In this document: in pieces, positions 1 through 64,000 of the stretch
How positions within the stretch are numbered: the first letter of the stretch is position 1
How the letters are laid out: each line of letters opens with the position of its first letter
From: Tubulanus polymorphus
Taxonomy: Eukaryota; Animalia; Nemertea
NCBI RefSeq assembly: GCF_964204645.1
Contig: NC_134028.1
Coordinates: forward strand, 10,602,001-10,666,000
Length of the DNA: 64,000 bases
Reading direction: 5' to 3'
Notes under the pieces: model-generated
What the model saw: the letters and a program-made list of their open reading frames with translations, nothing else
The model's database searches: none
What the model was told of the DNA's origin: nothing
Made by a program: the position numbers and the translations under genes

Positions 1-29
1 TTTAACTTTAATAAAAAATCTTATTTTAA

Positions 30-1087
30 ATGGAAGGTGGGATATATGAAATACAAACTCCAAGTGAAATGATATCAGATATATATTATATATTACCTTT
101 TGATGAATACATTAAGTATTTTGGAGATTACTTTATTCAATTCAAATATAGAATAAGTAAAATTTGAATTATGAGAATTATGATAAGATTGAACCTGATA
201 TCAAAACCAAAAAGACAAATGAAAAATATTGTGATGTATGTAAGAAATATATATCATATAAAAATTGGGCATCACATAAGAAATCAAAGAAACATATAGA
301 AAAAGAAAAGAATAATAATGATAATAATATATCAGTTAGTAATATAAAAGATAATGTTAATACAACTGAAACAAATGATACCATAGATAATATAACAGAT
401 AATGTAATAAATAATGTTAACCCAATTGAAACTAATGATAATGATATAAAAGATAATGAAATAATTGATGATTCTAAAAAACATTGTAACATTTGTGATT
501 TAGATATCTCTAAAAGTAATTTTTCTAAACATAAAAAATCTCAAGCGCATATGGAAAATGAAAGGGTGTTAGAAGAATATGAAAAGAAATTAGAAGAAAT
601 AGAAAGAAATAAAACGTGTCGATATTGTAATAAGAAAATTGAACCTGTTGATGAAAATACTCATTATAAATCAAAATTAAATCTAATTAATGTTTATAAA
701 ATGGTGAGTATGATACCATTGTTAAATAACCCAAAGAAATATATCAAATATTTTAATCCTAAAACTAACCAATATTATATATTCTATAAGTAGTTATTTG
801 ATAAATTATTAGCTTATGCAGAAGATAATCCTGAACAAATATATAAATTATTATATTTTAGAAAAATAGCTTTAAGTTATCTGATAAATAATTTTAGAAA
901 TCATTTTGATTTTGATTATGATGATTTTGATGAATACTTAGAAAAATTAAGAGAAAAAGCTAATATACCTACTAATTATTATGTTAAGATGGCTCGACTA
1001 AAATTAATAAATATACCTAATACTTTAGATGAATTAGATATAAACAGAGATGATTTTATAAATGTATTAGAAACGAAATTAGAATAA
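30..1087 (+). pseudogene. Polinton A multi-zinc-finger (CxxC...HxxxxxH) protein, disrupted
   Basis: ATG at 30 (MEGGIYE..., like B MEGGKVYE...). Frameshift near 165. Fingers such as YCDVCKKY...HKKSKKH and HCNICD...HKKSQAH. In-frame TAG at 791-793, with the reading frame continuing to ~1087. Confidence 0.75.
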
Positions 1088-1195
1088 TTATTATAAAACT
1101 AATTTATATATCTATGTACTAGACGTACGTAAGAATCTTGGTAAGAATCCAAGAATCCAAGAAATCTTACTTTCTTACTCGTACGTCTAGTACAT

Positions 1196-1231
<36 letters not shown>

Positions 1232-1482
1232 GTTTTCATAAAAATTAAAAACATAAAATTATTAATCTAAGTATAGAAATAGTTATAATATAATCTATTT
1301 TTATTTCAAGAGAAAACGTATGATTGATTCATTTTTATATAATTCATTAAATAATTTATATATCTATGTACTAGACGTACGTAATAATCTAAGAATTCTT
1401 ACTTTCTTACTTTCTTAGCAAGAATCTTGGATTCTTACGTACGTCTAGTACATAGATATATAAATTAGTTTCTATAATAATT
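1086..1482. repeat. Double hairpin: four copies of TATATCTATGTACTAGACGTACG in alternating orientation
   Basis: Copies at ~1107, ~1180 (rc), ~1359 and ~1438 (rc). Outer arms are ~50 bp. Loops are built of AAGAATC/TTCTTAC repeats. Confidence 0.9.
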
Positions 1483-1494
1483 CAAATTAGGATT

Positions 1495-1656
1495 TTATTT
1501 TATACATTTATATTCATATGGAAATTGAAGCCTCAGTAATAATTTTGAACCTTTATTATTCTTTAATTCATTCATATATTCATCATGTAACTCAGTAGGT
1601 ATAATTTGATTTTCTTCCAATGATTGTTGCATAGATTTTCTATCTTTGTTATAAAA
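1495..1656 (-). pseudogene. Packaging ATPase C-terminal fragment (copy A)
   Basis: FYNKDRKSMQQSLEENQIIPTELHDEY...FPYEYKCIK is nearly identical to the C-terminus of 7810-8421. Confidence 0.92.
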
Positions 1657-3117
1657 CAAGAGCCCCAAGGGGCACAATGGCCAGCCTGTCAGATTTGCTT
1701 TTTATAAATGATGTAATCTGTGGGTTATATTTATCAATATACACTCCCTGCTCAATATCATTTACATAGTAAAATCGTGTGTTAACACAGACAGCAGGAA
1801 CGAATGTAATATAGAAATACTAAGTTATTGTATTGTTCAACGCCCCCTGGTGGCCATAAAAAAACCAATGAGCTTGAAACTCACCTCGATCATAGAACAT
1901 GTCATGAGCTACAACTTTCCAATTGATTATAGTAGCAAAATATGCTTAAGTATCAATTATGATGTGGAAAAACTTTTTTTCCACCTACGAATGAGTACTG
2001 ATGACCCCAAGATGGCTGCCAAGTGCGTCATAATTGCCTGGTCAAAAATACCCTCTCGGATATAAAAGATCCCTTTCCAAAGAATACCCATTACAAATTG
2101 CAATGAAACATGGCGCACCATTAGAAAGATACAGTACTCAGAATTCAGGCCAAAATTGACATTTTTGGGAACAAAAAAGGTCACAGTACGGCCATCTTGA
2201 GTCCGATCGACTCAATTTTTCTCATGCCGATGGGCCCTCGAGGGATACAAATATATACGAATGATCAAGGTTATTGATAAAAGTGTCTTCAAAATTTCCC
2301 TCGAAAACTTCAAAAATGTGTAAAAAGTGCTGATTTTGGCGAACAACAATGGCTGCCAGTCGGCCATCTTGAATCTGACAGGGCCAGTTTTTGGCCTGAA
2401 GATGTGTCTAGGGTAGATACACGTATAAAACAAATATCAAGACATTACCTTGAAGCGTCTTCAAAAATTTGGAACTAACACGAACTATCTATATGGTTAT
2501 CTCTCGACCTCAATAGCTTCAAGACCCATCTCAAAACAACTTTGTTCCATGCAGCATACCATTAACTCTCGGAAAGCGAATTGTATTTAACATTTTTTGG
2601 CAGAATAAAATTTGATTGAATTTGCAATTCGGGCACATGGCTAATTAGCATATCAAGGTCATACACCCGATTTGGTAAAACCTTTTTTTCGCGAACCTTG
2701 CGCAATTGTCAAGGATGAATTTTCTATAGAGCAAATAAAAATTCCTCCCAAACACCAAATCAACTAAAGATTTCATAGAAATCGATCTTGAAATACAATT
2801 TTAAATCTTAAAATAAAACCCGGAAGTAAAACAGTAGACGATACCGCGGATTCACGTGAACACCTGATTTCTGTAAATGAAATGTTGGTTGTGACAAAAT
2901 TGTTCAGACGGTTTTAGGTGGTAATAAGTACGGAAACGTAACGACCATGGTCGACTTATTCGATGAAATCAGGCCTATGTGATATCCAAATTTTGACTTT
3001 TTTATTCTCCAGACCTCCCTGATATAGAAATAAAAAATTTTGGTGGTACGAAAGTGCAATCACAGCGCCGACGGGGACAGAGCCGTGTCAGAGATCGGCG
3101 GAGTGAAAATTGAGGTG

Positions 3118-3714
3118 AGTAATAGGGGTTTAGTTGTTTCAAGCCAAAGGTCGAACGGTCGAGTTCATTAAAAAACAAAACATTAAAAGTAATTAAAAAC
3201 TATAATATATTTTCATAACCGTGTGTATTTTATATTATAACTAAATATTTATTCTAAGATATCAATAATTTAAAAAGCATATTGTATTAAATCAATTGGT
3301 CGCTCCACTTCGCTACCGCTCCGCTCCGCGACCAATTGATTTATTTACAATACACAAATTCATATAATCAAATATATTCAAATAATAATAATTATTCTAT
3401 TGTTCAACTGAAATACACACGGTTATGAAAATATATTATAGTTTTAAATTACTTTTAATATTTGTTATTAATGAACTCGACCATTCAACCTTTAGCTTGA
3501 AAGCCCATTACCCCTATTACTCTTAAAATATTCATATATATGAATAAAATATAAATGAATAACTTCTAAAATCAATTTTAATAAAAAATTTAGTATTAAA
3601 ATGGAAGCAAATAAGTACTACTGTCCAACATGTAATATCAATATAGATAAATCCCAAAAAGCAAGACACAATAAAATTAAAACACATTTAGAGAATAAAT
3701 TGAAACTAGAATAT
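3118..3714 (+). repeat. Left TIR of Polinton B
   Basis: Near-identical reverse complement of 18892-19487. Includes a 404-bp self-complementary terminal unit (3118-3521) and a copy of the first ~38 codons of polB. Confidence 0.95.
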
Positions 3715-3852
3715 TTACAGTTATATTCAGAACAGTTAACAAAGGCAAAGAAATTTATTGAATTATGGAATAATGATCCAAATAATGAACAATACGTTGA
3801 GGAATTTGATATCAAGGATCCGATGTTTATACTAGAAAATGATTCTATTTGA
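3601..3852 (+). pseudogene. Chimeric ORF: polB N-terminal zinc finger (TIR copy) fused to the HNH-gene C-terminal tail
   Basis: The first 38 aa match 18784-19005. The tail KAKKFIELWNNDPNNEQYVEEFDIKDP matches the translation of 5690-5773. Confidence 0.75.
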
Positions 3853-4546
3853 GCCTATATACATTCAATGTACAGAGCTATGGAATAAATCTATAAATTC
3901 ACAGCTGTTACAGCTGTTACTATGACGCCGAGACTTATGACTCATTATTACAAACGTGCAGAGAGAGAACACTCTAGAACCGGAACCAGATGACGTGGCA
4001 AGAAATGAACATACGCTGTAATATTGTGCTCAGGATATTCTATCTTTCGAAACGAAATTAGGAGTTTATAGTTTACAATTATAAATCTAAATGTAAGTAC
4101 TGTTTGTTGTAGTTATTAAGGCTATTAAATATGAAACCTTTAGATATATTTAAGTGTATTTAGTATATCTTTTAGATAGCTAGAGTTACCGCTAATATCT
4201 TTTAGATTAATAAAACGCCATACGCATCAAGAAGTGATAGAGAAACTCAAGATACTCTTTCTGACTGAGGAATCAACAGCAATGGATATCAAACCAATAG
4301 AATCACCAAAAGATCGAAGAAGAAATATAATAATTTCAAAAACATTAAGACTCCAATGATTAAGTTTAACATTTGTTGATATAGTTAAATATTTACCAGC
4401 AATTGAAAAAATGTTTGTAATTATAAATTGTATTTATAGAAATCAAATGATGTATTGGAAGAAATGACTGAACAACTTGTATAATGTATTGTGTAAATCT
4501 ATTTGGTGAATTTTTATGTTCAGTCGTTTCAATAATGATTCGTTTC

Positions 4547-4962
4547 AATTATGATTAGCGCATGCGCATTAAGCAAAAACGCTCCTATAAGAGCGGTTTT
4601 GCCTAGTGCGAACACGTTTAGATATTTCATATCGGTCGTTTCTATTTTACAGAATGAATATATAATTATAATCAGCGCATGCGCATTAATCAAAAACGAT
4701 CCTATAAAAGCGGTTTTGCCTAGTGCGCATGCGTTTGAATTTTCTATGTTCAGTTGTTTCTATTTTATAGAATGAATATATAATTATGATTAACGCATGC
4801 GCATTGATCAAAAACGCTCCTATAAGAGCGGTTTTGCCTAGTGCGAACACGTTTAGATATTTTACGTCGGTCGTTTCTATTTTACATAATTTACAGAATG
4901 AATATATAATTATGATTAACGCATGCGCATTGATCAAAAACGCTCCTATAAGAGCGGTTTTG
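4547..4962. repeat. Tandem array of ~3.5 units of ~117-126 bp, each with a ~65-bp imperfect palindrome
   Basis: Units start ~4547, 4664, 4782 and 4908. Core is CGCATGCGCA..AAAAACGCTC-CTATAA-GAGCGGTTTTG..TGCG. Confidence 0.92.
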
Positions 4963-5103
4963 CTCAGTGGTATGATTTAGATATCAAGGAATCGAAACAA
5001 CTTATCAAAAGCAACGAAGAATGAAAAAGGATGACGTTGGTCGAAGAAATGGAAGAGGATTCTAAAATTATTAACCAATTTAGTAAAAAAATATGTATAA
5101 TAA

Positions 5104-5778
5104 ATGGAATCAGAACAACCACAAACTATCAATATTACAAATAACACTGGCGTTATAAACATATACTACAAGAAGTGTTCTAAATGTGAATTAGATAAAT
5201 CATTAACAGAATTTAGTAAGCGTAAGATTAGCAAAGATGGTTTTCAATATTGCTGTAAAACTTGTACTAAACTATATACCAAACAATATCGAGAAGATAA
5301 TAGAGAAGCTTACAATGATTATATGACAGAATATATGAGAGGAAGATATCAAACAGATCTTAATTTTAGATTGAAACAATGCTTAAGGTCTAGATTAACA
5401 CAATTATTCAACAAAGAAACACATTCAGAAACATTATCTAATTTGTTGGGTTGTTCAGATGAATTTCTCAAATCATGGATTATATATCAATTCGATGATA
5501 AAATGAATATAGATAATTATGGGGATTATTACCATATTGATCACGTGTTACCAATATCTAAATTTAACATGAATGATGAATACAATAAAAAACTTATTTG
5601 GGGTTGGAAAAATTTAAGGCCTTAAGAAAAGAAGGAAAACATAATTAAATCCAATAAACTAGATATGAAATTATATTTAGATCAACTAGATAAAGCAAAG
5701 ACATTTGTTGAATTATGGAACAATAATCCAAATAATGAACAATACGTTGAGGAATTTGATATCAAGGATCCGAAATGA
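5104..5778 (+). pseudogene. HNH endonuclease-like protein with N-terminal CxxC motifs, one premature stop
   Basis: KKCSKC...CCKTC, then YHIDHVLPISKF...WKNLRP*EKKENIIKSNK. TAA at 5623-5625 interrupts the HNH motif, and the frame continues to TGA at 5776-5778. Confidence 0.8.
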
Positions 5779-6060
5779 CTTATCTGGACAGTTATAATTA
5801 CTGCTCCTAATAGATAAACAAAAGTAGTGAGATAATCTAAATCCTAATTTAAATAAAATATAATACAAATTACATACCTTCAACTATCTATTATTTCTAT
5901 TTTAATTTTTAATATTTTCTTTTCAAAAAAGAATACTTTATATCACAAATAAAAAATACTAAAAAAACAATAACTAATACTAGAATTCTTTAGCTTTAAC
6001 TAGCTTGTATCATTTGAAGAATACTTATAATATTTTTCTTATTAAATTTCTCTAATATAA

Positions 6061-6663
6061 ATGTCAAAGAAATCTAATAAGAATAGTATTGATATTGAAA
6101 AGACATTAGATGATTTGGGTATTAGTGATAATAAAGATACAGTTGTTTCTAATTCTATTCAAGTTAATAACAATATAGATTATGAATACTATTTATATTG
6201 TAAGCATCATCTTGAATTATTAATTGCTGGCGGGAAATCTAAGGAGTTTTTAAATAGAATCATTACTTTTCAAGAACTAGACTCTATGAAACCAGATAAA
6301 GTAATAAAATATTTTAAGATTTATGAAGAAGCAAGATTAGCTAAAATAAATGATTCTATTTCGAATGGTATTGTCAAATGTTACTCTAAGTTATGTAACC
6401 AGTTAATACCAATTGATGATGAAAATAAATTATATAGTGATTTGAAAAATGACTACTTAGTTATGACTGAATTACAAAAATGGGTTGGATATGCTTCATT
6501 TCAATTAGGATCGGTTATGACATTAATTTCTACTGGCGTCATAACATTTTCGAATATCAAGCCTATGGAATATAAATCAGGTAAGAATGAAACGGATGTA
6601 CTACAACCAAACGTCGAAACAGAAAATGAATCAGAACAAAAATTAACTAAAATAAATGAGTGA
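6061..6663 (+). CDS. Polinton conserved hypothetical protein (200 aa)
   Basis: Open ORF conserved in copy A (22482-23069). Confidence 0.8.
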   Translation: MSKKSNKNSIDIEKTLDDLGISDNKDTVVSNSIQVNNNIDYEYYLYCKHHLELLIAGGKSKEFLNRIITFQELDSMKPDKVIKYFKIYEEARLAKINDSISNGIVKCYSKLCNQLIPIDDENKLYSDLKNDYLVMTELQKWVGYASFQLGSVMTLISTGVITFSNIKPMEYKSGKNETDVLQPNVETENESEQKLTKINE

Positions 6664-7021
6664 TGGCGTTAAGAAAAAGGCTAGATCCGAGAAACAAATT
6701 AAATGGGCAAGAGAATTAGGTAAAAGATCTTCAGAATTAAAAAAAGCTAAGAAAAAGAAATTAACTGATATAAATGAATCACAGACTTTATCTGATATTG
6801 TTTCAAATAATAATCCATCTGATTCTTCTAATAGTGGAAGAAATAATTACTTATATATTACAATTGGGTTAATCACAATTATTATATTATCCGGTGTAAT
6901 ATATAAATCAAAATTCAAATCTGATGATAAAGATGATTCCAATGATAAACCTATCATACCCGAAAATAAGTCAAATCATAAAGTCATTGAAACTAAATCT
7001 AAATTATTATTAATGGATTAA
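6656..7021 (+). CDS. Polinton small basic single-pass membrane protein (121 aa)
   Basis: Basic N-terminus and hydrophobic YLYITIGLITIIILSGVIY. Conserved in copy A (22104-22472). Confidence 0.8.
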   Translation: MSDGVKKKARSEKQIKWARELGKRSSELKKAKKKKLTDINESQTLSDIVSNNNPSDSSNSGRNNYLYITIGLITIIILSGVIYKSKFKSDDKDDSNDKPIIPENKSNHKVIETKSKLLLMD

Positions 7022-7027
7022 AATAAG

Positions 7028-7817
7028 ATGAAAAAAGAACAATATTTGAGAGATTTATATTATAACCCAGAAAGTGAAGTATCATATTCTAACGTTTCAG
7101 AATTATGGAATAAAATTAAATCTGATAATGGTGGTATAAAATATAGTGAATTGAAATCATGGTTACAAAATCAACCAACATATCAAATCCACAAGAAAAT
7201 GGATAAAACTTATTTAACAAGGAAAGTTATGGTTTCATATATCGATCAACAATGGCAAGCAGATTTAATTGACATGAAGAACTTAGAGGAATACAACAAA
7301 GGATATTTCTGGATACTGAATGTTATAGACATATTCAGTAGATACGCATGGTAATTCTAAACATAGTTCTATAAATATGAAACCTATACAAGCTAGAAAA
7401 GAAGATAATTCAGAAATAGTTTGGAATAATTTATATGGAGCGTTTGTTACACATGATTTCGGTGAACCTAGATTCAAAATTGGACAACACGTTAGAATAT
7501 CTAAATATAGAAAAACATTTTATAAAGGTTATACTCCAAATTTTACTGAAGAAATATTTAAAATTAAAAAGATAATATTAACTAAACCTTTTGTTTATAA
7601 TTTAGAAGATCTAAAAGATGAAGAAATATTAGGTTATTTCTATGAACAAGAATTATCACTTGTACCAAATCCAGATGAAATAGAATACAAAATAGAAAAA
7701 GTATTGAAAACAAAAACTCTTAAAGGGAAAAAGTATTCTTTGGTGAAATATAAAGGATACGATGATAAATTTAATGAATGGATTTTATCTAGTAAAATTA
7801 AAAGAATAAATGAATAA
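7028..7817 (+). pseudogene. Retroviral-like integrase of Polinton B, internally deleted
   Basis: Has WQADLIDM and the C-terminal chromo-like domain. Relative to copy A it lacks ~296 bp (A 21176-21471), including the FDEGKEF and IERFN motifs, which causes a frameshift. Confidence 0.92.
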
Positions 7818-8421
7818 AGATTTATTTATATTTGAACCGCACAATATGTTAATAACTGGAGTAACAAACTGTGGTAAAATACATTTCATATTAGACTTGT
7901 TACAAACTATTTATAAGAATCATTTTGATAATATAATATTATTCTGTCCTACTTATGAAATGAATAAAACATATAATAGAGATATAGTTAAAATAAAAAA
8001 GTTTATTATATTAGATCCTAAAACAGTAAAAGAAAATTTAGATAATTGTATTAAAATAGCAATTGATACTTATAAAGGATCAAATACATTATTTATCATA
8101 GATGATTGCGCCAATTTACATGATTCAAAAGTGAGAGAAAGTGAGTTATGTTATTTAGCTTTCTCTGGGAGACATTTTGGGATAACAACATGGGTTTTAA
8201 ATCAAAAATATAATTCAATTGTTAAAGACTTTAGGGAGAATATAAGATTTCTAGTTTTATTTTATAACAAAGATAAAAAATCTATGCAATTATCATTGGA
8301 AGAAAATCAAATTATACCTACTGAATTACACGATGAATATATGAATAAATTAAAGAATAATAAAGGTTCAAAATTATTACTGAGACTACAATTTCCATAT
8401 GAATATAAATTTATAAAATAA
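7810..8421 (+). CDS. A32/FtsK-like DNA packaging ATPase (copy B)
   Basis: Walker A GVTNCGKI (GKT in copy A, so possibly inactivated), Walker B FIIDD, and GRH motif. Confidence 0.9.
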   Translation: MNKDLFIFEPHNMLITGVTNCGKIHFILDLLQTIYKNHFDNIILFCPTYEMNKTYNRDIVKIKKFIILDPKTVKENLDNCIKIAIDTYKGSNTLFIIDDCANLHDSKVRESELCYLAFSGRHFGITTWVLNQKYNSIVKDFRENIRFLVLFYNKDKKSMQLSLEENQIIPTELHDEYMNKLKNNKGSKLLLRLQFPYEYKFIK

Positions 8422-8457
8422 AATCCTAATTTAAAATATTATAGAATTTTGAATATG

Positions 8458-8748
8458 TTTGATGGATGAGTGGAGGAATTGGATGAGTGGATGAATGGAT
8501 GAGTGTAATAATATATAATTTACATGTTTTTTATTTTTAAAACAGTAAGAGTTTGATTTGAAGTTATTTTATCAATTTTATACTACATTTAAATATTATT
8601 TTAATAATATATATATTGTGTTAAATTTAATAAAGAATACAAATATCATATTTATACTCATACTATTCTTCCAATTCATGTGTTAAAAAGTAAAATATAT
8701 ATATTATTACACTCATCCACTCTTCCACTCATCCAACTCATCCATCAA
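8458..8748. repeat. Inverted repeat with iterated GGATGAGTG motifs between convergent genes
   Basis: 8458-8523 (three GGATGAGTG plus TAATAATATATA) pairs with 8690-8748 (TATATATTATTACACTCATCC...CACTCATCC...ACTCATCCATCAA). Confidence 0.85.
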
Positions 8749-8762
8749 TATATAAATGGAAC

Positions 8763-9835
8763 TTAATCTTTTTCATTTTCATATTTTTCTTTAAGCTTAT
8801 CATATTCTAACCATATATTCCTTCGCATTTTCATTGGTATAGTTCCTGAACGATTCCCGAGTTTATATTTATTGAATGTTTCTCTTGAAAATATTTTTGG
8901 AATATAATTTTCGATTTCATTTTTAGATGGATGTTTATTTAAAAATTCTCTAAATTCATCATATTTAAATTCAAATAAGTTCATTGCATAAGTTACATTT
9001 GGTTTAAAGTTATCTAACTTTTTCAATATGGTAACTATATCATTACTCGAGAAATAATCTATAAATGTTTTTCTATACCATAATAATATACCGATAATCT
9101 AATATATTCATTTTATTAAATTTTGGATTTATAACTGTTGGATTTTCTATTACATTATCTGTACCAATATGTTTAATTGAGTATTTATGATTCAATTGTT
9201 TATCATCTATTACATATTCTTTACATTTTTCACACCAAGATTTAAATACCTGTATTGCATGGGCTGAATCATTTCCACCTTTTGTTTTTAATTTATAATG
9301 TTTTGCCCAATTAGCCTTTGTTATACATTCATTACAGAAGGCACAATAATTCTGATCCTCTTTGCATTTATCTTTATATATATTGGCATATGTTTTTACT
9401 AATTGTAAAATATGTTCATCTTTTTTGATGTGTAATAAATAATCATTATAATCATCAAAATCTTCTTCACAATATATACATATCTTTTGGTTGAACATTT
9501 GATTTTTCTATTTTAGGTTCAATATTATGTTCTATTTTTGTTTCAATCTTATCATCATTCGATGTAGAAGGTATAACATTATCTTCTATTTTAGTTTCAA
9601 TATTATTATCTATTTTTGTTTTAATATTATCTTCTATTTTTGTTTCAATATTATTATCTATTTTTATATCAATATTATTATTACGTTCAATTAAATATTC
9701 TTTGTAGTGATTTAATTCATTTAATAAAAATGTTCCGATATATTCATTTATTCTTTTATAAGGTATTACATAATACAAATCATCATTGATTTCTTTATCA
9801 GCTTTGATTCTTTCATATACTTTACCTCCTTCCAT
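8763..9835 (-). pseudogene. Polinton B multi-zinc-finger protein, frameshifted (three ORF pieces)
   Basis: Pieces 9467-9835, 9073-9498 and 8763-9026. Contains CIYCEE...H...H, YCAFCNE...H and WCEKCK...H, plus (I)ETKIEDN repeats. Positional homolog of 30-1087. Confidence 0.7.
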
Positions 9836-9867
9836 TTAATATAAGATTTTTTATTAAAGTTAAAATT

Positions 9868-11115
9868 TTAATACATAGCACTATCTAATTGTGAATTTAC
9901 AATATTTAATTGCGCGTCAGATATAATATAAATGTGCATTTTAAAATTTTTGATTCCTTTATTCTTTGTCATGAATAATTGTATTCCATCTTTAGTGTTT
10001 TGTAGTTTTTTTCCAGAACCATGTAATGAATTATCCTCTGTTGTTCTAAAATCTAACCATAATGCATATTTATTACCGGTATAATAATCAATTTGATTAA
10101 TGTTACAATTTTCAAATGATTTTACTTTTTCATTCATAAAATGTTTTCTAATTTCTGGCCATTGATCAATCATTCTCATTCCTTGACAAAATATTTTATT
10201 TGCTATTCCTCCGATTGTTATTTCTACTTTTGTTATTTCAGGATTATAATAATTATCAACATTTATTGCGCCATTAGTATATGTTGCAATGGTAAAAAAT
10301 ATTAATATGCCTTTAATAGATCTTCTTGGGAAGTTAATATTCTCATTAATTATTTCATCATTTGCATTAATAGTTACGGTTTTAAATTTATCAATATAAT
10401 CATATAATAATGAAAATCCTTGATTGTATTTAGTTTGAATTATACTTGAAATATTTTCATCAGTTACTGTGTCATATTCTAAACATATATTCGATAATTT
10501 ATAACTCATATCTTTAACAACGCTAGATAATACAATTTCATTAACAGGAGCAAATGTTATCTCAAATATAATATCTTCTTGAATTGCGTATTTATATAAA
10601 GGTGCATTATTATTTATCAATTCAAAGTCTAATGGAATTTTATATTTGCTTCCATATATACTTTTTATCAATTTATCTACAGCATTAGTTAAAATTGCGC
10701 TATTAGCTTCTGATCTTAATTTATTTTGGTTTTCTGATTGGATGCCTTGAAATATCATATTATTTCTATTTTCTTTAGTTAACCATAAATCTTTATAATG
10801 CATAAATAAATTATAATCATCTAATGAGAAAACTGTTTCTGGACCAATCTTTATAGTTAATTTTTTAATCAAATATCTTCCAACATTATCAACAACATAA
10901 TTATTATTATTACCGATTACTTTTATATCGGCCGATAAATGAATACTATTTGGAACATAAAAGGTATTTTGTGTTAATCTAGGAATTCTAACATATAAAG
11001 TTTCATCGGGATTAATATTAGAAGGGTTATGAGTAATTATATGATGTGATCTTTCTGCTTTAATAGCATTAGATATTCTATGATTCTTAGAAGGATTGAT
11101 ATAACTCCCACTCAT
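9868..11115 (-). CDS. Probable major capsid protein (double jelly-roll, 415 aa)
   Basis: Intact, beta-rich ORF of the right size at the end of the structural module. Motifs HHIITHNPSNI...LYVRIP, YKLSNICLEYD and ALWLDFRT...LHGSG resemble Polinton MCPs from memory. Fold not computed. Confidence 0.75.
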   Translation of the reverse strand: MSGSYINPSKNHRISNAIKAERSHHIITHNPSNINPDETLYVRIPRLTQNTFYVPNSIHLSADIKVIGNNNNYVVDNVGRYLIKKLTIKIGPETVFSLDDYNLFMHYKDLWLTKENRNNMIFQGIQSENQNKLRSEANSAILTNAVDKLIKSIYGSKYKIPLDFELINNNAPLYKYAIQEDIIFEITFAPVNEIVLSSVVKDMSYKLSNICLEYDTVTDENISSIIQTKYNQGFSLLYDYIDKFKTVTINANDEIINENINFPRRSIKGILIFFTIATYTNGAINVDNYYNPEITKVEITIGGIANKIFCQGMRMIDQWPEIRKHFMNEKVKSFENCNINQIDYYTGNKYALWLDFRTTEDNSLHGSGKKLQNTKDGIQLFMTKNKGIKNFKMHIYIISDAQLNIVNSQLDSAMY

Positions 11116-11135
11116 TTATTTAACAAAAAAATTAA

Positions 11136-12314
11136 TTAATTATTTTTTATCATATTCACTAATCCAAAAATAATAGCACTTACAACAGTTATTAAAAATA
11201 AAATAATATGTTCAGCAGCAAAGTTAATAATGTTTCCTGCAGATTTCAATATAAAACCAACAATTGAAGCAGTAACTCCAGGTAAAGCTGCAGCAGATTT
11301 TTTAGATAGTTCCCATAAATATTTTGCTAATTTCTTTAAACCATCTTTAACTTTATCTTGTATAGAATTATTACCTGGGGGTTTATCTGGTTTATTGGGA
11401 GTAGGTAAATAATTTTGATATCTTATAATGTTTTCTGGAATCGATCTATTTTTATCATTATGTATGGAATCTTCAAATAAAACTTTAAATTGTTTCTGCG
11501 CATCGAATGAAGTGTTATCATTTCCAATTATTGGGGATCTTGTTTCAACTTGCGCACCTAAAATACATATCAAATAAGTTCTAATAGATTGATTTATTCT
11601 TTGTATTCCAGCTTTAGTAAAACCTTCACTATTTTCTAAAATGAAATTAACCCAACCATTATTGTTTTGTTGTTGTATATTATTATAATATTTTGGTAAT
11701 TCATTCCAATTTAGTGTTCTTATATCTGAATTTGTCATTATTTTTCCAAATTCTTTAGTATATAATATTCCTAATCCACCCATTGTTCCAATTTTTGCTC
11801 TAAAATCTTTATTTGAATTAATATTAAATTCATTACATATTTTATAAAACTTAGAAAAATTAATATTATTATTCAATTCTTTAAAATATTTTGAACCTGG
11901 TAAAGGACATTCTAATTCATCTAATATTAATTTTATTTGAAAATATGTATGAAATCTAAAAAGTGATAACATCAATGGTAAACTTGGTTTATTTAAATGA
12001 TCATTCCAACTTATTCCACATCCTGTTGTTGCGCAATAAACAGCAAAATTTAATTGGTTCTGCCAATACTTCATATTAGATTTTAATAACCATTGTTTTG
12101 CCTCATTTAAATTTTTAAAATTAATCAAATATACATGAAATATATTTTCCATCTTTACATGAAAACTATTACTTTCAGTAACATAAATATATAAATCAAT
12201 TAATGAATTTAAAACTTCATTTCTATATGTAATATCTTTATTAAAATCTATTGCTGGAATATTATATTTAATTGATTTATTATATTGGAAAGCTTTTGGA
12301 AAACTATCTGCCAT
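11136..12314 (-). CDS. Polinton hypothetical protein (392 aa) with C-terminal amphipathic/TM segment, possibly a fusion of two genes
   Basis: Open ORF. WQNQLNFAVYCATTGCGIS motif. Abrupt change at the Pro-rich PTPNKPDKPP linker to a hydrophobic tail. Confidence 0.7.
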   Translation of the reverse strand: MADSFPKAFQYNKSIKYNIPAIDFNKDITYRNEVLNSLIDLYIYVTESNSFHVKMENIFHVYLINFKNLNEAKQWLLKSNMKYWQNQLNFAVYCATTGCGISWNDHLNKPSLPLMLSLFRFHTYFQIKLILDELECPLPGSKYFKELNNNINFSKFYKICNEFNINSNKDFRAKIGTMGGLGILYTKEFGKIMTNSDIRTLNWNELPKYYNNIQQQNNNGWVNFILENSEGFTKAGIQRINQSIRTYLICILGAQVETRSPIIGNDNTSFDAQKQFKVLFEDSIHNDKNRSIPENIIRYQNYLPTPNKPDKPPGNNSIQDKVKDGLKKLAKYLWELSKKSAAALPGVTASIVGFILKSAGNIINFAAEHIILFLITVVSAIIFGLVNMIKNN

Positions 12315-12330
12315 TTATATAATTAAAAAA

Positions 12331-12765
12331 TTAATAATTTATTAATTCTTTTAATAATTTATCTTGTTCTTCAACTGTTATATGACCATTTAAACTTATT
12401 ATACAATCTAGTGTGTTCTTTAATTTATTAATTTCTTTTATATTAGTTTTAATTTTTTCTTTATTACTTTTTATATTTAATTTTGAACTTATACCGGTTA
12501 AAACACTTGAACTTAATCCTAACACACCAATTGATATAGCTAAAGGTGTTAATGGTGAAAATATTGCTAAAAATGTTATTACAGAACTAATTGTAACCGA
12601 ACCACTAATAATAAGATAATATATAATTTTAGATTTTAGATATTTTTTCTTTTTTATCTTTAAGTCACTTTCAAATTCTAATATTTGTTTTTCTAAATAT
12701 ATTTTTAATTTAGTTTTATTTATATCATGAGGAATAATATCAATACTATCAACTTTATCTTCCAT
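12331..12765 (-). CDS. Polinton two-TM/coiled-coil protein (144 aa)
   Basis: Open ORF with a TAAATG start and a hydrophobic hairpin flanked by Lys-rich helices. Confidence 0.7.
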   Translation of the reverse strand: MEDKVDSIDIIPHDINKTKLKIYLEKQILEFESDLKIKKKKYLKSKIIYYLIISGSVTISSVITFLAIFSPLTPLAISIGVLGLSSSVLTGISSKLNIKSNKEKIKTNIKEINKLKNTLDCIISLNGHITVEEQDKLLKELINY

Positions 12766-12784
12766 TTATTTAGAAAAAAAATTA

Positions 12785-13207
12785 CTAATTAGTAAACTTA
12801 TAAGCAACAAATATAACAATAACAGTTCCGCCTAAAATCCATATTATTTCATATTTCTTCTGTTCATTACTTGGGGTATAATAATCTGATAATTTAGGTT
12901 TGTATAGATGTAATTTTTCTTTATTGGTTACCGCGTTATATAAACTCATAGCTTCATCAACTGATTGAAAATCTCTATGTGAAATCTTCTGATCATATAA
13001 TTCTTTGTTAATATAATCCATATAGTTTTGTCTCTTTTCTCTATATTCTTCTGCTGCTTTATTATATTTCTCTAATGCTAAGTTATGTCTTTTTTGTTCT
13101 GTTAATGAACCATTTTTATCAATATGCTTAAATAAATATCCACCTCCAGTAAATGCTAAAGCGTTAACAATTGCCGATCCTATAATAGTTATAATTGCAG
13201 AAGCCAT
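12785..13207 (-). CDS. Polinton membrane protein (140 aa)
   Basis: Hydrophobic N- and C-termini with a central coiled coil EQKRHNLALEK. Confidence 0.75.
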   Translation of the reverse strand: MASAIITIIGSAIVNALAFTGGGYLFKHIDKNGSLTEQKRHNLALEKYNKAAEEYREKRQNYMDYINKELYDQKISHRDFQSVDEAMSLYNAVTNKEKLHLYKPKLSDYYTPSNEQKKYEIIWILGGTVIVIFVAYKFTN

Positions 13208-13247
13208 TTATTTAACAAAAGAAATTATGTATTTATATGGGTGGAAT

Positions 13248-13454
13248 CTATTTTTGTTTTTCTAAATAATCAATAGTTAAATTAGATAAAGCAACTGCTA
13301 ATGTTAATTTCAAAATATCATTTATATCAAATCTATCAACATTAACACTTCCCATTTTGAATACTTTTTTTAATACCATTGAATAACCAACAGTTCCAAC
13401 TGATAGTAATGCGCCATTATATAATCCAGTTATTATCCACTTATTATCACTCAT
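13248..13454 (-). CDS. Polinton small hydrophobic protein (68 aa)
   Basis: Starts immediately after the stop of the upstream ORF. Two hydrophobic stretches. Confidence 0.65.
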   Translation of the reverse strand: MSDNKWIITGLYNGALLSVGTVGYSMVLKKVFKMGSVNVDRFDINDILKLTLAVALSNLTIDYLEKQK

Positions 13455-13796
13455 TTATTCATCAAAAAAATTACTATCTTCAAAATATTTAGTTATCTTA
13501 TTTATAATTATGTCAACATTTATTTCATTACTAGTTTTATGATTATCATATATTTTGGATAATATGTTTTTGATATCTTCAATAATTCCATCTTCATTTA
13601 ATTCATAATATTCTAAAGGTGATTTAATTAAATCAATTACTTTTTCTATATTATAATTTTCTTTATCAATCATTGACGCATTGTTAAATGATTTACTTTT
13701 TATATCAGTAATTACATCATTTAGTTTAATTCTCATTTCTTTACCATGTTTAAAATCATATCCAAAACATATACTCGGTCCAACAGTTATATTCAT
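13455..13796 (-). CDS. Polinton hypothetical protein (113 aa)
   Basis: Open ORF in the tightly packed co-oriented gene block, with a TAAATG start. Confidence 0.65.
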   Translation of the reverse strand: MNITVGPSICFGYDFKHGKEMRIKLNDVITDIKSKSFNNASMIDKENYNIEKVIDLIKSPLEYYELNEDGIIEDIKNILSKIYDNHKTSNEINVDIIINKITKYFEDSNFFDE

Positions 13797-13813
13797 TTAT
13801 ATAGTGAGAAAAA

Positions 13814-14572
13814 TTACTCTCTACATCTTACAACTAATTCATAAATTACGGGGAAATTATTTAAATCAATTAAGTATCCATTATGATTTCTAATTTCTAA
13901 TCTAAAATTATTAAAACGAGGAATGCATGGTTTGAAATCACATTCTGTTAAATTATAATTTATTTGCGTTCCAAATTCTTTAACATTCTCCAATGGTAAA
14001 ATGTTTAGTAAACCAGAATTACAAGTTATATCTTTAGTTGCTTCGAATGTTTTTGTAGGATCGATTAAATTGCAATAAATATAAAAGTGTGTAAAAGGTA
14101 TTAAGTTTGGCGTAGCATCAATATTTGTAAAAGATTTATCTGGAGGAATTCCTAACAGTTTAGCTATAGGTTTTTTTACCATAAATGCATGTTTTTCACT
14201 ATCAGACAACCTTATCTTTATTTTGTCAGTACTCTCACTTTTTAAAAATCTAATATTAAACCCGGAATTATTACCTGACTTGTGCCAGGCTTTTCTATTA
14301 ATTTCTTGTGCCAATGTATCTGAATTATATAACCCCGGTTTTAAATATATATAGGCCCATTCATTTTTATTTTTATTAAAAATTAAAAAAGCTCTGTGTT
14401 CAATAGTTTTATTCGATATATTGTAAAAAGAATTACATAAACTTATATTAACTAATTTTAAATCTACACAATTCTTGAATTCTCTATCTAATTGTACTAG
14501 TAAATTATGAGATTTATAATTTGTAAGCCTTCTAGAATCAACAAATATTCTGTATTCTTTTAATTCCGCCAT
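13814..14572 (-). CDS. Probable minor capsid (penton, single jelly-roll) protein
   Basis: Pattern of Polinton/virophage pentons: IFVDSR...N, LKPGLYN...LAQEIN, FYIYCNLI, and C-terminal LEIRNHNGYLIDLNNFPVIYEL. Confidence 0.8.
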   Translation of the reverse strand: MAELKEYRIFVDSRRLTNYKSHNLLVQLDREFKNCVDLKLVNISLCNSFYNISNKTIEHRAFLIFNKNKNEWAYIYLKPGLYNSDTLAQEINRKAWHKSGNNSGFNIRFLKSESTDKIKIRLSDSEKHAFMVKKPIAKLLGIPPDKSFTNIDATPNLIPFTHFYIYCNLIDPTKTFEATKDITCNSGLLNILPLENVKEFGTQINYNLTECDFKPCIPRFNNFRLEIRNHNGYLIDLNNFPVIYELVVRCRE

Positions 14573-14589
14573 TTATTTTACATATTTTC

Positions 14590-14943
14590 TTATTCGAAAT
14601 CTATTTCATGGTGCCCTTTTTCATTCTTACCTTTGTATATGAAATAGAAATCTCCAGAACATAATTCTTCTAAATCTTCAGTTGATAATCTATGAAATCT
14701 ATCAGGTAAATATGTTCTGAATTTATATGTATTTCCTTTTAATCCTTCATATTCTAAGTGTATAACTAATTTATCTCCATAGTTATTAGTAACTGTAACA
14801 ATATTTGTAATTAGATATTTCTTATGGATTGTTAATTCTGTTAACTTTTTGAATTTATAATCTACAGATTTTACATTTGTTATATCTTTAATTCTATCTA
14901 GAAATAATTTGTTGTTCTCACTGTGTGCTTGTTTACTCTCCAT
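14590..14943 (-). CDS. Polinton hypothetical protein next to polB (117 aa), possibly OB-fold/ssDNA-binding
   Basis: Open, beta-rich ORF directly downstream of polB. The function is inference only. Confidence 0.65.
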   Translation of the reverse strand: MESKQAHSENNKLFLDRIKDITNVKSVDYKFKKLTELTIHKKYLITNIVTVTNNYGDKLVIHLEYEGLKGNTYKFRTYLPDRFHRLSTEDLEELCSGDFYFIYKGKNEKGHHEIDFE

Positions 14944-14972
14944 TTAAATAACATATTTTTATTAAAATTTGA

Positions 14973-17900
14973 TTAACACGTTAGAATTCTTTTCATTATC
15001 TCGTTCTCTTTTGTTTCTTCTCTTTTAAATTTTAAGTATTCATCTAAATTACAACCATAAGCAGCTGTATGAATTCCATCATCTAAAATATATCTTTTAT
15101 CATCAAATGGGTTTAAACTTATCTTTTCAATTTCTTCAATAAACATTTCATGATCTTCAGATCTTAAACATCTCATCTTATGTTTTCTAACTTCTTCATT
15201 GAATATACAATTTATGTAATCTTTGAAATGAATATTCTTTTCTACTACACTTTTGGTTATTCCTTTTAACTTTTTAGCTTCATGTTCTTTAGTTTTATAT
15301 GAATACATTTTAGATCTAATACCTATGAACTCTATCATTTCTTCACCACCTAATTCATCCTTAAACTTCCCGGGAACTTTTTTATTATCATTGCTAAACA
15401 ATTCATGATTTTTAGGATAGTTACTGAAATCAAAATGATGTTTTAATGTTTTTAAATCATCTGTTATGTTATCAGTTTTTATCTTTAATATGTAAGAATC
15501 GGTATCAAAATATAAGATTTCTATATGTTTTTCTCCAAAAAGTGGTTGTAATACATTATAATAGAATTCATACATTAGTAATTTTGATAATTCTAAAACT
15601 GAAGCGCAAACATAGATTGGTTTATTAAATTTCATAGATGTTCTTCTCATTTTAACTGCGGCTAAATTTTCATCAAATATTCTGTTACCTAAAAACTTAG
15701 GATATGTTTGTAAATGTCTAATTCTTTTACCATTACTAACTAACTCAATATCATTTCTATTTCTAATATTTTCACAAGTCTTACCATAGAATGCATTGTT
15801 CATTAACTTAAAAAAATCTTTCTCAAAATCAGTTTTAGCTTTAGTTCTCTGTTTTGTGTTAAAATCTATATATTTTTCTAACCACTTACATTGATTGAAT
15901 GAAATATATCTATGTACTTTTTTTAGAACCATTCCTTGATTCAAATAAAACTTTAACATTCTACAATGTACTACATAATTATATTTATCTTCTTGAGTTA
16001 CCATTAACTTTTCTGTATGAATATGATTTTCGGGTTTAATTCTTTTTTGATAATTTGATAATTCTTCATGAGTTACAGTTTTATGTTCGGGACAGTAAGC
16101 TAGATTTCTAGATTTAAATTTAATATGTTCAGGATATTCTAAATCTACAACAAAGAAGTAACCAGTATCTGAATCATCTGCAATATCTAGAATTCTTTTC
16201 TTCCAATCAAATTTATCATTATTTTCATTCTGTAAAACTTCAGTTAATTCAAATACTCCATAAGGTTGTGGTTCCATCATTGCCCAACCATACAAATTAT
16301 TTGCATCTATATATAATAACTTATATCCAGGGTTATCATTTACATTGAAATATCTATTACCTAATACGCCTGAAACTCCTCCTCTTATAGATTTTTCAAA
16401 TAATAGTAATTGATCTATATTTGTTAACAAATCCATTTTTATATCTGTAAATTTTAATCCACAATCCCATGTTAATCCTGGACTTGAATAACAATGACAA
16501 GGATCAATATTGAAATATTTTAGGTTTACATCTCTAAACCTTTCGAATATATCGGTTAATAATAATACATCTGATTTTAAATATAAATCTACTAATTGCC
16601 CATGATTTTCTATTTTGAAATGATTCCAAATATTCAATGACTTCATCTTTAACATATTCATTTTTTAATTCATCATAGAATTGTTCTTTCAATAATTCAA
16701 TTATTTTAAAATCATTATGTGATTTATAAAATGAATATGGAATTGCGCCTTTATATCTCATTAATTTAAAATCATCATTATTTGGGTAGTGTTGCTTTAA
16801 TATTTTTAATTCATCATCAACTAATGATTTTGATAAGTTATCTAATGAACTATTTAAAAATCTATATGAATCTATAAATCTTAAACACCCAAATTGGAAT
16901 GATATATAATTCTCAGATGTTTTAGCTAACATTCTAAATTTATAAGTTGGTATTTTATCTTTTGATCTATTTGAATTTAATATTTCTATTTCATTATTGA
17001 TTTCTTCTATTTTATGACATAACTGTTTGATAAATAAATGCGCGTCATACCCCGATAAATTGTGAAATATAATGGGGACAAAATTGATTTTCTTTGCTTG
17101 CAAATTACAATTCTCATGCGCAGCGCCTCTAAACTTTCCATTCAAATGATCATGGTCTCTTACTTTTTTATCTTTATAATTAAATATCTTTTCACAATAA
17201 TAACATTTACCTGAAAACGCAAATTCTTCTTTATCTTTTTCTGTCATAATTATTTCTTTATTTGTATTCAATAATTTACTAAATCTTATTTCATATTCAA
17301 TTAATAAGTCACAAAAATGATTGATAACATTTTCATTTCTATAATCATAATATTCACTTTCAATTAGTTCTGGATAATCAGATTTAATATATAACCCGAA
17401 AGCTGCAGCTGATTGATGAATCTTTTTAATAGTATTTGTTTTTGGTGGTTCATCTGAAAAATCATTTTCATTACAATTTAATTTCTTTCTTTTATAATAT
17501 ATTTCTTTTCTATCTTGATCAGTTAGTTCTTTATTTAATGATTCAAAATCTCCATATATAACAAATGGAACTTTATTTTTGTAATTATATTTTTTGAATT
17601 CTAATATTTTATCCTTTTCATTTGGTAAAACTAATTTACAATAATCATGATTTTCACATAATTGTTTATGATTTAATAATGCAATTTCAGTTCTGAATTT
17701 AGTTATACATTTTCTACATAGATATATTTTATTATCAAAATCATTTTCTGATTTGAAAAATAAATCAATACGTTTTATCCACATATAATGATTCTCATAA
17801 TATAATATATCTATAACATCCTTTGAATCATAATCTTTTGATAGGTATAAAGGTTCTAATGTATAATGTTTTATGTTGTTACCTTTTGTATTTGGTAATT

Positions 17901-19005
17901 TGATTAAATCAAATACATTTATCTTTAGATTATTATCTCTTTCTATTTTTGGGATGTTTTTAATTATAACAGGATACTTATCTATCTTATAATTATTTTC
18001 AAATAGTTTATAATGAGTTAATCTAAAACTATGTTGTTTATAATCTTCAACTGGGTGTAAACAACCTATTATAGTCCATAGAAAACATTTATCATCTTCA
18101 TTTTGTACATTTATTACAGCATTAGTTTTAAATGGTAGTTTAATATAACTTGTTCCATTTATACTATCATCTTTATAATAAGATAAATTATTTTCATCTA
18201 TTGGTTTCGATTTAGTTAACTTATTATATTTTGTGTTATAAACATGTAAAGTCATAAATATTATCTCATCAAATATTAAACCAGATCCTTCAAAATATTT
18301 CTCTTCTATTTTAGTTTTTACTTCATTATAACATTTATCTAATTTATCATCTATATGTTGTTTAGATATAATATGTTGTGAATGAGAATTTATATTATAT
18401 ATTGGTTTATCTTCAGATTTTATGAATTTAACTTTAACTGATATACTAATTTTAGGATATTCAACATCTGTAATTATTTTTATTATTTCTTTCATATTTT
18501 CTAAATGTTTTTTATTTTCTTCTAATGTTTTTCCTTTATGAAATTTGAACTCGATAGCTGCTGGACCAATATCACTTTTAAATGCTTCGGTTATCTCTAT
18601 ATCTTTTTTATTATCTAATGAATTAATATAATTTCTTACATCTTCCATGTATGGTCTTTTATTGTTTAATTTATTTTTTATGCTTTTAATTGTCTTCTGT
18701 TTCTTATCATCATCTTTATCAAAATAATCTTCACCTAAAATATCATTATTCTTATTTCTAATATGACTTATAGATTTTAAATGTTATTTATAATATCTTT
18801 TATCACTGAATGATTGATTACATGTATCACATTTGTATGTTTCTTTTTCATTCTTTAATTCATCTAATTTAGATTCTAATATATCATCTTTATATTCTAG
18901 TTTCAATTTATTCTCTGAATGTGTTTTAGTTTTATTGTGTCTTGCTTTTTGGGATTTATCTATATTGATATTACATGTTGGGCAGTAGTACTTATTTGCT
19001 TCCAT
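14973..19005 (-). pseudogene. Protein-primed family B DNA polymerase (pPolB) with N-terminal zinc fingers and EndoVII-like insert; one nonsense codon and one frameshift
   Basis: Exonuclease motifs YGDFES and FHNLSGYD; RDHDHLNGKFRGAAHENCN; polymerase motifs YIDANNLYG, KLMNNAFYGK and YFDTDS. In-frame TAA at 18784-18786. Frameshift near 16640. Confidence 0.95.
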
Positions 19006-19487
19006 TTTAATACTAAATTTTTTATTAAAATTGATTTTAGAAGTTATTCATTTATATTTTATTCATATATATGAATATATATGAGTAATAGGGGTAATGG
19101 GCTTTCAAGCTAAAGGTTGAATGGTCGAGTTCATTAATAACAAATATTAAAAGTAATTTAAAACTATAATATATTTTCATAACCGTGTGTATTTCAGTTG
19201 AACAATAGAATAATTATTATTATTTGAATATATTTGATTATATGAATTTGTGTATTGTAAATAAATCAATTGGTCGCGGAGCGGAGCGGTAGCGAAGTGG
19301 AGCGACCAATTGATTTAATACAATATGCTTTTTAAATTATTGATATCTTAGAATAAATATTTAGTTATAATATAAAATACACACGGTTATGAAAATATAT
19401 TATAGTTTTTAATTACTTTTAATGTTTTGTTTTTTAATGAACTCGACCGTTCGACCTTTGGCTTGAAACAACTAAACCCCTATTACT
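18892..19487 (-). repeat. Right TIR of Polinton B
   Basis: Reverse complement of 3118-3714. Self-complementary unit at 19084-19487. Confidence 0.95.
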
Positions 19488-20266
19488 GAGGTGGACGAAC
19501 ACGAAGAAGTAGGCTATTGCGCTACTTGAATCACGAAAACTCCTGGCGCGGCCCCGACGCTTTTCGTTGATTAAGTAATACAAATATCATGCAATGGGTT
19601 TTCACAATCTACCGCTGGTATTTACCGGATTTCAATATCACTCCAAAATTCAAAGAAACCTCGAAATATCGAACCGGAACACTTCCGGTAGATATCCGCG
19701 GCTGCCCAACCGGGAAACTTATTTGTTTCAATAGATATTGATAGGATCCATCATCTTCACCCGTCAAGGGATTCGAACCCACTAAGCTAAAGCCATGCCA
19801 GAATTGGGTCGGGCCAATCACAGCGCTTGTAACAAACCACATTAGACTTCTGTGGAATTTCCCAGTGAATGGGCCAATCAGCGAACACGTAGCGAACGCG
19901 GAAGTATTGTCGCGTGTTGATACATGACGTCATGCGCAAAAGCGCCAGTAATGAAATCGCGATAATTCACGTGAACAGCTGCTGATATTTTCAGATAAAC
20001 CAATCACAGGGAAGACACAACTTCCTGATTGGCTGATAAAAATTGAAATTTTCCCGATTTAACTTTCGTGAAAAATGCAGAAAACATTTTTATGAGACCC
20101 TATTTCAAAATTCTGCTCGCTACGATTCCGAGAATGGATTACGCTTAAATACGTGATTTGTTCGAATATGCCCTCACTTGGCAAGCAAAAGAGCCTTTTG
20201 TGTGGAAACCATGTCATTTAAATTCGCTCCATTTGTATAGTAATAGGCTCAGCCTACGGCTGGCCT

Positions 20267-20718
20267 AATAAAACTAGAAATCTTATATTCTCCCTAAAGT
20301 CTTTAACAATTGAATTATATTTTTGATTTAAAACCAATGTTGTTATCCCAAAATGTCTCCCAGAGAAAGCTAAATAACATAACTCACTTTCTCTCACTTT
20401 TGAATCATGTAAATTAGCGCAATCATCTATAATGAATAATGTATTTAATCCTTTATAAGTATCAATTGCTATTTTAATACAATTATCTAAATTTTCTTTT
20501 ACTGTTTTAGGATTTAATATAATAAATTTTATCATCTTAACTATATCTCTATTATATGTTTCATTCATTTCATAAGTAGGACAGAATAATATTATATTAT
20601 CAAAATGATTCTTGTAAATAGTTTCTAACAAATCTAATATGAAATGTGTTTTACCACAATTGGTTACTCCAGTCACTTACATATTATGCGGTTCAAATAT
20701 AAATAAATCTTTATTCAT
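20267..20718 (-). pseudogene. Packaging ATPase N-terminal part (copy A)
   Basis: GVTNCGKT, FIIDD and GRH motifs. TAA at 20677-20679 where B has TTA. Truncated at RFLVL by the insertion. Confidence 0.92.
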
Positions 20719-21799
20719 TTATTCTTTTAATTTTACTAGATAAAATCCATTCATTAAATTTATCATCATATCCTTTATATTTCACCAAAGAATACTTTTT
20801 TCCTTTAAGAGTTTTTGTTTTCAATACTTTTTCTATTTTGTATTCTATATCATCCGGGTTTGGTACAAGTGATAATTCTTGTTCATAAAAATAACCTAAT
20901 ATTTCTTCATCTTTTATATCTTCTAATTTATAAACAGAAGGTTTAGTTAATATTATCTTTTTAATTTTATATATTTCTTCAGTAAAATTAGGGGTATAAC
21001 CTTTATAAAATGTTTTTCGATATTTAGATATTCTAACGTGTTGTCCTATTTTAAATCTAGGTTCACCGAAATCATGTGTAACAAACGCACCATATAAATT
21101 ATTCCAAACTATTTCTGAATTATCTTCTTTTCTAGCTTGTATAGGTTTCATATTTATAGAAATATGTTTAGAATTATTATAACCTTTCACTAAATCATCT
21201 AATACATCGATATATTTATATGTTTCATTAGCAGTAAAATATTTCCACATTCTAGTTTTCAATGTTTTATTAAATCTTTCTATAATAGATGCTTTTTTAT
21301 CTAAATGTGTTGAAAAATATTTTACCTCGTTATCAGATAATAGTTTTTTAAAATGTTTGTTATAGAATTCTTTACCTTCATCAAATTGTATCTTACCTGG
21401 AATAGCTTCTTTAAATATTGATTTAAAAGCATTTGTCACTTCTATACCAGTTTTATTTTTGATTGGAATTGACCATGCGTATCTACTGGATATGTCTATA
21501 ACATTTAATATCCAAAAATATCCTTTGTTGTATTCCTCTAAGTTCTTCATATCAATTAAATCTGCTTGCCATTGTTGATCTATATATGAAACCATAACTT
21601 TCCTTGTTAAATAAGTTTTATCCATTTTCTGAATTTGATATGTTGGTTGATTTTGTAACCATGAATTTAATTCACTATATTTTATATTTCCATTTTCTTT
21701 ATCGGATTTAATTTTATTCCATAATTCTGAAACGTTAGAATATGATACTTCACTTTCTGGGTTATAATATAAATCTATTATATATTGTTCTTTTTTCAT
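20711..21799 (-). CDS. Retroviral-like (rve) DDE integrase with C-terminal chromo-like domain, intact (copy A)
   Basis: WQADLIDM, IQFDEGKEF and ASIIERFNKTLK, with tail YKIEKVL...LVKYKGYDDKFNEWI. Confidence 0.95.
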   Translation of the reverse strand: MKKEQYIIDLYYNPESEVSYSNVSELWNKIKSDKENGNIKYSELNSWLQNQPTYQIQKMDKTYLTRKVMVSYIDQQWQADLIDMKNLEEYNKGYFWILNVIDISSRYAWSIPIKNKTGIEVTNAFKSIFKEAIPGKIQFDEGKEFYNKHFKKLLSDNEVKYFSTHLDKKASIIERFNKTLKTRMWKYFTANETYKYIDVLDDLVKGYNNSKHISINMKPIQARKEDNSEIVWNNLYGAFVTHDFGEPRFKIGQHVRISKYRKTFYKGYTPNFTEEIYKIKKIILTKPSVYKLEDIKDEEILGYFYEQELSLVPNPDDIEYKIEKVLKTKTLKGKKYSLVKYKGYDDKFNEWILSSKIKRINE

Positions 21800-22273
21800 C
21801 TTATTTTAATCCATTAATTATAATTTAGATTTAGTTTCAATGACTTTATGATTTGATTTATTTTCTGGCATAATAGGTTTATTATCATTGGAATCATCTT
21901 TATCATCAGATTTGAATTTTGATTTATATATTACGCCAGAGAATATAATAATTGTGATTAACCCAATTGTAATATTATATTATATTACCATTTTCTTTAT
22001 CGGATTTAATTTTATTCCATAATTCTGAAACGTTAGAATATGATACTTCACTTTCTGGGTTATAATATAAATCTATTATATATTGTTCTTTTTTCATCTT
22101 ATTTTAATCCATTAATAATAATTTAGATTTAGTTTCAATGACTTTATGATTTGATTTATTTTCTGGCATAATAGGTTTATTATCATTGGAATCATCTTTA
22201 TCATCAGATTTGAATTTTGATTTATATATTACGCCAGAGAATATAATAATTGTGATTAACCCAATTGTAATAT
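21690..22273. repeat. Tandem duplication, period 298 bp
   Basis: 21690-21975 is nearly identical to 21988-22273, separated by TATATTATATTA filler. Confidence 0.9.
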
Positions 22274-22472
22274 ATAAGAAATTATTTCTTCCACTATTAG
22301 AAGAATCAGATGGATTGTTATTTGAATTAATATCAGATAATTTCTGCGATTCATTTATATCAGTTAATTTCTTTTTCTTAGCTCTTTTAAATTCTGCAGA
22401 TATTTTACCTAATTCCCTATCCCATTTAATTTGTTTCTCGGATCTAGCCTTTTTCTTAACGCCATCACTCAT
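22104..22472 (-). CDS. Small basic membrane protein (copy A)
   Basis: Homolog of 6656-7021. Confidence 0.8.
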   Translation of the reverse strand: MSDGVKKKARSEKQIKWDRELGKISAEFKRAKKKKLTDINESQKLSDINSNNNPSDSSNSGRNNFLYITIGLITIIIFSGVIYKSKFKSDDKDDSNDNKPIMPENKSNHKVIETKSKLLLMD

Positions 22473-22481
22473 TTATTTTAG

Positions 22482-23069
22482 TTAATTTTTGTTCTGATTC
22501 ATTTTCTCTTTTTCGCCGTTTGGTTGTAGTACATCTGTTTCGTTCTTACCTGATTTATATTCCATAGGTTTGATATTCGAAAATGTTATGACGCCAGTAG
22601 AAATTAATGTCATAACCGATCCTAATTGGAATGAAGCATATCCGATCCATTTTTGTAATTCAGTCATAACTAAGTAGTTATTTTTCAAATCACTATATAA
22701 TTTATTTTCATCATCAATTGGTATTAACCGGTTACATAACTTAGAGTAACATTTGACAATACCATCTGAAATAGAATCATTTATTCTAGCTAATCTAGCT
22801 TCTTCATAAATCTTAAAATATTTTATTACTTTATCTGGTTTCATAGAGTCTAGTTCTTGAGAAGTTATTATTTTTCCCAAGAAATCCTTAGATTTCCCTC
22901 CAGCAATCAATAGTTCTAGATGATGCTTACAATATAAATAGTATTCATAATCTATATTACAATTAACTTGAGTACAATTAGTTACAAATGTATCTTTATT
23001 ATCACTTATACCCAAATCATCTAATGTTTTTTCAATATCAATACTATTCTTATTAGATTTCTTTGACAT
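22482..23069 (-). CDS. Conserved hypothetical protein (copy A)
   Basis: Homolog of 6061-6663 with a frameshifted extreme C-terminus. Confidence 0.8.
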   Translation of the reverse strand: MSKKSNKNSIDIEKTLDDLGISDNKDTFVTNCTQVNCNIDYEYYLYCKHHLELLIAGGKSKDFLGKIITSQELDSMKPDKVIKYFKIYEEARLARINDSISDGIVKCYSKLCNRLIPIDDENKLYSDLKNNYLVMTELQKWIGYASFQLGSVMTLISTGVITFSNIKPMEYKSGKNETDVLQPNGEKEKMNQNKN

Positions 23070-23346
23070 TTATATAGGAGAAATTTAATAAGAAAAAAAA
23101 TATAAGTATTCTTCAAATGATATTAGTATCTCTTTGGGTTAATACTAGTTAGTTAAAGGTAAAGAATTTTAGTATTAGTTATTGTTTTTTAGTAATTTTT
23201 ATTTGTGATATAAAGCATTCTCTTTTGAAAAGAATTGTAAAAGAAAATACTAAAAAAACAATAACTAATACTAGCTTAGTTCAGCTAAAGAATTTTAGTA
23301 TTAGTTATTGTTTTTTTAATATTTTTTATTTAAATTCTATTAATCT

Positions 23347-23535
23347 TTAACCGCTCATTAAAGATTCAATGTATTGTTCATTATTCGGATCATTGTTCCA
23401 TTGATCAATAAATTTCTTACTAAATTCTGTTATAGCTAATTTATCTAATTCACACTTAGAACACTTCTTGTAGTATATATTTATAACGCCAGTGTTATTT
23501 GTAATATTGATAGTTTGTAGTTGTTCTGATTCCAT
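23347..23535 (-). pseudogene. HNH gene remnant with the nuclease domain missing (copy A)
   Basis: The N-terminus MESEQ...KKCSKCELDK..TEFSK joins directly to the tail KFIDQWNNDPNNEQY. Confidence 0.8.
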
Positions 23536-23818
23536 TTATTATACATATTTTTTTACTAAATTGATTTTAGAAGTTCAATGATTTAAATATGAATTATTTC
23601 AATCACACTTTACTAACACTTTTAATGTTTAAAAATCTAACTCATACAAATATAAATATTGAAATATGTTTAAAATATATCTATATATCTATTCTATAAG
23701 AGCTCGTTAATTACTCGTTACTTTTTTACTAACACTTTACTCACACTTTTATATTGAATAATCTATCAATTTGTATGTTATTCATATATATTTTATTCAT
23801 GTATATAAATATTTTAAG

Positions 23819-24007
23819 AGTAATAGGGGTAATGGGCTTTCAGGTTAAAGGTTGAGGGGGCGAGTGAGCAAAAAATGAAAATAACAATAATTTACAGTTG
23901 AATTAGGAGTGTGCGCGACTAATTCAACTGTAAATTATTGTTATTTTCATTTTTTTACGAGCTCGACCCTTCGACCTTTGGCCTGAAAGCCTATTACCCC
24001 TATTACT
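23819..24007. repeat. Self-complementary terminus of Polinton A (189-bp hairpin)
   Basis: AGTAATAGGGG at 23819 and CCCCTATTACT at 24007. Inner perfect arms AAAAAATGAAAATAACAATAATTTACAGTTGAATTAG / CTAATTCAACTGTAAATTATTGTTATTTTCATTTTTT. Confidence 0.93.
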
Positions 24008-25968
24008 ATCGTTTAACAACTGTTGGTCTCAACAATTCTTTATTTTTATCCATTGATTTTCGCGCAAACCAGTTACCGCCTAATTAGGTAGACAAAATTA
24101 AGGTCCCAACTGTACCGGTTTAGGAGGAGTCTGTACTAAATCTTTGTACAGTCATCTAAAGTCTTTTTTTTAAGATGAGTATTGATCACCATTTTGTGAG
24201 TAAGTCATCTCCAGAGACGATCTATGTTTGCTAGGGCTTACAACATCACTTCCTTGGTCTATAACACTGCCCAAGATTTCTTGGGTGGACAGGTTGCGGC
24301 TTAGTGGCTGTCAATCTATATACAGTGGAACCTCGTCCTAATGAACCATCGCTTGCACTTGTTACGTATGAAAAAGACACCCAGCCAAATCTGTCTCGTT
24401 TACAGTAAAATATCATCAGAAACGACGACCCCTTTTCTAACAAACTTTCAGTCATAACAACCTTAGGTCAAACTAGGCAGACACGGATTCAGATTGCAGG
24501 ACCGTAGGCATGTGCTACCGTGAAAATCTTGTGCCCTTTTGAAATTTAATTTTCATGCCTAAAGTTGAGAAGGACACATTTTTACATGACGAGGTAGATA
24601 ATTTCAAACAAAAAGCACTTAATTCTTCACGATTTTGACTTTATTGCCTGGAAACTACATCTCAATGCAGTTAATATGCTAGAAAGAACATCGCGTCAGG
24701 ACTTTAACTGCTTGGAAATTGCAACAAAAGGCAGATTTTCCAAATTTCAGAATGCTCTTTTTTAAGTTGTGCTACAGTCTCAGTGGTCCCTGGATCCGCC
24801 CCTGTATAGAGTCTAGGGACACCATGGCCAGTTGGGAAGTGGTTTCAAATGCTCAACAATCTAACAATTTCAATTTTCAACGCCCCTTGGTGAAAAGTAC
24901 CAATGACCTTGAAACTCACCACAATCATAGAGCATGTCACGAGCTACAATTTTGCAATAGGGTACCGGCAGTGCTACCGTGGCAACCGAAGAATCCACAC
25001 ATGGCAGGCAAAGATCCGCCAGGTTCGCTAGTAAAGTCCATTCAAAACGAGTTGACGGGCCGCTTTTTGACCACAGAGGTATCAGTTTACAGTACTGAAC
25101 TCTGTGGCAGAGTGCATGCTGAGCCAGTGTTGCTATGGTTTTGTACACAAATTCAGCAAGAGTGAATAACTAGCAAGGTATCACAAGACATGCGGTCATA
25201 GGAATATAGAATTTAAGTTTATCTTGTTGTTTTATACACTCTTATTGAATGACGTAGAGTTGATGGAGGGCAAAGCCTGGCAGTGATCCAGATAAAATAG
25301 TTGCAGTTAGTTGATAAAAGCAGAGAATTTTCAAGGATTTTGTTTATTCCTCAAAACATTCAACGAATGAAAGAAGATATTTCTGAGTTTAACACATGTC
25401 AAGTCACATATCTTGGTTATATATTTTCACAGCTAGGTATTTACATAACTGAAATATAGTTATTTTCGTGGTTTTCACTAATAGAAGTGGCACTATCATA
25501 TCTACATCATAAGATGGCACAGAACTCCAATTTTCTACCCAGTCACTATCTTTCGCTGATGCATCCATGTTACTGGGTTTGAATCTGATTCAGACGAAGA
25601 ATCTTCGCTGATATTTATATTGAATTTGTCAACCAAATCATTTGCATTTTAAACTGATTTGTGTAATATCAAAGAACTGAGTGGCTGAGATGCGTGTTTT
25701 GTGTGTGTGTGTAGTTTTATTCACTCTTCATGGACTCTGGGCTGCAATGGGTCAGCACAGCTGTGGTGGATCATTTGTGTAGCAGCTATCTGAGAGCTCA
25801 CTGCAATTGTTGCTCTTTGATGTGGAGAAAAAACCGACCGTCAACTTGTTGTGAATAGTCTTTAGATAGTTGGTCGCCCATGTTCGATTTCCTTCTACAT
25901 TTCAATTAAATCGGAAAGAACTTTTCTCTTAAATGAATCAATTACATGTATCTATGAAAAATATATCA

Positions 25969-26176
25969 ATATCTGATTAGAAGAATGAAAGTATTTCATA
26001 TTTGGTGAGTCCTGTGATAGTATATGGATTCAGGAGTCTAAAAATCCAGTTCAAAGTTCATTAAAAATGAAAATATCTGATTAGAAGAATGAAAGTATTT
26101 CATATTTGGTGAGTCCTGTGATAGTATATGGATTCAGGAGTCTAAAAATCCAGTTCAAAGTTCATTAAAAATGAAA
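25969..26176. repeat. Tandem duplication of ~103 bp
   Basis: ATATCTGATTAGAAGAATG...CATTAAAAATGAAA appears twice head to tail. Confidence 0.85.
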
Positions 26177-27206
26177 AAATTTCGACAACGAGCAAGCTAC
26201 TGCTCGTCATGCCATCTAACGGGATAGCTGGTTTTGCGGGTACCCCATTGATAATATGCCTAGGTACCAATGTAATAAGGAAATACTAAGTTATTCTACT
26301 ATTCAACGCCTCCTGGTTACCAAATCCAAAAACCAATGATCTTGAAACCCACCACAATTATAGAGCACGTTATGAGCTACAAATTTGCAATTGATTGTGG
26401 TAGCAAAATTTGCTTAGGTACCAATATACAGTCAACCTCCGATATACTGCCCTCCCACATACAACCACCCCGATTACTGCCAGGTTTTCTCAATACATAG
26501 TAAAACACCCCCGTTATACCGCCATACAGTGTACTTTCTATACCGCCAAAATTGTTCGGCACCGATGTGGGCGGTATGTCGGGGGGTTACTGTAATGTGG
26601 AAATACTAAGTTATTCTATTATTCAACGCCCTCCTGGTGACCATATGCCGAAATCAATGACATTGAAGCTCACAACAATAATAGAACATGTCATGAGCTA
26701 CAACTTTGCAATTGATTGTGGTTACAAAATATGCATAGGTACGGTACCGATATAAATAGACAAATGATATATTCAATATTTATCTCCCCCTGGTGGCAAG
26801 AACAAAGAATTAGGGGATTCCAATTCCATGTGAGGAGATGTTTCTTATAACATTGCAAATAATAATCAAATATCATGACTGTTAGTTAAAAACCTGCTGA
26901 TATTTTCCTCAAAAAGCTTTTTCTCACCTACAAATGAATACAGATGAGACAGAAATGGCCGCCAATTGTGTGATAATTGGCTGATCAAAAATATCTGTCT
27001 GATGTATATGATTCCTTTAAAAAATACCCATTACAAATTTCAAAAATGGCAAAATAGGAAGCTACAGGACTCAGAATTCGGGCCAACATTAACATTTTCA
27101 CTTCACTGACTCACGGGGTGGTCAAGCTTCTCTATCTTTTTGATAATGCCTCCATCAGCCATCAGGATCAAAACACAAAAACACTTTAACATATAACAAA
27201 AATCTG

Positions 27207-27212
27207 TTTATT
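27207..27212 (-). promoter_or_regulatory. Candidate XPO6 polyadenylation signal
   Basis: AATAAA on the minus strand ~150 bp after the stop, followed by T/G-rich sequence. Confidence 0.5.
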
Positions 27213-27363
27213 ACAATATTGTACAAGTTTAGTATGTATACCACAATGAAAGGATGCTTAGAAAGCTGAGAGGAGACAAATTTTACACCATTGCACTTCA
27301 TAGTGAGGCTGCCACATGCTGCCACACCATGTTATGATTTACTAACTAAAGTAGCGGCAGTTG

Positions 27364-27468
27364 CTATGGTAACATTACTGATCCTGCTGGTAGGCTATTT
27401 AAACATAGCCTGTAGTACCGCAAATCATTTACAAATCTCTGTATATTCTGAGTAAATGATGGTAAATC
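27364..27468 (-). CDS. XPO6: XPO6 last coding exon
   Basis: DLPSFTQNIQRFVNDLRYYRLCLNSLPAGSVMLP*. Confidence 0.93.
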   Translation of the reverse strand, partial: DLPSFTQNIQRFVNDLRYYRLCLNSLPAGSVMLP

Positions 27469-30400
27469 CTGAAGAAAAAAATATTGGTTAACTACGAAGA
27501 GTGGCGATAATGCAGAAAAGACTGTGGAAGATATTTATATACCTTATCCATTTTGAAGTTTTCAGCGAGGACACATTTCTGATTAGAATCCAATCCGTCT
27601 GTATTATCGAGGAATTGTGGGAGAAATAGTTTATAAAATCGGTCGAAATCAACTGATGCCATATTATACAGACTTATACCGATCTCTTCTTGCAAAATAT
27701 CATGTGATTTATGAACCAACACTTGAAGCAAAACATTCATAAATTGCAGCAACATTAAATCCTTGAATATCTTCTACAACAAACAATAATAAAACTATGG
27801 TCAATTTTTTAATTCATAAGACTGTTTTTCTGTGATATTTTGCTTATTTTGGTGGCATACCTCAGTTAGTTCGTAATATGACCTGAAAAATCACAGATGC
27901 GGGCTGAACCATCGATTTTATATCAGTTCTATACTGATTTGAGGGACTGCCAAAAGTATTAGTCTTTCCTTTCAAGTTGAACCAGAGAAAATACTGATAG
28001 CTTCCATTTTGTGAAATTTGAATATTGTTGCCTTGTTAACACACCATGATTTCACGGTTGTGATCCGACTAGCAGGGACCAGTCAAGGCACTTGTCCGAT
28101 TGCCCGGAACTATATTCTCAGTAGGGCAAGTAATATCGCTATCACTTGTCCACTGGGCCAGTGCATTTTATATCTCAAAGCGTGGTCCATGTGAATAGCA
28201 TACTGTAGACCTACATCTTTTTAATGAATAATTGCCCCTGGGCCAAGAGGTTTACCACAACCTTATGAAATGCTCGACATAATTCAACATATATCAGAAA
28301 ACGAAAAAGCTAAGGGCACACGAGCGTATTTTTCCGCATGATCGTGACGATTAAATTCGTCAGCGAAATTGCGGACAAATTTATATGTCCTATAAGAGTG
28401 GGCACACGTAGAGATCAAAGCGAAATTCTGACGGCGTACGTCATTTAATGAGAGGTGATTAGTAAATTGCGTGAAATCCACAATATCAGTTGATAAAAAC
28501 AGTAGCTCGGCAGAAGCCGTCTAGTGCGGGCAGACGAGCGAATGTGCGGGCTACCCGGGCAATTGAAGTCGTGTTCCTTTTGTAGGGATACAAGTAAATT
28601 CGGTCCCAGTCGGAAAAACGAACCGAGTCAGGAAACCACGGCAGAACCGCAGTAACGCCACTTCACTGAAAGATTTTTCAGGGAGCTACGCCCGATTTCG
28701 TCGCAACGCTGCCGCAGCCGTGACGGTACAGTGAGGGGACCACGCGTCACGAGCAAGCAGAACGCTCATGTATTTCCCACATGATACCTGCTCATAGAAG
28801 GGATCGCTACGGACAAGCCGTAAGAGAAAGTGATAACGATTAGTTATCCTAAACAATACTAGTTCACTTGTTCAGTGTTTTCTATATACAAACAAGAGAT
28901 CCACGGATCTTAATGTCTCGGGCGCAGAATGTTATCTTTGTAATGTATAGGCGCCATCTGATTGATGTATCTTTAAGGTTTTCCTTGAACACTTCATGGA
29001 TGTGTAAAATCTGCTGATTTCGGTGAAGAACATCATTGAAATCTAATCAGCAATCATCGCGGCAATACACGAGGTTTGGGCCTATTCGATTGTGTTCGCA
29101 TAATCATCCGTGAAGTAGCGTATCGACTGAATCTTCGGTTATTTGCATAATGAAATAGATATGGGGAGACAGAATCGATACTACAGCTATCAAATTAAAA
29201 ATAAACATATTAGACTCTCCCATGACCGGGAAATGAGAAACTAGAACCGAGCAGATTAATGAGAAGATTAAAAGACCGGTTTATCTGCGTCAATCGAATA
29301 TGCCCTTACATTGATTGACAGCGGGAGCTCAGCCAACCACAGGGAGCAGTTATTTTACTTTAGTGTAACGTTGTACATTGGCCTTCTAGCCGTTTTATGA
29401 AACAAAATGCTCCTTGAAATTTCTTAAAAAATCTCCACTAATGCGTCGATTTCTCTTAAATGAACGCGATATTCAAAATTCCATTTCCAACAGATTTTAG
29501 CCGCATGATGAAGCTACATTGTGCACATAAACATAGTAGATTGCATGACTTCGTGTCAAAGTTATAACCTCATTTGTTAGTAAAAATTCGATTTTTGGAC
29601 ACACAACACGAGATAATAAGTATTGTGTAAATTCATTGGCACATTCATATGCACGTTTTATTCACCAAAATAAGCACTGGTGCACCAAAAATCAATTTTA
29701 GAATGCAAAATATTTTCAAATTAATATTTTTATTCATACAATATAGATTTAGATTACAAGTTTGGCAAGGAAAATATGTTACTAAACAGTCTATCGACGG
29801 GACTGCGTAGCAGGTGTGCGTAGCTCCGATTGGTTGTTGCGATGCATAGGGAACCCCGTTAATGAGGAATCTCCGTCAAAACGTCATAAATGTAGGTCAT
29901 CAGATGTCATGCCATAAAACCGAGGATCGGAAAAATCCGCCATAAAAAATATCGTTTTCGCCAGAAATCTCCGAGGAATCGATAGCTACAATCTCGGTTC
30001 TTTGCATGCGGCTAGGCGCTCATGTCATACAAATCGGCACCACTTCTGGCATAAAAAAACATACCACCAAAAGGCGGACGCACCCGCTCAAAAGTGATGG
30101 CATAGGTAAACCAAAAATTTACATGAAAGACGTGTTTCTGAGCAAAATGCTTTTAAACATTTTCCTAAGTCCCATTTTCTTGATTGGTTATTTAATAAAT
30201 TACTGAAAATAAAAGCCTCTAAGGTGTAGGGCAAGTATATATTTGAGGGGCAAGTGAAGTTTCAGATATGCTTACTCCTGAGCAAGTGGCTTTTATGCCT
30301 TGGATAAGACCCTAACAAGAAAATATCTTCAGTTTGAAGGCATGTCAAAACAATCTTCTACCTAAGTAAAAACAAGACTGGTAATCCACCAAATCAGTAT

Positions 30401-33400
30401 GGTGTAGTACTCATATAATAAAATTGATGGTTCAGCCCATGTGCCAGATCTTTGGAGTCATGTTAAGACGTAACAAGTCTATCAAATCAACAAATTTGAC
30501 TATATATTATGTAAAACAGAGAGATAAATAGTTCAGGTTAGTTACTTACTCTGTGGTAAAGTTTACACTTTGAATTCAAATTTTCTAGGGCTTCTAAATT
30601 CTGTTTGAAGATTGATATATCAGGCTGCAGAAAAGATTGTCCGAATGCCTTGAATGAAAAAAAAAATAAAACGCATGCAATTAAAACGATTCATATACGT
30701 AAAAATCTGTAATAATTATCAGTCCAGACGAGACCACATATTTTTACCTAACATCCTACAGATCTACTATCTAATTTTCTTCATTGAACCTTTTACACTT
30801 TTGTATAATTTACAAAAAAATCTTATCCACTCGCAAATGTAAATCTAATTTGCCCGAAAATTAAAATTTATTTAAAATTCATTTAAAAGGAATTTTGAAA
30901 TATATCTTAAATGCTCATTCACCACGACCAAAATCAATTTTTTTCTCTTTGAAAAGTGCCACCCCTAAATCGCTGACTTAGTCTTTTATAAATTAAATTG
31001 TTTATGTGATATAAACACTTCCTATATTGGAAAAAACTAAACGACATTTGGCCGTCAAGATTGAAGGACACAGATCGAAGACTTCTACTTTTGGACAACA
31101 TCTTGCAATTTGTCACACTTGCGATCAGGAATTCAGTGAAAACAAATTAAAAATTCTAGGCAAAGGATCTTCTTGGTTTGTAATTAGCTTAGAATTTAGC
31201 ACCTGTAACTCCATTTACTTATGTTGTATACAAGTCTGTAGTAGCTTTGAAGTCAGGTCGGTCGGGTTACGGCAAACAGACCATTATTTTGAGATGGCCT
31301 TACAACATTCCTAGTAAGATTGTAATCATTAGTGCTAATACTGTATGTAGAATTTGCAACTACATGTACTTAAGAGTTGGACGGTCAATATTCAGCAATT
31401 TGTCACACTTCTGCGCGTATTATTAGTAAAACAAAATCAACGGATGATCGACTTAAAGGTCAAATCATTGCCAACTTCAGTCATGCATGAAGAAGGGGCA
31501 TCATGTCTCAGCCAAAATTTCAATTTCATTATTTTCATCAGTATTTACCAGCTCATTTCAGTATTTTTTAACAGCTGACAAAAAAGCCACATCCTTGTTG
31601 ATGGTACACGTATTTGCCCCGTCCAATGTTCTTACTGAGGGATTTTAACACAGCGGCCTGCAATGCAAATAGGTCCTAATCGCCATCTTAAAAAATTCTG
31701 CCATGCTTGAAAAAATGATCAGGAGTTTTTTCACTTATCAAGCTTTTGTTCCGAGTGACATTTCGCTTTCATCTCAGACTATGACAGGTTCACATGCCCA
31801 ATTTTATTACCGGTGCATCAATATTTGTATAAAAATAGACTACAAGTAGCTCCATGTTCTTCAGTAGCCTATATACATCAATAATTGTATACGTTTCCCG
31901 CGAGTGCACGCTGCCCTAGTATAACTTTACAGGGATTTCCCCGAATGTTTGAAATTCAAACCAGAAAGAAATTCTAAAAATGGGCTTGCTGACATGATTG
32001 TACTGAAAGCTTGCTTGGTTGTTATTTCGGTAGTAGAATTAATCGAACTTTGAACTGATTACTTGTTAAAAGAGTTAAGAGATCAGTGTTGTCTTACATT
32101 GTTACATGAAATGTTACACACGCCGGGGACTGGATATTGGAATGGTTTTATTGTAGACGTGGACCAAGTTAGTGCTAGCTTTTGGATAGTTATTTGAATA
32201 TTGCAGTGTCTTAACGGAATCTATCATCATGTTGATAATTGCTAGATTAATAATTGGATTATGTGGAAATGATTTTGCATAGAAAAATTTACAGCTGAAA
32301 GAAAAAACGAGACTAACTCGAGTGACTTCAGGTGAAGAGAAGCGAACACGAAAATAGATGAGCCACAATTTTTTTTTTAGATTATAAAGACATTAAGCAA
32401 GATTAAGTTACATTTCCTTCAAATGACAATCCACTACGATCATCCGATAAAGTTTATTGCCACCATAGACTACCGCCCCCTGTATCTTTGAAGGGACAGG
32501 GAACAAGTCTTCAATTCAATTCAGAATTTATTTTACAGAAAAGCGGTTTTTAAGTTTTAGATATTTAAACTGAAAAATATAAATGGTCATACATAGATTT
32601 TACAAATGGCTGCTAACGCAACATTAAATGTGTGTAAATATCAGAGCCCAAGAGAGTTTCTAACGAAAGTTATCGACTCCCCAAGCAAGTTATCAATCTG
32701 TGTGATAGGAATATGGGCTTGCAAGCATGCAAGCCCATGAAAATTCAAGGCTAGCAAAGGTCACAGTGAAGCGCGCTGAATAAACAAACCTGTGGCCTAA
32801 ATTTTTCTAATTCTTTTTCCTCAATATTCCTTGGTCGCAAGTATTTTAAAAACAAACTGACAAAAAAACTGTATTTCTTAAAAAAAAACCTAAAAGTACT
32901 ACCGTATTGATAGTCAAATTTCTGGACAAAATACGAAAATTCAGTATGGGTAGTAAGGTCTGCTCAGACACAGCTGCAGCGTTAACGTGGCTGTGAAGTC
33001 ATCAATTTTTAAGAAACCGTAGAATTATGAAGATATGCAAGCACAATGCGCATGTTGCTTAAATGATGTCAACGCAGAAATGCGATCACAATGACATTTC
33101 ATTATATCCATTATATTCATTTTTGTAGAAACATCTTTATATATATGTGTGTGTGTGTATGTGTATCTATGTATATATGTATGTTTATATGTATAGGTAT
33201 ATATATATGTATATTCGTAATATTATGTTATGCGCTAGTATAAAGTGACTTATAAGTCTAAATTAGGGCTGCGTACCAAATCTTTATATTCTGATTACAG
33301 ACCCTCCAACCCTTCCAATTTATTCGGAACCGTTAGGTATTTCGAACCAATATCCGCATTCCATTTGCTGGTGGAAAAATTCTGGAAATTTCGTGAGTGA

Positions 33401-36400
33401 CGATCGGCAGGCGATACTGGACCGTAAAAGCGTCCCGAGTCAAAAATGCGCTCATTTATAGTATCCCTGCCGTGCATTAAAAAACAAGAAAGAAATTCTA
33501 AAAATGGGCTTGCTGACATGGTTGTACTGAAAGCTTGCTTGGTGGTTTTGTAATTCTGTAGTAGCATTAATCGAACTTTGAACTGATTACTTTTTAAAGT
33601 GATCAGTGTTGTCTTATATCATTACATGAAATGTTACACACGGGGACTGGGGATAGGAATGATTTTATTGTAGACGTGGACCAAGTTAGTGCAAGCTTTT
33701 GGATTGTTATTTGAAAATTCAGTGTCTTAACGGAATCTATCATCATGTTGATAATTGCAAGATTACTTATCGGATTGTGTGGAAATAATTTTGCATAGAA
33801 AAATTTACAGCTGAAAGAAAAAACGTGACTAACTCGAGTGACTTCAGGTGAAGAGAAGCGAACACGAAAATAGATGAGCCACAATTTTTTTTTTTAGATA
33901 ATAAAGACGTTAAGCAAGATTAAGTTACATTTCCTTCAAATGACAATCCACTACGATCATCCGATAAAGTTTATTGCCACCATAGGCTCCCTGGCTCTTT
34001 GAAGAGACAGGGAACAAGTCTTCAATTCAATTCAGAATTTATTTTACAGAAAAGCGGTTTTTAAGTTTTAGGTATTTAAACTGAAAAATATAAATGTTCA
34101 TACAGAGATTTTACAAATGGCTGCTAACGCAAGACAACCATGGACTACCATGGCAGGTGCACATAGCTCATATTGGATGATGTGATGCATAGGGAATCAT
34201 GTTTATGAGGGATCCCCGTTGAAATATCATAAATGTAGGTCATTGTACGTTTATGCCATAAAACCAAGGATTGGAAAAATTGACTGTAAAAAATATCGTT
34301 TTTCACAGATATCTCTTAGGAATCCATAGCCATGATCCTGGTTCTTTGAGTGCAACTAGGCGCACTTATACAAATCGGCATTTCTATTGGCATGAAATTT
34401 TGTGCCACGAAAAAGCGGACACAGTTGCTTGGCATAGGTGTCAAACGATGGTAAAGGTAAACCAAATATGCTATTTTTCATGTTATTCTGCTATTCAATG
34501 CATCCTAGTGAACATAAACAGAAACCAATGTCCTTGAATCGCAACATAATTGTATATAATTCAATATTAACCTACCCCATACAAAAGTTTGGGTAACCCC
34601 GATTCCATGTAAGGAGATGTGTCCTATGACAATACTGACAATGATTAAATATCAAGACTTTAAGTTTAAATCACATGACATTTTCCTTAACAAGCAGCCT
34701 GTCGGCAGATATAGCTCCACTGTGTTGTGTTCACTTAATCATTCTTCATTTATCTAATTGCCCCATTGCTAAAGGTATCCTGAGAAGGATTAGAAATCAT
34801 AGAAATATGGGTTTTCCTGGTAGAGCAACCCAAGCTGTCAAAATCACAAAACAAGGGGTTTATTGCAGCTGTCAATCTGCTATCTGTAGCCACCCACCTC
34901 AATGATCGAAGTCAACTTTGCTGATGCCTTGACGATCAGTTTATGCAAAGATGGTGAAAGCCTGTCAATAATATGCGTAAATGGCCGTTAGTGTCTGATC
35001 CTCGACTCATAGATTGTCTAGAAACCACGACGAAAAACGAAACAAGTAACTCGAACGAGAAAGTTTGGCTATTGATATTTCAACGTTGTTAGATCGTTCA
35101 CATACAACGATAATGAAAATTCCGAAGTGAAACTAAGCCTCGTTTGCAAGTTATTTTGTACAAAAGGAAGAAATTTTCGTATGCGATAACAAAATGGACT
35201 TCGCTAAAGGGAAAGTCCATAATAAATTGCCCATGGGCAAAGTGTGGGCATTGCTTATGAAAAATCTTTTTAATTAGTGAATTCAAAGTTATTATTTTAT
35301 TTTATCTTTCTGAAATAATTATTTTGTAGTGAAATCAAGGCCAAAAATACATCTGTTTACAGTCCACGTCCAAAATTTCGCCATTATAATTATTTAAGTA
35401 GCGCCGGAATTCCCTGTATATCCCAAAAAGAGCCAAACACATTCGCTCATAGAGACATCCCCCAATCAAGGTCATTGCAATTTTATATGCAAGAACTAAG
35501 AATTTTCCAGCCATCAGTTTTTCGTAGAATTTCAACAAAGTTGACCATGTCATTGATGGAGGTTCTCCATGTCTTCGATCACATCAATTATACGTCGTTT
35601 AGGCCGAGAACCAATGAAACAAATGCTCACATGGCTCATTGCCAACTTCAATATCACTAACAAAGGTGAACCAAAATTTATCCTAAAACAATGGGTCCAG
35701 ACTGGACCAGGAATCGGACAAATAAAAACCAGAAAAAAATAGCGGGTAAACTCTAACAATATCCCTAAGGGTGCATTGTTTGGATGTCTAATGTCTAGCA
35801 TTGTGAACTAGAGCAGAATGGCGAATGTCTGTCGAATATATTGCCATTAAAATGACGATCTGTCTGTGTGAAATTTTCAAACTGGCTCCAGTTACGGGGG
35901 AATCCACACTATATCTACATACACGCATGCGTGAAGGAATAGGGTTAGGGTAAGGCGAGGCTTTATATTAAATCAACTCGCCCAACCTCCAGTCGTGTGC
36001 TGTGGCACAGTGGGTAAAGCACTCTACTTCTTTTTTGTTTGGTTTCGAATCCCAATATTTCAAGTCAGAATTTTACTGTATTGCGCATGCGCTAACTGTC
36101 CACCGTAACTGGAGCTATCGCACTCTGTTTAAGGACTCCGTAACCGAAGCCACAGGGTTTTATAAGTGTCAATGGTATTTTTGAATTTTACTACGAACAG
36201 GATTTGAACCGTACATACACCGGGGGTGGATTTAAGTGCAGAGCAGGGGGAGAACTCCCCCTCAAAAGTGCCCTAAAAAAAATTTCTATTTCTTAGTAAA
36301 CTTTTTCTATAACTTAATGTTCTGTATTGGGTGTTTCAAAAATAAAGTTGATATTTTCCGGTGACTCTCCACCAGAAAAGCCCAGATAGCTCTTAAATTG

Positions 36401-39400
36401 CATCAAATTTGGAAAAATTTTCTGGGGGTGGACCCCCAGATCCCCCCTAGGAGTTCCCCCCAAGGAGTTCGCTGAATTTAAGAATTCCCAGCTTTTCTTA
36501 TAGCATTTTCCCATAAAAATGTTTGCTTAGTCGCGATCAATTTAATACAAAATTCCCGGTTATACCATGTAAAATCTCCTATTCATTTCTATAGTAAATA
36601 AACATAGATACGATGGCCACAACGAGTTCCCCCATGTTGACTTGTCCACATTATTCATGTGTCATCTGAGCTGTATGATCACAACCCAAGCACGTGGAAT
36701 AGTGTCTGACAGTAATCGAGAATACCAGCAGTGCGGTGTTTTCAGGTAATTACGGAATTGAGGTAATTGTGGAAGTATAGTCAAATGGTAAAAACAAAAT
36801 TTGGTTAATACAGTGATTTTTGATTGTACTAATGAGGTTCGACTGTAAACCTCAGTCTAAGTGAAACAGCTAAAGAGCACCTTTATGTTTGGAATAACTT
36901 CATTGCGATGGAATGAATAGAATGTTATTACTTTGTGACGCCAAACGATTAAATCTTTAATGTCCAAATTGACAACTTGTGTTTCAATGTCAGCTTTGCC
37001 ATTTGCCTATTGTCATTTCTGCAAGTACCTCAACAAAATGTAATATTATAGATGTCCATCTCTTATGAACCTTTTCACAATAATTTTCCAATTTGTTCAA
37101 ACCAAAATAATCTGAAGGTGGCGTTGTCGGTCCTGGATCTTGATGTTAATAATAGGCCGTCCATGGTCTCTGCATGAAATCCCCGGCATTATAGTGATAT
37201 CCTGGCGAACGTTGTTGCTTTTTCTGGCGAAGTCTTGACGATCAGTTTTTATAAGGATAGCGATAGTCTGTCATATGTCTGAGCGGGCGGATACAGACAG
37301 CAGATTGACAGCTGCATATATCATTGAAGTCTTTCACCCAGATAAAACATCCAGAGAAAATTTAGAAGAGATTAGCCCAAAGATCATTGGTACCGAGTCT
37401 TATACTGATCTGATAAAAACAGTTGGACAAGTGGTCACTCCTAGGGGTCAAAATAAAACAAGAGGCCCATGGGCCTTGAAGCACTGGTAGATGATACTGG
37501 GGTAAGGTATTAAGCGGTTAATGTTTTACATCTGCTGGCTAATGTTCTATGACATGTTGATTGGGAGACCACAGCCTTAATGTACGATTTCATTTATGCT
37601 GAAAATGAATTTAATTTTTCTGCCAAACAGTTTAGCCAAGTTGTTTATACTGTTAAACCTCATGAATACGATTCTGTTAAAGACGAAACTAGTTTATTCT
37701 GATGTTTTCCATCATGTCCCAGCCAAGATATTTATATCAATCGAGATCTGGATACAAAAACCCATTTAATACAACAATTTCAGCACCTTCGCCTACAAGA
37801 TTCGTACCGGTGTCAACAAGGTAGGCCTATAACTGCAAGGGTACTCTTGACTGACTGCGGTTTTTCATGCATGAACTGTTAGGCCCTATTGCTGAATAAT
37901 GAAAACAAAAACAGAACGATTTTTCTGAATGCAAAATCCTCTAATGCATAAGGTAGATCAACTGGACAAACGTACGAATCATGACGATCCTAGGACAATT
38001 GCCCCCTGGACAACTGCCCCCCCCCCCCCGAATAAAATCCTTTTTGATCTGGATTAACACCACCTGAATACTGTACTTAGAAATTCATTTGTATATTAAT
38101 GAATATACATAGATTTATAAGATATAGAATTACTGATGTTGTGTGCAGATCAGTCTTTAAACTTTCAGTCTTTGAGTGATTATAATTCACTTACCGAATT
38201 AAAGGAAACTTAATTAGTCCACTTGTTAGTGCATTATTTAACATTGGCTAATTTATTGGAACTAGTTTTATAGTTACTTTAGCCAATCAAAAACTTTAAA
38301 TCAATCCTAAAGTAATTAAATAATTGATTAGAAGTTAATACCTGGGTTACTTTAAGATTAAAAGGATTTCATTTGGGGGCAATTGAAATGATACCCATCA
38401 AAACGTTGCGCACAAAGCGATGCCAGCGTTGGTGTCACTGAAGCCGGCTGATGATTGTTTGTCTTTTTGTTTGTTTGGCTTTATGTCGTTTGGGTCTTGG
38501 TTTCCCAGTACTAACCCTATTTTTCATTATTCATTTAACCTCACGACGGCTTTTGAAGTGTTGCACACTGTAAGCAGCCAGCAGGACTCCAACCCACTTG
38601 TCACTCAGCACTGATAGTAAGCATCACGCCTTATCTCACTGAGCTACTGAGGCCGCAGCCCAAATAACCATCCCGATATTGTAATTCACAACAAACAACA
38701 TGTAAATTTAATCACTGTTGTGGTGTTCAATGCATGGAAAAGATAATATAAATTATTTTTCCCGGCACGCATTACAAAGCGAATCTATCACTGTTTGGAC
38801 CATTAAATCAGAAATCTGGCGACGCTTTGTTGTAGGGAATAATCCAAACATTATGTTGAGTCATTTTCAGCTGTGTCTAATGTTTTATGTGAACCGGGTT
38901 ACAATTTGTTACTATAAAAATGAGAAGAGGCGGCGTTTTTTTTTCTACTACGACTTTCGATCCATTTTACTAGCATTGGCATGACGTCATAAACGTCAAC
39001 CAATGCTAAAAACAACTATCTGTTATTTAAGGCCTTGAACCACATATCATGAGTACTAAGTTTTATCTTGATCTGTTGAAGATTTTACTATTAGTAGCGA
39101 TTCATAGAAATATGGGCCCCATCGCCCAGCCTTGGGCACTCCCTGGGGTCAAATCCAAAAACGACTCAATATTCTTTAAGGCTTTGCCCACAGATCTTTG
39201 GTACCAAGTTTCATCTCGATCCAATTGACACTTATTAGGACAAGAAGCAATTCATAGAAATATGGACTCCAGGGTACCCCCTGGGGGTCAAACCCAAAGA
39301 ATGCTCTATATTGCTTTAGACCTGGTCCCACAGATCAATAGTACCAGGTTTTACATTGAACTGATGAAAACTGTAGGACTAGTAGCCATTCATAGAAATA

Positions 39401-42400
39401 CAGGCCCCACCACCCTTGGGCACCCCTGAGGGTCATATCCAAAAAAGGCTCTTCATTGTTTTAGCCCTTGGCCCACAAATCACAAGTACCAGGTTTTATC
39501 ATGATCCAATAAAACCTGTATGACTAGAAGCGAATTAGAGAAATATGGGCCCCAGCCCCTTGAGCATCCCCTGGAGGTAAAATTAAAAAAACAGCACTAT
39601 ATTGTTTCAGGCATTGGGCCACAGATCATTGGTACCAAGTTTTATATCGATCTGATAGAAAGACTAGTTGCGATTCATAGTAATATAGCTAGATGGGACT
39701 TATGTCCCAAGTGGCCTTAAAGTGAAAATAAATATCACAGTACCTGCATAATCGCTATGAATTGTGATTGGTTGTCTAATTCCTCTGTTTGCGATTTAAT
39801 GACTGTAATAACTGGAGTTTTGAAGAAATATCTCCAGTTATAGATTAATAACTGATGTAAAATTGCGTAAAGTGTTGATTTAATATCAGGCGATGACCTC
39901 TGAAAAACAAAAAGAATGACGTGAATACAATTCTAATACAGTGAAATTGAAGTCTCAAATGATTTGAAATTACCTCGGCTATAATTGGATAAATATGTTC
40001 CATGATTATAGAAATAATACTGGGTAGGAACGCTCGGAACGACGCCCCTGGTTCTTTCACAATCAATTCCAAAATCTTTAGAAATCTACGGTAGAGAGAC
40101 CATATAATAGAGTTCAAAATTTATAGAAATGAGGGACATAGTTTCAGATAACTCTTACTTCTCAATAACTTGTATCCCTGCAGTAGTTTCCTCCATTAGA
40201 ATTTTTGATAGTTGTTCCCTTGTGAACAAATTCATGAAGGTCTGAATGCTTTGTTCAGTAAACTGAACTCCCATTTGAACTTGTAAACTTTCAAATAATG
40301 CAAGGAAAAACACCAGGATGTCTTGTATAACATCTACAAATAAGAAGATTATACAATTATATTCCAGCATACACATTTCCAAATAAGTCTTATTTCTTAA
40401 AAATCTGGAGTAACATTACCTGGATTATGGATATAAACAGGAAATAATGATAGCGTGACTTGTACAACTTCCTGTATCGATTGATAGCAGATCTGTTTTG
40501 TTTTAACAACCTCTCCGGAAATTGATTCAACTTGATTCACCATCATTTCTAATGTTTTCTTTATACAAAGTTTGGCTTAAAAATGACACAAAATTTTGAT
40601 ATGTTTATTACCTACACATTTACCATGTTTGATAAACATGGGTCACACTATCCTCTCTCAGCAGGGATTTAAACTGGTGGCAGTCTTTTATGAGACTGGT
40701 ACGGCAAGGAACCCTATCTTATCAGCCTCAGTCCATTTTCTTGTAGACCATTATTAACGAATCTCAAACAAAATTTTGCTAACGTTATTCTATTCTTATA
40801 ACTATCCATGGACTTGACTCAGCAATTACATAAAAGGCAATCTCAATGGTGCTGCACATAGGTCTGCACATATGGGCACCCATGTTAATCAGACAGGGCT
40901 TCAAATCGCGGCAGAGTTCAAATCCTAGCCAAAGAATGATGAGGCCACACTAACACACATGTAGAACGTACCTTGCTCTTGAAGTGTTTTATCATCTGGT
41001 AACCCAGGTGATGATTTTAATTGCCTATACTGTTGCGTTAACTGTTTAATGAATCCTTCATGATGATTTGCTCTATCTAACCAATCCTGTTCTGTATCCA
41101 GTAAGTTCGGCCATGGCAATATCAAGTAATTAGCTAATGATTTATAAATCAAGAGTTGTATCTGAAATTAGAGTATGGTCACTATATAGCATGCCCGTAA
41201 GCAGACTGTACTTTGGAAGGGTGGGAATTTAGACATGTAGGAACTTATTTGACGATGGAGGCGGCAATTACGAATGCCATAAGCGCGAAGCTACCTGTGG
41301 GTAGGTTTGGGGGCCATCCCCCAAGAAAATTTGAAACATTTGAATCATTTGGTACATTTCCCGCCAAGTTAGTGTTAGTGTTAGTGAATATATCATATAA
41401 AAAAGTCACTGAAACACTAATGCGTAAACCAATAAATTATCTTAATAATTGACAAAAAATAGAACTCAGAATGTTGCAGGGAGGTGCTTTCAAACCCAAC
41501 GGCCTCCCTTGAGTACTGGCCTGCATAGATTATTGTTAAGATGCAGAGATAGATAAAAAGAGATCATGAGGCCATATTAGATCTTAAAGGGCAAATGCCA
41601 TCAAAATTGTACTTTCCGCGATTTCTTAACCAGAAGAAACTTTAGTATACATATAACGACCTGAGATGTGACTTATTGAAATAAATTGCCCATGGGCAAA
41701 GTGTGGTTTACTTTGAAAGCTAGATGTTGTTTGGAATAAGGACATTGCTTGAAAAATCTTATTAATTCGTGACCTCAAAGTTCCACAAGTTTATATTGTA
41801 TTTTATCTTTCTCAAAGAATTATTTTGTAGTCAAATAAGACCAAAGATATACATTTGTTTACGGTCCACGTCCAAAATTTTTTGTAGGGTACGGGGTAGG
41901 CGCGGCAGGCAAACTATTTTATATTTTCAAAAAAATATGTTTCACAATATGAATAAATATTCAAATAAGGCCATCCCAAAATAATTGTCTGTTTGCCGAC
42001 TCAACTTTTCAGGAAGAGTCGGTAAGTAGGTAGAAATTTTTTTTATTGCAAAAAATTTTTGGGCAAAAAAAAGATTTTTTCACCTTTGGGCTTTTTTACA
42101 TGTAAACAATATCGCAAAAAATCATCTACCGGGTACGTTGTGCACGGGAAATTTGTCTAATAGCGTAGATTTCAAGAATTATTCTAAAATTATAACTTCG
42201 TCCAGAGCATCATCTCTGTGTTAAAAATGAAACAGTACATTGAATATGTGCGCGCTTTTACGTTACCAGCTTTAAAATATAGTCACTATTAGAATGAATG
42301 GCAGCTTATTGGAACACTGCCAGTTTCCTGGAAAACTTAAACTAGGCCACATGTCAAGGCATGTTTTCACACGATGCACACGTGAATTCAAACATACGTA

Positions 42401-45400
42401 GCTCATACGTCGGCCGTTTTTATCAAAAATAAAATTTATTTCAATGAACCCCAGAAAAAAGTTTTCACTCGGTACCTTTGAAGTCTGGTCGGTCGGTTAC
42501 GGCAAACCGACCATTTATTTTGGGATGGCCTAAAATTCATGTGATGTCACATATCAGAGGGTGGCTGAATATTGGGTCTTGGAAACCTGGAAGCTAAAAT
42601 ACTGGTACAGAAGAAATCGGCTATTAGATCGTTTTAAATCCTGGAATTTACCCCTACAATATTCAGACCTCGACAGTTTGCTGCTTAGTATTTTCAGGTC
42701 ATTAGAAATTACAATTCATTACAAATTCTATCGAACAGAAAACACAGCGCTCATCTTCTGCTACGATTATTCTGCCTATTTTCATGTCAAACGTGCACGC
42801 GTTACAGCATCACCCTTAGTAGTGTACTGTACGAGCTTGTGTGTGTGTCGTGTAGCACTCCGCGCGCACGTGGCCTCGTGTAAGTGAATATTCACTTACA
42901 CCTCAATTTCAATCAAAACAATCACCGGGTATTAAAATGAAACAATACCTATGGCGGATGTGTGAAATAATAACATCCTCACCAGCAATGAGCATTTGAA
43001 ATTCGCACGTATACGGCACCTAGTCCAATGAAACGTACGCCATTCTATGGCTTTCCCAAAATTATTTTAGTAGCGCCGGAATTCCCCATATATCCCAAAA
43101 ACAGCCAATCCCATTCGCTCGTAGAGACGACGCCCCCCAATCGAGGTCATTGCAATTTTATACGCGAGAGCTTTTCCCGCCAAAAACAGTTTTTCGTAGA
43201 ATTTTAACTCAGTTGACCATGTCATCGACGGAGGTTCGCCATGTCTTCAATCGCATCGATTAAACGTCGTATAAGCCGAGAACCAATGAAACAAATGCTC
43301 ACAAAAAAAACCAACCGCCATTTTACATGAATTGGCTCAATGCCAACATCATATCGCTGACAAAGGTAAACCAAAAAGGAGCACGAATTGGCCATAATAG
43401 TTAGCGGAATAGTCATCTATTTATCCTTCACTCCACGCGTATAGTTCACATTCATCCCGCGGGTGGCGCTATTTATGATGTTAACTATGACAATCAACAC
43501 AAGCATGTGTGCACCCTAGTACGCGTAGCCTATGTATAATTGATAAAATAAACACCATTTGTTCACCGTATTCACTGACCTACAGCGCTACTCACTTATA
43601 TACGATTATCATGTCATATAAAACGGTAGCAGCACTATACAATGGTAAGAGTTTATTAATTCAAATCACTCCCAAAACGATAAAATATCGCATGAAATGT
43701 CTAGTGAAATGACTGGAAGCCGCGAGCATTTGTCAGAAATGACGTCAGAAACATGCACCTGCTAAGATAAACAATAACATCCTGTGCTGAAATTGCTAAT
43801 TTAAAAGTCACATTTCTCAGTAATGGCTGAACTAAAATTCAAACCAGTTCCATATTTGATATTTGTGAATACATCACATTTGAAAATGAATTTTACACAA
43901 TATTCTATTTTGATGGCATATGCTCTTTAAAGAGAGGGGTTATGGGTATGCAAGGCCATTGAAAACTAGCGGCCATGGCAACATACTGTTTGTCCAAACT
44001 AGGGGTCCAGGGACACCATGCCCACTTGGTGAAATGCTTGACAACCTGACGCAACATAACCACTGAAACAAAGTGTCAGATTTTGACAAAGAAGATAAAG
44101 TTCTTCCAACACATATAGCATTGAATTTTCACGTTTTTTATTTTGGACTGTTAAAGATGCTGCATAAACGATCGTGCGGAAATAAATCAAATTTTTTACC
44201 CTTTTTGGTAAAATTCTCTAAAAATAAGAAACCCACGGCTTTTCAACTTTGCGCATCATAAAGAAAAACAAATTACAAAATATATATTTGGTTAATCCGC
44301 TTAATTCACCCATTATTAGTGAAACTATTCGCAACTGAAATTGCGTTTAAATGTGCTAAAATAGATTTGAGCGTAGTGTATTAAAGAATCAACCGTCCAG
44401 ACCATTGACATAGACTCCCTAACCGAACTATAAATAACCTTGCCAGTCGCCACAATAATAGAACACGCCATGAACCACTATTTTGCAATTGATTGCAATA
44501 TGGAAATACTAAGTTATTTCACTATTCAATGCCCCCTGATGACCATATACAATTAGAATGTTGCTGAAGACAACTGATGCCCCCAAATCAGGGGAAATGC
44601 CTGTGTGTAAAATAGACCCTGAGCATATGTTGATGACCCGTTTATGAAAATTGAAAAATATAAAAAAGCTTTCAGTCATCCATCCATACAATTTCACCAA
44701 GTTATCTTAAAAACCATTTATGAGTTAAAAGCCTGGAAATTAAAAATACACAACTGCTCTTGGTGACCTTGACCTTTGACCTACAGTACCCGGAATCTAA
44801 TCAGTTACTCAAAGTCTCTAGGAAAACCCATCAATCAAATCAAAAAATTTCACCAAATTATCTGAAACCATCTATGAGTTAGGAAATGAAAGATACAAAA
44901 AACAGCTTCTATTAACCTCGATTTTTGACTTACAGGACCCGAAATCTACTCAGTTATCCATAGTCTCCATATAATCTCACCAAATTTATCTTAAACTGTT
45001 CATGAGTTAGAGCTTGGAAATGAAATTTACAAAATGGTTTTCTGTGATCTTGACCTTGAACCTACAGGACCCAAAATCTAATCAGTTACTAACCTCATCT
45101 AGTACAGCACAATTGTTGAATTTCAGGAAAATCTGTCCAATCTGTCAATTCGTATAAAAACAAATGACTCTGAAACTAACCACAATTGTGGTTATAAAAT
45201 ATGCATAGGTACCAATATCAACAGACAAATTGTATACAATTCAATATCAAGCTCCCCCTGTTGGCAAAGAAAAAAGGGTAATCCCAATTCTATGTGAGGA
45301 GATTTAAGAAAGTACTAACAAATACTAAACATCAATATTTTCTTTTAAAAAAAACTTGTTTCTGTGAATGAAGGCTGATTACATTACTAATCCAAAAAAC

Positions 45401-48400
45401 CTGTCTAGTTGCCTATGTCAAAGATCCGTTCCTAAAGGATACCTATGAAGAATTACAAACATGACAAAACATTAGGAAACTACCAGTCTCTGATTTCAGG
45501 CCAAAAATGGATACAAAAAAAGGTTAGGTCACAGAATTGCCATCTTGTAAATGCAAGATGCTACAGGATATCGATGGTTTCAAGTTCTGAATTTTCTCAT
45601 TTGATGGCGCTAGTCATAATTGGAATTTGGAACCTAAATATGCCATGTTTTAATCCGCTGCAATAAAAATCTTGCTTGAAGCGTGAATTCTGGGCCCAAA
45701 ATTTCAGTACTACCCTGACTAAGCCACGAAGAGGCCTTGAATAATATAATCCTGTAATAAATCCTAGTGTGAACACTGATATCATGTGGAAATGGCATTT
45801 TGGCAGTGACTCGCAGACTGTACCATTGATTAAAACTTGGATAATTCATCGTAGATTAATTAAGCTAGTACGGTACATGTATATTATAGTGTAGTTTATT
45901 TTGCATTATAGATTGATACAAAGATATGTAATAACAATATGATACGGAACGCTATGAAAATATAATAACAATCATTGTAGCAATAGATTATGCGAGGAAT
46001 TAGGAAAAGCCAAAGTTGGCTTAAACTAGCCCTAATCCCTCGTCCATTCACTCCCACATGCGCACCCTCATTCACTCTCATATGCACACGTTACCAAACA
46101 ATTGGATACATACATTCAAAATGGAAAAACAAGCAAGTAGCATGCAAAGGGTATCAATCAATAAATAGAACTAAGGAAATGATGAAGACTTTTTTTAAAA
46201 GCTGATGGAGATTAAGGGCATTTGAGGCTTGTGCTTAAACTGTTCCAGAATTTGGCCCCTTGGATTTTGATAGACTTGTATTTGTAATTGGATTTAGCAA
46301 ATGCTATATGTAGGAACGTATTAAGTAATTTAGTCGAGTGACATCACTCAGTGACAGGGCCAGGCTTATCTGATGCATCATACAGTCAAAGCTCATTAAC
46401 CCAATAGCACTTAAGCCGCCTGTCTCCGCCCTGCATATTACTCCGCAAGCAGCCCGAATCCGCCCCGGCACTTTTTTCGTATGCTGCACGAAAACGGTTA
46501 TAGTGGGATTTGTACCCAAGAGCTTATGATTAACTATACACCAAAGTCCTTAAATTACCAAACAGAAATCAACTTCCTCCTATTTCAATTTCTCGAGTAT
46601 TTCGAGTTTGAACATGACACATCTGAGCCTCACTTCAAATCCAAGTAAGTTTGGATGAATTTTGGGGGGCCATAAGGACACAATTTTGGTGGCCAACCTC
46701 ATCAAAACATACATTATATGAAAGTCTTCACTATTTACTACAAAATATAACTAACTTGTAATGCATGGAAATAAACAGCAAAAAGAGCTATTCGGTATCG
46801 TGATGAACTTATATATAACTTTGAATTTCTGAGGAGTAATTGACACTACATAGTGCAATTCCTGCATGCTAATGGGTTAATATGAAAAGGCCTACATGAG
46901 ATTTTTTTTGTTTTTGTGATTTCTTGCTCACATGGCTGGGGTATCAATTCACAATCAGATGATATGAAACCTGTTTAGGACCCCTACCACAATGGTCAGT
47001 TGATAATTAATCAGTAATCTAAATGGCCTGAGTATGGGGGGATGGGGAGTAGTTTATCAAAGCATACATGAGATAAGAAGAAATATATCATAAAACTTAC
47101 ATCGTTACTGAAACTACTGTAATAGCCTTGACTACAATTGTTATATAAAGCCTGAATTTCAGGAAGCTGCAGTAGAAACGGTGGTCTGACTAGTGTCATT
47201 AAGGAAACGAACAGGTGAGCCGCGGAATGTACAATTTTCTTTGGTATCTGAAATATTTGATAGAATACTCTTAGTAACCTCATATGAACCCTATAACCTT
47301 CTTAATTTTCATTTGTACTTACATCTTTCTCAAACAATGGTGTAACTACTTTTATGTGGCTCATCACTATCGATACAAATTTATCTTTGTGCTGTGTATG
47401 TTGCTGAGTTTCAGAACCAAACTGAGTTAACCAATGAGTGAATGTCTTTAATGAAGCCAATGACTGAGCATGTCTGCAAATAAATAAAATATCATTCCAA
47501 ATAATTGTTTGTTAAACTTTCTTGCTTAACTCTTTCGCCACCAGTCTCAACTAGAGTAAAAAAAAATTGTATGTTCAACTAGAAACAATCGTTCTATGTG
47601 GTCGAGTGAGCAACAAGTTCTCTATCTCTTCACAACTTACAATAAATCAGTTCAGCTGTTCAAATTTAACAATAGTTACGTATAAGACCATAAACTTTTA
47701 CAGGAAAATCGTAACAGTTGGCAGGTCTGATAGCCCGCGCAAACTGTAACTACCCTGTAACATAATCCTCTCATCACAAACCTTAGCGTCATATCGTAGT
47801 GCAAGTACTCGAATCAAGTTGAGGGCTCAGGTGCCTAAAATTCAACTCTTCAATAAGATTGAGTTCTTGATAGAACAAATCAAGATCTTTAATGATGTGA
47901 TATTATCAAACTGCTTCACGAATGCATGTTGAAATCAATTAGGATTTATTGAGTACAGGTGGTTTAATTCAGTTTCAAAGCTGAATCACATCAAAAACAT
48001 GGTATAAGTACATATATACATAAGTGCCATATGCCAATGGGTACAATTAGTTCATGCAACTCCCAACGGAACTATGAAAGCGCCAAACAACTAAGGTACA
48101 TCAGTACTTTTTACGTGGTAGCCCTTGTGGATCCACGTATCCCGGATATGTGTCGCGCTCCTTCAAAATAGTTGCATACTATGAACTAATAAGAATTATT
48201 TTAGTGAAATCTTTGTGCGCTTCCCAGTGCCAAATTTAAACCAGCAAGGCAGAAACCCGTTGTCGCTGCTTTGCAGCTATATTTATATATTATTATTACT
48301 TCATTATAAAAAAAATTTCATTTGAATGCCACTTGAAACAATGCATTCATACGTGCACTAGCGAGCATTTCAATATCACTATATAAAAGTGTATACCGTA

Positions 48401-48479
48401 GTCGCGCATGGCGTGAACGTTCGCTTAAACTTATATGGTCAATCAGAACAGACTACCAACAGTGGATATATAATATATG

Positions 48480-48554
<75 letters not shown>

Positions 48555-51500
48555 CAAAAAACCCATTTTTGCTGGGTTGGCTCCTTCAATGTCAGCCTAA
48601 TAAATCCCGATTGACCTTCACAATTGAATCTCATCAAGCAATTTCACGATATCCATCAATTCCTTGATCTATAAGGCCAAAAAATATATATTCTGTTTCT
48701 GGTCAGGTCCTTCTGCACAAAATGATGTGGTGATGCAGTTTTTTTTTAAATCTTACATTTGAATATCGAGTGTGATGGATAAGTCGACAGGAACAAGTCC
48801 GAACGGACGTATAGTAGCCGGCCCTTTCAAAATTGATATCGATATCAACATGCTTTTGGTTTTCATTCACAATCGACAATAGCAATGAATAGTTGGACGA
48901 AACTGCGTTTTACTTCCTCGTTTGACGATATTGGCTACTAGATGGCGCTAGCACACGGTGCGCGAATTTTGGAGCCAGTTTTTGTTTCCGAATAAAAAAT
49001 TTCGACGCTGGGGTTCTAGATCGACGCGCGCGCTGAAGAGAATACATTTTTTTTTTGGCCTAACAGTAAATATTTTTGCAATTTGTTCACCCAGTACTGG
49101 GAGAGACTGGTTTGCGGGGCTGGTTGCTGGTATAACCCCTCCTAAATTTTGATAGGCTCCTTAAATGTCAGCCTGGCAAAATCCCAATTAACCTTTCCAA
49201 ATAAAATTCAAGAAATCTCCCCCTCCCATAAGCCTGGAGTAATCCCTTTCTTCACATGCCTCAAGCAACGTGTCCTCCCAGAAGCCTGGAGAATGTTGAG
49301 GCCTTTCTCACCATGCCCCTCTATTCCTGGATCCATATTATGCCTTACAATATATATTACAATAAATATAGAAAATTGTACACCCTGTACTGAGAGTGGC
49401 TGGTTTGCAGTGCTCTGTATGGGGATACTTTCATCGCGGAGAATTGACCAATTAAGTATACATAGTATATATTACATTGAAACTTTGTATGGGTCTATGT
49501 CCACCTTACATTTCTAACATCACTAACGCTCCACTGTGCCCCAGTTAACAAACTAATACAAATAATCAGGCTCCAAAACAGATCGCTAATGCAAACGTTA
49601 ATAAAATGACTTCAATTAATGATGACAAAACAAGTATTCCAGTCGTGTAAATATCAGACTCATCTCTAAAAATTTGACGCTATCAGTGAATCAGCCGTGT
49701 GGCGAACCCGGAAGTAAATTTCCGCATTTTGAAACCACATTTTCGTTATCTTGATGCAACGTTACCTTACGCACGGAATATCAAAACTAGATGAATCATT
49801 GAACACATCGCACACAATAAATCGTTATATCATACGCCTTGAATATCAGTATTCGCGCTAGAAATGATGAATATCAACCTATTCAATCGTGCCGCCATTT
49901 TGTTTGTGAAATAACGCGCACCAGCTGATCCACCTCGTTCAATGTTCGATGTTGATGACATGATGGAAGTCAAAACCGGGTCAACACAAATTTTATAGAA
50001 CTCTTTGAAAGCCCATAACTACCGAACCAAGCGTCGGATCTTGGTGATATAAAGTTCTTCCGACGCAAATAGCATTGAATTTTCACATGTGTTATTTTGG
50101 ACATTTAAAGATGCTGCATAAGAAAACGTGCTGAAATAAATCAAATTTTTGAAAATTTTTGGTAAATTTCTCAAAAAAATATGAAACCCACGGCTTTCAA
50201 CATTGCGCACCATAAAGAAAAACCAATTACGAAATATATTTTTGCTTAATCCGTTCAATTCGCCCATTAGTAGTGAAATTACAGGTTAATGAAATTGCGT
50301 TCGAGTGTGCTAAAAACAGCTTCGAGCGTAGTGTATTAAAGGATAACTAGCATACCTCCATCAAAATGCCACTTTAAGTTTTAATTTGTTGAGGGGGTGA
50401 TAATAAATGGATCAGTACCAAAAATCTTGATTATAGTTGTTTATTAGTTGATGTAGAGCCGTTTGAAAAACGGCAAATTCATCGTCTGCTAACCACGTAT
50501 ATTGAAAACCGACTACTAGCGCCGCCACCGTCGTGTGACGTCACAAGTTGAACCGGCTTTGTTGCATTACATTGGAAACTTATCAATAACGCTTATAAAT
50601 GATATTTAAACAAATAAATGTTTTTAATGTGATCGTGATTATTCAATATGGATTGAAATAATTCGGACAGGCGTTTTTCCTTCCTTTATTGATAATATAT
50701 TGGGTTTCTAGAAGTAGGGCAAAATGTCAATTCGAAAGTAACGCCGTAGACAGAGAGCTGAGTTCTATTGTACTGCCGGGTAGCCCGGGGGTTGTTTAGG
50801 TTTTGGTTACGATAAGAAAATTGATAATTGACGTATTTTTGTCAAGTAACCTAGCCTGAGGCCGTAGTGTCACACCGAGAGGCTTGATTGCGCATAGTAA
50901 CTCCAGGCGTCAATCTCGGGGATTCAGTATATTAATTACCGTACACAATGCCCGCGCGCAATTAGAGTCTTATCAACGATGCGGTCTGTTTTGGTTAATC
51001 TAGTCCATATCTTTGCTGGTAGTCTTATGCTACAGATGCAAAGAGGATGGCGGATGACCGAAGTCAAAATTCTACGCTCGCGAAAAAAGAGAAAAAACGA
51101 GTGATCGGAAAGAGATGTGCTGTTTGGGGATGCGGGAATACCAATGCTAATTCAGGATTGGGCATTCATGGTTTCCCAGATCGCGAGAAATCACCTGTGC
51201 GGTTTAAGTCATGGTGTAGCATTATCAATCACACTCGAGCAGATTTCACCTATACGAAAACCGGATCATTCGTATGTACGGACCACTTCGATGACGAGCA
51301 ATGCAACCGAAAGAAATATAAAATGATGAAGGAAATAAACCCGACTGGGCGATTTCAGTGGCTTCTTGAGCCAGGTGCTGTGCCATCCATTGCTAGAATG
51401 CCTAAGAAGCCAGTACACGGTACTCCTGTTCCATCAACGTCACTAGCAGCGCGGCGGCAACGAGGGCCGGAATCAACTACTAAATCAGAAAATATGTCAA

Positions 51501-54500
51501 AACGGACAGCTGCCGAAAAAAGGACACGGAAACGGGTAATTATCTTATTCTTGATGTTCGTTAATCTTTTTACCCTATTTCCATTTTTGTTTGTTTGTTC
51601 GATCAGGGTATTCATTTCATGTCCCGGCGCCGGTGTGACATTATCTGCCCAATAAATAAATTTGAATTTGACTTGACAAGCCACTCATGACTCAGTTGGC
51701 GGTCCCGGAGTAGTTTGCGAAAAGGACAACTATGGTATATTAATTCACTAAATATTGACCCCATAGGCACATGTGGTTACGCCAGGGTAAACTTAGATAA
51801 GTGGTATGTGTATTTGAACAGCTTAGGAAGACTGAGTCGAGTGATATCGATTGTCTAGGCCTACTTACTAAAAAACAATTCAATCCAATTAAATTTATTT
51901 CATCCGAGCAGTAGGCCTAATACAAGTTACACGATTCTGGAGGGTCCCCAAGCTACTACACACCCCATGGCCGAACTCTGTGCCAAAAAGAATGAACACT
52001 AACTGATATTCTGCTTATAATTTACATTTAGCGGGATAGAGAGTATGAATGATGAAGTCACTACTGATCCTCATTTGTGATTTCTCAGATTTTCTCAGTC
52101 TCGCTCTGTATCATTATGATTCCTTTGCTCAAAAGATGTTATGCATGTTGTATTTTGGGGCTACAACGTATACGACAAGAGCCAATGCTGTCATTGATGA
52201 TTTATGTCATGATCGATATTGAGTGATTTTTGATTGTCATACTTATTTCAGCTCGCCAATGATGCAATATCAGACGATACGTATGATGATAGAGAATTTC
52301 TTATGCATCAAGAGTCTGAAGCAGCTGAAGATGAAGGTGCTGGTGAAATCCATCATCAAGACCTTGATACAGTACAGGTTAGTTTTGCTGCCCATATGAT
52401 TGTCAATACTGAATTTTTCAAATGACTCCGACACAATTGGCTTATCAAAATCCATATCGAAATCAAGTTCGTACAATAAAAAATGCTGTTTTAACCCTAA
52501 AAGGACATTATCAGTAACCTCATTAAATAATTGAGGCCTACTATTATTTGTTTTGGCTGAGAAATGTAAATCAATCGAAAATCTTATTTGTGTTATATTT
52601 TTAAGAAGTAGGCCCACTATAGGCCTATCACTCTTGGGTTGCAGTTTTAGCTGTCCGGTGAAGCCTTGACAAAGCCTATGTAACGTGAATTAAATCATCT
52701 CTTTTTAGACCCACAGTAAAAAGTCCGCTCAGGCAAACTTGATGCCTCAACATAGATCGGCGGCCATTCAAGTGAATAGAAGACACAAAACGTTCGATAG
52801 AGGTATGTTCTAATGCTTTTATTCATTAGCAATGAGTTATGTTGATGTATTATATGGTTGTTATATGGTAGTCATTTTTTTCAATTATAGGGACTCAGAC
52901 TGGTTCTCCGGTGATTGAAGTTCAAGAATCAGGATCATTGGATGTAGTCAATGCAGGTAAATAGACTCAGTTTCTCCTTTTGTGTTTGTGTGTTATCAGT
53001 CATACAAAATTATTCTTTGAAGAGAATTTACTGATTCATGCCACATGATGAATCCCTATAACAATTGTAGAGGCCCACTCAAATGTTGAAAAGCTTTTTT
53101 ATTCAATGGAAGCAGTTCTATTGATGTCAAACTATAGTAATGATTTGATTCAATTTCATGTCAAGGAGTTCATATTCAATTTTTTGTTTACGAAGGAACC
53201 CAAACTGATATGGAGCAACCAGTGACAGTGAAGAGTTGTGGTTGTGAATGTGCTTGTGGATCAAAAAAACTAACCTGTAGTCATAGATCGTCCACCTCTG
53301 ACATGGAAGACGCATATATCGATAACCCACATGATGTCGATTATACGCCAGATTCCGATAGTGAAGATGATGCAATAAGTGTCGAAGAGTTTCACATAGA
53401 TCAGAAGTAAGAATTATTGGGCTGGATTGTACCCTAAGCGACCAAGACATTCTTGCTTTTATTAAAAAGATATACATGTTTATGTCATGTGCAGTCTGAT
53501 GTAACTCGTCATTTTTCTTTTTTTAGTGAAGATCCAGTTGATGAAAAAAAATACTTTGTATTTCATTCTCAACTGATGTTACTATTTAGCACTTGTCCAG
53601 TGTGTTCAAATACGTGTAGTCGACTGGTTAAAAGGATAGGGACATTCATATCAATTAAGCAGAAATGTTTGCTACCACAATGTGCATATGAAAGGTTAGT
53701 TAATTTCGGTGTGAAAAAATGTGTTTGCCCTCAGTGGATTTCTAAACCATACCTTGTAAATGTATTTCAGATTTTGGGACAGTCAGCCTTATATAGGCAG
53801 CATTCCAGCAGGAAACATTTTGCTGTCTACATCGATACTGTTTGCGGGCTCAACTGCTGCTAAAGTTCTAAAAGTTCTGAACTACTTTGGATGTCAGGGG
53901 TACCATTTCACCACTTTCTTCCGTCACCAACGAAATTTCCTGTGGCCGGCCATTGAAACAGTGTGGAAAACAAGCCAGGAAGAAGTAATCGAAGCAGTGA
54001 AAACTTCAGGAAAACCTGTCATAGTCGGAGGAGATGGCAGATCAGACAGCCCTGGCCATTGTGCTAAATTTGGCTCGTATTCTTTGATGGAGCTTAATGT
54101 TAACAAGATTTTAGATGTGAGGCTTGTTCAGGTAAGTGGCTAGGTTTATAAGTTTTCAATTGGACAATACCGTCATGAATCATGAAGTTATCTTTTTCAT
54201 TTTCCGTTGCAGTCAAATGAGGAGAATGTTACTCATAGCGTAAATATGGAGACGGAAAGCCTGATAAGATGTGTGCAGTTTCTGAAATCTGTTGATGTTG
54301 ACATCTCGAAAATAGTAATGGATCGTCATGTACAGATAAACAAATGGCTCCGTGAAAATCTACCCGAAGCTGATCACCGTTTTGATGTGTGGCATCTTGC
54401 TAAGAGTATGTCTCCGTTTAATTTCCCAGGTTGAAAGCAATATTTTACTGATCAGATTTCTTATAAATAAGTGTTTTCTTTTGTCGATTCAGGCTTGAAG

Positions 54501-57500
54501 AAAAAGATTTTAAAGATCGGAAAAGAAAAAGATTGCGGTATAATAAATGAATGGTGCCGGTCCATGATAAATCACCTATACTGGTGTGCCGCTTCCACCC
54601 CGGATGGAGACAAAGATCTGATGCTGGCCAAGTGGCTCTCCCTGGAGAACCACTTACACAACAAACATGAGGGCCATAGCAATATTTTCCCTTCATGCGG
54701 CCACGATAAGCTGATAGGACATGAAAAGCACAAAAAATGGATTGAACCAGGTAATCTATAGATATATGTAGCAATAGTGATGTAGGATGAAGCTTAGATT
54801 GAATTTCTTCAGTCAGATCTGTATGTTGGATATTTACCACAGATATATCACTTTTCCAGGATCGAAAGTATCAGTTCGTGTATCAGCCTTGATCGACAAT
54901 ACAATGTTCAAGACAGCTGTGAGGAAGATGTCACCTGGTGAACAGACTTCAAGTTTGGAGGCTTACCATAGCTTAATTTTACATTTTGCCCCCAAGATGA
55001 TTGGCTTTGGATTTCATGGATTGAACTCTCGGTAAGTAAAGGACCATATAAAGTTAATATATTGGTTTTTTCCCAATCAATTCAAATGTTTTTAATGAAG
55101 ATCTTACTTCTCAATTAATATGGAAAAAAAATTTCAGTCTCATTCTAGCAGCTCTACATTATAATGAGAATGGCGATAAAGAGCAGGCTGTGACCGAGGA
55201 AGGAGTACTCCGTTGGGCTGTGCCTTTTACCAAAGCGAAGAGTGGAGGGTATTCAGTTAGGCCAATAAAGAAAGCAAGCACCCATGGTAAGTCCTGATGA
55301 AATGTGCCTTTATCTTATTGGATAATTACAATTGTGACATTCAGTGTATATCTTTTTATCTACAGGTTATGTAAAAAAGCTGCTTCATGAGGTGCAGAAA
55401 CGGTGCATTAACAAGCCTCTTCCTACTTTAGAGGCCGAGGTTCCGCCGTCGCTCTGTAGCTCATATACTCGCCCTGTGAAGGATGTTGCTGTGAGGGAGT
55501 ATTCGGAAAGATATCAGCGCTACACGAAAGCTCTTTACACACAGTCTGAGCTGAAATCTCAGGAGTCGATCGAAAAACCGTCAAAATCGAAAACTCAGGA
55601 GTCGAATGAAAAACCGTCGAAATCGAAAAATCAGGAGTCGAACGAAGCACCATCTGTTCGAAGGTCGAATCGAATTGCATCAAGGAAAAAATGAAGCGCA
55701 AATTGACAATTAATACGTATTCTGTACATTATGTTCAAATTACAATCTATATTTATATACACATATTTACAAGTCTGATTATATACATAGATTCAATGAA
55801 TGTCTCAAGTTATCTGATCCAAATCTAGGTACTTGAATCCAACATTGTCGCCGATTGCCGGAAACGTCTGGCAAATTACTTCCAGGGCACATGCTGGTAA
55901 TGGAACACGGTTTTTTTCCCCGAGGAACCCCCAGCACCAACGAACTAGCTGGCGATATGCCACATAACGATATTTCCTGCAATAGAGAACGTACAGATCA
56001 TGAACCAAATGTGAAGTTTTTTTAACATTCAGAACAGTATCGTATTCCAGAAAAAGCAATTCAATTTATTTTTTATGTGAAATTTATTTAATTATTTCAT
56101 TTATGATTGTTATGTCAACAGTTATGTATTGATTACAGTCACCTTGAATTATAACTTACTCATTTATTTCTCCATCTACTTGGGCTCTGTATTGCTGTCT
56201 ATATTGATAATACGCGGTCTCCAGCACCCAGATGTCAAGACAGTTTGAACGAAACCCCGGATGGCAAGTGATGCACTTGATGCTGCTGTCATATTCATCA
56301 TTATATTTTTCAATCCTTGCAAGGATTGGGCCCTTCTCGTTGCAGCAGGCATTTTCCTCTGGAGTCTCCATTATTTCACAACATTGACAGTCGCACCTAT
56401 TAATAATAATATTTCAAATTTAAGATTGACTTATAGGAAGTCTTCGACTTACTTATTCACGAAGGAGTGAAGGGAAAGAGAAAAGCGGACAGTTAATATG
56501 TTCAAATTGGAAGGGAGGACGTAATCGGAGTGAACATGTGATTTTTAAAGATCAATTAAGTAAATTGAATTTATGTTCGTGTCACAAAAACATCGTCATC
56601 GCGTGCAGTGAATCCAGTTAAATTTCATCCCCACCAACCATAAATGTAGACCACGCTTAATGAAAATACAGTACGTATACAAAATAACAGTACGACCTAA
56701 AATCTACCTACCAATCGGTGGTTTCCATCCGCTGACGCCAAATATCATCGATTTCTTCGCCATCGCTGTCGTTCGTCATATCATCGCTCGATTCACGCGT
56801 ATTTTTTTCGGCCATCGGTTCAAATTGATACCCGAATATCGTACCACAAATTGGGCCACCATATCCATCACCATAACTCTATTCACCTGATGAATTACTA
56901 TCGCAAATATCGATCGAATCTACTTCGCTACTGTCGCTATAATACTCAGCCATGTTGTCTCTGTGGTGTATGTTCAACTAGTGACGTCACGTCAACATAG
57001 GGGCGCTGCTATCTGCGTTTTGAAAAATCAAAGAGCAGACGATGCTTTGTTCCGCGCAAAACCGCTCTAAAATTCACTTTCGACCCACAAAAAAATGATA
57101 ATTCAACAATATTCCCACTTTGTGATATATCAGGAATATAAAAACGCGAAGTTGCTCTGAGCATGCTAGTTACACTTTAAGCATACAAATGATTATCCAT
57201 CGGCCAAACCGTTGACATAGGCTGCTAACGCGATCCAAAAATGTAAATCCCTTATGTGTTTTGTAATCAGCGTTTGATACAATCCATCTTTTCATCAAAT
57301 GCTGCAAACCTACAATAGCTAACCTTAGAAAGTGCCTTCACCTGTCCTTAGAAAATATGTTCCTGTATGAAATGTATTCAAACTTAACCCTTTAACCGGC
57401 AATTGGTCGACAGCGACTGATTTGAATAGACCAGCTATAGTGAATAGAATAGCCAAGAATTGATTTCAGTGAAGCATTCATGCCGGTCGGCCATCTTGAT

Positions 57501-60500
57501 TCTGACAGGGCCAGTTTTTGGGCTGAAGGTGTGTCTAAGGTAGATACATGTGTAACCCAAATATCTAGACATTACATTGAAGCGTCTTCAAAACTTCCCA
57601 AAATATCTAGATTCCATCTACGGACGGACGGACGCTACGACGGACGAAAAGTGAACGCAATGGCCAGCTGGGACTAAAGTTCCAAGTGGGCTAAAAATAC
57701 TGGCCGGTTTAAGCATTAAGCCAACAAGATAAATGTAATTTCCTCATTAATGGAAGCAAGAATCTTGATCATGCAGTAAATCTACCAATAATCAGTACGT
57801 ATATGTATATCACAGCATATTGTATATACCGGTATAATATTCATATACCATATTTTCCGGCCAATAAGCTGAAGCAGTTTTTGGCCTTAAATACATGGAT
57901 TTCAAAAATTTTCGACCAATAAGCCAAGGCCCTTTATCAAAGAGTTTAATTCACTGACTAGTCAATTAGTTTTCTTAATTGATGATGAAAGAGCCTGATA
58001 AACACAAGCATAATACGCGCGGTATAAGTGCTGTCATTAGGGCTGTCGCTGAGTCACTGTGCTGTCATAGACTTACTCAGGCGATAACTAATACACACAG
58101 CCATATATTGTATCCTCTGAGGCACGTATATATTACTATCTGTCACACATGCCCAATTTTTCATATGAAATTAAATTAATAACACCAATGTTCTTGCTAA
58201 CTGACAATGTTGATTTTCCAATAGGATACCAGCAAGGCTACTAAGGGAAGCGAGGATTCAGCGATAATCCGCCAGCATTGATAGTGGCACTGGGTTACCG
58301 TGCTTCAATTTCTTCTACATTTCAATAAACTTCCGAGTCTAATTTTCTGATAAGTAAATCAATTTTCAGTGATATCAATACCACACACTGAGTGAAAAAG
58401 GAAATATATCAATTCGATGACTCGTTTGATAATTTCCGGATTGGGAACCCAAAAAATAATGTTCAGATTTCATTGAAAATGAACTGATTTTCACTACGAG
58501 TAACCCAGTGATTTGTTGCGCCATCTGGTGTTGCCAGTATCCCATTCTTCATCTGTGGTTATAACTTGTCTTTTTACAGTGAATGGCATTTTTCGTGCTG
58601 GGGTTGTTAAGGCTATCATTCCCATATCATGAAATGTATTTCTACCATCAAGTGTACGGATGTTGGCGTCCATGTTATTTGCTGCGTATTGACCAAAATC
58701 CCCAGGGATAAAACCAGGGAGTTCAGTTTTTTTAAATGCAGTAGCGCATCAAACTTCTGTATTTCTGAATATGAACAACAGAACCAATGACTAAATAACA
58801 TATCAATCAAGAACTTTGATTGACCACTGAATGAGCACAGAACAAAACATCGCACGAACAGCATGACAGACAGTAGGATACATAACTGCTGTGAGTTGAT
58901 GAAAGAATCAAAGTAATAAAATAGTTCAAAATAGATCACTGGTAGAAAATAATGACGTCAAATAAATATGGACCACTCTTCTTGGTACTGCTGATCTTTG
59001 GGAGCATTTGAGTGACATATGTAGATTGGGAAGTGATATTTTAGATCATGATATTAGTGGGTAAAAATCTGAGGCTAGAAAATGGACTTATTTGCCCGGA
59101 AAATACGGTACGTAGATTATAAAATGAATTGAAAAGTATGAAGTGCATTTTCAGTTGCTCTATGATTTATCATCACGTCCCAAAAATGGTCAAGAACTAG
59201 TTCCAAAAGATTAATATCACCAATAAGTGTAAAATGTTAATAGGTGGAAAAATGACGAACTTACAATTCTATGAAATCCGATTGTAGTACTTGTTCCGAA
59301 TTTGTTTCATTCAGTTTCATTTTTGTACTGAATGCAGCTATATTCAATAATCTGTAATAAGAATGCAAGATGCAATGCTACAAACATGAAAAAGTATCTA
59401 AGTATAAGATTCAATCAATTAAGCTGAAAACAAAAGATACCATATTTTTGTGACATGAATTATCTTAAGTTCATTAATGATTCAAGGTGGGTATGATTAT
59501 AACATATTCAATCATTTATTTTCGTTTGTGTAACACGAGTATCCAGATTTTAGGAGAGAAAATAATGTTATTATGGCGACAATACAAACAGATGGCTAAT
59601 TAACATACGGAGGTAATACAGTATACCACATAAATGTTGTCATCATCAACAGCAAAAGAGAGCAATAATGGTATTTTCCAGATTGAAAAAATCTTGAAAT
59701 GGAAATGAGATGGCGAACTTACAAGCTTAACTACTACATAAACAGAATGCTATTTGTATTGTTAAACTTCATTCATGCCATTCTGCTAAAGAGGAAACTA
59801 GTTTATTCTGATGTTTTCCATCATGTCCCAGCCAAGAAATTTATATCAATCAAGATTTTCATACAAAAACCCATTAAATACAACAATTTTGGCACTTTCG
59901 CCTACACAAAATTTGTATTCAACGTACAACTGTAAGGGTAATCTCAACTGACTGTGGTTTTTCTTGCATGAACTGCTAGGCCCTATTGCTGAATAATGAA
60001 AACAAAAACAGAACGATTTTTCTGAAAGCAAAATACTTTGATGCACAATAGATAGATCAACCGGACAAATGTATGCATCAAAACGTCGCACAGAGAGCGA
60101 TGCCGGTGTTGGTGTCACTGAGGCAGGCTGATGATTGCTTGTGTCATTTCGTTTGTTTACGTTGTTCGGAGCTTGGTTTTTAACCCTATTGGATTGTTCA
60201 TTTAACCTCACGATGGGACGGCCTTTGAGTTGCCCGCACACCGTACGAAGCCAACAGGACTCGAACCCACTTGACACTCAGCACTGATAGTGGATGCAAC
60301 AGCATCACGCCTTATCTCACTGAGCTACCGAGGCCAATCGATTTAATTCCAAAAAATTACAGTAGCGGCAAATAACCATCGTGATATTGAAATTTACGAC
60401 AAACAACGTGTAAATTTAATCACTTTTGTGGAGAACATAATAAGAGTTATTTTTCCGGCGCTCATTACAAAAAGCGAATCTATCTGCCTTATGAGTGTGC

Positions 60501-62015
60501 AGCAGGCTGGCAGGGCATGTTAAAGTGAAAACTCATCTTAGAATATAGCCGAACCGATGGAATTTTACAATAAACCGTCAGTCAACTGATTGATGATACA
60601 ACATGGTTATTCTCAGCGTACTAAATAATGATATTTTCCTCCAAAAAACAACTCTGGTAAAATTGAATAAAATAATCTCTTTATTGGTGATATCGCATCG
60701 TGGTTGGGTGGTACTGTTTAACGTTTGATGTTTCGTGTCATCATGAAATGGTTGTAACTTTAGTTAAGGCATTCCTGCACGATCACATAACTTACCTATA
60801 AGGTTTCAGTCATAAGTAGGCCAACCATTCCACTGCTCTAGAAATATGTATTCTGCCACTGAGAATTAATCCAAATTAATCTCATTGCTTCTGATAGGAG
60901 GTACAACAGTGATATTTAAAGACTATGATATTTATAAGCCAGGGTTACATAAGTTTATGTTTTTCTATTCAAAAGAGGCCATTCCCCATTTTTTACTGCC
61001 AATGTCAATGCGGACATATCACTATGCGATTGCTTAACCCCCTCTCATCTACCACATAACTAACGAGAAAAATGCTGTAGAATAACTTATTGGGCCAATT
61101 AATCAAAAATCCGGCGACGCTATCTTGTAGGGGATAATTGAAACATTATTTTGAGTCATTTTCAGCTGTGTTTAACGTTTAACGAGAACAGAGTTACAAT
61201 TTAAAGTTACTATGAAAATGAGAAGTCGGCACTTATTTTTTTACTACGACTTTCGATCCATTTTACTAGCATTGGCATAACGTCATAGACGTCAAACAAT
61301 GCTAAAAATACCACATTTTAAATGTTAATCATTACATATCTGGAATGCTTCACAGAATTCTTTTCTCATTGTTTCATATTTGATTGGCGAGGTTCTAAAT
61401 GGATCGCATGTTGAAAGTTTACAGTAAAAAAGACGAGTGTTGATACATGGAATTTTGTGAGTTATTTCCCGGCAAGTCTCCTGAGGAAGACTTTGACGTA
61501 ATACAACAAAGTAAAAAGAGCCTCCTGTGGACCATCTGGATTTAAATTGGGCCAATTCCTGCAGATATGTCTTGGCTAGAAAAATAAAAACAGCCAAGCT
61601 GAAAGTGTATTGAAAATTTCTTTAAAAAAAACCGATTGCCTCCACAGAAAGATGCCAAAGGACGACAGGGAATGAAATAGCTTTCTGAGGCAGAGTGAAC
61701 TATAAAAAAAACTCTAGCAGAGTGGAGTTAAATTGCCTCTAGACATAAGAAGTAAGCCTCTGGAAGGAATCTTTTGCCTTACCTGTCCAATAAATCTATA
61801 GCATCATTAAATCTTTGAGGGAAATTCTCACCAATGAAATGGTCAACCAATCTCCCAATGGCTTGCAACAGTGAACATAAATCTCTTAGAGTACAGTGCA
61901 ATCTACGACATTCACTTTCATTGTTTATCAATAACTTTCTCCTCGAATCTCCATCATTTGTTACGTAGAACTCTAATCCGATATAAGTATCGAAATATTC
62001 ACCAAATGGTTCTAA
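27364..62015 (-). CDS. XPO6: Exportin-6, 3' part (13 coding exons; 5' exons lie beyond the recognised region)
   Basis: Spliced translation follows vertebrate XPO6 as I recall it: CRRLHCTLRDL, HAQSLA, LPWPNL, QICYQS, VQMGVQFTEQ, AFGQSFLQPDI, VLLQVLVHKSHDILQEEI and DLPSFTQN...NDLRYYRLC. All introns are GT-AG with consistent phases. Confidence 0.95.
27543..27773 (-). CDS. XPO6: XPO6 exon
   Basis: VLLQVLVHKSHDILQEEIGISLYNMASVDFD. Confidence 0.95.
30550..30648 (-). CDS. XPO6: XPO6 exon
   Basis: AFGQSFLQPDISIFKQNL...KLYHR. Confidence 0.92.
31963..34131. repeat. Two direct copies of a ~650-bp repeat (31963-32640 and 33485-34131)
   Basis: Both run from AGAAAGAAATTCTAAAAATGGGCTTG to ACAAATGGCTGCTAACGCAA, with scattered differences. 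Confidence 0.85.
35885..36115. mobile_element. MITE with an internal tRNA-like A/B box
   Basis: TIR GCTCCAGTTACGG / CCGTAACTGGAGC. Internal TGGCACAGTGGG...TTCGAATCCC. Related copy at 62516-62803. Confidence 0.55.
38560..38656 (-). mobile_element. tRNA-derived SINE head within a dispersed repeat (37660-39010 ~ 59760-61310)
   Basis: Minus strand GGCCTCAGTAGCTCAGTGAG (A box)...GGGTTGGAGTCC (B box). Second copy at 60245-60335. Confidence 0.6.
39040..39720. repeat. Tandem ~145-bp repeats ending in a HINE-like terminal hairpin
   Basis: Recurrent TACCAAGTTT...ATTCATAGAAATATGG. Ends GGGAC-TTAT-GTCCC-AAGTGGCCTTAA, with a similar end at 57669-57696. Confidence 0.6.
39744..39899 (-). CDS. XPO6: XPO6 exon
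   Basis: RSSPDIK...NWRYFFK...QFIAIMQ. Confidence 0.92.
39974..40085 (-). CDS. XPO6: XPO6 exon
   Basis: FLKILELIVKEPG...FLPSII...YPIIAE. Confidence 0.92.
40159..40333 (-). CDS. XPO6: XPO6 exon
   Basis: LQVQMGVQFTEQSIQTFMNLFTREQL. Confidence 0.92.
40420..40575 (-). CDS. XPO6: XPO6 exon
   Basis: ESISGEVVKTKQICYQSIQEVVQVTLSLFP. Confidence 0.9.
40972..41161 (-). CDS. XPO6: XPO6 exon
   Basis: LANYLILPWPNLLDTEQDW. Confidence 0.9.
41588..43926. mobile_element. Non-autonomous Kolobok-type element
   Basis: TTAA TSDs (41584-41587, 43927-43930). TIR AGGGCAAATGCCATCAAAAT / ATTTTGATGGCATATGCTCT (18/20). AG...CT termini. Confidence 0.75.
41969..42530. mobile_element. PIF/Harbinger-type MITE nested in the Kolobok-type element
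   Basis: TIR GGCCATCCCAAAATAA / TTATTTTGGGATGGCC with a 3-bp TAA TSD. Confidence 0.75.
44690..45130. repeat. Tandem ~125-bp repeats (TGACCTTGACCTTTGACCT type)
   Basis: About three diverged units containing CACCAA..TTATC..ATGAGTTA..GACCTACAG.ACCC..AATCTAATCAGTTA. Confidence 0.6.
46400..46876. mobile_element. piggyBac-type MITE
   Basis: TTAA-CCCAATAGCA ... TGCTAATGGG-TTAA. Confidence 0.6.
47101..47247 (-). CDS. XPO6: XPO6 exon
   Basis: SAAHLFVSLMTLVRPPFLL. Confidence 0.9.
47323..47473 (-). CDS. XPO6: XPO6 exon
   Basis: HAQSLASLKTFTHWLTQF. Confidence 0.9.
48482..48551. repeat. (TA)n microsatellite
   Basis: Uninterrupted TA run of ~70 bp. Confidence 0.95.
51047..55694 (+). CDS. Kolobok THAP-domain DDE transposase, 12 exons, ~871 aa, apparently intact
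   Basis: Exons 51047-51535, 52252-52377, 52709-52802, 52891-52956, 53196-53406, 53527-53694, 53771-54131, 54213-54405, 54493-54750, 54860-55031, 55138-55286 and 55366-55694 are GT-AG and phase-consistent. THAP motif C-AVWGC...FP...W...CTDHF...AVPS. Catalytic region GDGRSDSPGH, MDRH, DVWH, TSSLEAYHS and ALHYNEN. Confidence 0.9.
55805..56953 (-). pseudogene. KolX / P2X7 cytoplasmic-ballast-like Cys-rich protein, 3 exons, premature TAG at codon 25
   Basis: Exons 56712-56953, 56160-56396 and 55805-55976. Motifs YQFEP, WCDCQCC..M.T.EENACC, CITCHPGF..NCL and RYVAYRQLVRWCWGFLG...RVPLPAC. TAG at 56879-56881. Confidence 0.85.
57848..59108. mobile_element. Tc1/pogo-type MITE
   Basis: TA-CCATATTTTCCGGCCAATAAG ... 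CTTATTTGCCCGGAAAATACGG-TA. Confidence 0.65.
59265..59351 (-). CDS. XPO6: XPO6 exon
   Basis: LLNIAAFSTKMKL...VLQSDFIE; AG/GT bounded, phases fit the neighbours. Confidence 0.8.
60245..60335 (-). mobile_element. tRNA-derived SINE head (second copy)
   Basis: GGCCTCGGTAGCTCAGTGAG...GGGTTCGAGTCC. Confidence 0.6.
61783..62015 (-). CDS. XPO6: XPO6 exon
   Basis: LEPFGEYF...ECRRLHCTLRDLCSLLQAIGRL...RFNDA; AG/GT bounded. Confidence 0.9.
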
Positions 62016-62515
62016 CTAGAATAGAAATAAAGCAACAATATAAAACAAGTCAATACATATTACCATATAATTTGCCACCGGTTTACCTTTCTAGTATCCA
62101 TATGAACGAAAAAATGACCAGAAAACTCTAAGGGCTCTGGGAAGCACGACACAAATTTTTATTTTGGCTGTGTTTGTAATTCTTTGTATTTCACAAAAAT
62201 ATCAGGATCATTCATTTATTACATACGCATAAAATTTGAATTTTTCAACCCCCCTCGCCCCCTGTACGCAAAATCGGCCATTTTTTTCGTATTCATAAAG
62301 CATTACCATGTGCAATTGCACTGACCCCTCCCCCTCCCCTAATGCATACATAATAAATGAATGAACCCAATATAAGGTCCCTCATATATATCGTATATAC
62401 TTGAGTAAAAGTCACAAGTACCAATAAATAGACAAATTGTATATTATTCATTATTTAACTCCCCCTGGACACAAGAACAAAGAATTGGGCGAAAACGGGA
62501 CGGTTGGCAGCTCTG

Positions 62516-62803
62516 CTGTACGGTGATCTCCACAGGTTAACCGTACGTGAGTTCCCTACAAACGCCGTACGTGAGTTCTTATAATCTACATACGCGCATG
62601 CGTGTGAAAGAAGGGGTTTGGGTTAGGCGAGGCTATTTGTTAATCAACTTTCATACACCCTGCAGTTACGTTCTGTGGCTCAGTGGGTAAATCACTGGAC
62701 TACTGCTGGAATTTTTTTTTTTCGTTAGGTTTTGATTCCCAATATTGCAAGGCAGAGGGTCAACGTTCTCGCATACGGCTAACCTGTGGAAGTCACCGTA
62801 CAG
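62516..62803. mobile_element. MITE with an internal tRNA-like box (related to 35885-36115)
   Basis: TIR CTGTACGGTGATCTCCACAGGTTA / TAACCTGTGGAAGTCACCGTACAG. Shared core CTACAT..ACGCATGCGTG..GGGTT..GGTTAGGCGAGGCT..TGTGGCTCAGTGGGTAAA. Confidence 0.6.
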
Positions 62804-62838
62804 TCACGTTTGGGTAACAAGAGCGTTTTAAGTATTAA

Positions 62839-63271
62839 CTCTTTGCCTACCAGGCCTATTTTTCAGGAAATGCTGCACTTTGCCAGGATTTCTGTGTTTT
62901 TCAGAGATTCATAAAACAAAAACTAAAAGAGATATCATCATCAAATTTGTCTTATTTTGTTCATCTGGTCTTGCTTTTTCATGTAAAATAAGCAGCATTT
63001 CTTCTAAAAGTGATAAAATCTGCAGCAATCACCATTTGCAGAAAATATTCCTGTTGAGACCCATTTCAATAGAAGAAGTCACTAACACACTGCATAGAAC
63101 GACTGATGATAGTTTGTTTAAGTAGTAAAGGCATTAAACCAACTGGTGTTGTGCGATGAATTCGCCATCTATCGTTAAAGTTAACAAACAAGTCAACCAT
63201 ACCAGTACGGTTTTGGCAGGCAAGTGATGGAAGAAATCGAACGTACCAGTAGGTTTTTGGCAGGCAAAGAG
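62839..63271. mobile_element. TTAA-targeting (piggyBac-like) MITE
   Basis: TTAA-CTCTTTGCCTACCA ... TGGCAGGCAAAGAG-TTAA. Confidence 0.65.
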
Positions 63272-64000
63272 TTAAGTGAGCACGATAAGCCTACCATGCC
63301 TACGTACTACAAACACAAATTTTTCCCTCTCGTCTACCCTACACTGATGTTACTATAACTGGAGCCATTATCACATGGATAGGATTTGGTCAGGACTAGC
63401 CTAAAGTCTAATTCAGTCCACTATTCACTATTATTAAAACAATACAGTGAAGTACTCAGACGCAGAAAGGCTAATTGATTCGAGCCATGCAATTAAATTT
63501 TACTCAGGCGTCCTATGACCTGCTGACATTAATAGTCAAACCTAGATCCAAAACATTCATCTGGTCACAGCTTGTATACCAGAAATCATTGTAGGCCTGT
63601 ACATTTTGCTGTATGAAGGTTTGGTATACCGATTTCTCCAATCTAGACTGATAAGTGTACGGTACAGCTGTATGCATTATACAATTGTACCAATGGGAAT
63701 AGGGCTTATTGATTGGGTTTATTATTTCCTGCTTTAGAATACTGAAATAAGCCCAACGTTCATTCAAATATCCAACATCGGTGAAAGTTTGATTACTGTA
63801 TACTCGTCCTGTAGGTCTTCATGTTGTATGAATATTTTGCAATTCAAATGGTGAGATGCTAATTCCGATGTCATACACACGAAGTTAAATGGTCAAGGAC
63901 AGTCAACAAGACCAAGATATCTCTCTGCGACCGATGTTGCACCATAGAAGATCCGATTCTTTCAACTCAAGCAAAGTGATTCAACACGATCGACATAACA

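Follow-up and report, generated by a model that had tools for sequence, protein, structure and literature searches.

Strand-polarised terminal fold-back units in an animal Polinton with a predicted terminal protein

Strand-displacement replication frees a single DNA strand, which is established for adenovirus and phi29 and has been proposed for Polintons. Palindromic snap-back replicons, in which an end is duplicated in inverted form by template switching, occur in phi29 and in the linear plasmids of yeast and Neurospora, and palindromic phi29 mini-replicons exist. In the ITR of AAV the palindrome ends sharply before the unique sequence and is found in flip and flop orientations. Long palindromes are unstable.

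Self-priming hairpins were described for parvoviruses (PMC11357303). In Streptomyces, the 3' overhangs fold back, bear GNA loops, and are primed by terminal proteins (PMC5449611); GNA mini-hairpins are reported to be very stable in DNA, far more than in RNA (PMC13037366). Internal palindromes are present in the TIRs of casposons (PMC4046053), and the Polinton-derived ITRs of bidnaviruses are stated not to form hairpins (PMC4061559). A 2026 preprint describes palindromes in TIRs beside the TSDs of virophages and of one PLV subtype, preferentially in non-pPolB elements (10.64898/2026.07.28.741278). Replication of Polintons via an excised single strand, a panhandle, and protein priming is a model, for which no experimental demonstration was found reported in the available portions of the sources. 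In the literature covered, to which subscription papers and Repbase reports do not belong, we found no report of end-inclusive fold-backs in pPolB animal Polintons. Hairpin ends would not be anticipated where protein priming is predicted, and here we analyse ends of this kind in two elements, A and B, of a 64-kb stretch of DNA (“the window”).

Gene content and terminal units of elements A and B

Element B is a 16.4-kb Polinton, in which we found a pPolB with predicted TP and vOTU domains, an integrase, a 6-bp TSD, long TIRs, and a packaging ATPase, all of them features by which Polintons/Mavericks are recognised (Table 1). Its pPolB gene is broken into pieces and its integrase is broken as well; the rve integrase family PF00665 scored above the cut-off in A. 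The terminal unit of “copy A” is as the sequence-only reading had described it, while the copy itself required correction: it continues at 1-1656 and is divided by the B-bearing insert. The two parts look like one element, interrupted in its ATPase gene.

Table 1. Positions of the features of elements A and B in the window
Feature	Position	Strand	Remarks
Element A, continuation beyond the insert	1..1656	-	own internal fold-back 1057-1512
Insert dividing element A	1657-20266		18.6 kb; contains B
TSD GAGGTG, left of B	3112..3117	+	also in empty-site reads
Left terminal fold-back unit of B	3118..3521		404 bp; 3'-terminal strand is -
Left TIR of B	3118..3714		597 bp
Central hairpin, left B unit	3288..3343		16-bp stem, 24-nt loop
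Stand-alone endonuclease VII/HNH-like ORF	5104..5625	+	phrog_1035, E 4e-16
Integrase of B, broken	7028..7817	+	part of the core absent relative to A
A32-type packaging ATPase	7810..8421	+	PF04665
Internal fold-back of B	8464..8751		between convergent gene blocks
Conserved 415-aa ORF	9868..11115	-	presumed major capsid protein
pPolB, C-terminal part	14973..16661	-	
pPolB, N-terminal part	16534..18648	-	predicted terminal-protein (LF/PAD-like) and vOTU domains, Endonuclease VII insertion
Right TIR of B	18892..19487		
Right terminal fold-back unit of B	19084..19487		3'-terminal strand is +
Central hairpin, right B unit	19262..19317	+	
GNA-type mini-hairpin motifs, right B loop	19276, 19281, 19286	+	GCGGAGC at 19276 and 19281; GCGGTAGC at 19286
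TSD GAGGTG, right of B	19488..19493	+	
Element A, terminal part	20267..24007	-	rve integrase ORF 20711-21799
Terminal fold-back unit of A	23819..24007		189 bp; 3'-terminal strand is +
Inner stem of the A unit	23870-23906/23919-23955		37 bp, perfect

The insert, which we take to be Helentron-like by resemblance, divides the A ATPase at an AA/TT site and terminates in a small hairpin. A TT preference of such elements is described in PMC7492417. The insert received B, and its flank beside B is multi-copy in the reads described below. Within B, imperfect tandem repeats with a period of ~117/229 bp lie downstream of the left TIR (4507-4984), and the left end has a short look-alike ORF (3601-3852), because the TIR carries the first ~38 PolB codons.

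The sequence-only reading had claimed that each terminus is a fold-back unit with two inverted copies of the end motif, and its coordinates and motifs for all three units hold. The 11-bp end motif has six exact matches in the window, namely both ends of all three units, and one further match with 1 mismatch elsewhere, where 0.68 would be expected at one mismatch; seven matches were attained in none of 100 shuffles. The left B unit is the reverse complement of the right one at 404/404 positions. Folded as single-stranded DNA, the B unit reaches -104.4 kcal/mol (z -19.3; 0/100 shuffles equally good) and the A unit -78.1 kcal/mol (z -20.9; 0/200), and both predicted folds pair the first base with the last, i.e., the terminal base against the inner motif. 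A chance origin of the fold-back is rejected. A scan with low-complexity masking found no comparable fold-back in the host DNA that makes up the window past 24.1 kb.

The B unit consists of ~115-nt arms, a divergent middle, a 16-bp central stem, and a 24-nt loop, and it has the outer ~50 bases in common with the A unit. The 37-bp inner stem of A has a longest exact match to B of only 10 AT-rich bases, so the proposal that structure was kept while sequence was replaced is upheld. Differences between inner and outer arm that A and B have in common, as had also been claimed, are seen at unit positions 28 and 35. The two TIRs of B are 99% alike, with no differences in the 404-bp unit and ~4 events in the next 193 bp, and they first differ directly after the inner motif.

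Both B (8464-8751) and A (1057-1512) have long internal fold-backs that separate convergent gene blocks and immediately follow the stop codon of the ATPase gene. Their sequences are unrelated, that of A contains nested palindromes, and clear strand polarity is seen in neither. They repeat the pattern of kept structure and replaced sequence and possibly represent bidirectional terminators. Palindromes were also observed just after the PolB match in related loci (L014:5755-5831, L070:4603-4681, L071:11732-11810, L089:8662-8746, and L085:5567-5734), and hairpin terminators may be common in Polintons.

Of 7,990 candidates from searches with PolB, 6,356 were homologues at E<=1e-30, and PF03175 was present in part of these; PolB queries of PDB sequences and of phages returned no match. 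The N-terminal 300 residues were modelled from a 93-row alignment with pLDDT 89 (41 for the single-sequence model). This model matched adintovirus/MELD PolB (E 1e-14 and 1e-10), the best viral match being an adintovirus at E 1e-14. Comparison with Y-family little-finger domains gave Z 7.6-8.0 and rmsd 2.6-2.8 for the top three (best alignment: Z 8.0, rmsd 2.8, 103 residues aligned), and comparison with vOTU gave Z 7.4 and rmsd 3.5 for 108 aligned residues; over both kinds of fold Z ranged from 7.3 to 8.0, where a structural Z <8 may reflect merely a common arrangement. Since the N-terminal model matches the TP-vOTU layout described for pPolB in PMC11161782, the polymerase of B is predicted to contain a terminal-protein domain and to retain the protein-priming apparatus.

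No Pfam family of a Rep/NS1 HUH nickase with SF3 helicase was found in the 20 ORFs, and the remaining stop-to-stop frames in B are all <=111 aa, which leaves no spare frame for Rep. An Ulp1/adenain-type protease also had no Pfam match in the 20 ORFs and no obvious spare ORF, and in B it may be lost or undetected. The 415-aa ORF has 923 homologues, with no informative name or Pfam family among the 120 listed, and has no Pfam or PHROG match itself; the query of viral contigs with this capsid candidate gave no relatives in 4 stretches. The stand-alone EndoVII/HNH-like ORF (5104-5625) is additional to the EndoVII insertion of PolB, and the related locus L030 also has one beside PolB.

Family-wide variation and strand polarity

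We used raw WGS reads of another sample with the same species label (1,934 Mb read), placed on the stretch 19091-19620. A total of 9,299 reads were placed, 152 of which fitted two places. In the inner arm and centre of the B unit, read depth was 1,084-1,423; it was ~1,700-1,850 on the outer arm and ~2,700 on the outer 50 bases, which are common to A-like families. The depth in the inner arm and centre corresponds roughly to 110-730 B-type units per genome if a genome size of 0.2-1 Gb is assumed, and units of the B type recur in high copy number across the family. An assembly artefact is ruled out, because the raw reads of the other sample cover the entire unit.

In 541 reads, the B unit is left at the exact outer tip into heterogeneous flanks (agreement 0.39), which represent many different junctions, and empty sites were found in 1,180 reads. 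Another 1,118 reads leave at the outer tip with an outer tip equal to the inner tip, so that the form paired up to its final base seems to be the commoner one and the 7-base bubble of B a minority variant. By its appearance the family is abundant and has been active recently, and its replication intermediates should therefore be reachable. Few joints remove the central hairpin (11, 8, and 17 of 9,299 reads). Arm-switching joints occur in 43 reads at five symmetric positions; as proof of flips they were rejected, because library fold-back artefacts can produce such joints in Illumina data. The loose ends past B-type tips agree with the TIR interior in 22 of 30 letters by eye, at an agreement of only 0.39, which is a weak hint that a minority of units is flipped or converted. 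In run X1, the unit-to-flank depth ratio was ~10 vs 0.4-0.8 in X3 and X7 (contig depths summed), and the value in X1 could, for example, come from element ends that are amplified or free; run X5 gave no depth on the unit.

Complementary variants at paired arm positions, which bear on the covariation that the sequence-only reading had named as a check, are present in these reads. The variants used (36 of 91 rows, unphased) map to 22 paired and 5 unpaired positions. In six of these 22 pairs both partners carry a variant, and each of the six is consistent with pairing, as far as unphased data go: 19186/19383 (T>C 25%, A>G 26%), 19190/19379 (28%/57%), 19130/19441 (22%/90%), 19109/19462, 19108/19463, and 19159/19410, where a T.T mismatch is repaired from either side. 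Mirrored variants are also expected from arm-to-arm copying without selection; the G.T polarity, however, is not explained by copying.

We counted this polarity, which the sequence-only reading had not noted, where the allele frequencies of the two partners make a wobble of 0.05 or more unavoidable. On the 3'-terminal strand, the forced wobbles in the reads comprise 12 G.T vs 1 A.C (p ~0.003), and the lone A.C sits in a weak side hairpin; in the arms, 11 of 11 are G.T on this strand (p ~0.001). The first 50 bp of the unit are mixed with reads from A-like families, and outside them only five arm pairs are left, all in the G.T direction (5/5). Within the window, G.T pairs on the 3'-terminal vs the other strand number 7 vs 1 in B and 7 vs 0 in A, where window and read counts overlap and the sites have common ancestry. 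The 3'-terminal strand of the window units folds 8-10 kcal/mol better than its partner (right B unit, + strand: -112.7 vs -104.4 kcal/mol). CpG decay was rejected as the cause of the polarity, since it is strand-symmetric in dsDNA and most of the sites are not CpG; deamination of a displaced 5'-terminal strand would predict the opposite sign.

On the 3'-terminal strand, the B loop holds two copies of the motif GCGNAGC, against just two in all the rest of the 16 kb, and another GNA motif arises there through a variant at 19298 present in 35% of reads; the A loop has none. Orientation is identical in the three window ends, and no loop-only inversion was found among the 15 of 31 joints examined. 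The earlier claim that the ends could fold on a displaced strand into hairpin telomeres or origins thus gains support from the family-wide unit, the complementary variants, the G.T wobbles, and the GNA motifs on the 3'-terminal strand. Its parvovirus-style flip/flop is not supported as a rule, given the common orientation, the lack of loop inversions in these joints, and the fixed polarity, which itself implies a fixed orientation with little flipping.

We also searched PolB-related loci, 29 viral and the best 80 of 553 from metagenomes (109 in total). An end-inclusive fold-back was present in none of the six with a candidate end motif, four of which are possibly not true ends; most Polintons seen among these loci therefore do without the design, and this blank is weak since short-read contigs tend to break at such ends. 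The closest locus, L030 (83% PolB), begins inside the TIR and lacks the element end; its gene order (L030:1-7154) is different, as PolB lies immediately upstream of the integrase block and in the same orientation. L044, a Polinton with true ends, has only a subterminal hairpin, which is a duplicated 166-nt one (L044:250-415), and telomere-like TTAGGG repeats in its TIR. A 19-base subterminal pattern had 1 viral and 34 prokaryotic matches without an end-inclusive fold-back and was taken as chance.

Possible roles of the folded 3' end

We suggest tentatively, at a little under an even chance, that the 3' fold-back is a “local panhandle”, which provides a duplex origin on the displaced strand for protein priming and protects the end. 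The polarity points to a single-stranded stage, in which the 3' strand would fold in vivo. The 3' end of the displaced strand would fold back over a few hundred bases onto the inner motif copy and pair with it, and since this copy has the sequence of the natural 5' partner, a local duplex origin could be rebuilt without the two TIRs meeting over 16 kb. The terminal protein would prime at this folded end, rather than the 3'-OH being extended, and the folded end would be shielded. The inner arm may further serve as a template for the repair of a nibbled end, keeping the arms alike. Streptomyces telomeres show that a recessed folded 3' end with GNA loops can go together with both terminal-protein priming and end repair (PMC5449611). 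A local panhandle would lead to a fixed orientation, to duplication and conservation of the outer 50 bases, presumably the origin core, to remaining arms that need only pair, and to tuning of the 3' strand only. Against it are the lack of the end-inclusive fold-back in most of the related Polintons examined, the A loop without GNA, and the weak hint of a flipped or converted minority.

Any polymerase could also use a 3' end that is paired next to a 5' overhang as its primer, a point in favour of the main rival, a self-priming hairpin telomere. Here, the folded 3' end would be extended into a closed duplex and head-to-head dimers, to be resolved by a nuclease (the EndoVII insertion of PolB, the EndoVII/HNH-like ORF, or the integrase); open ends would be primed by the terminal protein. 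In its geometry the end matches both a primer-template junction and the ITR of a parvovirus, since the palindrome stops sharply at the inner motif and the unique TIR follows; the predicted folds have a terminal palindrome with a paired 3' end, two EndoVII-like modules are present, and an identical G.T polarity is predicted. Hairpin priming was also proposed for the terminal palindromes of virophages and PLVs (bioRxiv 10.64898/2026.07.28.741278), and the weak hint of flipped tips points in the same direction, as do the arm-switching reads, although the latter are possibly library artefacts. However, nick-and-copy resolution should invert the unit, yet all three window ends have the same orientation, most B-type tips adjoin heterogeneous flanks, and the fixed polarity implies little flipping. 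Moreover, neither a Rep/HUH match in the 20 ORFs nor a spare ORF was found, and endonuclease insertions are common in pPolB and are read as homing or intein relics in PMC11161782. We regard self-priming as doubtful. A hybrid system, in which terminal-protein priming at open ends is combined with self-priming, EndoVII-resolved 3' hairpin telomeres and which sheds solo-integrating palindromic mini-replicons, seems unlikely to us; if true, present-day members of the Polinton radiation would connect the adenovirus-like with the parvovirus/poxvirus-like mode of end replication.

The remaining explanations assign the unit a different role or none. It is improbable that the unit is a functionless relic, i.e., a snap-back end duplication fixed in the family ancestor, with arm-to-arm copying and a polarity from strand-biased deamination. 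Protein-primed polymerases do switch templates, as the subgenomic molecules of phi29 illustrate (PMC4974454), unrelated internal fold-backs exist in the elements, copying alone would give mirrored variants, and the other candidate ends lack the design. Yet A and B both keep the design although their inner arms have been replaced entirely, few joints lose the hairpin despite palindrome instability, the polarity is opposite to that expected from deamination of the displaced strand, and the mini-hairpin motifs cluster in the B loop. A composite-like organisation, in which the integrase can use the inner motif and the unit moves alone or inserts by its inner end, would be compatible with the other readings. 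The number of units estimated per genome is high enough to include solo ones, and the TIRs first differ directly after the inner motif; however, the 64-kb window contains no solo unit (a weak argument), A and B are homologous on the internal side of the inner motif, where a fresh target site is not what is seen, and strand polarity is left unexplained. This option appears improbable, too. An RNA function, in which an outward transcript folds into a long hairpin as a terminator or small-RNA source and G.U pairs create the polarity, is in line with the 3'-terminal strand being the sense of such a transcript and with the long fold-backs between convergent gene blocks, where terminators are expected. 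It is very improbable, as the terminal genes point inward, GNA mini-hairpins are far stabler in DNA than in RNA (PMC13037366), and the hairpin stops exactly at the terminal base, which is relevant to DNA ends and not to read-through RNA.

The G.T polarity is a footprint that a single-stranded stage has left in the sequence, and it tells which strand takes part; the replication model thereby becomes directly testable. The same eukaryotic replicon can have both hairpin ends and a (predicted) terminal protein. This bears on the possible origin of hairpin-ended DNA viruses from protein-primed ancestors, and it qualifies the link of terminal palindromes with non-pPolB elements made in the 2026 preprint.

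Comparison with known systems

Canonical Polintons/Mavericks have the same pPolB with TP-vOTU, rve integrase, and A32 ATPase (PMC11161782, PMC10748475, PMC4061559), as well as ~600-bp TIRs, a 6-bp TSD, and an AGT start. In the adenovirus-type panhandle, as described, the two TIRs pair mutually, whereas here each end can also pair with itself.

Parvovirus telomeres resemble the present units in that the palindrome measures up to a few hundred bases, its 3' end pairs beside unique sequence (PMC11357303), and GAGC-like repeats are iterated. The differences are that no Rep/NS1 was seen here, that the element has its own pPolB and integrase, and that evidence of regular flip/flop is lacking.

In Streptomyces telomeres, as is proposed for the present units, the 3' strand folds to an inner copy of the palindrome, with GNA loops that include GCGGAGC, priming is by a terminal protein, and the fold-back is used in end repair (PMC5449611). 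These telomeres carry several short palindromes instead of one long stem, and they belong to replicons with an internal origin and Tap/Tpg end patching, without pPolB or integrase (PMC5449611). Possible Streptomyces-like traits of the present units are the polarity and, in B, the GNA motifs, the A loop being without GNA.

Snap-back template switching is, by analogy, a likely origin of the unit. Snap-back replicons are free defective molecules, while here the palindrome is fixed at both ends of a full element. Similar in placement are the palindromes of the endogenous virophages/PLVs of Halocafeteria seosinensis, elements described as rve-integrated, with the palindromes in the TIRs next to the TSD, for which hairpin priming was proposed. 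The example described from this protist is 52 nt long, and such palindromes are preferentially found in non-pPolB elements, whereas the units presented here are 189-404 nt long, imperfect, and polarised, and they belong to an animal element whose pPolB has a predicted TP. Terminal palindromes as such are already known for virophages/PLVs; their strand-polarised 189-404-nt version in a pPolB animal Polinton is new here.
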